Made by a program: the position numbers and the translations under genes. DNA of 64,000 nt, from NCBI GenBank assembly GCA_035283685.1, contig DATETJ010000008.1:64629-128628 (forward strand), given 5' to 3'. The stretch's first letter is position 1, and every line of letters begins with the position of its first letter. Shown here one piece after another: positions 1 to 64,000 of the stretch. This DNA comes from Candidatus Bathyarchaeia archaeon. Its GTDB lineage: Archaea; Thermoproteota; Bathyarchaeia; Bathyarchaeales; Bathyarchaeaceae. A model generated the notes under the pieces. It made no database searches. It saw only the letters and a list, made by a program, of their open reading frames with translations, and was not told the DNA's origin.

Positions 1-660
1 GGTGCTTGTAAGAGGATAGAACAGCAGGGTAACCGCGCCAAAAGACAGATTGATAAGGTCGAGTCGTTTCAGAGTTTTCAGTTCCTTATAGGCAGTGTAC
101 CGCATTTTGGTTCTCATGCGCGAAACCTGCGTGAGGCTGACTGAACGTCTGAAAGCGAGAACGGCAGACCACAAGCCTAAGCCGAGGCGGTAAGATATGT
201 CCCAGAGCAAGATGGCTGTCAGGGCAACTAGGATTGGGGAGAGGTTGCCGTCAAACCAGTAGACCATCAGTCTGCGTTCCAGAAAGAGGTACAGAGCGAG
301 ACTTAGCAGGATGACAAGGCCTAAGCTAAGTTCTCGGCGTGAGTCGAACAACGATCGTCTGTAGTTGTCGATTACGTCTCTTTCCAACTGTGCCGAAGGC
401 GCTTCCAATTTTCTAACGGTTGGACCCATGCGGATGGCTAATAGGCTCCAGATCCATACTGCCAGTATTGCCGAAGTGCCGAAAACCATTGACCTTAAAG
501 GAAGGGCGAAGAATGTGGCTACTGATATGCCAATTATTTCCATAAGCAGCAGTTGTATAGCGACGTTGTATCCTCGTGGAAACCATTTGAATGGAGGCAG
601 TCTCTCCAAGATTATTTCGAAAACCCATTTTTTTGGCTGCGTTGTACTGATGAGCTGCAT
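1..660 (-). CDS. hypothetical multi-pass membrane protein, 3' end cut by window edge
   Basis: Not in the ORF track because it runs off the edge. Hand translation of the minus strand from ATG at 660..658 gives 220 stop-free codons down to position 1 (MQLISTTQPKKWVFEIILERLPPFKW...GLVILLSLALYLFLERRLMVYWFDG...). It contains several hydrophobic helices. The overlapping plus-strand ORF 365..898 looks spurious. Confidence 0.5.
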   Translation of the reverse strand, partial: MQLISTTQPKKWVFEIILERLPPFKWFPRGYNVAIQLLLMEIIGISVATFFALPLRSMVFGTSAILAVWIWSLLAIRMGPTVRKLEAPSAQLERDVIDNYRRSLFDSRRELSLGLVILLSLALYLFLERRLMVYWFDGNLSPILVALTAILLWDISYRLGLGLWSAVLAFRRSVSLTQVSRMRTKMRYTAYKELKTLKRLDLINLSFGAVTLLFYPLTST

Positions 661-799
661 TGATTTTATTCTATATTTAGGACATCAAATATACTTTATC
701 TTCGTGCATGGAACTCAGGGTTTAGAAATTAATCTAACTATCGAAATAGATGGGATGCAGAGTCCCAGTCTAGCTGGACAACGGTCTGCGCATTTTTTC

Positions 800-1522
800 C
801 TACTTTTGCCATTCAACCAAGAGTTCGCAGTAGGGCTTGCCTCTTGCCATGCATGTCTGATGAGTTATCTTGAGGTCTTTGCTCAAGGTTTTGGTTAATC
901 CTTCATGGAAACTTTCGTGAAGAACGTCGCACATGATCTCGGGCGTTTTAACAGCCATTTCAAAGAATAGACAATTGTGCATCCGGTAGATGATTTTTTT
1001 GTCAGTTACTTCGACGATTTCTGGTTCTGCGCCCATTTTTTCAAGATAATCTTTGACGAAGAAATTTTCGAATATTTTAGGCGTCCAGTCTTTTACTTCG
1101 TATTCCATTTCCAATCGTTTTGCCGTGTTTTCTCCCATGTCAAGGCCGGCTTTTCTAAGGATTTTCTTGACCTGGTTTTCTCCAAGCGTGGATCGTAAAG
1201 TGCTTACCAGAAAGCTGTTAAGCATCATATAGCCTCGTCTTGGATAACTGACAAGCGGTGGTTCCTTTACTAGCTTGTAGTAGATTTTGGGTCTGCCAAC
1301 GGTTCCCGCTCTTTCCTCAATGGCTTCTACGAAGTCTGATTCCACTAGAGACTGTAGGTGATGTCTTACGGTGATTGGTTGGAGGCCGAGTTTTTCTGCT
1401 ATCTGATCCACGCTCAACGAGTCTCTATAGAGCAGTCGGAGTATGTCTAGGCGTGACCTGCTCGATAAGGCGCGGTAGGCTTCGGCTTCAATCAATTCCT
1501 GTTCGTTCCTCTTATTTTTCAC
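800..1522 (-). CDS. ArsR-family winged-HTH regulator with C-terminal V4R-like ligand-binding domain
   Basis: The N-terminus LSSRSRLDILRLLYRDSLSVDQIAEKLGLQPITVRHHLQSL is a typical ArsR/SmtB HTH. The C-terminal ~150 aa has conserved Cys residues (HNCLFFE, CMARGKPYCELLVEW) as in V4R domains. Confidence 0.75.
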   Translation of the reverse strand: MKNKRNEQELIEAEAYRALSSRSRLDILRLLYRDSLSVDQIAEKLGLQPITVRHHLQSLVESDFVEAIEERAGTVGRPKIYYKLVKEPPLVSYPRRGYMMLNSFLVSTLRSTLGENQVKKILRKAGLDMGENTAKRLEMEYEVKDWTPKIFENFFVKDYLEKMGAEPEIVEVTDKKIIYRMHNCLFFEMAVKTPEIMCDVLHESFHEGLTKTLSKDLKITHQTCMARGKPYCELLVEWQK

Positions 1523-1664
1523 GCAGTCAATATTTATTATTTTTATAGCGTTTCTAATAATATTTTGGTAATTATAGTATATACTTCAGCTTTTTTGCCG
1601 TGTGCCAGCTGGCGGATTCAGCTAGGAAAATCGATGAGCAGATTTGTTTGAATTATGGTTAAAT

Positions 1665-1700
1665 GGGAAATTGGTTTCCCGAAAAAGGAAAAATTTATAA
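1665..1700 (+). promoter_or_regulatory. candidate operator palindrome plus TATA box upstream of the Lrp/AsnC gene
   Basis: Palindrome GGGAAA-TTGG-TTTCCC lies at 1665-1680. TTTATAA lies at 1694-1700 in an AT-rich divergent intergenic region. A GGGAGG Shine-Dalgarno-like motif lies at about 1746-1751, before the ATG at 1764. Confidence 0.35.
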
Positions 1701-1763
1701 GATAATTTTAAGAAGTTTCACCTTAAATGATGAACTGGAAGAGTCGGGAGGTGTCTGATTCAA

Positions 1764-2210
1764 ATGCTGAAAATCGACGAAATAGATCAGCGAATTCTCA
1801 AGATACTTGAGGAAGACAGCAGAATTTCGTATAGGCAACTTGGGCAGAAACTGGGCATCGAAGAGTCAACCGCTCGCAAACGTGTGGTTAGGCTCAAGGA
1901 AAAAGAGGTCATTGAGCGCTTCACAATAGACGTCAACGAATCAACCTTGGGACGAACAATCACGGCTTTCATAACTGTTTACCCGAGTCTCAAACATGCC
2001 GATGAAATAATCACCAAGGTAGTTGATTTCGACGAAGTCATCGAATCCTACAATTTGAGTGGAAGATGCGGCGTGTTCTTGAAAGCCACTTTTGGAGATA
2101 TGAAAGGACTCAACGCTTTCATTGCAAAAATCCGGGGAATACCGGGAATTGTCGGCATACACACTTGCATTTCACTCGAGACGATAAAAAGACCGAGAGT
2201 AATTCCCTAG
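1764..2210 (+). CDS. Lrp/AsnC family transcriptional regulator
   Basis: The N-terminus LDEIDQRILKILEEDSRISYRQLGQKLGIEESTARKRVVRLKEKEVI is an AsnC-type HTH. It is followed by a RAM/AsnC_trans_reg-like domain, and the length of 148 aa is typical. Confidence 0.9.
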   Translation: MLKIDEIDQRILKILEEDSRISYRQLGQKLGIEESTARKRVVRLKEKEVIERFTIDVNESTLGRTITAFITVYPSLKHADEIITKVVDFDEVIESYNLSGRCGVFLKATFGDMKGLNAFIAKIRGIPGIVGIHTCISLETIKRPRVIP

Positions 2211-2243
2211 CAGAGTTCAGTGGTTCTTCGTTACGAAATTCCT

Positions 2244-3521
2244 TCAGCTCACTGTATTCTTGATTCTCTGGATATCATGCTTTGGTTGAAGCGACTCGTA
2301 AATACGCAGTGTCTGTTCAGCCGCTTTTCTCCACGTGAAATACTGCAGCACTCTTTTGCGGCCGTTTTCGCCCCACTGCTTGGCGCGGGCGGGATCCTTC
2401 AACACTTCCTTGAGCCCCCATGCAATGTCTGCGGGGTCATTTCCGTTTACATGCAAGCCATTTTGGTCAGGTCCGCCTGACACAACTTGCTCTTTGAAGC
2501 CTACGACACCGTTGGCGCCGACTACGACTGGTTTAGCTAGGGACATGGCTTCAAGGCTGACTATGCCGAAGGGTTCGTATGTTGAAGGAAAAATGCATGC
2601 GTCAGCAGCTGCGTAACACGTTATTCTTTCTGGTTCAGGGACGAACTCAAAGCGGCAGACTACGTTTTTTTCCACGCCGAGTCGCTGCGAAAGCTCAATA
2701 ACGTCTTTCTGCTCTTCACCCTTGCCTAGAATAACCAACTTCGTTTTTGGGTTATCCTTCACGACTGAGGGCAGGGCCTGCACCAAGTTTCTGACGCCTT
2801 TAACCCATGTTAACCTGCCTATGAAGAGTATCATGTTGTCATCTTTAGCCACGCCGAGGCGCTGTCTCACTTTCTCGATCTCTTCAGGCTCCACGGTGGA
2901 CGGGTCGTATTTGTCTGGGTCAACGCCGTTCCAGACGGCGCTGATTTTTGATGCTTGCCAGCCGTGGCGCACGAGGTCTTCTCGCATGACTTCGCTTACG
3001 GTGATGATGTGGTCGGCTCTTTCAGCCATCTGGTTTTCTAGGTGTGTGACTACTTCTGATCCTACGTCGCCGCTTCTTCCCCGTTCAGTGCTGTGAACGT
3101 GAAAGACCACTGGAAGCTTGGTTTCGTTTTTGATGATGTTGCCTGCAATGCTGCTCAACCAGTCGTGCACGCAGACCACATCGAATTTGTACTCTTCTTT
3201 TCCAATAAGCCCGTTGATGAATTTGGTTGAGCTGAGAATGTTGTACAGGAAAATATCGTTGAAGAACTTGATGTTTGTGCCCCATCTGCGCAGGTCTTCG
3301 GTGACAAAAACTGGAAACACGTTGCTAGCATCAGCGGTTAATGGGCGATGCACTTCGACACCTTTGTATACTTCTCGCGTGGTGAGGTTGCCCGGATTAA
3401 GTGTGAAAACCGTGACGTCGTGTCCAAGCTCAATGTATTCTCTCGTGATATATTCGGCGTACGTGCCCAACCCGCCTACTATGATAGGCGGAAACTCCCA
3501 TACGAAGAATCCGATGCGCAA
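2244..3521 (-). CDS. GT-B glycosyltransferase (GT4/GT5, archaeal glycogen-synthase-like)
   Basis: MRIGFFVWEFPPIIVGGLGTYA, HDW, FIGRLTWVKG and PSTYEPFGIVSLEAM match motifs of group-1 glycosyltransferases and archaeal glycogen synthases. Confidence 0.85.
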   Translation of the reverse strand: MRIGFFVWEFPPIIVGGLGTYAEYITREYIELGHDVTVFTLNPGNLTTREVYKGVEVHRPLTADASNVFPVFVTEDLRRWGTNIKFFNDIFLYNILSSTKFINGLIGKEEYKFDVVCVHDWLSSIAGNIIKNETKLPVVFHVHSTERGRSGDVGSEVVTHLENQMAERADHIITVSEVMREDLVRHGWQASKISAVWNGVDPDKYDPSTVEPEEIEKVRQRLGVAKDDNMILFIGRLTWVKGVRNLVQALPSVVKDNPKTKLVILGKGEEQKDVIELSQRLGVEKNVVCRFEFVPEPERITCYAAADACIFPSTYEPFGIVSLEAMSLAKPVVVGANGVVGFKEQVVSGGPDQNGLHVNGNDPADIAWGLKEVLKDPARAKQWGENGRKRVLQYFTWRKAAEQTLRIYESLQPKHDIQRIKNTVS

Positions 3522-3744
3522 GCAGACACCAATTTGTCATTGAACTCCAATGCAATTTAACTATTGTGAATCTTGACTCTTGGGGGATGGACGACGTATG
3601 GAAGTATTTGCCTTGCGAGAGTAGATAATGAAGTCTAGATGCGCAGGGTATCCATTCGACAACATCATGCCCAGCGGTTGCTCTTTTTGTTCAGCAATTC
3701 TTATTTCAATTCGGCTTTGATATAATCGTCGGAGCGCCAGCAGC

Positions 3745-5025
3745 TTGAAGTTGATCTACGTGGTTATTGACGGTTTAGGTGACTTGCCAATTCCCGAATT
3801 GAGAAACGAAACACCCCTTGGTGTTGCTGACACGCCGAATTTGGACCGCCTTGCTTGGAATGGAAAAACAGGGTTGATGTATACGGTTGGCAGGGGCGTA
3901 GCTCCCGAGAGTGACGTCGGCGTGATCTCAATTTTGGGCTACGACCCGTTCAAGTTTTCAACTGGCAGAGGCGTTCTGGAGGCGATAGGCGCAGGTTTAT
4001 CCATGAAGGATGGCGACTTGGCTTTGCGCTGCAACTTCGCCACGCTTGGACGCAATAAGAGGATAGTTGACCGTCGGGCTGGCAGAAACTTGACGTCGAA
4101 AGAGGCGCTTGCGCTAAGCGAAGCAGTCAACAGCAAGGTGAAATTGAAGTCTTACCCAGCCGCTTTTGAGTTCAAGAGCACAGTTGGGCATCGAGCGGTG
4201 TTGGTGATGAAACGAAGGGGAAGACCGCTTTCGAGCAAGATTGCGAACACCGACCCTGCTTACGTTCGAGTTGAAGGACTGGGTGTCGCTGCACCAGACG
4301 CTGAGATGATTCTGAAGAAATGTAAACCCACAGATAAAGACGAGGAAGCCAATGCCGCGGCAACGTTAATCAACGAATTCACGGAAAAATCTCATAGAGT
4401 CTTGGAAAGTCATCGAATCAATAAAAGGCGTGCTGCAGAAGGCAAATTGAAGGCGAATCTGATATTGACCCGTGACGCAGGACACATCTTGCCAAATTTT
4501 TTCAACATTAACCAGCGCTTCCGGGTGCGCTTCGCCTGTTTGGCAGATATGCCAGTGGAAAGAGGCATCGCTGAGCTCGCGGGCATGCGTATGGTTGATT
4601 TGCCACCGCCCTCGAAAGACCTTAAGGAGGACAGCCTCATCCGAGTCAAAACGCTGCTTGAGATTCTACCTCGATACGACTGTTTCTACATTCACATCAA
4701 GGGACCGGACGAGCCGGGGCACGATGGCAACTTCAAACTTAAGATTCGACTCATAGAAACGATTGACAAGTATTTCTTTGGGAGACTTCTGCCTAGAATT
4801 GACTTGGGAAAACATGTCGTGTGCGTAACATCTGACCATGCTACACCCTGCAGGTTGAAGAATCACAGTGATGATCCGGTTCCAGTGTTGATTGCAGGAG
4901 ACAGAGTCAAAGGTGACGAAGCAACAAAGTTCTCAGAAAAAGAGTGCAAGAAGGGAAGTCTAGGGTTGATTAAACATGGAACCCAACTTATGCCAATGCT
5001 AATGCATTTGCTGAAATCACGTTAA
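3745..5025 (+). CDS. apgM: 2,3-bisphosphoglycerate-independent phosphoglycerate mutase, archaeal type
   Basis: IYVVIDGLGDLPIPEL...TPLGVADTPNLDRLA and the C-terminal TSDHATP are characteristic of the ApgM/metalloenzyme superfamily. The length is 426 aa and the start is TTG. Confidence 0.9.
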   Translation: MKLIYVVIDGLGDLPIPELRNETPLGVADTPNLDRLAWNGKTGLMYTVGRGVAPESDVGVISILGYDPFKFSTGRGVLEAIGAGLSMKDGDLALRCNFATLGRNKRIVDRRAGRNLTSKEALALSEAVNSKVKLKSYPAAFEFKSTVGHRAVLVMKRRGRPLSSKIANTDPAYVRVEGLGVAAPDAEMILKKCKPTDKDEEANAAATLINEFTEKSHRVLESHRINKRRAAEGKLKANLILTRDAGHILPNFFNINQRFRVRFACLADMPVERGIAELAGMRMVDLPPPSKDLKEDSLIRVKTLLEILPRYDCFYIHIKGPDEPGHDGNFKLKIRLIETIDKYFFGRLLPRIDLGKHVVCVTSDHATPCRLKNHSDDPVPVLIAGDRVKGDEATKFSEKECKKGSLGLIKHGTQLMPMLMHLLKSR

Positions 5026-5099
5026 TCGTTTTCTGAAAAGACTTAAAGCTGTGCTGATCTTTTATGTGTTCAGTTTGTTTGAAGGAGACTTGATTTGTT

Positions 5100-5516
5100 T
5101 TGGCTGGATTGATTATGGTTCGAGATGTAATGACTAAAGAGCCGCGGGTCGTCAGACGAGACACAAGCGTTCAAGAAGTAGTCGCAACGATGAACAAGTT
5201 TGACATCAGCAGCATCATTGTGGTCGAAGAAAAACGTCCGATCGGCATTGTCACACATAAAGACATAATCTCGAAGCTGGTTCAAGCTCGAATTCCACCT
5301 GACGCTGTCACCGCTAGAGAGGTGATGACAACACCTGTTGTGGCGATTAATGAGGACATCAGCATAGATGAAGCCGCCCGTTTAATGGCTAAGAAGCGCA
5401 TTAAGAAGCTAATTGTGACCCGAAACAACGAACTCGTAGGCATCATAACCAGTAGCGATCTGATGCGTGAAGCGCCGAAACTCACTAAGCTATTGGACGA
5501 ACTGCTGAAAAAATGA
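5100..5516 (+). CDS. CBS domain pair protein
   Basis: Two CBS repeats are present (VRDVMTKEPRVV...IGIVTHKDI and AREVMTTPVVAI...VGIITSSDL). The ATG at 5115 is a likelier start than the TTG at 5100. Confidence 0.85.
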   Translation: MAGLIMVRDVMTKEPRVVRRDTSVQEVVATMNKFDISSIIVVEEKRPIGIVTHKDIISKLVQARIPPDAVTAREVMTTPVVAINEDISIDEAARLMAKKRIKKLIVTRNNELVGIITSSDLMREAPKLTKLLDELLKK

Positions 5517-5569
5517 GTCTAGCGTGACCGAGTGCAAGCACGATGGCATACGCCTGAGTTGCGTAATCT

Positions 5570-6145
5570 GTGAAAAAGACCCAAGAATTGCAGATAACTA
5601 ATAGAAACGATTGGCGCAGAGGGCTTAAGACCAATCACCGCATCTATAAAGAGGTTTGGCTAGTTTTCTACAAGAGACACACTGGCAAGCCCAGCATGTC
5701 TTATGATGATGCGGTTGAAGAAGCCTTATGTTTCGGCTGGATTGACAGCATCGTCAAAAAGATAAACGACGAGAAATTTGCTCGAAAATTCACGCCTCGT
5801 AAGCCTAGCAGCAAATGGTCAGAGCTGAACAAGAGAAGAGCTGAGAAAATGATAGCTGAAGGAAGGATGGCAGAGGCTGGGCTAGCGCTGGTCAATCAAG
5901 CAAAGGATAGTGGGGAATGGCTCAAAAAGCAGCAAATCGAGAACAATCTTGTGCTTCCCGAATACATTAAGAATGCATTGAAATCAAATGGGAAAGCGCG
6001 GAGCAACTTCAATACGCTGGCACCGTCGTACAAGAAACAGTATGTTAGATGGGTTGACAGCGCTAAGAAGGAGGAGACACGCAAGCGACGCCTTGCAGAG
6101 CTTGTCGAAGTTCTTGAGAAAAATGAGAAGCTCGGGTTGAAGTAG
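5570..6145 (+). CDS. YdeI/OmpD-associated family protein
   Basis: VWLVFYKRHTGKPSMSYDDAVEEALCFGWIDSIVKKINDEKFARKFTPRKPSSKWSELNKRRAEKM is the typical YdeI-family core. The start is GTG. Confidence 0.7.
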   Translation: MKKTQELQITNRNDWRRGLKTNHRIYKEVWLVFYKRHTGKPSMSYDDAVEEALCFGWIDSIVKKINDEKFARKFTPRKPSSKWSELNKRRAEKMIAEGRMAEAGLALVNQAKDSGEWLKKQQIENNLVLPEYIKNALKSNGKARSNFNTLAPSYKKQYVRWVDSAKKEETRKRRLAELVEVLEKNEKLGLK

Positions 6146-6274
6146 AAGCTGCGGTTCACGCAGGTTCATGAGCCGAGGCAAAAAGAGGAAACAGAAGCCT
6201 ACAGCTGTTGAAGAAATAAGTATATAGCAAGTGCCCTCAATTTATGACCCAAGGCACAGAAGCCCAGAGGAATC

Positions 6275-7039
6275 ATGATGAAGAAGAGGATACAGCCTCA
6301 CATAATGTGCGGAGTTGGAGACGTTGAGAAGTATGTTTTGCTTCCGGGAGATCCTAAGAGAGTGGAGAAAATCGCCACGTTTTTCGATGAGGCACACAAA
6401 GTTGCAGATTACCGAGGTTTTGTGACGTACTCAGGGAAAGTGGATGGAATAGGAATCTCGGCTTGTTCAACTGGAATCGGATGTCCGTCTGCAGCCATCG
6501 TGGTTGAGGAACTAACCAAAATAGGCGCCGAGACTTTGATTAGAGTTGGCACCACAGGCTCTCTTCAGCAAAACATAAACATGGGAGACATTGTCATCGC
6601 AACCGCGGCTGTACGCGCTGATGGTGCCAGCAAAGCGTTTATGCCGGTTGAGTACCCGGCGGTGGCGAGTTTTGATGTAACTTCAGCTTTGATTCAGGCA
6701 GCTGGGAAATTCAGGAGAAAGGTTCATGCGGGCATTGTCTTGAGTTCAGATGCTTTCTACTGTGACGACTCGGAAGCTACAAAGCAGTTTGTTGTTGGAA
6801 ACGTGTTGTCGGTTGAGATGGAGTCCTCAGTTATTTTCACACTGACAGGGATGAAGCGACTGAAGTCTGGGTCCATTCTGGCAGTGGACTGCAACATCTC
6901 AAAAGGGATTAAGAAAGGCGAGTTTGAGCCCGGGCAAAAGTGCGGAGAACATGATGATCGGGTTCAGAAAGCCATTGAAGACGAAATCAAAATCACCATT
7001 GAAGCTGTAAAACTGCTTGACCGTCATCCTTTAACGTAA
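6275..7039 (+). CDS. nucleoside phosphorylase (PNP/UDP family 1, uridine-phosphorylase-like)
   Basis: VLLPGDPKRVEKIA...STGIGCPSAAIVVEEL...IRVGTTGSL and the later VEMES are PNP_UDP_1 family motifs. It sits next to a nucleoside-type ABC importer. Confidence 0.8.
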   Translation: MMKKRIQPHIMCGVGDVEKYVLLPGDPKRVEKIATFFDEAHKVADYRGFVTYSGKVDGIGISACSTGIGCPSAAIVVEELTKIGAETLIRVGTTGSLQQNINMGDIVIATAAVRADGASKAFMPVEYPAVASFDVTSALIQAAGKFRRKVHAGIVLSSDAFYCDDSEATKQFVVGNVLSVEMESSVIFTLTGMKRLKSGSILAVDCNISKGIKKGEFEPGQKCGEHDDRVQKAIEDEIKITIEAVKLLDRHPLT

Positions 7040-7950
7040 GGTTTGTAGTTGCTCGGTGGAACTGCTTTCCCAACTATGCCAGCTAGGACAGCTACGGTAA
7101 GTATGTATGGTATGGTCAGGATGATTTGTGGTGGAAGCAAGCCCAGAGCCTGAAGCCTCATCTGTAACGCGTCTGCAAAACCGAACATGACACTGGCTCC
7201 AAAAGCGCCGAAAGGCATCCACTTTCCGAAGATCATGGCTGCCAACGCTATGAAGCCTCGTCCGCCAGTCATTCCCCACGCAAAAAGACTCAGGTGACCT
7301 AATGACAGAAATGCTCCGCCTAGTCCAGCCAACATTCCGCTTATTATGAGGCAAAGGTATTTTGTTTTGTAGACGTTTATTCCAGCTGTGTCTGCGGCGT
7401 CAGGGCGCTCTCCAACCGCTCTTATCCTCAACCCTAATGGAGTTTTGAACAAGACAATGTAGGAGACAACGGTTATGATGAGCAATAAGTAGACTAGGGG
7501 CGTGTGGACTCCGAGTATGGCTCCGATGACAGGCACGTCTTTCAAAAGCGGAATAGATATCACTGGTAGCCCTTGCACGCTATCTGATGCGCCTCTTGAG
7601 CCCCATATGATCTGACTCATGTAAGCGGTGAATCCCAACGCAAAGATGTTTATTCCCGTGCCACTCACGATCTGGTCGCCTGCGAATTTCACGGTTATAA
7701 CTCCATGAAGAAGCCCTAGTAGGCCGCCGGCTAGTATGGCTGCGAGGACTCCGAGCCAAGGGCTACCTAAGAAGTGGCTTACGGCGACGCCTGTGAAGGC
7801 TCCTGTTAGCATCATGCCTTCTAATCCTATGTTGACGACGCCTGCTCTTTCGGAGAATATGCCGCCGAGTGCTCCGTAGGCTATGGGAGTTGCCATTCTG
7901 AGTGTTGCGGCAAACAATCCCACGTTGATTAGGTCTATGAGCTCAACCAT
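7024..7950 (-). CDS. ABC transporter permease (BMP/nucleoside uptake type)
   Basis: This is a polytopic membrane protein of 308 aa. It lies in an operon with a second permease, a duplicated ATPase and a BMP-family binding protein. Confidence 0.85.
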   Translation of the reverse strand: MVELIDLINVGLFAATLRMATPIAYGALGGIFSERAGVVNIGLEGMMLTGAFTGVAVSHFLGSPWLGVLAAILAGGLLGLLHGVITVKFAGDQIVSGTGINIFALGFTAYMSQIIWGSRGASDSVQGLPVISIPLLKDVPVIGAILGVHTPLVYLLLIITVVSYIVLFKTPLGLRIRAVGERPDAADTAGINVYKTKYLCLIISGMLAGLGGAFLSLGHLSLFAWGMTGGRGFIALAAMIFGKWMPFGAFGASVMFGFADALQMRLQALGLLPPQIILTIPYILTVAVLAGIVGKAVPPSNYKPYVKG

Positions 7951-9050
7951 TTTACTCCGCCTCTTTTCAGAAGGTATTTTATCAGCATTGGCGCGGCTAC
8001 GAATAGGATGACTAACGCTTGAAGAATGGATACAATGTCAAGAGGAACATGCATTGTTCGGGTCATTGTCATGCCGCCGCTTCTTAATGCTCCAAACAGC
8101 ACTGATGCGAGTACGATGCCAGCTGGGTTAAGGCCGCCGACTAGAGCCACAGCTAACCCGTCCCAGCCGTAGCCGGGAGAGAAGCCTTCTATGAATCGTT
8201 TGTGAACGCCCAGCACTTCGCCTGCCCCGCCAAGTCCAGCCATTGCCCCGCTTACGATCAATGCCAGAATGATGCCTTTCTTTATCCGAATGCCGCCGCT
8301 TTCGGCGGCGCTCGGGTTTAGCCCTATTGCCCTCACTTCATAGCCAATTGTGGTCCGGCAAAGCGTGTAATGTGTTGCCCCAGCCAACAGCACAGCTAAG
8401 ACAATTGAGAGAGAAAGCTGAGTTGGCGGAAGAATTCGCGGGAGCTCAGCAGATGGTGAAATTAGTATGGTTTGAGCCACCCACCCGGGCGCTTTGAACG
8501 GGTAGTTAACCATGTAACCAGTTATGTACAAGGCCACGTAGCTTAGCATCATTGTTGTGATAACCTCGTGTGCTCCAAGCCTTGCTTTCAGGACGGCTGG
8601 GACGAAGCCCCACATTGCACCGCCTAGTGCTCCTGCAATCAATGCTAAGGGTATGTGAATGAAGAAAGGCAGTCCGTTGAAGGATATACCGATTAGTGCT
8701 GCGAAAAAGGCTCCAACTAGAAATTGGCCTTCAGCTCCTATGTTAAAGAGGCCGCATTTATACGCAAAGAGGAATGCCAGCGCAGTGAAGATAATTGGCG
8801 TCGCCTGTGTGAACGTTTGTCCGATTCCGAAGGTGTCGCCGAATGCGCCTACTAACATTGCTGCATATGCTTCGAGAGGATTGTACCCTGTCAACAGCAG
8901 AGTGATCGCCCCAACCACAAACGCCAATAGGATAGCAATCATCTGGGGCAGTAGCTTGGGCACATTCGCCCTCAACTCAGTCAGTAGTCTCTGAAATAGT
9001 CTTCTCGCCTGCAGATTCAGCTTGTTCTTCCGATCAGTCAGGCTTGCCAC
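7935..9050 (-). CDS. ABC transporter permease (BMP/nucleoside uptake type)
   Basis: This is a polytopic membrane protein of 371 aa. It overlaps both neighbouring genes, which suggests translational coupling. Confidence 0.85.
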   Translation of the reverse strand: MASLTDRKNKLNLQARRLFQRLLTELRANVPKLLPQMIAILLAFVVGAITLLLTGYNPLEAYAAMLVGAFGDTFGIGQTFTQATPIIFTALAFLFAYKCGLFNIGAEGQFLVGAFFAALIGISFNGLPFFIHIPLALIAGALGGAMWGFVPAVLKARLGAHEVITTMMLSYVALYITGYMVNYPFKAPGWVAQTILISPSAELPRILPPTQLSLSIVLAVLLAGATHYTLCRTTIGYEVRAIGLNPSAAESGGIRIKKGIILALIVSGAMAGLGGAGEVLGVHKRFIEGFSPGYGWDGLAVALVGGLNPAGIVLASVLFGALRSGGMTMTRTMHVPLDIVSILQALVILFVAAPMLIKYLLKRGGVKWLSS

Positions 9051-10557
9051 CGGCCATTAGGAGTCCTAGTTCGGATTCGCTTGCTTTTTCAGGGTCTTTA
9101 AAAGCTACTATTCGACCTTCGTATATCACTGCGATTCTATCGCTCAAAGCCCATATTTCGTCTAGGTCAGCCGAAATCAGTAAAACCGCGCACCCTTTAT
9201 TGCGCATGTCTACAAGTTTGCCGCGGACGTATTCGGTTGCGCCAATGTCCAAGCCGCGAGTTGGCTGAGAAGCAATAATCAGTTTCGGGTTCCTACTGAA
9301 CTCTCTTGCCAAGACTACTCTCTGTTGGGTTCCGCCTGACAAATGCTGAGCCAGAGTGTCCTTATCGGGCGTTTTTATGGAGAATTCCTCGATCAGTCTT
9401 TTTGCGTAAGTTGAGGCTTCTTCAATGTTGATTACGAAGCTGGTTGCAAAAGGCGGTTTGTCGTGGCTTCCTAGCATCAGGTTCTCCATCACTGAGAAGC
9501 CCATGATCAAGCCTCTCTTCTGTCGATCTTCGGGCACGTAGGAAGTTCCCAGCTCTATCCTTTTGCCCGGAGATGCCTCGGTGATGTCGATTTCGTCCAT
9601 TAGTATTTTCCCTGCTATGGCTTTTCTGAGCCCAGCCAGTGTCTCAACCAGTTCGGTTTGTCCGTTGCCTTCGACTCCCGCGATTCCCAGGATTTCACAT
9701 GCGTAAACATCGAAGTCTATGCCCCTCAACGCGGGGAGACCTCGGTCATCAACAGCTTGAAGGTTTTCAACTTTGAGTACAGCTTTTCTGGTCGGAGGCT
9801 GTTCCTTGTCAAACTTGAAAACAACTTCTCGTCCTACCATCATTCTGGCCAGTTCGCCCAGATTGGTGGCATCCGCCCTAACGGTTCCTACGACTCTGCC
9901 TCTTCTCAGAACTGTAACCCGGTCGCAAATCGCCAGAACCTCTTGAAGTTTATGCGAGATAAAAATGACTGTCTTGCCTTGGTTTTTCAACGCCGAGATT
10001 GCTTTGAAAAGTTCCTGCACTTCCTGAGGTATCAGCACCGAAGTCGGCTCATCCAGAACAAGCACATCGGCGCCTCTGTACAAAGCTTTGAGTATCTCAA
10101 CTCTTTGTTGCACGCCTACAGGTAACGCGTGTGTTGGCGCCTTCAAGTCAACCTCTAGCTTATAGCGGTCGCAGAATTCCTTGACATCGTCGAGTGCTTT
10201 CTTCGTGTCCAGTAATATTCTGTTCTTTGTTGGCTCTCTTCCCAAGATGATGTTCTCTGTTACTGTGAGGCTGGGCACAACCATGAAATGTTGATGGACC
10301 ATGCCTATGCCCAGTTTTAGCGCTGTGCGCGGGCTGTCGATATCGACGTCTTTTCCGTCGACGAGGATTTTTCCTTCATCTGGTTTGTATAGTCCGTATA
10401 GAATGTTCATCAGAACCGTTTTGCCCGCTCCGTTTTCTCCGAGTAATCCGTGGATTTCGCCTTTTTCCACAGTGAAGTCTATCTTGTCGTTCGCTAATAC
10501 GCCTGGGAAAGACTTGGTTATGCCGTGCATTTCAATGGCTGGTGGCACACGTATCAA
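9034..10557 (-). CDS. ABC transporter ATP-binding protein with two fused ATPase domains
   Basis: Walker A is GENGAGKT, the signature-like motif is LSGGTQQRV, and Walker B is VLVLDEPT in domain 1 with a second, degenerate domain. The length of 507 aa is typical of sugar/nucleoside CUT2-type ATPases. Confidence 0.9.
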   Translation of the reverse strand: MIRVPPAIEMHGITKSFPGVLANDKIDFTVEKGEIHGLLGENGAGKTVLMNILYGLYKPDEGKILVDGKDVDIDSPRTALKLGIGMVHQHFMVVPSLTVTENIILGREPTKNRILLDTKKALDDVKEFCDRYKLEVDLKAPTHALPVGVQQRVEILKALYRGADVLVLDEPTSVLIPQEVQELFKAISALKNQGKTVIFISHKLQEVLAICDRVTVLRRGRVVGTVRADATNLGELARMMVGREVVFKFDKEQPPTRKAVLKVENLQAVDDRGLPALRGIDFDVYACEILGIAGVEGNGQTELVETLAGLRKAIAGKILMDEIDITEASPGKRIELGTSYVPEDRQKRGLIMGFSVMENLMLGSHDKPPFATSFVINIEEASTYAKRLIEEFSIKTPDKDTLAQHLSGGTQQRVVLAREFSRNPKLIIASQPTRGLDIGATEYVRGKLVDMRNKGCAVLLISADLDEIWALSDRIAVIYEGRIVAFKDPEKASESELGLLMAGGKPD

Positions 10558-10586
10558 AAAAAGGAAGCGGGGATTTAACCTTTCTA

Positions 10587-11630
10587 TCAGAAGGCGCTCG
10601 GCACCGTGATCTCGCCAGCGATGATTTTGTCTCTGGCCTCGTCCATCTTGTTTATCACTGTTGCTTCAAGAGTTGGGTGTGTGAACCCGAATTTTGCTTC
10701 CCAGAAGCTTTGTTCTTCAGGTAGTCTGCAGGCTCCGACCCATTGTTCCTTTAGTCCTCCGCTTTTGACGCCGCCTTGGAATTTCTTTTCGACAGCTGCC
10801 TTGATCATCTCAAACACTGCAACATCGACTCTCTTGGTCATACTAGCTTTTATTTCTGGATAAAGATAGCACTGATCGGCATCGACTCCAATCCCCAGAA
10901 TATTTCTTTCATGTATTGCTTCCAAGGCGCCTAAGCCGCTTTTGCCTGCTGCAACGAAGATTGCGTCAACTCCTAGGTCAATCAGTCCGATGGCTAGTTC
11001 CTTTCCTTTGGTTGGGTTAGCCCATTCACCGACGAATACAGGCGCTACTACTTCAACGCTGGAGTTTGCCCACTTCGCCCCGGCTTCATATCCCTTGAAG
11101 AAGTCTCTGATGAGAGGTATGTCCATGCCTCCGACAAAACCAACTTTTCCGGTCCTAGTCTTCATTCCAGCAGTTACCCCGACCAAGTAGGAACCCTCGT
11201 TTGCTTTGAACAAGAGCGAAGCTACATTTGACTTGTCTACAACCATGTCTACGATGGTGAAGTTTTGACTTGGGTACTCACCTGCAACTTTGGTCAAAGC
11301 ATCAGCCTGATCAAAGCCTATGCTAACGATGATCACATATTGGCCAGTCTTGGCAAAATCTCTCAGAAAGCCCTCATACTGAGCAATTGCCGTTGGTTCC
11401 ACGTAGTCAAACTCTATTCCCAACTCATCTTTTGCCTTTTGCACGCCTGCATAGGAAATGTCGTTGAACGACTGGTCGCCCAATCCGCCTGTAGCCAAAA
11501 CCAAACCCACTTTTGGCGCAGGTGTAACTGGTGGTCTAGTGACGACGTAGACTGCTACCGCCGCCACTACCAGCACGATTACGATTATCCCCGCGGCCAT
11601 TGCGGTTGATATACCCTTCTTGTTCATCAT
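10587..11630 (-). CDS. BMP-family ABC substrate-binding protein (membrane anchored)
   Basis: VGLVLATGGLGDQSFNDISYAGVQKAKDELG and the overall sequence match basic-membrane-protein/PnrA-like binding proteins. I prefer the ATGATG start at 11630 (preceded by GGAGGAC) over the GTG at 11696. An N-terminal TM anchor is present. Confidence 0.85.
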   Translation of the reverse strand: MMNKKGISTAMAAGIIVIVLVVAAVAVYVVTRPPVTPAPKVGLVLATGGLGDQSFNDISYAGVQKAKDELGIEFDYVEPTAIAQYEGFLRDFAKTGQYVIIVSIGFDQADALTKVAGEYPSQNFTIVDMVVDKSNVASLLFKANEGSYLVGVTAGMKTRTGKVGFVGGMDIPLIRDFFKGYEAGAKWANSSVEVVAPVFVGEWANPTKGKELAIGLIDLGVDAIFVAAGKSGLGALEAIHERNILGIGVDADQCYLYPEIKASMTKRVDVAVFEMIKAAVEKKFQGGVKSGGLKEQWVGACRLPEEQSFWEAKFGFTHPTLEATVINKMDEARDKIIAGEITVPSAF

Positions 11631-11813
11631 TTTGTCCTCCACACTCGCGTACGAGAGTATGGTTGTATGCTGCGTTTCCCGTTTTAAGCCTTTCACAAAC
11701 CACGTCGAAGCATCAGATCATGGGTTTCCAGCGATCTGGATGATGATGTCACTAGGAACAGTCTGACGACGACGCCCACACAACCTTCAGCCGCAAAGCA
11801 CGCTTCACATTGT

Positions 11814-12048
11814 AGAAGAAGGCTAAAGGGAATTGCCCCCTTCTTCTTTTGAAATTTCTCTTTCCGCAGAGCTCGTCAACATGCGCAAACGTCACGCTTG
11901 GCAACATGAAACGTCACGCATGCCAACATTGAACGTCACGCTAAAACACGAGTAAACAGCGCCAGAAACACCATACAAAACCAGCAACAGAACCCGAAAC
12001 GCAAACAGAAAACTGGAACTTTCACCGCAAAATTTTTTTCTGCACTCA
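11814..12048. repeat. left arm of ~235-bp imperfect inverted repeat (contains 3 phased iterons)
   Basis: The reverse complement of 15921-16157 aligns by eye. The outer hairpin is GAAGAAGG..CCTTCTTC. Three direct repeats CAACAT(G)..AACGTCACGC end at 11897, 11919 and 11941, a 22-bp period. The inner end AAAATTTTTTTCTGCACTCA is nearly identical to the other arm. Confidence 0.8.
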
Positions 12049-12080
12049 TACTAGCCCTCTCTCAGCCTAGCCCAAATAAC

Positions 12081-12088
12081 TTTTATAA
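12081..12088 (+). promoter_or_regulatory. candidate TATA box of the rps19e operon
   Basis: TTTTATAA is preceded by A-rich BRE-like sequence and lies ~57 nt upstream of the TTG start at 12145. Confidence 0.4.
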
Positions 12089-12144
12089 GACGCCCATTGC
12101 AATAACACAGCGAAACATACCCAAAACCGGAGCCAAAAAACAAT

Positions 12145-12603
12145 TTGCCCACACCCTACGACATACCAGCGCCACTCTACATACAACACCTAGCCAAATA
12201 CATAAAAGACAACATAGACCAAGTCACCCCCCAACCATGGACAACCACAGCCAAAACCAGCAGCCACACAAGCCGACAACCAGAAGACCCAGACTGGTGG
12301 TTCACCCGAGCCGCATCCATCCTACGCAAAACATACATACACGGACCAGTAGGCATTGAACAACTACGCGCCGACTACGGCGGACGCCACAGAAAAGGCT
12401 CCATCAGAGAACACGTCAGAAAAGGCAGCGGAGCCAACATCAGAAAAATCCTACAACAACTCGAAACAGCAGGCCTAATCGAAACCACAAAAAACAAAGG
12501 AAGAACCATAACCAGCCAAGGCAGACGAACACTAGACAAACTCGCAGCCGACATAAAAGAGCAACTGGAAAAAACCCAACCAGAACTCAAGAAATACCCC
12601 TAA
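12145..12603 (+). CDS. rps19e: 30S ribosomal protein eS19
   Basis: PTPYDIPAPLYIQHLAKYIK...WWFTRAASILRKTYIHGPVGIEQLRADYGG...IRKILQQLETAGLIE is a typical S19e. It is the first gene of the conserved archaeal cluster. The start is TTG. Confidence 0.9.
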   Translation: MPTPYDIPAPLYIQHLAKYIKDNIDQVTPQPWTTTAKTSSHTSRQPEDPDWWFTRAASILRKTYIHGPVGIEQLRADYGGRHRKGSIREHVRKGSGANIRKILQQLETAGLIETTKNKGRTITSQGRRTLDKLAADIKEQLEKTQPELKKYP

Positions 12604-12623
12604 CAAACGGATGAAAAAAGTCA

Positions 12624-12968
12624 TTGAGCGAAGACGAAATCGAGGAGCCAGAGCTCGAAGACATACGCCGACGCCGAATGCAAGAGCTACAGCAAAGACT
12701 AGGCCAAGAACAACAGCAAACACGAGCCCAACAACAGCTGGAAATGCAAAAGCAAGCCATAATCCGACGCATATTAACGCCCGAAGCTCGACAACGCCTA
12801 ACCAACCTCAAAATGGTGAAGCCCGAATTCGCCAACGCGTTGGAACTACAACTCATTCAGCTAGCACAAGGCGGAAGAGTGAAAACACCAATCACAGATG
12901 AACAGCTAAAAGAGATACTCGTACGATTGCAAGGGCAACGACGAGAAATCAAAATAACAAGGCGATAA
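12624..12968 (+). CDS. PDCD5/TFAR19-family DNA-binding protein
   Basis: [37 protein letters not shown]...[10 protein letters not shown] matches the dsDNA-binding PDCD5-like family. That family always follows rps19e in archaea. The start is TTG. Confidence 0.85.
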
Positions 12969-12975
12969 AGAAACC

Positions 12976-13131
12976 ATGGCACGAAACAAGCCAACAGCCA
13001 AAAAACGTCGATTAGCTAAAGTTGGGAAGCAGAGAAAAGCGGTTCCAACATGGGTCATGGCTAAGACTCGAGGTAGAGTGCGAACCAACCCGAAAAGGGG
13101 GCATTGGACACGGTCGAAGATAAAGCCGTAG
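12976..13131 (+). CDS. rpl39e: 50S ribosomal protein eL39
   Basis: This gene is below the ORF-track size cut-off. Hand translation from ATG 12976 gives [51 protein letters not shown] (51 aa), with stop TAG at 13129-13131. That is a typical L39e in the expected operon position. Confidence 0.85.
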
Positions 13132-13640
13132 ATGAACAGCCAACAGAAGAAGCTGAAAAGCCTGAAGAAGGCGTTGAAGAAGAATTAGTCGAAGAAGCAC
13201 AGCCCACGGAAGAAACTGAAGCAGAAGAAAAGAAAGAGGAACCCAAAGCTGAAGAAGCCGAGGAAGAAGAGCCTGAAGCTCTAGCTCCCGAAGAAGAGGA
13301 AAAAGAAAAGAAAGAAAAACGCGAAAAGACGCCCGAGGAAGAGGAAATCGTTGAAGAAAGAATCTACACGATCCCTCTGCGCCGAGCTTGGATTTCTCCA
13401 AGAAAAAAACGGGCGCCAAGAGCCATACGCATAGTCAGAAGTTTTATCCAACGTCACATGAAAGTTGAAACTGGAGTTAAGGCTGAAGAAGAGGAAGAAG
13501 AAGGGCGGTTAGTCATCAGCAACGAAGTGAACGAGAAACTGTGGAGCCGCGGCATTGAGAAACCGCCTAGAAACATCCGAGTGCGAGCTGTCAAAGACAA
13601 AGAAGGCGTGGTTACGCTTTATTTGGCTGAAGGAGATTAA
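13104..13640 (+). CDS. rpl31e: 50S ribosomal protein eL31 with long acidic N-terminal extension
   Basis: The core [36 protein letters not shown]...[21 protein letters not shown] matches L31e. The only in-frame start codon upstream of the core is TTG 13104, so ~85 E/K-rich residues precede the core. Confidence 0.75.
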
Positions 13641-13642
13641 CT

Positions 13643-14323
13643 GTGGCCATTGACCTGATAGGTTTGTTTGGCAGCGCAAGCATAGGAGTATACTCGCTCA
13701 CAACCGAGAAAATGACCATCGTGCCACCTCTCGTTTCTAAAACTAAAGCCAGTCGACTCGAGGAATGCCTCAAGACCAAGGTTATCAGGACTACGATCGG
13801 CAAGTCTGCTTTGATAGGTGCTTTGGCAAGTGCCAATTCAAACGGCGTAGTGCTTCCGCATTATGTTGACGACAAGGAGGTAGACGCCATAAGGTCGACG
13901 GTGCCCGAGGTTAATGTTACAGTAATGGAGACTAAGCGAACTGCTTACGGTAACATGGTGCTGGCAAACGATAAAGGCGCCATAGCTGACCCTAGGTTGA
14001 AGGAAGTGGATTTGGCGAACATTTCTGATGCATTTGGCGTCGAAGTTGTTTCCGGTGAGATTGCAGGTCTGCCCTACGTTGGCTCGTTGGCAACCGTAAC
14101 AAATAAGGGCGTGCTCGCGCATCCGTTGCTGAAAGAAGAAGAACAAAGGCGACTAAAGGAAGTGTTGAAGGTGCCGATCGATTTGGGCACGATCAATTGT
14201 GGAATCCCGTATGTGGGCACTGGACTAATAGCGAACAGTCATGGCGCAGTTGCGGGATTTGGGACAACTGGCCCAGAGCTCTTTATTATTGGTCAAGCGT
14301 TGGACGTGGTGAAAGTGGAATGA
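13643..14323 (+). CDS. eif6: translation initiation factor 6 (aIF6)
   Basis: The protein has 226 aa with the pentein repeat pattern (GSASIGVYSLTTEK..., NSNGVVLPHYV, LANDKGAIADPRL, VTNKGVLAHPLL, IANSHGAVAG). The start is GTG. Confidence 0.9.
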   Translation: MAIDLIGLFGSASIGVYSLTTEKMTIVPPLVSKTKASRLEECLKTKVIRTTIGKSALIGALASANSNGVVLPHYVDDKEVDAIRSTVPEVNVTVMETKRTAYGNMVLANDKGAIADPRLKEVDLANISDAFGVEVVSGEIAGLPYVGSLATVTNKGVLAHPLLKEEEQRRLKEVLKVPIDLGTINCGIPYVGTGLIANSHGAVAGFGTTGPELFIIGQALDVVKVE

Positions 14324-14571
14324 GTGAAGTTAAAGTGTTCCGGGTTGTGGGCAAGATCACGAAGCCAAATTACAAGACGGATTTTCGAAAAGAGATTCGT
14401 GCCTTGAAGCCTGAAGAAGCGGTTGAAAGAGTTTACATGGAAATTGGTAGCAAACACAGAGCTAAACGAGTTCATATCAAAGTGTTGAAGGTTGAAGAGA
14501 TCAGTGCTGAGGAAGTTACGGACGCAAGTGTTAGAAAGTTGATTTTGGGAGAAAATGAAAGTGTCCAGTAG
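14320..14571 (+). CDS. rplX: 50S ribosomal protein LX (eL20/L18Ae family)
   Basis: MSEVKVFRVVGKITKPNYKTDFRKEIRALKPEEAVERVYMEIGSKHRAKRVHIKV is a typical LX. Its ATG overlaps the aIF6 stop as ATGA. The ORF-track start at 14197 lies inside eif6 and is unlikely. Confidence 0.8.
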   Translation: MSEVKVFRVVGKITKPNYKTDFRKEIRALKPEEAVERVYMEIGSKHRAKRVHIKVLKVEEISAEEVTDASVRKLILGENESVQ

Positions 14572-15028
14572 TGATAGGGAAGCTTTCAGGTCGCTGTCGG
14601 TTGAGCTTCAGATTTTGGAGGGGACTGCTGAGACGTTGCAGGCGAGGCTTAACTTGGTTAATGCTGCTTTGACCGAGTTGAATATTGCGAGAATGACGTT
14701 GGAAGGCGTTGAGAACGAATCATCCGAAGCGCCTCTGTTTGTCCCCATCGGTGGAGGTTCTTTCATCAAGGCGAAGTTGGAGAGCAATGACAAGGTTGTT
14801 GTGGGCACGGGTGCTGGAGTGTCTATTGAGCGTACGGTTGCTGAGGCTAAGCAGACGCTTCAGAGTCGGATAGCTGAGTTGGAGAAGAGCCGGACTGCTA
14901 TTCAGCAGCAGTTCATGCAGGTTGTGGGCAGGATTCAAGAGAATAGGGAGAAGCTTCAGGATTTGTCTGTCAGACTGAGTCAGGCTGGGAGAAGGGCAAG
15001 TGTTCCAGAAACTGAGAGCCGGCCTTAA
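14555..15028 (+). CDS. pfdA: prefoldin subunit alpha
   Basis: Two coiled-coil arms flank the hairpin region LFVPIGGGSFIKAKLESNDKVVVGTGAGVSIE. The gene is in its conserved position before ftsY. Confidence 0.85.
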   Translation: MKVSSSDREAFRSLSVELQILEGTAETLQARLNLVNAALTELNIARMTLEGVENESSEAPLFVPIGGGSFIKAKLESNDKVVVGTGAGVSIERTVAEAKQTLQSRIAELEKSRTAIQQQFMQVVGRIQENREKLQDLSVRLSQAGRRASVPETESRP

Positions 15029-15905
15029 AGGGTTAGTTGAGAAGGTTGCTACAACCCAGCTGAAGGCTGAGCAGATTCGTCCTGTTTTGCAGGATTTCAA
15101 GTTAGAGCTTATCGAGAATGATGTGGCTTTTTCGGTTGCGGATCATTTAGGGGCTGAAATGGAGAAGCGGTTGGATGGTGTGCAGGTTAAGAGGCTTGAG
15201 GACAGGAAACAGGTGGTTAGGGATAACCTGCGGTCTGTGTTGCTTGGGATTTTGACTCCGAGCGAGAAGATCGACTTTCTGGAGTTGGCTGAGAGGAAGC
15301 GTGGGTTGAAGGAGCCTTTTGTTGTTGTTTTTGTCGGTATTAATGGCACGGGTAAGACTACGAGTATTGCGAAAGTGGCTAAGCTTTTGATGAGGCGTGG
15401 GTTTAGTGTGGTTTTGGCTTGTGCGGATACTTATCGGGCTGGTTCGATTGAGCAGTTGGAGGAGCATGCTCGCCGGTTGGGTGTGCGTATGATTAAGCAT
15501 GGGTATGGCAGTGATCCGGCTGCGGTGGCTTTTGATGCGATTAGTCATGCTCGGGCTCATGGGATTAATGTGGTTTTGATTGATACGGCGGGGCGGATTC
15601 AGACTGATCGGAATTTGATGGCGGAGTTGGGTAAGGTTAAGCGTGTGGTTAAGCCTGATTTGACTGTGCTTACGGTTGATTCGTTGACGGGTAATGACGC
15701 TGTTATGCAGGCTGAGGAGTTTCATAAGAGTGTGGGTATTGATGCTACTATTTTGACTAAGACGGATGCGGATGTTAAGGGTGGGTCAGCGCTTAGTGTA
15801 ACCTATGTGACTAAGAAGCCTGTTTTGTTCATTGGTACGGGTCAACGGTATGATGATTTGGAGGAGTTTAAGCCTGAACGCTTCACGGATATGATACTCA
15901 AGTAA
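15000..15905 (+). CDS. ftsY: signal recognition particle receptor FtsY
   Basis: The N-terminus is MFQKLRAGLKGLVEKV. The NG domain carries GINGTGKTT, DTAGR and TKTDAD GTPase motifs. The GTG start overlaps the end of pfdA. Confidence 0.9.
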   Translation: MFQKLRAGLKGLVEKVATTQLKAEQIRPVLQDFKLELIENDVAFSVADHLGAEMEKRLDGVQVKRLEDRKQVVRDNLRSVLLGILTPSEKIDFLELAERKRGLKEPFVVVFVGINGTGKTTSIAKVAKLLMRRGFSVVLACADTYRAGSIEQLEEHARRLGVRMIKHGYGSDPAAVAFDAISHARAHGINVVLIDTAGRIQTDRNLMAELGKVKRVVKPDLTVLTVDSLTGNDAVMQAEEFHKSVGIDATILTKTDADVKGGSALSVTYVTKKPVLFIGTGQRYDDLEEFKPERFTDMILK

Positions 15906-15920
15906 ACTGATAGATGTACG

Positions 15921-16157
15921 TTGAGTGCAGAAAAAAATTTTTAGGAGTGAAGTTTTGAGTTTCTGTTTGCGTTCTGAGCTCTGTTTCCGTTTCTATATGG
16001 TGTTTCGGGGTCTGTTTTTGCGGTTTTTGGGTGCGCTTCTATGTTGGTTAGCGTGACGTTCTATGTTGGCATGCGTGACGATTGAACATGTTGACTGTGC
16101 TCTGAGGGAAAAGAGATTTCAGAAGAAGAAGACAACTGACCCCTTACGCCTTCTTCT
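15921..16157. repeat. right arm of ~235-bp imperfect inverted repeat
   Basis: This arm is the reverse complement of 11814-12048. GCGTGACG iterons start at 16050 and 16072, with a degenerate copy at ~16028, again a 22-bp period. The outer hairpin is GAAGAAG..CTTCTTC. Confidence 0.8.
15934..15941 (+). terminator. oligo-T tract after ftsY (candidate archaeal terminator)
   Basis: AAATTTTT lies ~30 nt after the ftsY stop, inside the inner end of the right repeat arm. Confidence 0.35.
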
Positions 16158-16212
16158 GCTGATGTGATGTCGAGTTTGCTTCCCTGTTCTTAGGAGGCTT
16201 CTCCGAGTATTG

Positions 16213-16470
16213 TCAGATTTTTGCATGTGTTCTTTCGCGTGAGTATGAGATTAGTTGGTTTTGTTTGTCTAGTTCCATGGTGAAGACTGTGGAGCGTGTG
16301 CGTCCCAGTCGGGAGCGTGTTTGGAAAATGCCGTGGAGGAGTACGCGGTCTTGTTCTTTCTTCATTTCGTCAAAATCAACTGTGCAGACACTGTCGCCGT
16401 GGACGGCGCAGAGGATTTTCAAGACAACGTCTTTGATTTTTCCTGCTTCTTCGTATGGTTCCGCTGTCAA
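16213..16470 (-). CDS. hypothetical small protein (85 aa)
   Basis: This is an ORF only, and I recognise no motif. It is followed on its strand by the hairpin plus T-rich outer end of the right repeat arm. Confidence 0.35.
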   Translation of the reverse strand: MTAEPYEEAGKIKDVVLKILCAVHGDSVCTVDFDEMKKEQDRVLLHGIFQTRSRLGRTRSTVFTMELDKQNQLISYSRERTHAKI

Positions 16471-16628
16471 GACTTTTTAGCCTCTGTTGTTCTAGCATGC
16501 AATTCTCTGCAAGTCCACATAAGAGTTGTTGCTGTGAAGCTGGATTAAGCATAAATGTGCAGTTGAAGAAACAGAAGCATGAAGACCCTTAAGGTTGGGC
16601 TTGCAGCAAGTAAGGATAGGAAAGGTGA

Positions 16629-18176
16629 GTGAGGGTGGGAACGGAAGAGACGTTAAACTCAGACTACGAGAAGCTGTTGGCGAGAGCCAAGGACATCGTA
16701 ATCCTGCGGTCTGTAAATGAGGTCATCGGGTGGGATATGCAGACCAAGATGCCGCCTAAAGGCATCGGGCTTCGTGGTGAACAAAGCGCACTGCTTAGTC
16801 GATTTTTCCATAAGATGAACACTGACCCGGAAGTCAGCACGCTTTTGGAGAAAATTGAGAGGCATCCTGACTATCCAAGTCTCAGTGAGCTCCAGCGACG
16901 AAATGTCTACCTAGTCAGAAAGAACTATGACGAACAGACGAAACTGCCGGAAAAGCTCGTTGCCGAGACAGCCAGACAAACGGCCATCGCGTTCGGCATT
17001 TGGAAGAAAGCCAAAGCCGCCAAGGATTATTCTCTGTTCAAACCTGAACTCGCCAAGGTCATTGACCTCATAAAGCAAACAGCCGCCATCCTGATGGAGG
17101 TGAAGAAAACCGCGACGCCGTACGATGCCTTAATCGATATCTTCGAACCAAAGATGACGGCTAGCCAGATTACCCCAATTTTCAATGAACTCAAGACACA
17201 CCTCATCAAAATCATAGACAAATGCACGAATTCGTCGAAGCAACCCGATCCTTCCATCCTCAGACGAAAAGTTCCTATAAGTGCGCAAGAGGAAATCTCC
17301 AAATCGCTGGCCAAATTCATCGAATACGACGCTGAATCCAAGAACGCAGGCGGTCGAATCGACGAGGCTGAGCATCCTTTTACAGCAGGGTACTTTGATG
17401 ACGTAAGAATCACAACGCACTACTACGAAGACGATGTAACATCGTCCCTGTTTTCGGTGCTTCACGAAGGGGGTCACGCACTCTACGAACAGGGCTTTAG
17501 CCCAGAATGGATGTACCTACCCGTGGGATCAAGTGCCTCCGCAGGCTTCCATGAGTCTCAATCACGCTTAGTGGAGAACATGATAGGCCGCTCAAGCGAG
17601 TTCTGGACCAGCTACTATTCACAGTTCAAGGCATTGACAGGCAGCACCTTCTCAGATATTCCATTGGACGCTTTTGTCCACGCAATCAACAGGGTTCAAC
17701 CTTCCAAAATCCGCGTCGAAGCGGACGAAGTCACCTACAGCTTGCATGTTATAATCCGGTTTGAAATCGAACAGGCTCTATTCCAAGACAAAGTAACAGT
17801 GGATGAGCTACCAAGCGTTTGGAACCAAAAGTACATGGATTACCTTGGCCAGAAGATCGAGAATGATTCAGAGGGAGTTATGCAGGACATACACTGGGCT
17901 GGAGGAGGCTTCGGATACTTCCCATCGTACGCTCTAGGAAACATGTATGGGGGACAGATATTCGCAGCATTTGCGAAGGACGTGCCAAACTGGGCTAGTC
18001 AACTGGAGAAAGGCGACTTCCACAACATCAGACAATGGTTGACCACTAACGTGTTCAGCCACGGAAACCTGTACGATCCGATTCCACTTCTGAAGAAAAT
18101 CACGGGTCAGGAAATCAACGTTAAACCTTTCATCGACTACCTGAACACAAAATTCTCAAAAATCTACGAATACTGA
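16629..18176 (+). CDS. carboxypeptidase Taq-like metallopeptidase (M32)
   Basis: HEGGHALY (HExxH) is present together with AEHPFTAG, DDVRITTHY, IRVEADEVTY and GVMQDIHWAGG. These match all the conserved M32 blocks I recall. Confidence 0.9.
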   Translation: MRVGTEETLNSDYEKLLARAKDIVILRSVNEVIGWDMQTKMPPKGIGLRGEQSALLSRFFHKMNTDPEVSTLLEKIERHPDYPSLSELQRRNVYLVRKNYDEQTKLPEKLVAETARQTAIAFGIWKKAKAAKDYSLFKPELAKVIDLIKQTAAILMEVKKTATPYDALIDIFEPKMTASQITPIFNELKTHLIKIIDKCTNSSKQPDPSILRRKVPISAQEEISKSLAKFIEYDAESKNAGGRIDEAEHPFTAGYFDDVRITTHYYEDDVTSSLFSVLHEGGHALYEQGFSPEWMYLPVGSSASAGFHESQSRLVENMIGRSSEFWTSYYSQFKALTGSTFSDIPLDAFVHAINRVQPSKIRVEADEVTYSLHVIIRFEIEQALFQDKVTVDELPSVWNQKYMDYLGQKIENDSEGVMQDIHWAGGGFGYFPSYALGNMYGGQIFAAFAKDVPNWASQLEKGDFHNIRQWLTTNVFSHGNLYDPIPLLKKITGQEINVKPFIDYLNTKFSKIYEY

Positions 18177-18258
18177 CAGTGAGCACTCGAACCAGCACGC
18201 GCTTATTCAATTCCCTATTGGTGATACTGACGCTGCTGCAGTTGCGGATTGGCTGATG

Positions 18259-19362
18259 CTATATTAGGAATTTTCCTTTCTTGTAGATTAGCTTGCCGTC
18301 TGCGCGTATTTCTCCGTCTTTCTTCATGTCTTTCAACAGGTCCCAATGAACAGCTGACTTGTTGAGTCCCCCAGTCTCAGGGTAGGAAGCACCAAGAGCC
18401 ATGTGAATTGTCCCGCCCATCTTTTCATCAAAGAGAATTCTCTTTGTGAATCTTGTTATGCCATAATTGGTTCCGACGGCGACTTCGCCGATCCGGTCTG
18501 CACCCTCGATTCTCAGAATCTCCTGCAGCAACTCATTGCCCTTAGCTGCCTTTGCCTTTGTCACCTTTCCGCCTTTGAATGTAAGAGTTATGTCCTCGAT
18601 TTCTTTGCCCGAATATATTCCCGGGTAACTGAATCTTATGGTGCCATTGACTGAGTCTTCAACTGGTGCTGTAAAGACCTCACCGTCGGGCATGTTGAAT
18701 TTTCCGTCGCAGTTTTCCCATTTTCTTCCCTTCACGCTGAAGACGAGTTCAGAGTCCTTACATGTAATTTCGATTTTGTCAGCGTTATTTAGATACTTGC
18801 AGATCCTTTCCTGACTTGAGCGAATCTTCTTCCATTCTTTAACTGGGTCCTCTTTGTCGATCAAGCAGCTTTTGTACACAAAGTCTTCATATTCCTGTAG
18901 TGCCATGGAAGCTTCTTGGGCGTCGGCACTGATCGGGTAAGGTAAGAGTACCCAACGAAGATCACCAGCACCGGAACGTTTCATGTATTCATCCATGAAA
19001 TCTTTCCATGAAGCTTGCCTCGTCGCGATTTTTGCTGGGTCTACGCCAGTTAGGCGTTTTGGGTTGGGATTGCAGCCCACAGTTATGTAGACATCGACTT
19101 TCTTGATAATGAAATTCCAGATGGACCGGGTGAAGTTTTGGTGCAACTGGTGTTTCTTTGCGTATTTGTAGAATATGTAGTCGGTGTCAAGCTCCGGAAG
19201 AATCGACGGGTCTGCATCGCTCAGAATGCACTCTTTGTATATCTCGTTTATCAATGGGTGGGCGATATCTCTTCCTTCGATGAGAACTTTGTCCTTCGGC
19301 TTCACAGCAACACAGTATTGAACGCAAAGCTTCGCAAGTTTCTCGATTCTCGGATCCACCAT
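18259..19362 (-). CDS. aminopeptidase, M29 (AmpS/PepS/aminopeptidase T) family
   Basis: The length is 367 aa. The N-terminus MVDPRIEKLAKLCVQYCVAVKPKDKVLI and the C-terminal GTNYGI...GGTIHMALG...HWD are typical M29 blocks. Confidence 0.85.
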   Translation of the reverse strand: MVDPRIEKLAKLCVQYCVAVKPKDKVLIEGRDIAHPLINEIYKECILSDADPSILPELDTDYIFYKYAKKHQLHQNFTRSIWNFIIKKVDVYITVGCNPNPKRLTGVDPAKIATRQASWKDFMDEYMKRSGAGDLRWVLLPYPISADAQEASMALQEYEDFVYKSCLIDKEDPVKEWKKIRSSQERICKYLNNADKIEITCKDSELVFSVKGRKWENCDGKFNMPDGEVFTAPVEDSVNGTIRFSYPGIYSGKEIEDITLTFKGGKVTKAKAAKGNELLQEILRIEGADRIGEVAVGTNYGITRFTKRILFDEKMGGTIHMALGASYPETGGLNKSAVHWDLLKDMKKDGEIRADGKLIYKKGKFLI

Positions 19363-19517
19363 TCAAACCACATTCCTGAAATAAAGGCAACTCTTGAGTG
19401 TTAGGAAAAGTTTCGTTCTTATGGTTTGTGGAAACGTGACAATGTACGTCTTCTATCTGAAACTCGGGAAGAAATGACAAGAATCCGAGCCCTTTCAACA
19501 GCGCGCTTTTAGTATTC

Positions 19518-20051
19518 CTAGTCCTCAATTCCGTGTAGGTTGATTCTTTGATACGGTTTCCTAGTACGGTTGAGAATTCTACTCATTCGGTAAGCCATGA
19601 TAACGAACAATGTAAACATGATTCCTGTCGCCAAAGCAAGGTACAATAGATTACAGAGTAGGAACAACAACCACAGTGACGAACCGAGCATAAGCCAACT
19701 AAATATATAGACTGGCCCAGTCCCGCCCTTCGAGTAGCGCTGTGGCAGTTTTGGGGCGAATACTACGCAGTAGCTCAGCAATGCCTCGTTATCATATAGT
19801 CCGTAAAGTAGAGTGTAGAATAAGGCGGCTAGAAAGAAAAGCATGGTTTGCGACTGCCAAGTGCTAGGGTCTGGAAACCGAGTAATGAGTATGGTTATTG
19901 CTGTGAATGTAAAACCTGCAAACAGAGAGAGATTTCTCGAAATGACCGAGTGAAAAGCCACATATGCTGAGAGTTTCGTTTCTTCAGCCGACATTTCACA
20001 ATCCTCAGAAGAGCTAGTTATCTGACTTGGATTCTTATTGCTTGTGCGCAC
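19518..20051 (-). CDS. hypothetical integral membrane protein
   Basis: About four hydrophobic helices are present. It overlaps the upstream methyltransferase gene by 17 nt. Confidence 0.5.
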   Translation of the reverse strand: MRTSNKNPSQITSSSEDCEMSAEETKLSAYVAFHSVISRNLSLFAGFTFTAITILITRFPDPSTWQSQTMLFFLAALFYTLLYGLYDNEALLSYCVVFAPKLPQRYSKGGTGPVYIFSWLMLGSSLWLLFLLCNLLYLALATGIMFTLFVIMAYRMSRILNRTRKPYQRINLHGIED

Positions 20052-20793
20052 ACGTGTAAGTTTTTTGAAAAGCTGCTATGTATGCTGAGTTGTCTGAGTC
20101 TATGGTTTCCTTGATTTTCCATCCTGTTCCTTTGAGTATCTCTTCCATTTCTTTCTTGGACACTATCAGGTAGTCGAACCATCTGCCAACGCATTTCCTG
20201 AACCTTATTCTTAGTCTCAGTTGCCCCGGCATTCTACCTCTCTGCCTATTGAGCTTGTGATACTCCAAGTGCTCAGGGATGCTAGTCTTGAACGTGTCAC
20301 GAGTGCTGGCAATAATCAATCCGCTCTCAGAAGTGATCTTATGCAGTTTCTTCAGTATTCTCTTAGCCGTTTTTAAGCCGCCGAATAAGCCGAAGTTGCT
20401 GCCCATCATGATGACTGTGTCGAACGAGTTGGGCTTGAAGTCCAGTTCTTCAATTGCCGTGACTCTTGCTTTCTTCAGTCCTCTGAGCTTGCTGACTTTG
20501 ATCGCTAGGGGTGAGCTGTCGATTCCTAGTACGTCGAATCCTTTGTTTTGCAGGTACAAGGAGTGTCTGCCGGCTCCGCAGCCGATGTCTAGGACTCTTC
20601 CTTTCACGAGTTCCATGGCTTTTCTTTCAATCGGCGCCCAGTCTTCGTATTCTGAGAAGTAGTTTTTAGGATTTCCCGGGGTTGCATTGAAGTAGCCGTC
20701 ATCTCTTTCCACTACTTCTGAAGCTTCTTCGCCCTTGTAGCAAGCCCAAATCTCCTGACCAAACGTATCTTCCTCAGGCTTAAGTTTCTTCAT
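20035..20793 (-). CDS. class I SAM-dependent methyltransferase
   Basis: VLDIGCGAGRHSLYL is motif I, and it is followed by VLGIDSS and a Rossmann-fold pattern. Confidence 0.85.
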   Translation of the reverse strand: MKKLKPEEDTFGQEIWACYKGEEASEVVERDDGYFNATPGNPKNYFSEYEDWAPIERKAMELVKGRVLDIGCGAGRHSLYLQNKGFDVLGIDSSPLAIKVSKLRGLKKARVTAIEELDFKPNSFDTVIMMGSNFGLFGGLKTAKRILKKLHKITSESGLIIASTRDTFKTSIPEHLEYHKLNRQRGRMPGQLRLRIRFRKCVGRWFDYLIVSKKEMEEILKGTGWKIKETIDSDNSAYIAAFQKTYTCAHKQ

Positions 20794-20916
20794 ACCAAGT
20801 CATTGACCACATCTTCCCATGTGTCGGTTCTTATGGCTTGTGGAGAACATTGGAGTGATTCACAACGCCATGTGAGCGCATGGAATTTCTATCCCCACCC
20901 AACCCGCCCGCCCATT

Positions 20917-21441
20917 CTAATGGTTTTCCTTAAGTGAATGATGGAAGACACATTCCTTTGAGCCTGCCAAGTATCCTCCTTCTTTGTAACCATGCTTTCG
21001 AAATGCAGCCAGCGCCGCCGGATGATCAGCATAAAACACTAAATCAAAGTAACCCTCACTCTTCATGTAAACCTCAAAGAAGTCTAAGAACTCATTTCCG
21101 TAGCCTTTTCCTCTATGTGTCTCAATCAACCACCATTCATGAAGCTCAACAAAGTCTTTCTTCCCATCCAATAGCTTTTCCAATGCCTCTGTGTCTTCTT
21201 TGTTTCTGGGGGAACCTTTCCTATGTTCTTCAGTGTTGCTTTCATGCCAGACTGCATGACCCACAATCTTGCCGTTTTCTCTCCAAACAATGAGCTGAAC
21301 AAAATTGCTCTTGATAGAACCTACAAGCATTTCAAACAGTCTATCATGATTGAATCCTTTAGACTCTTGACGGTACCCATTTCTACTCCAATATTCCTTG
21401 AACTCCTCAGACTGGGGGTCACAACCAACCTCAAACCTCAA
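20917..21441 (-). CDS. GNAT family N-acetyltransferase
   Basis: The acetyl-CoA motif WLIETHRGKGYGNEFL (R/Q-x-x-G-x-G/A) is present and the C-terminal FRKHGY is typical. Confidence 0.7.
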   Translation of the reverse strand: MRFEVGCDPQSEEFKEYWSRNGYRQESKGFNHDRLFEMLVGSIKSNFVQLIVWRENGKIVGHAVWHESNTEEHRKGSPRNKEDTEALEKLLDGKKDFVELHEWWLIETHRGKGYGNEFLDFFEVYMKSEGYFDLVFYADHPAALAAFRKHGYKEGGYLAGSKECVFHHSLKENH

Positions 21442-21471
21442 GAACCAACCATCTGCCTAAACCTTTGACTG

Positions 21472-21942
21472 CTAAAGCTTCTGTTCTCTTTTCCTTCCTT
21501 CATTGTAGAGATATTCAAAATGGTCCCACAGTGTTGGAAAGTTGTATTGCTTTCTAGCTCCCTCAACGATAGGTTTCATTTTCTTCCAAATCATGTTGGT
21601 AGGCATTTCTGAAAGAGCCTCATAGTCTACAAGACCGCTGTGAAGAAGCTCTCCAGCTCCTTCATACAAGTTGGCAACCACTGACATTGCCACGGCAACT
21701 GGTGTTTCAGCAAATGGTGCACCGTATTTCTTCAAGAAATCATCGTAGTCCTCAAACTCCAGGTTCCACACTTTAAAAGTAGCTTCAAGGAACTCTTTGC
21801 TATTGAAACTCTGATAAACTCTCCAGAATGCATCTGTCTTTCTCATCTTGGTTTGATGCCTAAGCTGAAGAGCATAATAGATGATTCCTGCAACAACACT
21901 TGCGGAAGCAACAGCAATAGAAACTGTCTGAATATCAACCAC
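21472..21942 (-). CDS. hypothetical protein with N-terminal membrane anchor
   Basis: A single N-terminal TM (VSIAVASASVVAGIIYYAL) is followed by a soluble alpha-helical domain. I recognise no family with confidence. Confidence 0.5.
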   Translation of the reverse strand: MVDIQTVSIAVASASVVAGIIYYALQLRHQTKMRKTDAFWRVYQSFNSKEFLEATFKVWNLEFEDYDDFLKKYGAPFAETPVAVAMSVVANLYEGAGELLHSGLVDYEALSEMPTNMIWKKMKPIVEGARKQYNFPTLWDHFEYLYNEGRKREQKL

Positions 21943-22061
21943 TTTTGATACCCAGAAGACAAGATTAGCTGGATTAGTATTAAAGACTAGACCATGAAGA
22001 GAACATCAGACAAAAAAGCCTTTAATCAAAGCCCTATATGCTGGTGACGGACAAAGCCGCT

Positions 22062-22148
22062 CTACTTCTCAGTTTTTGTCAGTATTCTTGGTTCTTCCCA
22101 TTCCTCTCTGAAAATGCTAAGAGGCACGTCTTGAGTAATGCGTTCATT
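22062..22148 (-). pseudogene. relic of the 3' end of a RimJ/RimL-type GNAT gene
   Basis: Hand translation gives NERITQDVPLSIFREEWEEPRILTKTEK*. The C-terminus of the intact GNAT at 24598-25137 is ..TDLFIFSILREEWKEPRILTKTR*. About 55 bp (22072-22126 against 24603-24657) are roughly 85% identical by eye. No upstream ORF body is present. Confidence 0.45.
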
Positions 22149-23097
22149 GGAAAAGCCAATCTGCCCTAGTTTTCTCCCAGAATTTCTCTTCGATTCGGGA
22201 AAAACTCTCAAGTTTTGCGAGTTCACGAATGAATTTTCTTAGTAATATGCTTGTTGTTAGGGCAATCTCTGTGTTGATGAATGCCTCGGCTTCGTCGACG
22301 TTTCTGCCAATGTACGAAACAGCCGTTTCTCCGCTTCTTCTTGCCTCAGGGATAATCGCAGCTATTTCTGCGTGTTCTTTTGTAGGAAAAGAAATCCTGA
22401 CCTTGTACGGCGGCTGAATTCCTAGAGGCTTCAGCTGGTCTATCTTGGAAACTGCTCGCTTTGCCGCTTCCTCTATCCGCTTTCTGGCTTCAGCGGAGTC
22501 CAGACACTTGGTAGTCCTTCTGTTCAGCGAAGTCTTCACCTGCACCGTTTCAATTCCAGGCAGAAGCTCCGAGGCTTCTCTAATGAGCGCTTGATCGCCA
22601 GTCACCATTATCACAGGAATTCCGTGCTCAGCGAGTTTGAGCGCCGCTAACGCCGTTTCGCCCACTACTTTTCCATTTATCTCTATTCGGGCAATATTGA
22701 AAGGATGAATTGTGTGGGTTAGGAAGCCCTCCTTGTCATCTGCCATCGCGTGATAACCAAGAAGAACCGCAGCCGCCAATGATCCATCTAGAGCTTCGTT
22801 CAGTCTTCCCCAAAAATCTGGTCCCTGATACAGCTTAGCGCTCTTCTCCAGCTTTTCAGGAATTATGTTCAAGGGGCTTGGACCACCAGACATATGGTCG
22901 TCGACAACTCTGACTTCTGTTGCACCTCCAGCCTTTAGACCCCGAACTACTGCGTTAACCTCCTTAGTCATCAGGCTTCGAGACTTCTCGAATCCCTTCT
23001 GGTCACCCCAAATTTGACTGGGGTCGTCGATTCCAGAGATTCCTTCCATATCAACGTCTACGATGATTTTGAGGTTTTTCACAGGCTTCTTGCTCAA
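22144..23097 (-). CDS. M55 family D-aminopeptidase (DppA-like)
   Basis: IIVDVDMEGISGI at the N-terminus and the overall size (317 aa) are typical of peptidase M55. Confidence 0.8.
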   Translation of the reverse strand: MSKKPVKNLKIIVDVDMEGISGIDDPSQIWGDQKGFEKSRSLMTKEVNAVVRGLKAGGATEVRVVDDHMSGGPSPLNIIPEKLEKSAKLYQGPDFWGRLNEALDGSLAAAVLLGYHAMADDKEGFLTHTIHPFNIARIEINGKVVGETALAALKLAEHGIPVIMVTGDQALIREASELLPGIETVQVKTSLNRRTTKCLDSAEARKRIEEAAKRAVSKIDQLKPLGIQPPYKVRISFPTKEHAEIAAIIPEARRSGETAVSYIGRNVDEAEAFINTEIALTTSILLRKFIRELAKLESFSRIEEKFWEKTRADWLFQ

Positions 23098-23167
23098 ATG
23101 GCGATTCTCCTTTCGTCTGAATGAAGGAAAACGATATTTAAGAGTTACATCGCGCGTGCTAGAATGC

Positions 23168-23587
23168 TCAGGAAGAAAGTAAGTAAATAGCGACTATTGC
23201 TAAAAGAATTCCTACTACTATCTTTGGCGCTATAGTTTCTTTGAACAGAACGATTCCACCTACAGCAGTAATTGCAGCAACGCCTGCTGCTATCATAGGA
23301 CTTAAGGTAGAAAGACTACCTATCTGATAGGCAGTTACTTCTGCCAAAACTGCGAGAACAGCAATCATGCCCGCTATCAACGAAATGAAAACACCTTCCC
23401 GTGTTAACTGAATTGTAGATCTGGAGAACCAGAAATACGCAAATACCACAGCTATCACTATCACAGAGGAAAGTGCATTGAAAAAGGAAAAGGAAACAGT
23501 ATCAAGCTTTCCAGCAGCGTATTTTACCAAAATTCCCCAAGAACCAAACAACACCATCGCTAGTATGGTTGGAATTATCCAGTTCAT
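23168..23587 (-). CDS. EamA-like (DMT superfamily) small membrane transporter
   Basis: The protein has 139 aa and 4-5 TM helices. The pattern ILAMVLFGSWGILVKYA...IVLFKETI matches a single EamA domain. Confidence 0.7.
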   Translation of the reverse strand: MNWIIPTILAMVLFGSWGILVKYAAGKLDTVSFSFFNALSSVIVIAVVFAYFWFSRSTIQLTREGVFISLIAGMIAVLAVLAEVTAYQIGSLSTLSPMIAAGVAAITAVGGIVLFKETIAPKIVVGILLAIVAIYLLSS

Positions 23588-23737
23588 ATGTCTACATTTG
23601 TAGTTTCTGTTCTTTTAAATTCGATTCTTCAGAGAGAGAAGATAGAATTTCTATGCCCACACACAAATCAACGTGGTTTAGGAATGTCGCCCAGTGGCGT
23701 GGGCAATATGCATAGAAAAAAGGCAGTTGTTGTGTGT

Positions 23738-24520
23738 TCAAGCGGCTTTTGTCATTATTTTTTCGAGTATTTTTGTATATAAGACATCTTCACTTGTGTA
23801 CAAGACATCTTTACTTAGAAATTTCTGTATAAGCTTGTCAAGTTCTTCGTTCCGATTGAAATGCATCGGATTCAAGCTCGTCTTTTCAAAGGGTGCAGTC
23901 AGAAGCACCTTTGCTCTTGGAGCTTTTAATGAGCCCAATAATTCAACTGTTTTCTTTGCCTCTTCCAAAGGTATATGTTCAAGAACGTCAAAACATAGTA
24001 TCATATCAAACTTCTCATTCGGTGCTGGTTCTTTGTCCACTCTCCAGAACGTTGCTGGTACGTGATGTTTCTTGAATCTCCATTCTGCAAAATCCAGCGT
24101 GTAAGAATCCACATCTGCAACAACTACTTCAATCCCTTCCCTTGCCAACATATACGCATTCTGACCTATTCCTGCTCCGAAATCGAGAACTTTCTTTGAT
24201 CTTGATTCTAAACAATATGCTAAAAGCTTAACATCAAACCGTCTATGGCTTCCAAAGTGCCAATTTCCCAAGTCAAAGAGATAGTTCTTTGTCTCCTTGT
24301 AAAACTTGTGTATTTCCTCTGGAGTCTGTGGATTCTTTTCATTCCATTCATCCCTCATTAATATTTCTCCTCTGTACACATCTCTGTACACATCATCAAA
24401 ACTTTTCTGGGTATATTCTAACACGTCGATTATGTACTCCTCTCTGTCTTTCTTCAAATCTTGCTCGAAAGTCTTTACACTCTGAATTTCCTCATGAAAC
24501 TTGTGAGAGGATTTGCTCAC
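23738..24520 (-). CDS. class I SAM-dependent methyltransferase
   Basis: Motif I is VLDFGAGIGQNAYMLA, followed by VVVADVD and FDVLEHIP. The C-terminus contains an in-frame 21-bp tandem duplication. Confidence 0.75.
   Translation of the reverse strand: MSKSSHKFHEEIQSVKTFEQDLKKDREEYIIDVLEYTQKSFDDVYRDVYRGEILMRDEWNEKNPQTPEEIHKFYKETKNYLFDLGNWHFGSHRRFDVKLLAYCLESRSKKVLDFGAGIGQNAYMLAREGIEVVVADVDSYTLDFAEWRFKKHHVPATFWRVDKEPAPNEKFDMILCFDVLEHIPLEEAKKTVELLGSLKAPRAKVLLTAPFEKTSLNPMHFNRNEELDKLIQKFLSKDVLYTSEDVLYTKILEKIMTKAA
23778..23819. repeat. 21-bp tandem duplication inside methyltransferase 3' end
   Basis: TATAAGACATCTTCACTTGTG is followed directly by TACAAGACATCTTTACTTAGA. On the minus strand these encode ..DVLYTSEDVLYT.. 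Confidence 0.7.
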
Positions 24521-24597
24521 ATTCTCACTTCAACAACGTATTCTGTCTTGGATAAAAGCGGCTATAACTCCTCTGCAAAACAAAAAACTCGCTTGCT

Positions 24598-25137
24598 TCA
24601 TCTTGTTTTTGTTAGTATTCTCGGCTCTTTCCATTCTTCTCTGAGAATGCTGAAGATGAACAGATCAGTCCACTCTCCCCTGATAAGATGAGGTTTTCTC
24701 AAGATGCCTTCTCTTCTGAACCCAACTTTTTCTAGAACCCTCTGAGAAACCACATTCTTTGGGTGAGTTGTTGCCTGTATTCGAGCAACGTTCTTCGTGA
24801 GAAAAAGATAGTCCACTATAAGCTGTGCAGCTTCAGTGCCATAGCCTTTTCTTCTCTCACTGGCGACGAGACCATAGCCTATTTCTAGCATCTGCATATA
24901 GGGCGCAACCACGTTAAAATGCCAGACGTAGCCAACTCTGCTTCCGTCTTTCTTCTCGATGACAAAGACCCTCGTTTCGAAAAAGGCGCTATTGAGCCAC
25001 TCCTCCAATCCAGCCAGAGAATGCTGCGACGGACTCCCGTATTCACCAAACCATTCAGCGCTGTTGAACCATTGTGCAAACAGTGGCAGGTCCTCTTTCT
25101 CCATCAATCGCAGATTCACATTCTTGCCTTCAAGCAA
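24598..25137 (-). CDS. GNAT N-acetyltransferase (RimJ/RimL-like)
   Basis: LEGKNVNLRLMEKEDLPLFAQW... and the acetyl-CoA motif SERRKGYGTEAA, together with HPKNVVSQRVLEKVGFRREG, are typical Acetyltransf_3. Confidence 0.85.
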   Translation of the reverse strand: MLEGKNVNLRLMEKEDLPLFAQWFNSAEWFGEYGSPSQHSLAGLEEWLNSAFFETRVFVIEKKDGSRVGYVWHFNVVAPYMQMLEIGYGLVASERRKGYGTEAAQLIVDYLFLTKNVARIQATTHPKNVVSQRVLEKVGFRREGILRKPHLIRGEWTDLFIFSILREEWKEPRILTKTR

Positions 25138-25198
25138 TTCTTATTCACCAACCGAGTGCGTGTACATGTCTAGAAGGTTCATGCATACTATTCGGCTC

Positions 25199-28100
25199 TT
25201 AGGATGTGAGCAGCTTCTTCTTGACCAGTATTTTTTCTATGTCTTTCTTGGCGCCCATCTTCTGGAACATCTCCAACGCTTGGTTGAGAAGATTGTGAGC
25301 CTTTTCCTTGTCGCCCTCCTGGTTTCTCTCCAAATACACACGAGCATACTCGCAGAGAATCCATCTGGCAAAACCGTAGGCATCCCACATTCTTGCATCC
25401 ATAGATTCAAGCTCTTGAACGGATTTCTCGAAGAGTCCAATGGATTCTGCGTATTTCTTCTGGGCGCGAAGCAGCATAGCCTTCAGTGCCTTCGAGAAGG
25501 CAACCAGGTATTTTTCCTCTGTCCCGACAGCGAACTTCTGCACGCCATCGATTAGGTCTTGAGCTTCTTCAAACTCGCTAAGCTCAACAAGCGCTGGAAC
25601 TAGAAGCAGAGAGATATATACTTCATAGGTCTTTGCTTCAGCCTCTTTGCATATCTTCATCGCTTCTTCAAGTGATTCCTTTGCCTTCGCGTATTCCCCT
25701 CGGTCAAAATGCAAGCGCCCAAAACCCAAGTGACCCTCAGCTACAGGTTGGAATTCCTTCAACTCCCGAGCTTGTTCCAAACCTTTGGCACAATATTGTT
25801 CGCCTTTGTCCCATTCTCCTTTCTTTAGGAAAGCTTCTCCAAGAATGAAAAAGCAGGATGGCAAATAGGTCCTATCGTTGATTCTGTTGCCTAGCTCAAG
25901 TGCGTCCTCTCCGAAAGTCACCGCCTTGTCCAGCTCTCCTCTATCCCGATATTCTATTGACAACCAACTCAAAAAGAGCACTTGCCTACTCAGGCTTCCT
26001 AGCTTCTTCGCGAGCGCAAGTCCTTTCTCAAGATATTCTAGGCGTTCTTGGTACTCTTCAAAGTGAAAAAAACCGGCTACTCTGCAGTATGAGAGCACGG
26101 CTATTTCCAAATAATTGTTTTCCAAGGCTATGTTCAAAGCTCTATTCGCATACTCACGCCCTTTCTTGATGCCTCCGAGAAAACCCAAACATTGCGACAT
26201 TACATCGTATGAATAGGCAACTGCGTCAAGAGCGTTGAGCTTTTCAGCTATTACGAGTGCTTTTTCCGCCAAAGAAAGAGCTTTCGACGTCTGTCCGTTG
26301 CGCCAATACATGTGAGCCATATCATTATAGAGGCGAGCCAATTCAATGCATTCAGGCTCAGCCTCCAAGATCTTCAAGCTGGTTTCATGATGTTCTCTGG
26401 CTCTTTCCACCTCACCAAGCGTGTCCCAAAGTACAAAAGCCATTTTCTTGTGCAACGCCGAAATCCGTTGCTTTTCATTCAACTTAGCCAGTAACAGCAA
26501 CGCTTCGTCCCAATACTTCAAGCATGCATCAAACTCTCCAGAAAGTTTCTTAATGTCTCCCAATCGCTCCAACACCAACGCCTTTCGTTGAAGCTCACCA
26601 TCCCTTTCCTCAAGAAGCCTGAGAGCAGATTCGAAGTAAGAAGCAGCCTCACTGTTGGCATAAATCTTTGCAGCTCTTTCTCCAGCCTTCAGGAAGTAGT
26701 CAAGAGCCTTTTCTTTGTCGCCGCTCTCGAGAAAGTGTAAGGCTAACTCGCCAAAGTGCTCATCAATCCTCTTAGCATAAACCTGCTCTAGAGCGCATCC
26801 TACAGTGTTGTGGAGTTTCTTGCGCCTGAAGGGACTGACCTCTTCGTAAACAACGTCTCTGATGATGATGTCGGCAAAGGAGCACACATCTTCTCCTCGA
26901 ATCACCTTGTGCTTAACCAATCCTGTTTTCAGAAGCTTCTCAATCACTTCAAGCAATTTGTTTTCTTCAATGCCGGTAACAGCAGCCAAAGCTTCACAAG
27001 TGAAATCATTACCAATAAACGAAGCAAAAGTCAAAGCACTCTGGCACTCTTCATCCAGCCGCTCTATTCTAGCCTTCACAACACTCTTGACAGTCTCAGG
27101 AAACTCAATCCTTGAAACCTCCCCAATGCTCCATCCGTCTTTCTCTCGATGAATTACCTCTTCTTCCTTCAGCGACTTGATTACTTCCTCAGCGAAAAAC
27201 GGATTGCCCCTAGTTTTCTCGAAGACCAGTCTACAGAATTCTGCTGAAACGTCATCTTGCTCCAATGTCTGCTTGATCATTTCGGAGATTTCGTTCAGAG
27301 ACATGCGCTTCAAAGAAACAGATTGCAGCAGGCGCTCCCTGTTCAACTCGGTCAAAACCGCAGTCAACGGATGCTTAGAGTCAATGTCAGTGCTCCGGTA
27401 AGCGCCCAAAAGAAGCAAAGAACTCCGATGCGCACCCCGAGCCAAATAATGAAGAAGCAGAAGCGAAGTCGAATCAGTCCACTGCAAATCATCAAGAACC
27501 ACAAGCAACGGAGCCTCCTTAGAAATGTTGCCGATAAACTGAGAAAACGCTTCAAACAGCCGATTCTGCTCCATCTCAGGACTTATAGGAAAAGACTGAG
27601 GAATGGCACCAAGCTTCTGCCTAAGCTCAGGAACAATTTTCGCAATCTCAGCTGGATAAAAGCCCACAACATGGTACAACTGCTCCGGACTGCAATTTTC
27701 CAAATAGTCTCTAACAACTTCGCTCCATAAGACGTAGGGAGGAACACCATCCATCCTAAACAACGCAGGGCATCTTCCATAAAGAACCCGCATGCCCCGC
27801 AAATGCGCATAAGCTCTAAGCTCCCTAGCCAACCTTGTCTTGCCAATACCCGCTTCGCCGTAGAGAAAAACAAGACCACCTTCGCCCCGGACAGCTCTGT
27901 CAACTGCTTCTCGGAGAAGATTCATCTCATCAGCCCTATCGACAAGCTGAATCTCCTTTGCAGCAACAGGACGAGAACCGGGAACAACAACCGCAGGCTT
28001 TCCCGAAGGAGCATAAACATCTCTCAAAAAGCCTTCAGCGATGTCCCTCAACACCTTAAGCAGATCGGACGCACTCGGATACCTCTTCTCCGGCTCTTTC

Positions 28101-28984
28101 TCCAAAAGCCTCATAATACAGTCAGACAAAGCATGCGGAACCTTCACGTTCAACTTAGTCGGCGACACGGGAACATCATGAATATGACTAAAAATGACCT
28201 TCACCGCGTCCTCGCCAACAAACGGAGGCTTGCCTGTAACAGCCTCGTAAAGAACCGCACCAAACGAATACAAATCAGACCTTGCATCTGCACCACGACC
28301 CAAGGCAATCTCAGGAGCCACATAGGCAACTGTGCCAACAATAATGCCTTCTTGAGTGAGGCTCGGCTGCCCAAGCATCTTAGCTAAGCCAAAGTCCATC
28401 AACTTCGCAGTATCTTCACGATTAAGCATCACGTTCTCAGGCTTAATGTCCCGATGCAGAACACCCTGAGAATGCGCATACTGCAACGCACCACAAACAT
28501 CAATGCCGATTCTCAAAATCGTCTGAATGTCACACTTGCCCTCAGGATACGTACCCATAAGCTCGCGAAGACTCATCCCGTCTACAAACTCAAGCACAAA
28601 AAACTGCTTATCGTCCTCCTTCCCAATGTCATGAATGGAAACAACGTTCGGATGATTAAGCGTGCCAACCATCTGAGCCTCACGTAAGAACCGTGAATGC
28701 GCGTCCTCTCCCGCCACTGTGGTCTTGAGCATCTTTATGGCTACAACACGGTTCAGAACAGTGTCTCTAGCCTTGTACACGATGCCTTTTCCACCCTCGC
28801 CCAACTTCTTCAGAACAACGTACCTGCCATTCTGCAAACTCGATAGAGACGACAAGGAAAACGCTCCATAATCTCCTCTGTGGCTTGCATATTCATCGAC
28901 GAACGCACTTAAAAGAATAATCAATCCAAGGAGCTCAGCCGAAACTGCATCAAAGTTACGCCAAGCCCCAAGATGAGCGTCCAC
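25199..28984 (-). CDS. Ser/Thr protein kinase fused to AAA/STAND-type ATPase and TPR array
   Basis: Kinase motifs are LGEGGKGIVYKA..AIK, HRDIKPENV, DFGLAK and APE. These are followed by Walker A LYGEAGIGKTRL and Walker B VVLDDLQWTD (AAA_16-like). About 600 aa of TPR-like helical repeats complete the protein. Confidence 0.85.
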   Translation of the reverse strand: MDAHLGAWRNFDAVSAELLGLIILLSAFVDEYASHRGDYGAFSLSSLSSLQNGRYVVLKKLGEGGKGIVYKARDTVLNRVVAIKMLKTTVAGEDAHSRFLREAQMVGTLNHPNVVSIHDIGKEDDKQFFVLEFVDGMSLRELMGTYPEGKCDIQTILRIGIDVCGALQYAHSQGVLHRDIKPENVMLNREDTAKLMDFGLAKMLGQPSLTQEGIIVGTVAYVAPEIALGRGADARSDLYSFGAVLYEAVTGKPPFVGEDAVKVIFSHIHDVPVSPTKLNVKVPHALSDCIMRLLEKEPEKRYPSASDLLKVLRDIAEGFLRDVYAPSGKPAVVVPGSRPVAAKEIQLVDRADEMNLLREAVDRAVRGEGGLVFLYGEAGIGKTRLARELRAYAHLRGMRVLYGRCPALFRMDGVPPYVLWSEVVRDYLENCSPEQLYHVVGFYPAEIAKIVPELRQKLGAIPQSFPISPEMEQNRLFEAFSQFIGNISKEAPLLVVLDDLQWTDSTSLLLLHYLARGAHRSSLLLLGAYRSTDIDSKHPLTAVLTELNRERLLQSVSLKRMSLNEISEMIKQTLEQDDVSAEFCRLVFEKTRGNPFFAEEVIKSLKEEEVIHREKDGWSIGEVSRIEFPETVKSVVKARIERLDEECQSALTFASFIGNDFTCEALAAVTGIEENKLLEVIEKLLKTGLVKHKVIRGEDVCSFADIIIRDVVYEEVSPFRRKKLHNTVGCALEQVYAKRIDEHFGELALHFLESGDKEKALDYFLKAGERAAKIYANSEAASYFESALRLLEERDGELQRKALVLERLGDIKKLSGEFDACLKYWDEALLLLAKLNEKQRISALHKKMAFVLWDTLGEVERAREHHETSLKILEAEPECIELARLYNDMAHMYWRNGQTSKALSLAEKALVIAEKLNALDAVAYSYDVMSQCLGFLGGIKKGREYANRALNIALENNYLEIAVLSYCRVAGFFHFEEYQERLEYLEKGLALAKKLGSLSRQVLFLSWLSIEYRDRGELDKAVTFGEDALELGNRINDRTYLPSCFFILGEAFLKKGEWDKGEQYCAKGLEQARELKEFQPVAEGHLGFGRLHFDRGEYAKAKESLEEAMKICKEAEAKTYEVYISLLLVPALVELSEFEEAQDLIDGVQKFAVGTEEKYLVAFSKALKAMLLRAQKKYAESIGLFEKSVQELESMDARMWDAYGFARWILCEYARVYLERNQEGDKEKAHNLLNQALEMFQKMGAKKDIEKILVKKKLLTS

Positions 28985-29058
28985 AATGGTTCAGCGGAAA
29001 AGCTAATGGGTAGGCTGATGTCTGGTTAGACACTTCAGATAGTGCCACTGATTGCTGG

Positions 29059-30732
29059 GTGTTTGAGTTGAGCGAGAAGATCATTGTTGAGCGCGGGTTA
29101 GCTGCCAAGTTTGACAAGTATCTCAGTAGAATTACGCCTTTTGGTTTTTCAGGCGCATTCTTGGCTGCTAGGGACAAGAAGATCTTTTTCAACAAAGGAT
29201 ACGGCTTGGCTATCCGAGAAAAAAGCATCCCTAACACTGCTGACACGGTTTTCTGTGTTGGCTCGATTACGAAGCAGTTCACTGCGGCTGCGATCATGAC
29301 ACTAGAGATGAAGGGCAAGCTCAAGACAGAACACAGCATTACTGAGTACTTCTCCAACGTGCCTAAGGATAAGCAGCAGGTCACGCTTCACAATCTGTTA
29401 ACGCACACAGCTGGAGTCATCAACTTCACAGGCGAAGACTACGTAGTTGCTTATCGCGATGAGACTGTTAAGAAAGCTTTGGACGCGCCTCTGCTTTTTC
29501 TCCCAGAAACTCGCTATGAGTATTCAAATGCTGGTTACTCGCTTCTGGGCGCTATCGTTGAGATTGTTTCCGGACAGCCTTACGAGGAGTATCTGCATGA
29601 GCACTTGTTCAAGCCTTCTAGGATGTTCTTCACAGGCTATCGCATCCCAAACTGGCATAAGAGAACAGTTGCTACATGGTATTTGGGAGAAAAAAGCTTC
29701 AGACTAAACCTAAGCGAACATGACCAACCTCACTGGAACGTTATCGGCAACGGCGAAATACTGTCCACAACAAACGACATGCACAAATGGTACCTTGCGC
29801 TCAAAGGCGACAAAATCCTCTCAGCCGAAGCAAAAAAGAAGCTGTTCACGCCCTTCATGAACAACTATGCTTATGGCTGGAGCATTCTAGCCACTGAACG
29901 TGGAAAGGTTATCCAACACGACGGCGGCAGCGACTTGGGCAGCAGTGCTCTCTTCACATGGTTCGTAGACCACGACACGTTGACTGTCCTGTTCTGTAAC
30001 CAGTCCTACGGTAAGAACCCTCTCATCTCTCCGTTAAGAGACAAAATAGAGAGACTGCTTTTCGGCAAAGAAGTAGGATTTCCCCCAATTACCCGCAAGT
30101 CACGCCTATCAGATATGAAGAGCTTTAAAGGAACATACAGACTGCCCACGGGAGGTCAACTCATCCTCCAAATTGATGCAGGCTACCTAACGCTCACAGC
30201 AGTTGGACAAGACGCTGTCAACTCCGTTTTCTCGCTTAGCAACGAAAACACAGCTGAACTCAACGACCTGACGAATCGAACGGTAAGAATGGTCAACGCT
30301 GTGCTGAAAGGAGATTACGAGTACGGCAAGAAGGAGTTGAACGACGAAGAAAGAATGAAGGGTTGGCGAAGACTGCTTCTCGACCGACTCAGTATCAGTG
30401 AGAACAAGGTAAACCAGATCGAGACCATTATCTTAGGCGGCTTGACTTGGCCACGCAGCGAGGACACCATGGAAATAGTCGTGAAGGTGACACGTGACAA
30501 ATACGAGGTGAGATTCGGTTTGCTCTGGCGAAACGGAAAACTCTGGGGCTTAACTACAGGACCTGACACTTTCACAATGCGGGTTCTCCCGATTTCCACA
30601 CGCATATACGCAGGCTACGATCTGGGCACAGCCAAGAACGCAAAGCTTAGTTTCCACATCAACAAGCAAGGTCACGTCACAGAACTGACCATTCATCGCA
30701 AAATGGGCAATCTGAAAGCCTCGAAAGTCTAG
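29059..30732 (+). CDS. beta-lactamase-fold serine hydrolase (PBP/esterase/D-aminopeptidase-like) with C-terminal extra domain
   Basis: The S-x-x-K motif is VGSITKQFTA and the Y-x-N motif is YSNAGY. The HDGGS region follows, then a ~200-aa C-terminal domain. The start is GTG. Confidence 0.8.
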   Translation: MFELSEKIIVERGLAAKFDKYLSRITPFGFSGAFLAARDKKIFFNKGYGLAIREKSIPNTADTVFCVGSITKQFTAAAIMTLEMKGKLKTEHSITEYFSNVPKDKQQVTLHNLLTHTAGVINFTGEDYVVAYRDETVKKALDAPLLFLPETRYEYSNAGYSLLGAIVEIVSGQPYEEYLHEHLFKPSRMFFTGYRIPNWHKRTVATWYLGEKSFRLNLSEHDQPHWNVIGNGEILSTTNDMHKWYLALKGDKILSAEAKKKLFTPFMNNYAYGWSILATERGKVIQHDGGSDLGSSALFTWFVDHDTLTVLFCNQSYGKNPLISPLRDKIERLLFGKEVGFPPITRKSRLSDMKSFKGTYRLPTGGQLILQIDAGYLTLTAVGQDAVNSVFSLSNENTAELNDLTNRTVRMVNAVLKGDYEYGKKELNDEERMKGWRRLLLDRLSISENKVNQIETIILGGLTWPRSEDTMEIVVKVTRDKYEVRFGLLWRNGKLWGLTTGPDTFTMRVLPISTRIYAGYDLGTAKNAKLSFHINKQGHVTELTIHRKMGNLKASKV

Positions 30733-30737
30733 GGATG

Positions 30738-31661
30738 TTATTTCCCAGTCAATAGCTTCAGCAAAACCGCCTTCGCCGTGTGCAGTCGGTTTTCGCTTTG
30801 CTGGTAGATTATTGATTTTGGGTTTTCTATGATGTCAGCGTTGATTTCGTAGCCTCGGTGTATGGGCATGTCGTGCATGATGTAGGCTTTGCTGCCTTTC
30901 ATCAAGTCTTTGTTGATTTGATATGGCATCATAAGCTTGATTCGCTTTTCCTTCTCATCCTTGAATTTCGGGTCGGTGAAAAACTCCATGTCTACCCATG
31001 TGTCAGTGTAAACGAAATCAGCGTCTTTAACGGCTTTCTTGACATCTAATGTTGAGTGGAATAGCCCTGTTTTTTCCCCAGCCTTTAGAAGCCCCGTGTC
31101 GATTGAAGGCTCATTTCTCAAAGGCGTGACCGCTGTGATTTCGACGCCTGTTTTTGTGCAGCCTACTATAAGCGAGTTGCACACGTTGTTGTGCACGCCG
31201 ATATAGACGAGTTTGACGCCTTTCAACTTGCCCTTTTTTTCTTTGATGGTCATGAGGTCAGCTAAGGCTTGGCAAGGGTGATATTTCTCATCGCAACCGT
31301 TTATAACTGGCACTCGTGAGGCTTCAGCCATAGCCTGCAAGTCGGAGTGCTTCATTAATCGAGCCATTATGCAGTCAACGTTTCGAGACAGGTATTGGGT
31401 TTCATCTCGAATGTCAGCTAGAACGAGGTTGGTAGTTCTCCAGTCCAAGTACAGGGCGTGACCGCCCAGCTGAGTCATAGCCACTTCGAAAGAAACGCGT
31501 GTCCGAGTCGAGGTTTTCTGGAAAATCATTGCCAGCGACTTGTCGCTCAAGGTATTGCGGTGTCTTGCCGGGTTCTTCTTGATCTCTATTGACTTGTCTA
31601 TTACTTCTACTATCCGCTTGGGTGTCCAATCTTTAAGGGCGAGTAGGTGCATGGGCGTCAT
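30738..31661 (-). CDS. ornithine-carbamoyltransferase-family transcarbamylase with non-canonical second-substrate motifs
   Basis: The STRTR and HPCQALAD carbamoyl-phosphate motifs are present. TDTWVDMEF replaces the canonical D-x-x-x-S-M-G, and MHDMPIHRG replaces H-C-L-P. Confidence 0.8.
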   Translation of the reverse strand: MTPMHLLALKDWTPKRIVEVIDKSIEIKKNPARHRNTLSDKSLAMIFQKTSTRTRVSFEVAMTQLGGHALYLDWRTTNLVLADIRDETQYLSRNVDCIMARLMKHSDLQAMAEASRVPVINGCDEKYHPCQALADLMTIKEKKGKLKGVKLVYIGVHNNVCNSLIVGCTKTGVEITAVTPLRNEPSIDTGLLKAGEKTGLFHSTLDVKKAVKDADFVYTDTWVDMEFFTDPKFKDEKEKRIKLMMPYQINKDLMKGSKAYIMHDMPIHRGYEINADIIENPKSIIYQQSENRLHTAKAVLLKLLTGK

Positions 31662-31756
31662 TTCATCTCCTTGCAGTCTTGCGATTTGAGGTTAGAAGAC
31701 AGTTCAAAGCACATATAAGTTTACTGACCGTTCATTACTGCGACAGGTAGCAATCC

Positions 31757-32572
31757 ATGATTCTGATTGTAGCCTCAACCAAAGATGTCGCAAGCATGAA
31801 CATTGCGCAACAGATCATAGAGCAGCATGGATTCGAAAAGCTTCCAGAGAACTTCCAAGGCAACAACGTGTACTTCAAGCAGGTCGCCAACGGCGACGTA
31901 AAACTGGTTTTCATAAACGAGGAACTCATTCACAGCCAGTACATTACAGAGCACCTTGTCCCTGAACTGGTCGTGTTTGTTTCCCGTCATGCCAGTGTAA
32001 GCGGCTTTCCAACTCTATCAGTGCATGTACCCGGGAATCTAAGTGAAGCAGAGCTAGGTGGGCTCAACAAACGGGTTTCAATTTGCCCCGCCAGCGCAAT
32101 GAAAGACGCGATCCTAGAGCTGGCGAGAAAGAAGGATGAAAGCAACTTGCCTTACGAGGTCTCGTATGAATGTACGCATCACGGTCCATCGTTAGACGTG
32201 CCTGCAATGTTCGTGGAGTTAGGCAGCTCGCTGGAGCAGTGGAAAGACGTGAAGGCGGCTGAAGCTGTTGCTCAAGCAGCGATGGCAGCAATCACGAGGA
32301 ACTCAAGATATGCTGCAGTTCTAGGCGTGGGCGGACCTCACTACAATGAAAGATTCACTCGAATCGCGCTAACCACACCATGGGCGTTTGGTCACATAAT
32401 TTCGAAGTATGCGGCGCCCAGTGTAGAAGCGGATGTGGTTAAGCAGTGTGTTCAACGAACGGTGGAGAAAGTGGAAGCCGCATTCTTCGATTGGAAAAGC
32501 CTGAAAGCAATGGACAGAAACAGAATCATAACCGCATTGAAAGAACTCAACGTTTCGGTTCAGAGGGCTTAA
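31757..32572 (+). CDS. dtdA: D-aminoacyl-tRNA deacylase, archaeal DTD2 type
   Basis: The length is 271 aa. MILIVASTKDVASMNIAQQI..., SRHAS, ECTHHGPS and GGPHY blocks match my recollection of the DTD2 family. Confidence 0.75.
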   Translation: MILIVASTKDVASMNIAQQIIEQHGFEKLPENFQGNNVYFKQVANGDVKLVFINEELIHSQYITEHLVPELVVFVSRHASVSGFPTLSVHVPGNLSEAELGGLNKRVSICPASAMKDAILELARKKDESNLPYEVSYECTHHGPSLDVPAMFVELGSSLEQWKDVKAAEAVAQAAMAAITRNSRYAAVLGVGGPHYNERFTRIALTTPWAFGHIISKYAAPSVEADVVKQCVQRTVEKVEAAFFDWKSLKAMDRNRIITALKELNVSVQRA

Positions 32573-32867
32573 CGGTTTTCTCTGCGGTTTTCGGCTTTCT
32601 TTTGCGTCGGTACAATATGAATGTGTGTCCACGAACTTCAACGAGGGTTGACTCTGTCTCTTTGGCTACTCTGGTTGCTACTTCCTTAGCATCTTCATCC
32701 TTGAGCGCAGCTTGCAGAATTCTTCCTTTCACAACTTCATGTTGATCCAGTTGCCTACTGATTTCATTCACAATCTGCGCAGTCGACCCTTCCTTGCCCA
32801 CCCAAACTGTGGGTCTCTCGCTGCTGAACTTCTGTTTGAACCGACGTTTCATCTTGGATGTAATCAT
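32547..32867 (-). CDS. CRM-domain (YhbY/CRS1-like) RNA-binding protein
   Basis: PTVWVGKEGSTAQIVNEISRQLDQHEVVKGRIL...VEVRGHTFILYR matches the YhbY fold signature. Confidence 0.8.
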   Translation of the reverse strand: MITSKMKRRFKQKFSSERPTVWVGKEGSTAQIVNEISRQLDQHEVVKGRILQAALKDEDAKEVATRVAKETESTLVEVRGHTFILYRRKRKPKTAEKTVKPSEPKR

Positions 32868-33178
32868 TTCTTTTTCTCACGGCTTCTCGATGGTACGCGC
32901 GTGGTTTTGCCACAAACTAGGCATGTTACTGCCACGTGAGGTTCACGTCTAGGGTGAACGCGGACACGACTGTTGACTCCTGGATAAATAAAGCTTTTAC
33001 AATGCCTGCAAACAAGCCGCCTGTACTCAACTGGCAATCTCACTCGTGTTCGCATGGCTATTCTTCTTGCGATTTGGGCGTAGCGTTGCGCCAGCTCTGG
33101 CTCCTTGCGAATGTTCTCTTTGGCAAGCTCAAACAAAGTGCGGATGCGCTGCAACGCTATATGCCTAGTTTCATTCAT
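32864..33178 (-). CDS. rnp4: RNase P protein component 4 (Rpp21/Rpr2)
   Basis: IALQRIRTLFELA...AQRYAQIARRIAMRTRVRLP...RLVCRHCKSFIYPG...VTCLVCG is an Rpr2 zinc-ribbon family pattern. Confidence 0.85.
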   Translation of the reverse strand: MNETRHIALQRIRTLFELAKENIRKEPELAQRYAQIARRIAMRTRVRLPVEYRRLVCRHCKSFIYPGVNSRVRVHPRREPHVAVTCLVCGKTTRVPSRSREKKK

Positions 33179-33262
33179 ACTGGGTTCCTATGCAAACCTG
33201 CGCACCAGATATGAAGGAACTATAGGCAATATTTTCTTTTGCTTTATTCAGAAAAGACTGGT

Positions 33263-33595
33263 TTATTGCTGTTCAACGGGCTCAGTGACTTCGGCCACTG
33301 CTGCTTGTGTTTTTTGATTCACGCATTGTATGGCGCTTAGGCATCCGAAGCATTCTTCAGGGATCGGTTGATTTCGCGGGTAATCGCTCAGGTATCCGAA
33401 ACCGTGTGGACACTCTGCCTCAGGCGCCTTTTCCTCAGCAGCGGGTTCTCCTTCAGCCTTCACCTTTTTCTCCCTTTCTCCAATAATCATGATGTAGACT
33501 ATGAAAATCATGCCCACTACCACAAATGTGAGGGCTACGAGGATCAATGTGAACAGAGTGCCATAATCTGCCATATGCTGTAAATTAAAAGTCAA
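33263..33595 (-). CDS. hypothetical membrane-anchored Cys-rich protein
   Basis: An N-terminal TM helix is followed by an acidic linker. The C-terminal part is ECPHGFGYLSDYPRNQPIPEECFGCLSAIQC, a putative metal-binding motif. The start is probably the second Met. Confidence 0.45.
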   Translation of the reverse strand: MTFNLQHMADYGTLFTLILVALTFVVVGMIFIVYIMIIGEREKKVKAEGEPAAEEKAPEAECPHGFGYLSDYPRNQPIPEECFGCLSAIQCVNQKTQAAVAEVTEPVEQQ

Positions 33596-33920
33596 CAGTC
33601 CAAAAGCGTTATGAATTCAGAATTGTAGGTGACGATATAGATTACAGTTCAAGGCGTTTGGCCAAGATTGTCATAGGTGAGAGAGTCATCGAAAGTTACC
33701 CTCTTCATCTTTCTCCCACCTCAAGCCCCTTGGAGAGAGGAAGCGTTTGGCAGGTAACCAACACGCCTTGAAAGCTCTTTTCCCTTTTAAGAGTAGTCAA
33801 GCAAAACACTTAGGGTTACGCAGAGAGCCTAACGAAAGTAAGAATCCCTACATTCCATGATAACAACTGGAAAACCTGCTAAGAAATCGCCTTTCCAGAG
33901 CCTAATTTAATCCGAGTTCC

Positions 33921-34859
33921 TCAAGGACATTCTATAGTTTTCGTGACGACATCAAAGAAGATTGGCTTGTCAGTCTTAGCTATTTGAACGATGTGATACG
34001 GTTGAGTAAGCGCTTGCGTCACGATACAGGTGGGACCAGGCCGTGTTTTCTCTATCTTGGCAACTATTGATGAGCCCGTATCGATCAGGTCATAAACATT
34101 GACTGCATACCCACCTGTGTTGACTTCTCCCATGAATGCTGCGATAACCGTGTGCTTTGAAAAGTCTATTGAAGGCGGAGGCGGTGGATCCAGCATAAAC
34201 TGCGCATGTTGGTTCCAGACTTCGATCCAAGTTTCAGTGTCTTGAATAACAAAGTAGGCAGGGTTGATTTGCCCAGAATGCGAGCCTCGGTCAATAGTTG
34301 CGAACTCCAATTTTTCTTGCACAACTGTCTCAAAGCGGCTTACGGTCCAGTCGATGCTGAAACCGGTATATCCTAACGGTGCTTCGCTGCTCAAAACATA
34401 TCGTATCTCCCAGTTGTTCAGGCTGTCAGCTTGAAGCTCCTGCTCCCAATTTATAGCACCCCAACTGAAGCCCACGCCAGTGACGTTGAAACCAATGAAG
34501 TTCGTTGTTCCTTCCGTGGCGATGTCGACGGCCTTGATCTCGACTTTGACTCCTGCCGATCTTAGGCTGGTGTTGTTAACTAGTACTTCTACGTCGAAGA
34601 CTCCTTTAGTCAAATCTACAGCTGGACGCGATGTCGTCTGGTTCACTCCGATTCTCAGCCATGCACCGTTCAGCGTTTCATCTGAATACCAGAACTCTAG
34701 CGACTCGCCGTAAACAACCGGTGTCCTGATGCGGAAAAACCACACGTATGCTGTTGCGCCAACAAGCGAAACCAAGGCGGCGCCCGCTAAGAGCCCAACC
34801 ACTACTTTCCTTGAGAACCTCATCTCACTTTTCATGCTCTTTCCAATATTATGAATCAC
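33921..34859 (-). CDS. secreted/anchored protein with C-terminal PrcB-like domain
   Basis: An N-terminal TM/signal is present. The C-terminal HTVIAAFMGEVNTGGYAVNVYDL...IVTQALTQPYHIVQI resembles the PrcB_C (protease complex subunit PrcB) domain. Confidence 0.6.
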   Translation of the reverse strand: MIHNIGKSMKSEMRFSRKVVVGLLAGAALVSLVGATAYVWFFRIRTPVVYGESLEFWYSDETLNGAWLRIGVNQTTSRPAVDLTKGVFDVEVLVNNTSLRSAGVKVEIKAVDIATEGTTNFIGFNVTGVGFSWGAINWEQELQADSLNNWEIRYVLSSEAPLGYTGFSIDWTVSRFETVVQEKLEFATIDRGSHSGQINPAYFVIQDTETWIEVWNQHAQFMLDPPPPPSIDFSKHTVIAAFMGEVNTGGYAVNVYDLIDTGSSIVAKIEKTRPGPTCIVTQALTQPYHIVQIAKTDKPIFFDVVTKTIECP

Positions 34860-34992
34860 AAATGTCCAGATAGGCTTTTCCCTACACTGTACAACAATAG
34901 TAGGCGTGTATCCGACTGAAAAAGTCGTTGAGCAACCGTTATGTTTCCGTCAAGCTAAAAAACGAATTCGTACAAAGAGCTGATGAACAAAA

Positions 34993-36810
34993 ATGATGAA
35001 TAGGATTCTCATTCTAACCATGACTGTATCATTAATGTTCAGCTCCTTTTCCACGATTACCCAACAACGATCAACGGCTGACCCCTCACAGCTAAGGGCT
35101 CTTAGCAGCCAACACGCACGTTCATCTGATCCCTTCTCAGCCCAATCGAGCGACAGCGTCTTTAAATCCCCTATCTGGGTCAAGGACGCGGTATTCTACC
35201 AGATCTTTCCAGACAGATTCCGCGATGGCGACCCATCAAACAACCCCGTGGACGGTGATCTCCTTTGGAGAGCTTGGAGTCGAGAGGAATCTATCAGCGC
35301 TCTGAAGATGCCTTGGAATGAGATTCCTGAAGAACCTGCAAGAGGCAGAGACTGGTTTGGAGGCGACCTCAAAGGCGTCCAAGACAAGGCTCAATACCTA
35401 GCCGATCTGGGAGTAACAGCCATCTATTTGAATCCGACCATGGATTCCACAGATAACCATGGGTACACAATCATCGACTATAAATCTGTGAACCGTTATT
35501 TCGGCACCCACTCGCGCCTACAAGACGGAACACTTGTTGTGGACCCAGAGAAAAGTCTGGAAGTGTTCAGAAACATGACAAACGAACTGAACAAACATGA
35601 GATAAAAGTGATTCTAGATGGAGTTTTCAACCATGTCAGCGCAAAACACCAATGGTTCGACAGAGACAACGACTTTCAAAGCCAAGGCGCATACGAAAAT
35701 CAAAGCTCACAGTGGTACACATGGTTCAACTTTTACAATTGGCCAAACAGCTACCAAGCATGGCACGGGTTTCTGAACCTACCCGAAGTAACCGAGGTCG
35801 CCGACTTCAAAACCTATGTTTACGGTGACCCGAATGACTCTGTTATCAAGTTTTGGCACGCATTGGGCGTTGACGGCTGGCGCCTCGACACGGGCCAAGA
35901 CATTAACCACTCGTTTTGGAAAGGATTTAGAACGGCTTACAAGCAGCTCAATCATGACGGCTACATCGTTGGGGAATTCTTTGGAGACGCCACACCTTGG
36001 CTACAAGGCGATGAATGGGATTCTGTAATGAACTACAGGTTTAGAGACGCAGTCTTAGAGTGGGCTTTAGGCGGAAATGTCAACGGCTTTGACTTCAAGC
36101 TAACATCGATTATAGATGATTATCCATCTGAGGCATTTTACGCAGCGTTCAACCTTCTGGATTCACACGACACCGAACGAGCCCTTACACGTTTAGGCGG
36201 AGAAAAGAACCGAATGAAGCTGGCAGTGATCTTTCAAATGACTTATCCAGGCGCACCAGTCGTCTATTACGGTGATGAGGTGGGCATGCAGGGGCTAACC
36301 GATCCAGACTGCAGACGCCCTTACCTGTGGCAAGACCTAGGACTAGAGCCTGACCTCAACATGCTGGAGCACTACAAGAGACTCATATCGATAAGGAAAG
36401 GCTACTCTGTCCTGCGAACAGGCACACTGCATACCTTGTTGACCGACAACGCAAACCACATCTACACGCTCGTAAGAGAGGATAACTCCACAAACCCCAT
36501 CGCAGTGCTAATCTACAACAACGGCGTCACCCCACAGACAGTCACCGTGGACCTTTCGAGCTTCTTATCGGACGGCGCCAACCTAACAGATGTGCTCAAC
36601 TCTCAAAAATACAAGGTTCAAGACGGAAAAATCACGGTGCAACTCAGCAGTTTGTGGGCAAGCATCTTAGTGGGAGGAGCTGTCGCGCTACCTGAAATGC
36701 CCGCCATGGCGTTTCCATACTTCTTCCTGGTGGTCATTGTTGCAGTTGCGGTACTCGTTGCAGCAACAACATACATAGTCTTGCGTCCAAGAAAAAGCCA
36801 AGTGACATAA
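34993..36810 (+). CDS. GH13 alpha-amylase family glycoside hydrolase (neopullulanase/cyclomaltodextrinase-like), signal peptide and C-terminal TM anchor
   Basis: The GH13 regions are VILDGVFNHVS, GVDGWRLDTGQDI, IVGEFFGD and LLDSHDTER. The C-terminus FPYFFLVVIVAVAVLVAATTYIVLRPRK is a membrane anchor. Confidence 0.9.
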   Translation: MMNRILILTMTVSLMFSSFSTITQQRSTADPSQLRALSSQHARSSDPFSAQSSDSVFKSPIWVKDAVFYQIFPDRFRDGDPSNNPVDGDLLWRAWSREESISALKMPWNEIPEEPARGRDWFGGDLKGVQDKAQYLADLGVTAIYLNPTMDSTDNHGYTIIDYKSVNRYFGTHSRLQDGTLVVDPEKSLEVFRNMTNELNKHEIKVILDGVFNHVSAKHQWFDRDNDFQSQGAYENQSSQWYTWFNFYNWPNSYQAWHGFLNLPEVTEVADFKTYVYGDPNDSVIKFWHALGVDGWRLDTGQDINHSFWKGFRTAYKQLNHDGYIVGEFFGDATPWLQGDEWDSVMNYRFRDAVLEWALGGNVNGFDFKLTSIIDDYPSEAFYAAFNLLDSHDTERALTRLGGEKNRMKLAVIFQMTYPGAPVVYYGDEVGMQGLTDPDCRRPYLWQDLGLEPDLNMLEHYKRLISIRKGYSVLRTGTLHTLLTDNANHIYTLVREDNSTNPIAVLIYNNGVTPQTVTVDLSSFLSDGANLTDVLNSQKYKVQDGKITVQLSSLWASILVGGAVALPEMPAMAFPYFFLVVIVAVAVLVAATTYIVLRPRKSQVT

Positions 36811-36829
36811 TCTCCCAACAAAATCATCT

Positions 36830-37570
36830 GTGTCGAAGAGAGGGGATCAAGAGTTGCTGACGCTGATCATAGCCGAGTCGGCGCTGGAAACTATACCGGA
36901 GAGTCTCTGGAATCATCCATCTGTTAGGAAGCATTCAAGACTGCATCGAAAGCATCCGAAACTTATGCTTCTAGATCGCTCATATCATCACGCAGCAATG
37001 AAGAGATTGGAACTGAGCGAGAGGAGTGGACGACCTGACATTGTGCACTTCTCTCTGCTCGAGGGTCTGGGTTCTCCGCTCAACAAGGAAAAACTGCTGT
37101 CTATCTACGTGCACACGCTCAACGATTATGTGATATGGGTCAACCCGCAAGCCAGATTGCCGCGAAACTACAGTCGATTCGTCAGTCTAATAGAGCAGTT
37201 GTTCGAGTTTGGGCAAGTTCCGCCAGAAACTCAAGAGCCTTTACTCGCCATAAGACAACAAACTTTGACACACCTTTTAGGACAGATCAGACCATCCTTC
37301 GTTCTGGCTCTAAGCAGAATCGGCAAGCCTCAAACTCTCGAGACAGCCGTTTCAAACTTGGCTGGGCTAGGCAAGCCAACTGTGTTGGTGGGAGGGTTTC
37401 CGAAAGGGCACTTCTCTAAGGCGAGTCTGAAGCTAGCAGACGAAATGATATGCATTGACCCTGAAATGCTGGAAACATGGACCGTGGTGTCCAGAATCGT
37501 CTACGAATTTGAACGTGCCATGTCGCTTCCTGTCAAACGGCTTAACAAAGCTGGAGCACCTACCGTTTGA
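36830..37570 (+). CDS. nep1: ribosome biogenesis methyltransferase Nep1 (EMG1)
   Basis: LIIAESALETIPE...LLDRSYHH...GRPDIVHFSLLEGLGSPLNKE...LYVHT matches Nep1/SPOUT. Confidence 0.85.
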   Translation: MSKRGDQELLTLIIAESALETIPESLWNHPSVRKHSRLHRKHPKLMLLDRSYHHAAMKRLELSERSGRPDIVHFSLLEGLGSPLNKEKLLSIYVHTLNDYVIWVNPQARLPRNYSRFVSLIEQLFEFGQVPPETQEPLLAIRQQTLTHLLGQIRPSFVLALSRIGKPQTLETAVSNLAGLGKPTVLVGGFPKGHFSKASLKLADEMICIDPEMLETWTVVSRIVYEFERAMSLPVKRLNKAGAPTV

Positions 37571-37705
37571 GTTGACGCTTCTCGATTTCAAGCATGATTT
37601 CTATGGCGCCTTGAACGAAATTCGCGCATCTACTCTCCTTCAGCTCTTCAAAACGCTTGTGTCCTTCAGGTGTCCGAAAATCGCAGCCAATGAGGTCGTA
37701 ACAGA

Positions 37706-38041
37706 CTAGACTTCCGAATTTTTTTCAAACTCGGTCATGAAACTCGTGGCAATAGCATATGCTTCAAGTCTGTCTTCTGAGGCTTGTATGCGTCCATGTT
37801 TCATGCCTATAGCCATAAGCGATCCCGTGACACATCCACAGATTGAGGCGCTTCTGGCAATGCCTCCGCCGAAGGGTGTGGCAATCTTGGGAATAAGTGA
37901 ACTGTTTACGCTTTCATGTTCAGCCATTGCTAGTAGAACGCTCTCAGCACAGTTGTAGCCGCCTCGAAACTTGGACGCCGCATTTGCAGCAATCTGCTTC
38001 ATGCTCATTCGCAAGTCCCCTTTTTTCCTGTCAGCAATCAT
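37706..38041 (-). CDS. C_GCAxxG_C_C family (putative redox-active) protein
   Basis: GGYNCAESVLLAM is followed by a later CGCVTG, which gives the family's conserved Cys pattern. Confidence 0.7.
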   Translation of the reverse strand: MIADRKKGDLRMSMKQIAANAASKFRGGYNCAESVLLAMAEHESVNSSLIPKIATPFGGGIARSASICGCVTGSLMAIGMKHGRIQASEDRLEAYAIATSFMTEFEKNSEV

Positions 38042-38173
38042 AAACCTGCTTTACCATATAAACCAAATCTGAAGTGTTGCGGAATCATGACTAGCCAAAC
38101 ATCATCTCGCCATCAACAAACGCGTTTCGAGTAATAGCTTCCAGAACACACACAGCTTCTAATTAAAGCAAGA

Positions 38174-38246
38174 TTGGGGGTTTCGATCGGCATGAGAGAG
38201 AAAGGAGGAAACATCCAGACAACTAGTTTGCCTCATCAACCCCCAA
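38174..38246 (+). repeat. short degenerate copy (a) of a structured intergenic repeat element
   Basis: TTGGGGGTT (38174-) pairs perfectly with AACCCCCAA (-38246). The enclosed sequence CATGAGAGAGAAAGGAGGA...TTTGCC is shared with copies b and c. Confidence 0.45.
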
Positions 38247-38449
38247 CACTGCGTATGATGACAGAGGCATTTAGAGCTACACTTTAGAGCAAACGAAACG
38301 AGTAAGGCGTCGAACTGAATGATGGGCGCCGAGGAGAGTCAACGATAGCAGACATGCAGCATAATGGAAAAGAGTCTATGGGCAAGCTCAGCCTCTTCAA
38401 AGAGCGAAAAGCCTTCAAAAATTGCTCTAAACAAAACACTAAGCATAAA

Positions 38450-38557
38450 GCGCGCGCGGTCTGGAGCGAACCCAAAACTCAGAGGAGTTCTGGAGTGGGA
38501 AGGAGGAGAAGATCCTAACGCTCCAGACATTGGAGAGAATGACTCGGGCACGCGCGC
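38450..38557. other. strong GC-rich compound hairpin in a 1.1-kb gene-free region (candidate structured RNA or protein-binding site)
   Basis: GCGCGCG (38450-56) pairs with CGCGCGC (38551-57). GTCTGGAGCG (38459-68) pairs with CGCTCCAGAC (38519-28). It is followed by the AT-rich palindrome TTAATAT-CATA-ATATTAA. Confidence 0.5.
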
Positions 38558-39125
38558 AGATTAAATCTTATTAATATCATAATATTAAAGCATTCCCCTT
38601 TCCTTCATTCGCGTTCGCACCGGCTTTTCATAAGGAAAAAGCATCTACCTAAAGTCGGCGGCGTGCGCTGATGACGCGACTATCTCCAGCCCAAGCCGCC
38701 ATCAATCCCTCCCGCCTTGTTTAGGCAACGATACGCACCCACAGTCACAACTTGTGATGGCTAGATGTAACCACCAGAAATGCTCTCGGCACGTGCGTCG
38801 CCTTTTATACCCTCAAAAGCGTAAGCTCGCTCGGTGGTGAAAATAACATGGCAAGCTTGGAAAAAGCAGAACTTAAGGCCACGGCAGTTGCAGACCTGGA
38901 AAGAGAAGAAATGATGGCGAAAGCAACAGCACAGTGGACACGGTCCAAAATCCACATCATATAAAAGGTCAATCGCAGGTACAGAACGCGCGGAGGGCGC
39001 AACTGCTTCCTTCTCTCTCCCAACAGCAGACCGGCCTTCTCCGCCGTTCTCACTACACCAAAAAAAGTGGGCTAGGTAGCCCTCAGGCACAGTAGGTTGC
39101 CAATCAGCAAAACAGCCTTACTGCC

Positions 39126-42100
39126 CTACTGCGCCACAGCCACATACACTCTTCTATCATCAAATGAAAACTCGCGCCACTCAACCTTCACTTCGCTTCT
39201 ATCCCTAACAAGACGCACCTGCCCAGCCCGAACCAAACCTGCCATCTCACCCAAAAACGGCTCCAACAACCCCGAAGTTTCCTCATCCAATTCAGCCAGA
39301 AAAACAGCTCCAAGAACATCTGTAGGCGCAAAACCCAACTCCTTGCGCAGCGCCTGCACCCGCCGAGCCAAATCACGCATCACCCCTTCACCCAAAAGCC
39401 TACTATCACGCACAGTGTCCAACAAAACGTGAACATCGCCCTCCGAAGCAACCTTCCAACGCTTCTCCTCAGCCTCAGTGTGCGGAGGATTCAACTCGTC
39501 AAGGTAACCTACACTCTTCACGTTAGCAAGCTCAACAAACAAATCCTCAAGACCACGAAACACTCTCTGCCCATCTTTCGGCACAACAACCACAACCTTC
39601 TGCAACGGCCACCTACGCTTCAACTGAGCTGCCTGCCGAGCCGAATAACTCAACGCCACAACTCGCTGCAACATGGCAAAATCCTGCTCAAGCTCAACAT
39701 TCCGAAGCACCTCATCAGGAACTGGCCAACTCTCCAAGTTCACAGACTCGGGCAAAGTGTTATCCAAAGTACGGCAAACATTCTGATACAGAAACTCACA
39801 TACAAACGGCGTGAACGGATTGAAAAGCAGCACCAGAGTCCTAAGCGTCTGCCACAACGTCGCATAAACAGTCAAGCGCCTGTTCAGCGTCTCGGGGTCA
39901 TCACTCCACAAATCGCGGCGCACCATAGGTACATACTCACGACTGACAGTGTCAACAACAAGCGTTTCTAACGCTTCTGCAGCAAAGTTGAACTCACAGG
40001 TCTCCAGCTTAACGGTGCATTCGCTCACAGCCTGCTGAAGTTTGGACAGGAGCCAGCGGTCCACCGGTCTAAGAACACCGTTCTCCTCAGCCCACTTCAA
40101 CGTGTGCAGCCTAGGATCAAAATGATCGTACTCGGCGTTTTGCATAAAGAAACGATGCAAATGATATAGCGTGCCCAACACTTGGAAGGGGCGTTTAGTT
40201 AGTTCTTTCACGTCGAAGTTCATGGAGTCAACTGGCGAACACTTCCAGAGCGTGTAAAATCGGCAAAGGTCGGAGGAATAATGTTGGAGCAGCGTGTTTA
40301 CATCTAAGACGTTGCCTAGGCTTTTACTCATTTTTCTGCCCTTTGCATCTAACACGAACCCGTAGAAAAGGTAATTTCTGTAAGGCGCTTCAGACTTTTC
40401 AGTCAGCAAGACATGTTCAAGCAGTAGGGTGTTTGCCCAACCGCGTGTTTGGTCAACAGCCTCCACTAGGAAATCTGTGGGCACGTACTTTTCGAATTCT
40501 TTGTCTGAAAAGCGTGCATAAGGACAGGCGCCGCTGTTGTGCCACGTGTCCAGCACAAAAGGCTCACGCTTCATCAAGCCCCCACATTTGCCACACTTCA
40601 AAACCAAACGGTCTACCCATGGCTTGTGCAACTCGAAATCAGCAGGAGGCTCAGAATCCGCCCTATCCATCAGCTCCTTCTTACTGGCAACCAACTCCTT
40701 ATTTCCACAGTTTTGGCAGACCCAAACGGGCAGAGGAGCACCCCACACGCGTTCACGCGAAACACACCACGGCTTACCCTCCCTCAGAAACGAGAGAAAA
40801 CGATTCTTAGGACTTTCAAAAAAGTAACGCACCTTCTCCGCCGCTTCCACAACGCGACTGTTCATCTTATCAGTCCAAAGGAAGTACTCCCTACGCGCCA
40901 ACCACACAAGTTTATGATGGGAACGCCAGCAAAGCGGATACTCATGCGAAACCGTCTTCACCGAGACCAACAGGCCTTTCTTACGAAGCAAATCCACAAC
41001 AACAGAGTCAGAGTCACGAGCAAACAAACCCGCAAACTCACCAGCATCTGCCGTAAACTTAGCTTCATCATCAAAAGGCGCGTAAACAGGCACATTACGC
41101 CTCTTCGCAACCCAGAAGTCGTCCTCTCCATTTCCCGGAGCCAGATGAACAACGCCCGTAGCCGCGGTTACATCAACAAAATCCTCAGTCACCACTGTAT
41201 GAACTAAACGATGCTGATCGAGCTCTCGTTGCTTAAGGACCGCCTCAAGAAACGGATACTCGTACTTGACGCCCTCAAGAGCCTTGCCAGAAACTACCTC
41301 GGCGACCTTCCAACCAGTTACCTTGAGCTCTTCCATCAACAGTTCGACTCGCTGCTTCACCATTATCCATGTTTCTTCGCCCACTTTGACCTTGGCGTAT
41401 TCGGCTTCTGGATGAACAGCCAACATGAGGTCGGTTACAAGAGTGAAAGGCATAGTTGTCCAAACGAGGAAGTACTCGTTCTGGGCGTTTTTCACCTTCA
41501 ATTTGAAATAGAGCGAGGGATCCTCTACTTCTTCATAGCCTAGGCCCACTTCAGCGTTGCTTAACGAAGTCTGGCAATGTGGACAATAAGCCACTATGTA
41601 GTAGCCTTCGCCAAGCAAGCCCTGCTCCCAAGCACGCTTAAGATACTGCCACTCCCGCTCTATATACTCGTCCCGGTAGGTCCAGTAAGCCTTGTCATGG
41701 TTCATAAAAACGCCGAGCTTTGCGTCGGCTTCAAACCACTCCTTGTGATACTTCATAACGGTTTTCTTGCACTCAGCCACGAAGCGCTCTTCGCCCACTT
41801 TTTCAACCAAGTCCTTCTTGTTCTTGACGCCAAGTTCACGCTCAACTTCCAATTCGACTGGTAAGCCTTGGCAGTCCCAGCCTGCCCAAAATGGAACATA
41901 AAAGCCCTGCATGCTCTTCCAACGATAGCGCAGGTCTTTCATCACGCGACCGCGAGCGTGTCCAACATGAGGTAGACCGTTAAGCGTGGGTGGACCTTCG
42001 ACATAACCTAGGACGCCATTGTTGCGTGTCGACCTAAGCTGTTCAAGCTTCTCGCGTACCTTATGTGTCTGCCAGAATTCACGAACTTGCTGTTCCACGT

Positions 42101-42170
42101 CGAGCGGGCGATAGTCCAGGGTGAGCCAACGCTTAGAAGTATCAGCCTTGAATTTGGCGGCCACCTTCAT
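39126..42170 (-). CDS. ileS: isoleucine--tRNA ligase
   Basis: The HIGH-region variant is GPPTLNGLPHVGHA. GWDCQGLPVE and KMSKSLGN (KMSKS) are present, and Zn-type Cys pairs (CPHC, CQNCG, CGKCG) occur. The length of 1014 aa is typical of archaeal IleRS. Confidence 0.9.
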   Translation of the reverse strand: MKVAAKFKADTSKRWLTLDYRPLDVEQQVREFWQTHKVREKLEQLRSTRNNGVLGYVEGPPTLNGLPHVGHARGRVMKDLRYRWKSMQGFYVPFWAGWDCQGLPVELEVERELGVKNKKDLVEKVGEERFVAECKKTVMKYHKEWFEADAKLGVFMNHDKAYWTYRDEYIEREWQYLKRAWEQGLLGEGYYIVAYCPHCQTSLSNAEVGLGYEEVEDPSLYFKLKVKNAQNEYFLVWTTMPFTLVTDLMLAVHPEAEYAKVKVGEETWIMVKQRVELLMEELKVTGWKVAEVVSGKALEGVKYEYPFLEAVLKQRELDQHRLVHTVVTEDFVDVTAATGVVHLAPGNGEDDFWVAKRRNVPVYAPFDDEAKFTADAGEFAGLFARDSDSVVVDLLRKKGLLVSVKTVSHEYPLCWRSHHKLVWLARREYFLWTDKMNSRVVEAAEKVRYFFESPKNRFLSFLREGKPWCVSRERVWGAPLPVWVCQNCGNKELVASKKELMDRADSEPPADFELHKPWVDRLVLKCGKCGGLMKREPFVLDTWHNSGACPYARFSDKEFEKYVPTDFLVEAVDQTRGWANTLLLEHVLLTEKSEAPYRNYLFYGFVLDAKGRKMSKSLGNVLDVNTLLQHYSSDLCRFYTLWKCSPVDSMNFDVKELTKRPFQVLGTLYHLHRFFMQNAEYDHFDPRLHTLKWAEENGVLRPVDRWLLSKLQQAVSECTVKLETCEFNFAAEALETLVVDTVSREYVPMVRRDLWSDDPETLNRRLTVYATLWQTLRTLVLLFNPFTPFVCEFLYQNVCRTLDNTLPESVNLESWPVPDEVLRNVELEQDFAMLQRVVALSYSARQAAQLKRRWPLQKVVVVVPKDGQRVFRGLEDLFVELANVKSVGYLDELNPPHTEAEEKRWKVASEGDVHVLLDTVRDSRLLGEGVMRDLARRVQALRKELGFAPTDVLGAVFLAELDEETSGLLEPFLGEMAGLVRAGQVRLVRDRSEVKVEWREFSFDDRRVYVAVAQ

Positions 42171-42270
42171 TCATCATCAAACACCCGCCACCAACCAGAC
42201 ATAACGCAGCCCAAATATAACTCTTTTGAACCCTAGCTCCGCAATCGTCTCATTGTCTCTGTGAATGCTG

Positions 42271-42663
42271 CTACTGACTTCGCAGTTGCTTTTCCACCTT
42301 TAGTAGGCTTAATATAAGATACCATATTTTGTCGTTGGTATTCGTGATTGCCCGGATGGCTTCTTCGCCTTTTTCAGTCAGCTTGTATACTCTCTTACGC
42401 TCAATCGAAATGCCTGAGATCAGACCGTTCCGTTCCAAAGAAAAAAGTATGGAGTAGATTGTGCCTGAGCTAACCAGAAAACGATATTTGTTGAGAATAA
42501 AGGCCATAACGTCGTAGCCGCTCATTGCGCTCTTGCGCAACTCAGCTAAGACTAGAACATCTAGAAAATTTCTGATTACTCGTTTACGCATTTTCTTAAG
42601 GAATTCTGAAGTTTCCAAGAAACATCGTGTATAGTTACGTCTAATCACATATAAACTTTTCAT
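42271..42663 (-). CDS. PadR family transcriptional regulator
   Basis: VLVLAELRKSAMSGYDVMAFILNKYRFLVSSGTIYSILFSLERNGLISG is the PadR winged helix. The start is more likely the internal ATG at ~42591 (MRKRVIRNF). Confidence 0.8.
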   Translation of the reverse strand: MKSLYVIRRNYTRCFLETSEFLKKMRKRVIRNFLDVLVLAELRKSAMSGYDVMAFILNKYRFLVSSGTIYSILFSLERNGLISGISIERKRVYKLTEKGEEAIRAITNTNDKIWYLILSLLKVEKQLRSQ

Positions 42664-42870
42664 GAAATAAATATATCTTTGGCGCAGGGTATGTATTTTT
42701 CCCTATAAACAGAATAGAGATCTATTAGGAATAGACGGAATCGTCAACGAGGTTTGTGGAAAGATACACGTTTAAGGCGATATTTTGTTTATGTTTACCT
42801 TAGATTTAAACGTATTTTTTGAAGAAAACTCAGAAATGGGCTTGTTTTTCGCTGCCAGCGATATATCTGC

Positions 42871-43584
42871 ATGTTAATAAAGATTAATTGTTGTTTCCAT
42901 GTTTTTCGACTTAGGTGTAGTAGTTTGTTAACGTGGAAAGACTCTTTCGAGAAGATCAACACAGAACTCGAAGTGAACACGCGGAAAAAGCAGGCTTTGG
43001 AGAACTTGCACAGCTCTGGGCGAATCTCTCAGTTTGCTTATGAATGCCTTAACAAAGAGTTGACCGATGACATCGAGCAAATCGAAGTTCAGAGGAAGGC
43101 ATTGTCCGAGAAGATGACTGGCAAGCTCAATGAGTTGGAGGAGCAGCGAATGGCGCTTGAGATGTTTTTGGCAAGCACTGAGATGGCTCATGCGGCTGGC
43201 GAAATCGATGACGAGATTCACGCAAAAGAGGGCACCGCTCTTGATCTGGGGCTCGAGGCGACCAAACAGGAGCTGAACTGGATAAAGGAAGTGATAATTC
43301 AACTCGTTCCAAAAGACACTGAGATGCCACCATTGCCAGCAACCCCGCCAGCGGAAGCAGCTGAGGCGACAACTGCCGAGGTTCCAGTTGAGAAGACAAG
43401 TGAAACAGCGCAGGCCCTACAGGTCGAAGTTCCTGTTGAGGTAACTGCAAAACTAAGCGAAGCCCAAGTTGAGCAGATGCAGACGACCGCGGAGACTCCT
43501 GCAGACACTCAAGCCACAACCAATGAACCGACCACTTCGAGCGAAGAACCCTTTCGTCCTCAAAGCGAAGAAACGCCCAAGTAG
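42871..43584 (+). CDS. coiled-coil protein with acidic low-complexity tail (CdvA-like coiled-coil region, no PRC barrel)
   Basis: Heptad-rich KKQALENLHSSGRISQFAYECLNKELTDDIEQIE...AAGEIDDEIHAKE resembles, from memory, the central coiled coil of CdvA. The C-terminus is P/A/E/T-rich. The N-terminal ~20 aa of the ORF look non-native, so the start is uncertain. Confidence 0.5.
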   Translation: MLIKINCCFHVFRLRCSSLLTWKDSFEKINTELEVNTRKKQALENLHSSGRISQFAYECLNKELTDDIEQIEVQRKALSEKMTGKLNELEEQRMALEMFLASTEMAHAAGEIDDEIHAKEGTALDLGLEATKQELNWIKEVIIQLVPKDTEMPPLPATPPAEAAEATTAEVPVEKTSETAQALQVEVPVEVTAKLSEAQVEQMQTTAETPADTQATTNEPTTSSEEPFRPQSEETPK

Positions 43585-43736
43585 AAAAGAAAGAAGGAAG
43601 GACAGAATCAACCGTCCTTCACCCTAGTTTTTCTTTCATCTCTGCGGAAAGCGAGATTTCCTCTTGCTGCAAATCGCAATGCTGAAATAGTGAATACTCT
43701 GTGAGACGTTTCTGTCTGACCGGAGAATGGACGCGT

Positions 43737-44804
43737 GTGAAGGTCGGTATTGTCTACGACGAGAAATACGCTGAATACGACTTGGGTGAGGGGCATCCGT
43801 TCAGAGGCGACCGATTTGTCAACGCCATGAAGTTTTTCGAATCACAAAGCTTGTTCAAGTTTTCCAATGTATTTATGCTGCGTCCACTGCCGGCGACAAA
43901 GGAAGATATCTTGAGAGTTCACGACCCAGACTATGTTGACTTGATCTTTCGGCTGGGTGCTGCAAGTCGCCCCTACGATATGGAGACGCCTGTTTCTCCT
44001 CAGATTCTTGAGGCTGTTATGTTGATAGTGGGCGGCGCCATTGAGGCTGGAAGATCCATATTCGAAGGCAAAGCTGAACGTGCGGTTGCAATCGGCTGTG
44101 GCTATCATCATGCAGGTCGCAACTATGGAGGTGGCTTCTGCCTCTTCAACGATATAGCAGCCATGGTTGAGTACTTGCGACAGAAACATGGGTTGAAACG
44201 AACAATGATCATCGACCACGATGTGCACGCTGGCAACGGAACAAGCGACATTTACTACGAGGATCCCAATGTGCTGTTTGTCTCGTTGCATCAGGATCCG
44301 AGGACGATTTATCCGGGCACGGGTTTCATTCAGCAGCTTGGGCGTGGAGCCGGAACAGGTTACAATGTCAATGTGCCGTTGCCACCTGGGACAAGTGATG
44401 AGACTTATTTGTATGCTTTAAGAGAGATTGTGCCACCGTTGGCTGAGGAGTTCAAGCCTGAGCTGATTGTGGGCAACGGCGGAAGTGACCCGCATTTTGC
44501 AGACATGCTTGGCAGTCTTGCTTTAACAGTGCAGGGCTTTCTGGGCATTTCACAAACGCTTGTCAAGACCGCGGAAAAAGTGTGTAAAGGCAGAATCGTG
44601 CTCATGCCCGGTAGTGGATATAATCCGGAAGTGCTGCCTTATTGTTGGTATGCACTTGTAGCCGGGGTTGCGGGGTTAGAGAAAATCGATGTGAAAGATC
44701 CGTATGCATTACCTGTTGAGCCAAGCTTTGTGCGCCCGAAGGTTGAGGAAACTGTCGGTACGCTGAAGAAGCTGCTCAAGGATTATTGGAAGTGCTTTCG
44801 CTGA
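43737..44804 (+). CDS. histone deacetylase family enzyme (AcuC/acetylpolyamine amidohydrolase-like)
   Basis: HPF.GDRF, GGAIEAG, YHHAGRNYGGGFCLFND, DHDVHAGNGT and the GGSDPH-like region are class I/II HDAC motifs. I chose GTG 43737 (VKVGIVYDEKY, with GGAG upstream) over the track start at 43701. Confidence 0.85.
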   Translation: MKVGIVYDEKYAEYDLGEGHPFRGDRFVNAMKFFESQSLFKFSNVFMLRPLPATKEDILRVHDPDYVDLIFRLGAASRPYDMETPVSPQILEAVMLIVGGAIEAGRSIFEGKAERAVAIGCGYHHAGRNYGGGFCLFNDIAAMVEYLRQKHGLKRTMIIDHDVHAGNGTSDIYYEDPNVLFVSLHQDPRTIYPGTGFIQQLGRGAGTGYNVNVPLPPGTSDETYLYALREIVPPLAEEFKPELIVGNGGSDPHFADMLGSLALTVQGFLGISQTLVKTAEKVCKGRIVLMPGSGYNPEVLPYCWYALVAGVAGLEKIDVKDPYALPVEPSFVRPKVEETVGTLKKLLKDYWKCFR

Positions 44805-44817
44805 AGAAAGGCGATTG

Positions 44818-45168
44818 CTACTCTGTTTTCTCTACGGGCTTGATGACCACGGCTGTGCCATATGCTGAGAAGGTTGTTGCTGTGCCTTGTAGTATGTCGC
44901 TTGTTTCGAAGTCGGCTCCAACAATGGCGTTTGCGCCCATTTTCTGAGCGTTTTCGAGGAGTCTTTGCAGCGATTCTTTCCTTGCTTTTTCACATTCATA
45001 CGTGTATGTTGTGACTTCGCCGCCGAAGATGCCTTCAATTCCTGCGACTATTTTGCCCCCTACGCCTCTAGTTCGAACCGTTATGCCGCTCACTACGCCT
45101 AGCACTTTCACAATCTCGTAGCCTGAAACAGTTGGGGTGGTGACGACAAGAATCGATGATTGAGTCAA
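44818..45168 (-). CDS. YbjQ (UPF0145) family protein
   Basis: TPTVSGYEIVKVLGVVSGITVRTRGVGG...GANAIVGADFE...YGTAVV is the typical YbjQ_1 pattern. Confidence 0.85.
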   Translation of the reverse strand: MTQSSILVVTTPTVSGYEIVKVLGVVSGITVRTRGVGGKIVAGIEGIFGGEVTTYTYECEKARKESLQRLLENAQKMGANAIVGADFETSDILQGTATTFSAYGTAVVIKPVEKTE

Positions 45169-45240
45169 CCAGAATACCTCCAGTTACTAGCCTTTTGGAT
45201 GGTTGGGTTTAAGCTTTCTTATGAATATGTACAAAAACCA

Positions 45241-45257
45241 CTATGAACGCTTCATAG
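45241..45257. promoter_or_regulatory. perfect 17-bp palindrome in divergent promoter region
   Basis: CTATGAA-CGC-TTCATAG lies between the divergently transcribed YbjQ-family and S2P protease genes. Confidence 0.3.
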
Positions 45258-45330
45258 TAACTATTCAGCCAAAACAAAATGTTCTAATACTCCGAGTTTC
45301 AGTTTTTCTCCAAAAAGGGTTCAAATCGAC

Positions 45331-46404
45331 ATGAAACCGGAAGCAGTGTCGCCTCCGCCACCAGAGCTGAGTTTGCCATACGAGCAAATTCACCAAATGG
45401 TGGCTGCCGAATTTACGGTTGAAGAGGGCTTTATTGAATATAATACGCCGACCTTTTATGTGACCCAGAAGCCTGATGTCAAGCAAGCGTTCGCTCGCCT
45501 GTTCAAGAAAATGAACTCTAAACAGCTCTTACCGGTCTTAAGGAAGAGAGAAAGCCGGATTGTTCTGCAGGTGGTTTCGAAGCCGCCGGTTAAGACGAGT
45601 AACCCATTGATTAACATTGTCTTGCTCTTGGCCACTATTGGAACGACCATGTTTACTGGTTACCTTTTGTCTGGAGAGGCAACCGACCCGTTGGTGGGCG
45701 CTGTATTATTCTCGACAGCCTTGATGTCTATACTTGGGGCGCATGAAATGGGTCACAAACTTACAGCCAATAAACATGGAGTGGAGGCGACTTACCCATA
45801 TTTCATTCCGGGTTTTCCGCCGTTTGGCACGTTCGGCGCTGTTATCCAGCAGAAATCGTTAGCACCTAATCGTGATGCGTTATTTGATTTGGGGTTCAGC
45901 GGTCCGATGATCGGATTTCTGTTGGCGGTTGCAGTTTCGATCATAGGGATACCAATGTCAAATATCAGAGTGGTTCAAGAGCTACCGGTTGGGATAATTC
46001 AACCGCCGATTCTGCTCGATTTTCTCGCCAATTACTTGCTGAAGTTTGAGCCGGTTTCAACAGGTTATGTTTTGATTGAGCTTCATCCTGTGGCTTTTGC
46101 CGGATACATAGGCATGATTGTGACGATGCTGAACCTCATGCCTATTGGGCAGTTAGACGGTGGTCATGTTGCGCAGGTTCTGTTGGGGGATACCGCTCGC
46201 GCTGCAGTGTCAGTTATCGCGATTGTCTCCTTGCTGTTCATCGCATGGCCAATGGCGTTGATTGCTTATTTGTTGTCGCGTGTAAGGCACCCCGATGCTT
46301 TAGATGCGGTTTCAACGGTTTCAAGAACAAGAAAATTTGCTTCGATCGCGTTGATAGTTGTGTTTGTGTTGAGCGTTGCGCCTGTAGCTCCATTGTTTTT
46401 CTGA
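45331..46404 (+). CDS. site-2 protease family (M50) intramembrane metalloprotease
   Basis: HEMGHKL (HExxH) lies within a TM segment. The protein is polytopic and carries the later NLMPIGQLDGGH motif. Confidence 0.8.
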   Translation: MKPEAVSPPPPELSLPYEQIHQMVAAEFTVEEGFIEYNTPTFYVTQKPDVKQAFARLFKKMNSKQLLPVLRKRESRIVLQVVSKPPVKTSNPLINIVLLLATIGTTMFTGYLLSGEATDPLVGAVLFSTALMSILGAHEMGHKLTANKHGVEATYPYFIPGFPPFGTFGAVIQQKSLAPNRDALFDLGFSGPMIGFLLAVAVSIIGIPMSNIRVVQELPVGIIQPPILLDFLANYLLKFEPVSTGYVLIELHPVAFAGYIGMIVTMLNLMPIGQLDGGHVAQVLLGDTARAAVSVIAIVSLLFIAWPMALIAYLLSRVRHPDALDAVSTVSRTRKFASIALIVVFVLSVAPVAPLFF

Positions 46405-46497
46405 AATGGAGCGTATATACCAGACTGTTAGCAATGTTTAAGACATAGTCTATGCTTTGTTACTGTTTCTCAAGTTTAAAGGGAGAGCGAGTTTTTC

Positions 46498-47004
46498 TTG
46501 GACATTTTCAGTGCTGAACTGGATGCTTGCGAAAACTTAGCGGACATTTTTGAGTTGGTCAAGCAGTCGGTTAAGAGGTTTCTTGGGCAGCACAGAGCAG
46601 GGCTTATGCTCGGGATGGCGAACTTGGGGATGAGACGCGGCGCTTTCGTCGGGGCTTTTCACCCAATCGGTTCGAATATCATAGTTATGAATAAAGCGCC
46701 TTTTGAGGTTGCTCTGAGAACAACAGACAAGAAGATACTGAACGCTTACTGCTTCCACCTTTTGCTGCATGAATACTTGCACGCACTTGGCTATGTGAGT
46801 GAAGAAGAGGTTCGCGATTTGGTTCACAGAGTGTGCAGCCTTGCCTTGGGAAAGGACAATCCTGCCACCGTCATGGCGGAGAGAGGACTAGCATTCTACT
46901 TCCCAAAAGTCACCTACTTCTCACAGAACGTCCCAATTCCAAGGGACCTACAGATTGAGCTAGTCAAGGATTTTGACAAATCAAGCGCTGGCTACATTAA
47001 CTAA
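46498..47004 (+). CDS. hypothetical protein with HExxHxxG motif (putative Zn-dependent hydrolase)
   Basis: LLLHEYLHALGY is the only recognisable motif. The start is TTG. Confidence 0.45.
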   Translation: MDIFSAELDACENLADIFELVKQSVKRFLGQHRAGLMLGMANLGMRRGAFVGAFHPIGSNIIVMNKAPFEVALRTTDKKILNAYCFHLLLHEYLHALGYVSEEEVRDLVHRVCSLALGKDNPATVMAERGLAFYFPKVTYFSQNVPIPRDLQIELVKDFDKSSAGYIN

Positions 47005-47159
47005 TAGCTGAAAGCGTAGTCTCAGCTTGAAGCCTGTGTTCTAGGTTGCGCTTGCCCTAGTTTAGTGGACTCATAATGTGAATAAAACCGACATTCAATA
47101 TTGTCAGGCGTGACCTTTGATTCTTGGGGCTTTTTGACTTTCTCAAGTCTAAAAACATA

Positions 47160-47193
47160 ATAAGGTTCAGAAAAAGGAAAAAAGAAAAGGAAT
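47160..47193 (-). terminator. T-rich tract after the giant gene stop (candidate terminator)
   Basis: Immediately downstream of the stop the minus strand reads ATTCCTTTTCTTTTTTCCTTTTTCTGAACC. Confidence 0.4.
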
Positions 47194-50100
47194 TCAGCTG
47201 GCTATCAGAGGTTCCTCAAATGGATTCAGAGACGGTTGTTCAGGTCGATTGGATTTTGCCTGTTTCCTTTGCTTAGCTGATTTCATCTTTGTCCAAAGCT
47301 GCGATAGTTTGCTCTTGACTCTTTTTCTAAAGACAACCAGCACTGTTGCAGTTGCAATCAACGAGCCAACTACAAACAGGAGTATTAGTCCGCCTTCGCT
47401 AAGCAAGATAAATGGTTCGGTCTGTGGCGTAACCCCTTTGCTCAGTAGGAAGAGTACTTCCGGGTCATTGTAAACTGCGTATCCGTCCCATTTGTCAAAG
47501 CCCACGGTTAGAAAGTACATTGAAGCTGAGATGTCGAAGCCCGTAGATGATTTGCCCGACTCAGACTGGAAACTGGCTTTGAAAGAGCCTATAGGAGAGG
47601 TTTTGCTGGTCACGTTGAAGGTTCGTATCATGTCGGCGTCGGTGATTGGTTTCTCCCAATCGTAAGTGCTGCCCAACTTTACTGTTGCGAACTGCACATT
47701 AGCTAAGCGTGATGCGATGCTGAATCTTGAAGACTCGGTGCTGTTGTTATTGTCTATGGCTGTGCCTTTGTCGTCCATGACGTTCCAAGCAATGCCGCTG
47801 AACGCTGTTACATAATAGTTGGTTGCTAAGCTGCGGTTGAGGAAGATGTCCTTGCCCACTAATGGAACAAGCACGCCACTTACGTTTTGTTGGCGTCCGT
47901 CAATCACGCCTGGGTCAACAGCCCAATTGCCTATGTGCTGGTCTATTTTTATCGAGGCTTCGTTGTTGGCTTCTGCAGTCGGCGTGGCAGTTCCGTTGAA
48001 GTGAATTGCAAATGAAACTTGGTCTATCAATGACGGAGTCGGCTTGTTCATGAAGTTGGGCACGTTGAAGTCTGCCCCAAACACTGGGCGGTCCCACCAG
48101 CCCCACATTGACCTCTGCTCGCTATACGGGAACAAAGTGCCGTTGACACCGTTGTAGGTCACGCCGAAGGCTATTTTGGCGTTCAAGGGCACAACCATGT
48201 CGCCTGTGGCGTTGGTGTTCCCAAACATTTCGCCAGGCGTTACGAAAGTGATGTTTCCGATGTTGCGTGGCATGAAGAAATGTGTTTTTTCAGTGCCATT
48301 GTAAAGCGACAGGCCCGCAAATTCGTAACGCAGTCCTATGCCTGCGTGTTCCGTGCCGTTGCTTGTAGCCCAGCTTGTCGTATAGTCCTGCTGGGTTCCG
48401 AACCACATCCATTCCCATTCGTTGGTTTTGTCGGTAATCCAGTTCCATCCTTCTCGTTTAGCTCGCTCTAGCATGTCTGCCCATGTAGCGTTCTTAACCA
48501 TGTGGGCAATATCCCAGTAGCCCGGTTTGGGCAACTTCGATGCGCCGTCAACTATTACCGACCGTATGTTTTGCATTGCGGCTTCGCTGATGGTTGTCAT
48601 GTTTGAGGCGTAGTGCCAAATGTATGTTTCATTCCATTCCGAGGTCCAAGCCACGTACATCTTGCCCATCCAAGCGCCGATGTGAATCTCGTCTTCAACA
48701 AGTGACGAATTCGGGTCCCAGATAATTTCAACCCACATGCGGTTGATAGTTACGTTTCTCAGGTCAGAGCCACCGTGAATCCTCCTCACAAAGTATTGAT
48801 CGCCCGTTGTGGTCAAGTCGCCGTCCAAGTCTAATGCACCTGTCTCAGGAACCACATCGAAGGCGCGGACACCCCACATTCCCCAGTTCGGCACGCCGAC
48901 TACGATGTCATTAATTTGGCGCTGCGTGACTATGTTTAGATCGGTGAGCATCCACCCGTAAACATCACCCCACATCTTATGCGTCTTGAAGATGTTCATT
49001 CTGGCTTGCTGAACGTCCATTAACTGGCTGTCAATTATGACGTTGTACGATGGTTTCCACTGTTCCGACCGCTCCAGCTCGTAGGCGTTGCCGTCGATAG
49101 TAACCGTTTCGACGCGTTTCCACCGAATGTCTTGTCTCCACCATCCCGCATTGTCAAACAAGACAACAGTGTAGTCTGTTCCTTCGAGGTTGACCGTGAC
49201 GCTGCTTGGATATCGGTACAAGCTGTTTTCGATTTGCCCTTCGCCTTCAAATCGACTGATAACTGGACTTGGGTCGATTACAAAGAATTCTCTTCCATTG
49301 ATCGTGACATTGAATCGCGGATAACAATCGCTCAGTTCGCCAGTGAACACCTTCCCTCGAACCGCGTCAGACAGATTCCACCACCCATCCACTAAACTCA
49401 AATCCGTTCGGCTAAAGTCAGACGCGTTTAAGAGATACCATCCTAAACCGTCACGCATTATGCGGTCCGTTGTGGAGTTCATCCAAAGCCATGCCTGACG
49501 GTCAAGTGTGGCTACAGGCGCGTTGACAACGCTTGGAGTGACAATGTGAAATATGTCAAAGTCCTTATCGTCATATACATCATAGCTCTCGCCCAAGTCG
49601 TTGATCGTGTAATACATTACTACATTCCTGAAGTAGTAGTCTTGGTCTCCGATCCGTGTGAAGTACATGCTTAGTTCATTTCGCCAGTGAACATTGAATA
49701 TGGTGCCGTTTTTCATGACCAAATGCTGGCCAGGCATGCCGCCCATCGGATTCTGCGTTGTAACATCCAACGGCAAGGTGTCGTTCAAATAGACGCGGTA
49801 ACCCTCAACTCCCTGAGCAGTTCTATTTCCAGCGACAGGATCGTCGTTTATGAAAGTCCATTGCCTAGCCACACCCCAATGGTCGCCTACCCAGCCAAAG
49901 CCCCACGTACTGTAAACCTGCGTGCCGTTCAGCATAGTCATGTAATTGACCCACGTGCCGTTGTTCCAAGGAGCATTAGTGCCAGGAACAAACCAGCTGT
50001 TAGGCGTCCACGAGTCGTTTTCCCAGAAGTAACCGTGGTAAACGCCTGGTCCGCCGCTTGTTCCCCAAACTTTCAAAGTCGCGTTAACCGAGACTTCGGT

Positions 50101-53100
50101 TCCGTCCTCGTAAAAGACATCGGTGTGAGCTGGATCCCATGCTAATCCAGGGATTGTCAGATTATAAACGTATATTGTGTCAAACACTTGTTTCGCTTGC
50201 CAACTGAACGGGATCAGCCTAGTGAAGTTTGTGCCAGGCACTTGTATGTGGATTTCTTCAAGCCAATTGGCTGGCTTGTCGTTCCAGTTGAAGTAGATTT
50301 TTTGGCCGTCGAGCGACGTGATGTAGTTCAGGTTAATTGTTTGGGCTGTTTGATTATCGACCATGCTTTCAAAACGGTCGTTAGCATCTGTGGTGTAAAA
50401 GATCTGGTCACCAACTTGTACTTTCCAAACCGCTACGTAGACGCTTGAGTGAAGGTCAAACCTAGAGCCGTTTGACATCTGAATGTACAGAGTGGAGTTC
50501 TCCCGGTCGTAGCCGTAACGGTTCCAGTCAGTCCAGCGGTTTGCCACAGGGTCACGGCCTGTCGTGGTAATTATCGCACCTGAGGCGGTGATTTGTCCTG
50601 ATCTCTCGTTATGTTTGCCATATTGCAGTATCCAACCCTTTTGGATAACATCCCAGTATTCTTGTCCGTTTATTGATGAGTAATAGTATCCATAGTCTAT
50701 CTCTGGGGGCGTCACCGAAACCTGTGTTGAATCCACCACGATGTAGTGTGACCCATCTTCCCTCTGATAGATAACATGTTCAACCCCGTTGACTGTCAAC
50801 GACTTTGTTGTTTTCAGTTTTCGTCCTTCGGATTCTGTGTCCTCCAGTTCCCACCATGAGGTTGCCATAGCGTTCGAATAGGGCATTTCATATTTGACTC
50901 CATCTTCGACGCCTAAGTCAGTGTAGTAGAAGTTGCGCACGTAGCCTTCCATGCCGCCGCCACGAATCATCAGTTCGTGCCCTTCATGCGTGCCAGTGTA
51001 GTATTGATTTGGCCAGTCGATCAAGTATCTTAAGCCATTGAGGATCACGAATCTCTGGTCGTCGGGAACTGACCATGGATCAGTAATAGTGATGCGCGTG
51101 CCATTTCTCATGACGAGGAAGTATCCTGAACCGTCGGGCATAGGCTGCCAATTGCTCGGTTCACGCAACAAGACCACTGTTCCGTTAAGGGCGACGCCTG
51201 ATCCAACCGAGCTTAGAGGCAGCGGAGTATCCTCTTCAGTGTAAACACGAGCTGTCAACTCCCAGCGGTTTCTTGTGCTGTTATACATTTGCATCTCAAA
51301 CGGGTCGTTTCTATAGATGCGCGAGCCATCTAGCAACTCGTAGTAGAAGGGGGCAATCTCTCGTTGAAGCACTGGATCCCAGAAGCGCACTGCCCAGTCT
51401 TGCTTTGAGCGGTCCATGTAGCTCTTGAAGACCGTGCCGTTTGTAACAGGAATTTTGTTGCTGCCTGCTAATTGGTATGCGTCTGTGCAGTTCAGTGTTA
51501 CTGCTCGAATTACAGCTTGGAAAGCTTCTTTGACGTATATTTTGGTTCCGTTTAACAGTTCATAGTACCGTGGTTGCATGCCGAGGCTCGGGTTGTACGG
51601 TTCGTAGAGCAGGTACTGCGTCCATTCTTCCTGTCGCATCGAGTCGTATTGCGACCGCACTTGGATTGGCAGATCGGCGCCGTTCAAGGTTATGTAAGGC
51701 AATTGATTGAGCAAGTACTTCCTACCATCGTAAATGGTTGAGAGCGGCGTTAACGGTTTAGAGACATACCATGCTTCCCAGTTTGTCGCTGAACCGTTTA
51801 CAAAGTAGACTGGCTCGTTGGTCCATTCGGTTATCGTATGTTCACCCCATCCTTGGCTCCAATCTCTGCCATAAGTCAAGTTTTGGAAAAGCATGTTCCA
51901 TTGGTAGTTACTTTCAGGCGCAGCAGGCGAAAAGGACACATTCAGGTTTATAGTGACGACTCCTTTGACTTGTGTAATCTCGGCTGAGTGCACGTTGGCG
52001 TAGCTTGCTGGCATTTTGAAGGCTGGGTCGAATTCGCTTACCCACGTTTTTGTTGTGTCAATCCAGATCTTGGGCGAAGTTGGGGCACGTGCATATTCAG
52101 TTTGGTTGAGGCGGAAGTTCTCCCAATGCCAATCCGTCACGATAGTTTCATTCCATCTCAATTGCGGACTCTGCACCCAATCCCACATGCCTGTAGAGGA
52201 GTTGAATTGCGTGTGCCAATCTGTGACGTTCACAAGAGCCCAGCCCAAGTGTGTGCCGTAGACGTAAGCGTTTCTATTTGTTCGATTATACGTAGCCGCA
52301 CTGAGGACGCCAGTAGTTAAATCCTTGGTGAGCCTGATCTCCACATCAGACCAAAAGCTTTCGTTAACTGCCCACCTTCCAACGCCCGTGCGGAAAACAA
52401 CGCCTACACCATCGATGTCCAAGGAAGACACAGACGTGCCGTAAAGCTTGCTTTGAATCGTGAATGATTCACTTGGATCTGTCTGAAACATCCAACCTTC
52501 AAAGGGTCGACCTTGCGGGTTGAGCACAGTTGAAATGGCTACAAGCCTGTCGACAGCGATCTGAAAGTCGCCTGGGTTTGTGTTTTCCCACCGTGGCCAG
52601 ATTTGGCCGTGTCGGGTGTAAACTGATATTTGGAACCAGTATGCATCTCGGTCCGTGAAGGTTTCATTTGAGAAATAGCCGACGAATTCTATGGCGTATT
52701 TGTCAGATCCTGTCTGGTACCAGTTTGAATCGGTTGGGGACAGCTGATAGAAGCGGGTTGTTGGGTCGGAAGCGTTCAGGTCGTTGAGAACCATGTACTC
52801 TCTGTCTCTTTGAAGTTGCGGGTCATATCCCATGTAGGAGTAGCCCTGTTTCACAGTAAACGTGTGGCTGTAATGGTCGTAGATCAGGAACATTTTTTCT
52901 TGAACAGGCATCGTCTCGTTTATGAATCTTGCCTGTCCTGTAATTGGGTCCCAGAATTGTCGTGTGATGTTGACTTGGCGGTTGTGGTTTACATTTATCC
53001 AGCGTTCTTCGGGATGAGGCCCGAAGACCTGCTCTGCTCTCGTTACTTCGACGGTGCTGTTCCAATAATACGTGCCAGATGTTTCATTAAACATCCAACC

Positions 53101-54141
53101 GCCCCGCGTAGTCACAGGCTTTGAGTACCAGTTGGTGACGTTGACATAGGTCTTGACGTTCCAGCCGAGTTCCATTCCTACAGTTACGTTAGTTAATTCA
53201 GAGCCAGTTACGTTGATTCTCATCTTCCACGGCTGACCTTTTGAAGCGGAGTACAACGGTTGGTTCTCCATGTCCAATCTCTCAAATGCCCAAGTGTCTT
53301 GGAACCAGCCATAGGCTAAGCCTGGTGTGCCCACTGCTACCATGCGGTTGGTTGCCATTTCTTGGGTGAGCCGTGCGCGGAAGCCGAACTCTATCCAACT
53401 GTCGTATTGATCCGTTACTTCAAGGTTCATCCAGTATGGTCCCATGGGCGTGGTTGTTGTGTTGAAAAAGCCGACGAATGTGATCTGCCAATCTTGGGCG
53501 GTCTCTACTGCAGTGCTTGCGTTTTTGTTGAAGTTGTAGAAGGAGAATTGCTTCATCTGTTCCGGCGGTGGCGGTGGTTGCGGTCCCTCCATTGGAGGCG
53601 GAGACTTGCTCTGTGCAGTGTTATTGAAGACGAAGCTTTCCACATGCCATGCGTTGGTTTCGTTCCAGAAGTGGGTCTGCATTTGGTTAATGTAAACCAT
53701 TTTGAGGTTGGCGTTGCCTATATTAGTGCCGTTTTGGCTTCGTAATTCAGTGTTCCACTGCAATCCAGCGCGTCCGAGGGTTGAGTTCCCTGTGAAAACA
53801 TTCTTCTGCACGTAGACGACAGCTTTGAAAGTTGCTCCTACTGGGATGAAGTTGGCGTCTGTGATTTCAGTTCCGTTTGAGAGATATATGTGGAACGTTG
53901 GGTACGGTCCGAATTCCCATGCTTGGTTGCGCCAGTTCCAGTTTTCCTGCGTGGTGTTTTCCTGTTTATCCCATGAGATGTAGGTGCCGTTGAATTGTAG
54001 GTCTGGGCGTGGTGGAGAGTGTTTGTCGCCTTGTGGTGGGGGTTCTGGCTTTTGAGCTTGTAGGGGTTTGAACATCACAGCTGAGGTGAGTGTTATTGTG
54101 ATTAGGATTGCTGAGAGGAGGATGTTGATTCTTGGTTTCAT
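47194..54141 (-). CDS. giant (2315 aa) secreted, C-terminally membrane-anchored, sequon-rich surface protein
   Basis: This is a single uninterrupted ORF. The signal peptide is MKPRINILLSAILITITLTSAV. The sequence is W/Y/N/T-rich with very many N-x-S/T sequons. The C-terminal TM GGLILLFVVGSLIATATVLVVF is followed by a basic tail. I recognise no catalytic or known adhesin domain. Confidence 0.8.
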   Translation of the reverse strand: MKPRINILLSAILITITLTSAVMFKPLQAQKPEPPPQGDKHSPPRPDLQFNGTYISWDKQENTTQENWNWRNQAWEFGPYPTFHIYLSNGTEITDANFIPVGATFKAVVYVQKNVFTGNSTLGRAGLQWNTELRSQNGTNIGNANLKMVYINQMQTHFWNETNAWHVESFVFNNTAQSKSPPPMEGPQPPPPPEQMKQFSFYNFNKNASTAVETAQDWQITFVGFFNTTTTPMGPYWMNLEVTDQYDSWIEFGFRARLTQEMATNRMVAVGTPGLAYGWFQDTWAFERLDMENQPLYSASKGQPWKMRINVTGSELTNVTVGMELGWNVKTYVNVTNWYSKPVTTRGGWMFNETSGTYYWNSTVEVTRAEQVFGPHPEERWINVNHNRQVNITRQFWDPITGQARFINETMPVQEKMFLIYDHYSHTFTVKQGYSYMGYDPQLQRDREYMVLNDLNASDPTTRFYQLSPTDSNWYQTGSDKYAIEFVGYFSNETFTDRDAYWFQISVYTRHGQIWPRWENTNPGDFQIAVDRLVAISTVLNPQGRPFEGWMFQTDPSESFTIQSKLYGTSVSSLDIDGVGVVFRTGVGRWAVNESFWSDVEIRLTKDLTTGVLSAATYNRTNRNAYVYGTHLGWALVNVTDWHTQFNSSTGMWDWVQSPQLRWNETIVTDWHWENFRLNQTEYARAPTSPKIWIDTTKTWVSEFDPAFKMPASYANVHSAEITQVKGVVTINLNVSFSPAAPESNYQWNMLFQNLTYGRDWSQGWGEHTITEWTNEPVYFVNGSATNWEAWYVSKPLTPLSTIYDGRKYLLNQLPYITLNGADLPIQVRSQYDSMRQEEWTQYLLYEPYNPSLGMQPRYYELLNGTKIYVKEAFQAVIRAVTLNCTDAYQLAGSNKIPVTNGTVFKSYMDRSKQDWAVRFWDPVLQREIAPFYYELLDGSRIYRNDPFEMQMYNSTRNRWELTARVYTEEDTPLPLSSVGSGVALNGTVVLLREPSNWQPMPDGSGYFLVMRNGTRITITDPWSVPDDQRFVILNGLRYLIDWPNQYYTGTHEGHELMIRGGGMEGYVRNFYYTDLGVEDGVKYEMPYSNAMATSWWELEDTESEGRKLKTTKSLTVNGVEHVIYQREDGSHYIVVDSTQVSVTPPEIDYGYYYSSINGQEYWDVIQKGWILQYGKHNERSGQITASGAIITTTGRDPVANRWTDWNRYGYDRENSTLYIQMSNGSRFDLHSSVYVAVWKVQVGDQIFYTTDANDRFESMVDNQTAQTINLNYITSLDGQKIYFNWNDKPANWLEEIHIQVPGTNFTRLIPFSWQAKQVFDTIYVYNLTIPGLAWDPAHTDVFYEDGTEVSVNATLKVWGTSGGPGVYHGYFWENDSWTPNSWFVPGTNAPWNNGTWVNYMTMLNGTQVYSTWGFGWVGDHWGVARQWTFINDDPVAGNRTAQGVEGYRVYLNDTLPLDVTTQNPMGGMPGQHLVMKNGTIFNVHWRNELSMYFTRIGDQDYYFRNVVMYYTINDLGESYDVYDDKDFDIFHIVTPSVVNAPVATLDRQAWLWMNSTTDRIMRDGLGWYLLNASDFSRTDLSLVDGWWNLSDAVRGKVFTGELSDCYPRFNVTINGREFFVIDPSPVISRFEGEGQIENSLYRYPSSVTVNLEGTDYTVVLFDNAGWWRQDIRWKRVETVTIDGNAYELERSEQWKPSYNVIIDSQLMDVQQARMNIFKTHKMWGDVYGWMLTDLNIVTQRQINDIVVGVPNWGMWGVRAFDVVPETGALDLDGDLTTTGDQYFVRRIHGGSDLRNVTINRMWVEIIWDPNSSLVEDEIHIGAWMGKMYVAWTSEWNETYIWHYASNMTTISEAAMQNIRSVIVDGASKLPKPGYWDIAHMVKNATWADMLERAKREGWNWITDKTNEWEWMWFGTQQDYTTSWATSNGTEHAGIGLRYEFAGLSLYNGTEKTHFFMPRNIGNITFVTPGEMFGNTNATGDMVVPLNAKIAFGVTYNGVNGTLFPYSEQRSMWGWWDRPVFGADFNVPNFMNKPTPSLIDQVSFAIHFNGTATPTAEANNEASIKIDQHIGNWAVDPGVIDGRQQNVSGVLVPLVGKDIFLNRSLATNYYVTAFSGIAWNVMDDKGTAIDNNNSTESSRFSIASRLANVQFATVKLGSTYDWEKPITDADMIRTFNVTSKTSPIGSFKASFQSESGKSSTGFDISASMYFLTVGFDKWDGYAVYNDPEVLFLLSKGVTPQTEPFILLSEGGLILLFVVGSLIATATVLVVFRKRVKSKLSQLWTKMKSAKQRKQAKSNRPEQPSLNPFEEPLIAS

Positions 54142-54358
54142 TTATGTTTCCTCGTAAATATTCATATTGTTTAGGACATACGTGTATGCTTGTGGGCATA
54201 TAAGAATTCTGAACTCGCTATATTAATGGAAGTTCTCTCAGAAACCGGATATCCGAAAACTGAATGTTCGAAAACCGAATGCCGGTGATTTGTGGTTAAG
54301 AAGGTTTTTATGTGGCTGTGTGTAGTGTATATTATGTCTTGCGATGTCATAGTGAGAA

Positions 54359-54530
54359 GCGGGTCGAGGTTGAAATCCACTCAAGCCCAATTATCATTGG
54401 GTCGAGAGGGCAAAGCTCCAGCAACGTGGCGGCGCAGCATCCTATATTGTAGGCCGTCTTCTCCTTTCTCTCTCTCGATGAGGCGCAGTCACGCTGTTGA
54501 GCCAACACACAATGAAGCCCGCAAAACCAT
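54359..54530 (-). repeat. copy (b) of structured intergenic repeat element, sense-oriented upstream of the giant gene
   Basis: The minus strand shares ordered blocks with copy c: GGTTTTGCGGG, TTCATTGTGTGTTG, TCATCGAGAGAGAGAAAGGAGA, CTTTGCC and GATTTCAACCTCGACCCGC. The termini GCGGG and CCCGC can pair. An internal hairpin CCCAAT-GATA-ATTGGG is present. Confidence 0.6.

Positions 54531-64000: not shown

Follow-up and report, generated by a model that had tools for sequence, protein, structure and literature searches.

Two mirror-oriented tracts of strand-biased composition beside inverted copies of a 255-bp element in a bathyarchaeial ribosomal-protein operon

The operon, its flanking elements and the flip in composition

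The window analyzed here is a 64,000-nt stretch of a Candidatus Bathyarchaeia archaeon contig. It carries a ribosomal-protein operon whose front, in one lineage of these sediment archaea, is near-pure A/C and whose tail is near-pure G/T on the same strand. Genes were assigned from the Pfam table of an identical locus (L081), and the keto skew, (G+T-A-C)/N, was computed at third codon positions (k3). In the left tract (11800..13500, plus strand) the sense strand is pushed to A+C; this tract covers a repeated element, rps19e (12145-12603, k3 -0.88, 94% A/C), a PDCD5-like gene (12624-12968, -0.51), rpl39e (12976-13131) and most of rpl31e (13104-13640, -0.26). The unskewed centre (13643..14571) is formed by eif6 (13643-14323, +0.09) and rplX/L18a (14320-14571, +0.18). 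In the right tract (14500..16550) the plus strand is pushed to G+T and the minus strand is A+C-rich; here lie pfdA (14555-15028, +0.54), ftsY (15000-15905, +0.76, 89% G/T), the inverted copy of the element and an 85-aa minus-strand ORF. All of the named genes are on the plus strand. We named rpl39e by its own sequence and tblastn orthologues rather than from the Pfam table, and its third positions are purine-rich (A 0.37, C 0.10, G 0.37, T 0.16). The sequence-only reading had assigned nearly all third positions of rps19e, the PDCD5-like gene and rpl39e to A or C and those of pfdA and ftsY to G or T, which fails for rpl39e.

The two copies of the ∼255-nt element were located by repeat search, pairwise alignment and an nhmmer profile at 11808..12062 on the plus strand (E = 3e-72) and, inverted, at 15907..16161 on the minus strand (E = 1e-61); they are ∼71-78% identical, depending on the alignment. 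Read toward the operon, the left copy is A+C-rich and contains a hairpin (11814-11850), ∼2.6 tandem 22-nt units of the form AAACGTCACGCxTGxCAACATx (11887-11941) followed by an A/C-rich spacer, an A4T7 run (12028-12038) and the motif CATACTA (12047-12053). The hairpin and the A/T run are conserved across 18 element copies, and the hairpin, whose inner stem covaries, is the sole consensus structure detected in the element. The inner end of the right copy lies 2 nt past the ftsY stop codon, and most element-bearing members of the clade hold the element at this same position, 0 to 10 nt after ftsY. A TATA-like box, CTTTTATAAGACGC (12080..12093, plus strand), sits ∼50 nt upstream of the rps19e start; alignments of upstream regions show it kept in all left-hand element copies and missing from right-hand copies. 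By analogy with archaeal promoter architecture, it is a candidate promoter.

In 600-nt windows the keto skew reaches -0.44 at 12.0 kb and +0.33 at 15.3 kb, against a mean of 0.008 (sd 0.103) in 191 windows outside the region, giving z = -4.4 and z = +3.1 for the left and right extremes. The minimum within the A+C-rich stretch (∼11.8-13.5 kb) is -0.56 per 200 nt and the maximum within the G+T-rich stretch (∼14.5-16.55 kb) is +0.41 in sliding windows; GC content stays flat at ∼0.48 across the flip. These values bear out the flip that had been proposed from hand counts, and the three 60-nt counts themselves (A+C/G+T of 47/13, 16/44 and 20/40) were exact. The description of a repeat-bracketed module is right as to the inverted repeat; the G+T zone extends past it to ∼16.55 kb. 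The sign change had been placed near the geometric centre of the repeat pair, and we found the zero crossing at 13.5-13.9 kb and the centre at 13,985. The skew peaks adjoin the two element copies and fall to zero centrewards with the same profile on both sides: inward from either copy the skew is strong from +100 to +1100 nt and lost by ∼+1700 nt, and outside the element a same-sign ramp of ∼700 nt accompanies this long inward tail. The region thus comprises two separate, mirror-oriented tracts of ∼1.5 kb rather than a single mirror event.

The minus-to-plus keto switch, read left to right, has the polarity of a bacterial-type origin, and a bidirectional origin or another process diverging from the repeat-pair centre had been suggested on this ground. 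Against an origin placed there, the observed skew is weakest at the centre, which falls within eif6, and strongest at the repeats. In addition, further patches of similar sign and strength occur 11-25 kb away in the same window, and Orc1/Cdc6 was found neither among the 20 window ORFs scanned nor in the gene tables of related loci.

Inheritance of the tracts and their link to the element

Two independent assemblies contain the locus at 100% (L081) and 99.98% (L082) identity to the window, and a whole clade with FtsY 80-92% identical has the same flip in its orthologous operons. The architecture recurs across many samples, in more than 20 diverged lineages, with all reading frames at the locus intact and gene order conserved. 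No point in favor of an assembly chimera or sequencing artefact was found, and such an origin of the flip can be put at next to no probability. When compared with ftsY from 76 other Bathyarchaeia (GTDB species representatives; mean codon-3 skew -0.12, sd 0.13), the window gene lies 6.9 sd away. The flip in composition is genuine, inherited and tied to the two inverted copies of the element. With an element within 120 nt of its stop codon, ftsY has k3 values of 0.28 to 0.87 (median 0.69, 19 lineages), versus -0.73 to +0.56 (median -0.10, 131 lineages) when none is there (Mann-Whitney p = 3e-12, without phylogenetic correction). The right-hand element of L087 is found 2.1 kb away from ftsY, upstream of SUI1; the G+T zone adjoins it, with skew in SUI1 and none in ftsY. 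For tract formation the element is nevertheless neither sufficient nor necessary: no long tract accompanies the copy next to tRNA-Gln in L291, and tracts occur in the absence of the element in L166 and the L117/L123/L124 group.

Lineages at 77-92% FtsY identity and some GTDB species have the left tract, and the right tract is mostly limited to lineages in which the inverted element adjoins ftsY; the left tract is both the older and the more widespread. Halves of different age, together with the detached right-hand zone of L087, do not fit a center-diverging process. The module is flanked by different genes in different genomes, and these varied neighborhoods, along with the lack of Orc1/Cdc6 among the ORFs checked, leave a replication origin unsupported and hardly credible. 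Instead, the architecture looks like two convergent strand-specific mutation tracts.

We also considered whether the two element copies delimit a module that is, or once was, mobile, with the skew left behind by a single-stranded intermediate of replication or transposition. The ends are inverted and carry three 22-bp direct repeats apiece, much as the ends of Mu and Tn7 carry protein-binding repeats; synteny breaks at the element; and the element is dispersed, with copies adjoining rps19e, ftsY, SUI1 and tRNA-Gln. Yet the cargo is an essential, universally conserved archaeal cluster, which genomes without the element keep in the same order, and the left tract predates the right element. Left and right copies are 66% identical within genomes and 64% between genomes, and give no sign of orthology or of concerted evolution. 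No nickase, Rep or transposase gene was found near the locus among the window ORFs checked or in the gene tables of related loci, and matches to the element motifs in the viral contigs scanned were at about the estimated chance number. A mobile module is very improbable.

A directional pressure on the strand

Across 159 orthologues of ftsY, codon positions 1 and 2 track position 3 (r = 0.87 and 0.81, respectively), and they follow it in 108 orthologues of rps19e as well. This implies directional pressure on the DNA instead of codon selection and rules out purely translational selection. That amino-acid composition follows the trend, as had been noted from the translations, is thus borne out as a property of the DNA strand and not as ordinary codon bias. 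The 85-aa ORF (16213..16470, minus strand), which has no Pfam match and may be spurious, its strand being poor in stops, has A/C-rich third positions of its own (-0.67), indicating that composition follows the strand and not gene orientation. The long antisense ORFs that had been listed at 15147-15725 and 13012-13419 both exist; strands poor in stops yield such ORFs as by-products, and a 194-aa ORF mis-called across SUI1 in L087 is a further example.

The pressure runs beyond gene ends into convergent neighbors, whatever their reading direction. In L291, SUI1 (k3 -0.81; -0.88 in L087) overwrites the convergent TFIIB gene, leaving it at +0.49. In L166 the entire operon is A+C-rich (-0.56 to -0.80), the tract has a sharp end at the operon boundary, the ftsY stop codon, and the convergent OTCase gene is overwritten to +0.36. 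A convergent OTCase gene also points at ftsY in L117 and L123, where ftsY k3 is +0.41 and +0.28, and in L123 the 400 nt downstream of ftsY have a plus-strand keto skew of +0.4 to +0.58. Outside the operon, extreme genes are A+C-rich in sense in 10 cases versus G+T-rich in 2, and those with extreme sense-strand A+C third positions include the recognizably highly expressed thermosome, L11, Spt5 and SUI1. Divergent gene pairs share strand-level skew (r = -0.36, sense values), as do adjacent opposite-strand genes (r(sense,sense) = -0.30), the former showing that a replication-type strand-domain component also exists.

The high expression of the A+C extremes is what one would expect if composition itself were selected. 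In translation genes, A/C-ending codons read by Watson-Crick pairing with GNN/UNN anticodons and an unstructured A+C mRNA would be favored, RNA of A and C alone being unable to self-pair, and a G/U-rich ftsY-pfdA message would be poorly decoded or differently folded so that its expression stays below that of ribosomal-protein genes in the same operon. Free interchange inside the favored class also agrees with such selection: in the tracts, G/T differences occur at 0.114 of {G,T} sites versus 0.063 in the control, and A→T, like A→G, appears favored. Selection of this kind does not account for the shift of codon positions 1 and 2 and of amino-acid composition, nor for the effects on non-coding DNA and on the antisense strand of neighbors, with TFIIB, OTCase and the 85-aa ORF all following the strand. 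Moreover, unfavorable codons at 89% of ftsY third positions would be without precedent, and the L1, L10 and L12 genes of L166 are only mildly skewed (-0.12 to -0.29). We regard selection on composition as a rather unlikely cause, less so than a mobile module.

Transcription as a possible driver and comparison with known systems

Transcription had been dismissed as a cause because both halves of the operon are transcribed in the same direction; this argument ignores antisense and convergent transcription, and convergent overwriting is seen at TFIIB and OTCase. Our best reading, offered tentatively and as somewhat short of probable, is a mutational asymmetry linked to transcription, by which the RNA-like strand moves toward A+C. 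In its favor are the highly expressed genes among the A+C-sense extremes, the end of the L166 tract at the operon boundary and the spread into convergent neighbors. In each tract, the strand reading 5′ to 3′ away from an element copy has been pushed to A and C, in non-coding DNA as well as at every codon position; this is the sense strand of the ribosomal-protein genes on the left and the antisense strand of ftsY-pfdA on the right. Where transcription is very heavy, DNA of this clade may gain A+C on its RNA-like strand and G+T on its template strand. The left tract would then represent the strongly expressed 5′ part of the operon plus the upstream element, which may itself be transcribed or promote transcription. 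From the inverted element and any minus-strand unit beyond it, antisense transcripts would run convergently into the operon's 3′ end, overwriting the composition of ftsY and pfdA and producing the right tract.

Several observations count against transcription as the driver. The left tract starts ∼300 nt upstream of the TATA box, the T7 run of the element should terminate inward transcripts, no antisense promoter was identified in the last codons of ftsY, and the L1-L10-L12 genes of L166 have only a mild skew. To these come the element copy without a long tract, the tracts without an element and the strand-domain component seen in divergent gene pairs. The substitution spectrum at 4-fold sites does not set transitions apart from a general keto-class preference. 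Finally, classical transcription-associated asymmetry in bacteria and mammals, with deamination of the non-template strand, has the reverse sign, so that template-strand-biased damage, non-template-biased repair or template-strand gaps after replisome-RNA polymerase encounters would be needed.

The sign is instead the standard one for single-strand deamination if the element exposes one DNA strand, either by a strand-specific nick or gap resected 5′ to 3′ inward or by fork stalling with helicase-polymerase uncoupling. Deamination of C to U and of A to hypoxanthine would then make the exposed strand G+T-rich over 1-2 kb. This is the main rival, and we consider it unlikely, if more plausible than selection. 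Besides needing no special pleading on sign, it suits the ∼700-nt same-sign outer ramp with its long inward tail, as from a gap widening on one strand, and the indifference of the skew to gene orientation; the gradient resembles that of single-strand time in vertebrate mitochondria. The hairpin with its covarying inner stem, the three 22-bp direct repeats and the A/T run recall sites bound or nicked by replication or transposition proteins. Set against it are the tRNA-Gln copy without a long tract in L291, the tracts without an element in L166 and the L117/L123 group, and the lack of a nearby nickase, Rep or transposase gene; nor does strand exposure predict that highly expressed genes are enriched among A+C-sense extremes.

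Known transcription-associated asymmetries include an excess of C→T on the non-transcribed strand of enterobacteria, a G+T excess on the coding strand of mammalian genes, and asymmetries localized at 5′ ends. Like these, the pattern described here is strand-specific, begins near the 5′ end of a unit, decays over ∼1-2 kb and is stronger in highly expressed genes. Around transcription start sites of plants and fungi, C exceeds G on the sense strand to a degree that rises with expression (PMC555766); this skew has the same G/C sign as the archaeal case, with a C-rich sense strand, and provides a precedent for it. Here, unlike in known transcription asymmetries, codon-3 skew is 0.8-0.9 versus roughly 0.05-0.3, A/T is affected as well as G/C, the protein sequence is reshaped and convergent neighbors are overwritten. 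The literature searched held no archaeal description of such an asymmetry.

The H strand of vertebrate mitochondrial DNA undergoes deamination (C→T, A→G) that scales with the time spent single-stranded. Both systems have third positions near-saturated with A+C on one strand and G+T on the complement, a positional gradient, and an amino-acid composition that follows. In mitochondria the gradient extends over an entire small replicon and is bound up with its strand-displacement replication, whereas the tracts here are 1.5 kb long, lie inside a chromosome as a mirror pair, and have recurring counterparts elsewhere. Replication-associated GC and keto skews switch sign at origin and terminus and, as here, go with the strand, whichever way the genes point; the pairs of adjacent opposite-strand genes show a weak background of this sort. 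They are step functions of modest amplitude over hundreds of kilobases, in contrast to a pair of 1.5-kb peaks fading toward the switch point. AID somatic hypermutation extends ∼1.5-2 kb downstream of a promoter, and engineered polymerase-deaminase systems use convergent promoters. The likeness lies in tract length and shape, in anchoring at one end and in the complementary changes that a convergent pair makes on the two strands. No deaminase or dedicated machinery was identified here, and diversification is not the purpose, since purifying selection acts on the housekeeping genes that are hit; the tracts represent an evolutionary equilibrium, not a somatic event.

Strand composition along the rps19e-ftsY operon

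The conserved cluster rps19e, PDCD5-like gene, rpl39e, rpl31e, eif6, rplX (L18a), pfdA, and ftsY lies entirely on the plus strand, and there is a striking composition flip along it. The keto skew of the plus strand, (G+T-A-C)/N, taken over 200-nt windows, drops to a minimum of -0.56 at 12.1 kb, changes sign at 13.5-13.9 kb, peaks at +0.41 at 15.4 kb, and remains positive up to ∼16.55 kb, with GC content flat at ∼0.48 across the flip. Relative to 191 other 600-nt windows of the 64-kb window (sd 0.103), the two extremes are -4.4 and +3.1 sd. The same skew at codon third positions (k3) also changes sign gene by gene, with values in operon order of -0.88, -0.51, +0.06 (rpl39e), -0.26, +0.09, +0.18, +0.54, and +0.76. 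The flip proposed in a sequence-only reading is thus real, and the three 60-nt hand counts given there were exact upon recount; a small error was the claim of A or C third positions in rpl39e, which are purine-rich. Under the first-start rule of the ORF listing, most operon genes begin with TTG (rps19e at 12145, the PDCD5-like gene at 12624, rpl31e at 13104) or GTG (eif6 at 13643, ftsY at 15000), not ATG. The 5′ part of rpl31e (13104-13420) encodes a long N-terminal extension rich in Glu and Lys; its DNA has purine-rich tandem-like repeats, and its AT skew reaches 0.65. Several relatives (L009, L014, L016, and L077) have a gap of ∼1.4 kb between rpl31e and eif6, and rpl31e k3 reaches +0.7 there.

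Comparison of assemblies indicated that the locus is not a chimeric artefact, as it recurs in two other ENA assemblies at 100% identity over 8.0 kb and 99.98% over 5.0 kb; the identical FtsY protein is recorded on several contigs (4 examined), these two among them. The window is archaeal in origin, and all 80 genome loci of close FtsY relatives belong to Bathyarchaeia MAGs. Among 76 GTDB species representatives, the codon-3 skew of ftsY was -0.12 ± 0.13 with a maximum of +0.18, placing the ftsY of the window 6.9 sd away, and that of rps19e averaged -0.12 with a minimum of -0.59. The flip was common to metagenome lineages at 80 to 92% FtsY identity (rps19e -0.45 to -0.95, ftsY +0.28 to +0.87) and absent from more distant ones. 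The metagenome relatives form a graded series, and the flip is not private to this genome. Related loci at 74 to 81% identity (L087, L132, and L158) already carry the A+C-rich left half, as does the GTDB genome L004, and their ftsY is unskewed or weakly negative. The apparent mirror image therefore consists of two features with separate histories, of which the left half is the older. A further related locus, L166, is A+C-rich over the entire operon (-0.56 to -0.80), and its tract ends sharply at the ftsY stop codon.

Skew at codon positions 1 and 2 followed that at position 3 both in 159 ftsY orthologues (r = 0.87 and 0.81) and in 108 rps19e orthologues (r = 0.80 and 0.45); at position 1, ftsY and rps19e of the window lie ∼4 to 5 sd from unskewed orthologues. 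Noncoding DNA is skewed as well, and opposite-strand genes track the strand and not their own sense, as seen for an 85-aa ORF (-0.67 on its own strand), OTCase in L166 (+0.36), and the TFIIB gene downstream of SUI1 in related locus L291 (+0.49). Since positions 1 and 2, noncoding DNA, and the antisense strands of neighbors are all affected, we conclude that a directional, probably mutational pressure acts on DNA or nucleic acid composition, and we reject translational codon selection alone. At 4-fold sites of ftsY, where saturation makes parsimony unreliable, changes per 1000 were 127 for A→G, 130 for C→T, 95 for A→T, and 62 to 121 for G↔T; at these saturated synonymous sites most changes ran from amino to keto, with fast G↔T exchange within the keto class. 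A deamination gradient set by single-strand time, as in mitochondria, would predict a surplus of the transitions C→T and A→G on the exposed strand. Polarizing substitutions by outgroups and three-taxon sets depended on parsimony at saturated sites with small counts, and was not relied on.

The 255-bp element and the shape of the tracts

The inverted repeat said to bracket the module was recovered by alignment as ∼255 nt at 11808-12062 and 15907-16161 with an identity of ∼71 to 78% that varies with the alignment used. A profile HMM built from 18 repeat copies matched ∼80 to 90 nt upstream of rps19e and, in most lineages with an ftsY skew of at least 0.28, at a second, inverted site whose inner end lies 0 to 10 nt past the ftsY stop codon; it matched none of the 80 GTDB loci. 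With an adjacent element (n = 19), ftsY skew was 0.28 to 0.87 (median 0.69), versus -0.73 to +0.56 (median -0.10) without one (n = 131; Mann-Whitney p = 3e-12, the lineages not being phylogenetically independent events). When skew profiles are anchored at its outer end, left and right copies of the element share one shape: a weak ramp over 700 nt outside, a skew of -0.3 to -0.54 at +100 to +1100 nt inward, and zero by ∼+1700.

The element consists of an outer hairpin (AGAAGAAGG...CCTTCTTCT) whose inner stem covaries and encloses a TAAG loop, a conserved motif (TGAAATTT), about three tandem units of 22 nt each, an A/C-rich spacer, an A4-7T5-7 run, and a CATACTA motif. A TATA-like box (CTTTTATAAGACGC) lies downstream of left-hand copies only, and the rps19e TATA motif has only chance-level matches elsewhere in the window. 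The outer hairpin was the only consensus fold of six element copies. Rfam scans came back empty both for 11-17 kb at E ≤ 1 and for the whole window at the gathering score, so that the element matched no curated RNA family; a tRNA scan of the window also found nothing. In viral contigs, scans gave 71 single matches to the hairpin and 46 to the 22-nt unit, the latter close to the number that chance was estimated to yield for a 16-base pattern, and were uninformative. Identity between left and right copies is 66% within a genome and 64% between genomes, and as within-genome identity is no higher, gene conversion, concerted evolution, and RNA pairing of the two copies were rejected.

Element copies also occur in other settings. 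In L087, a second copy lies 2.1 kb beyond ftsY, immediately upstream of SUI1 (aIF1); there SUI1 has a k3 of -0.88 and ftsY is unskewed (-0.18). In L291, a copy at 5966-6247 (minus strand) abuts the 3′ end of tRNA-Gln(CTG) at 5893-5960 with no long skew tract, and related locus L287 carries an element-like inner-end motif at the same tRNA-Gln position. Copies in rps19e, ftsY, SUI1, and tRNA-Gln contexts indicate a dispersed family. The copies are inverted, hold three 22-bp repeats each, and are dispersed. Transposon or MITE ends of the Mu/Tn7 type would be expected to show terminal inverted repeats with several transposase-binding repeats, a target-site duplication, and a transposase in cis or trans; a transposase was not found, and the cargo between the copies is an essential conserved operon. 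Inversion of the segment was rejected as the cause of the flip, since it would not yield opposite halves. Synteny breaks at the right-hand element (window 16200-30700 versus 9200-11800 of related locus L083): OTCase, tRNA deacylase, and YhbY lie within ∼3 kb past ftsY in L083 and ∼14 kb further on in the window, with M32, M29, and M55 peptidases, a methyltransferase, a kinase gene, and a beta-lactamase-family gene intervening.

The sequence-only reading had noted that the sign switch near the center of the repeat pair (∼13.9-14.0 kb) has the polarity expected at a bidirectional replication origin or another divergent strand-exposing process; our results do not support an origin there. Such an origin would give a step-like switch centered on itself; the skew instead peaks beside the repeats and declines toward the center, being ∼zero at 13.5-14.5 kb and smallest inside eif6. 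The two halves also differ in age, the right zone in L087 has shifted along with the element, different genes flank the module in L083, L084, L086, and L087, and the window holds similar patches at other sites. An adjacent orc1/cdc6 gene was not found in the Pfam tables of loci L081 and L083-L087 or among 20 scanned ORFs of the window. Rather than inverted ORBs closely flanking a short A/T-rich unwinding element, the locus has inverted repeats 3.85 kb apart with eight genes between them, each repeat with its own A/T run, and a center made up of coding sequence; the 22-nt units were compared with ORB consensus sequences by eye.

The IleRS gene (39126-42170, minus strand) carries two patches, at 39050-40000 and 40500-41300, with G/T sense third positions (k3 0.5-0.78 over 160 to 300 codons) and unskewed stretches between them; a hairpin-plus-T7 terminator-like site (∼39060-39100) marks the end of the 3′ patch. 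A 1261-aa kinase/AAA_16/TPR gene (25199-28984, minus strand) has a 1.6-kb G+T sense patch in its 5′ half (27300-28950, k3 0.3-0.68), which begins at the 5′ end of the gene and is abruptly bounded by the divergent intergenic region near 28975. The 255-bp element was not found at this patch.

Transcription and strand exposure as possible sources of the tracts

The best description of the locus is a pair of convergent tracts of strand-specific mutation, anchored near a dispersed 255-bp element, and the tracts are, most likely but tentatively, linked to transcription. Outside the operon, genes with extreme third positions were A+C-rich on the sense strand in 10 cases and G+T-rich in 2. Among the former are thermosome, L11, Spt5, and SUI1, genes that usually show high expression, gene identity being the only proxy for expression. 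In L291, the SUI1 tract carries on for ∼1 kb within the convergent TFIIB gene. In the element-free group of related loci L117 and L123, a convergent OTCase gene heads toward ftsY, ftsY skew is +0.41 and +0.28, respectively, and the 400 nt past ftsY in L123 show a strong A+C excess on the sense strand of OTCase. Extremes in typically highly expressed genes, together with tracts that end at or spill over the ends of transcription units, point to transcription. As the simplest unifying model, we suggest that the RNA-like strand of heavily transcribed DNA would turn A+C-rich in these organisms and that, where two units converge, the stronger would overwrite the 3′ end of its weaker partner. In the clade of the window, the unit converging on ftsY would be the inverted element plus whatever lies past it. 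With a promoter-like motif after the hairpin and a T-run at the end, the element might also be transcribed as a small unit of its own.

Transcription leaves several observations to be reconciled. Classical transcription-associated deamination enriches the nontemplate strand in G+T. Here, rps19e, SUI1, thermosome, and L11 have A+C-rich sense strands. A precedent for this sign exists in plants and fungi, where a sense-strand excess of C over G at transcription start sites scales with expression (PMC555766). The T7 run in the element should halt inward transcripts, the tracts already start ∼300 nt before the TATA box, ftsY-pfdA would require a putative antisense transcript, the element is neither sufficient for a tract (L291) nor necessary (L166 and L123), and the L1-L10-L12 genes in L166 are just mildly skewed. 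Sense skews of adjacent opposite-strand genes were negatively correlated in convergent and divergent pairs alike, so that read-through is not separable from strand domains in this comparison, and a replication-type strand-domain background is also present.

The main rival holds that the element exposes one strand, by a nick or gap with 5′ to 3′ resection or by fork stalling, followed by ordinary deamination. This fits the sign, and also the ramp, which keeps one sign on either side of the element. It leaves both the element-free tracts and the tract-free copy unexplained, along with the link to highly expressed genes. A broader proposal, which we regard as less likely than not, is that this Bathyarchaeia clade has an undescribed, locally targeted strand-specific mutational process. 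It would be either coupled to transcription with an anti-classical sign, through template-strand damage or nontemplate-strand repair, or triggered by the dispersed element through exposure of one strand; it would be strong enough to bring synonymous sites to saturation and reshape essential proteins over 1 to 2 kb, with neighbors overwriting each other's codon usage and amino acid composition.

Consequences for annotation and comparison with known asymmetries

The tracts are conserved over long evolutionary times and drag the essential proteins S19e, FtsY, prefoldin, and IleRS along. They produce long false ORFs and mis-called genes that mislead gene callers, can mislead skew-based origin prediction, and bias phylogenies from ribosomal-protein and SRP markers. 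At L087 10487-10795 (minus strand), a called 194-aa gene is a frame artefact of the stop-poor A+C-rich strand; the true gene is a 103-aa SUI1/aIF1 with 94% A/C third positions. If transcription is the driver, the tracts would allow expression and antisense activity to be read from sequence alone in a phylum of uncultured archaea, and would point to an unknown archaeal asymmetry of DNA damage or repair.

Elsewhere in the window, the noncoding region 38150-38570 (plus strand) contains a long GC-rich stem (GCGCGCGCGGTCTGGAGCG...CGGGCACGCGCGC) with a predicted fold 3.1 sd below shuffled sequences; it has no match in Rfam and may encode a structured RNA that is missing from the annotation. A gene for a CdvA-like coiled-coil protein of the cell-division ESCRT system (42871-43584, plus strand) adjoins a histone-deacetylase-family gene.

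In literature searches on local keto skew and on Bathyarchaeia strand asymmetry or codon usage, we found no account of this pattern. We class it as a transcription- or single-strand-associated strand asymmetry that is unusual in its magnitude, its sign, and its local architecture, in a clade of uncultured archaea. As a rule, local asymmetries between strands are weak traces of replication or transcription. The footprint in animal mitochondria is equally strong, whereas here it is restricted to kilobase tracts within a chromosome.
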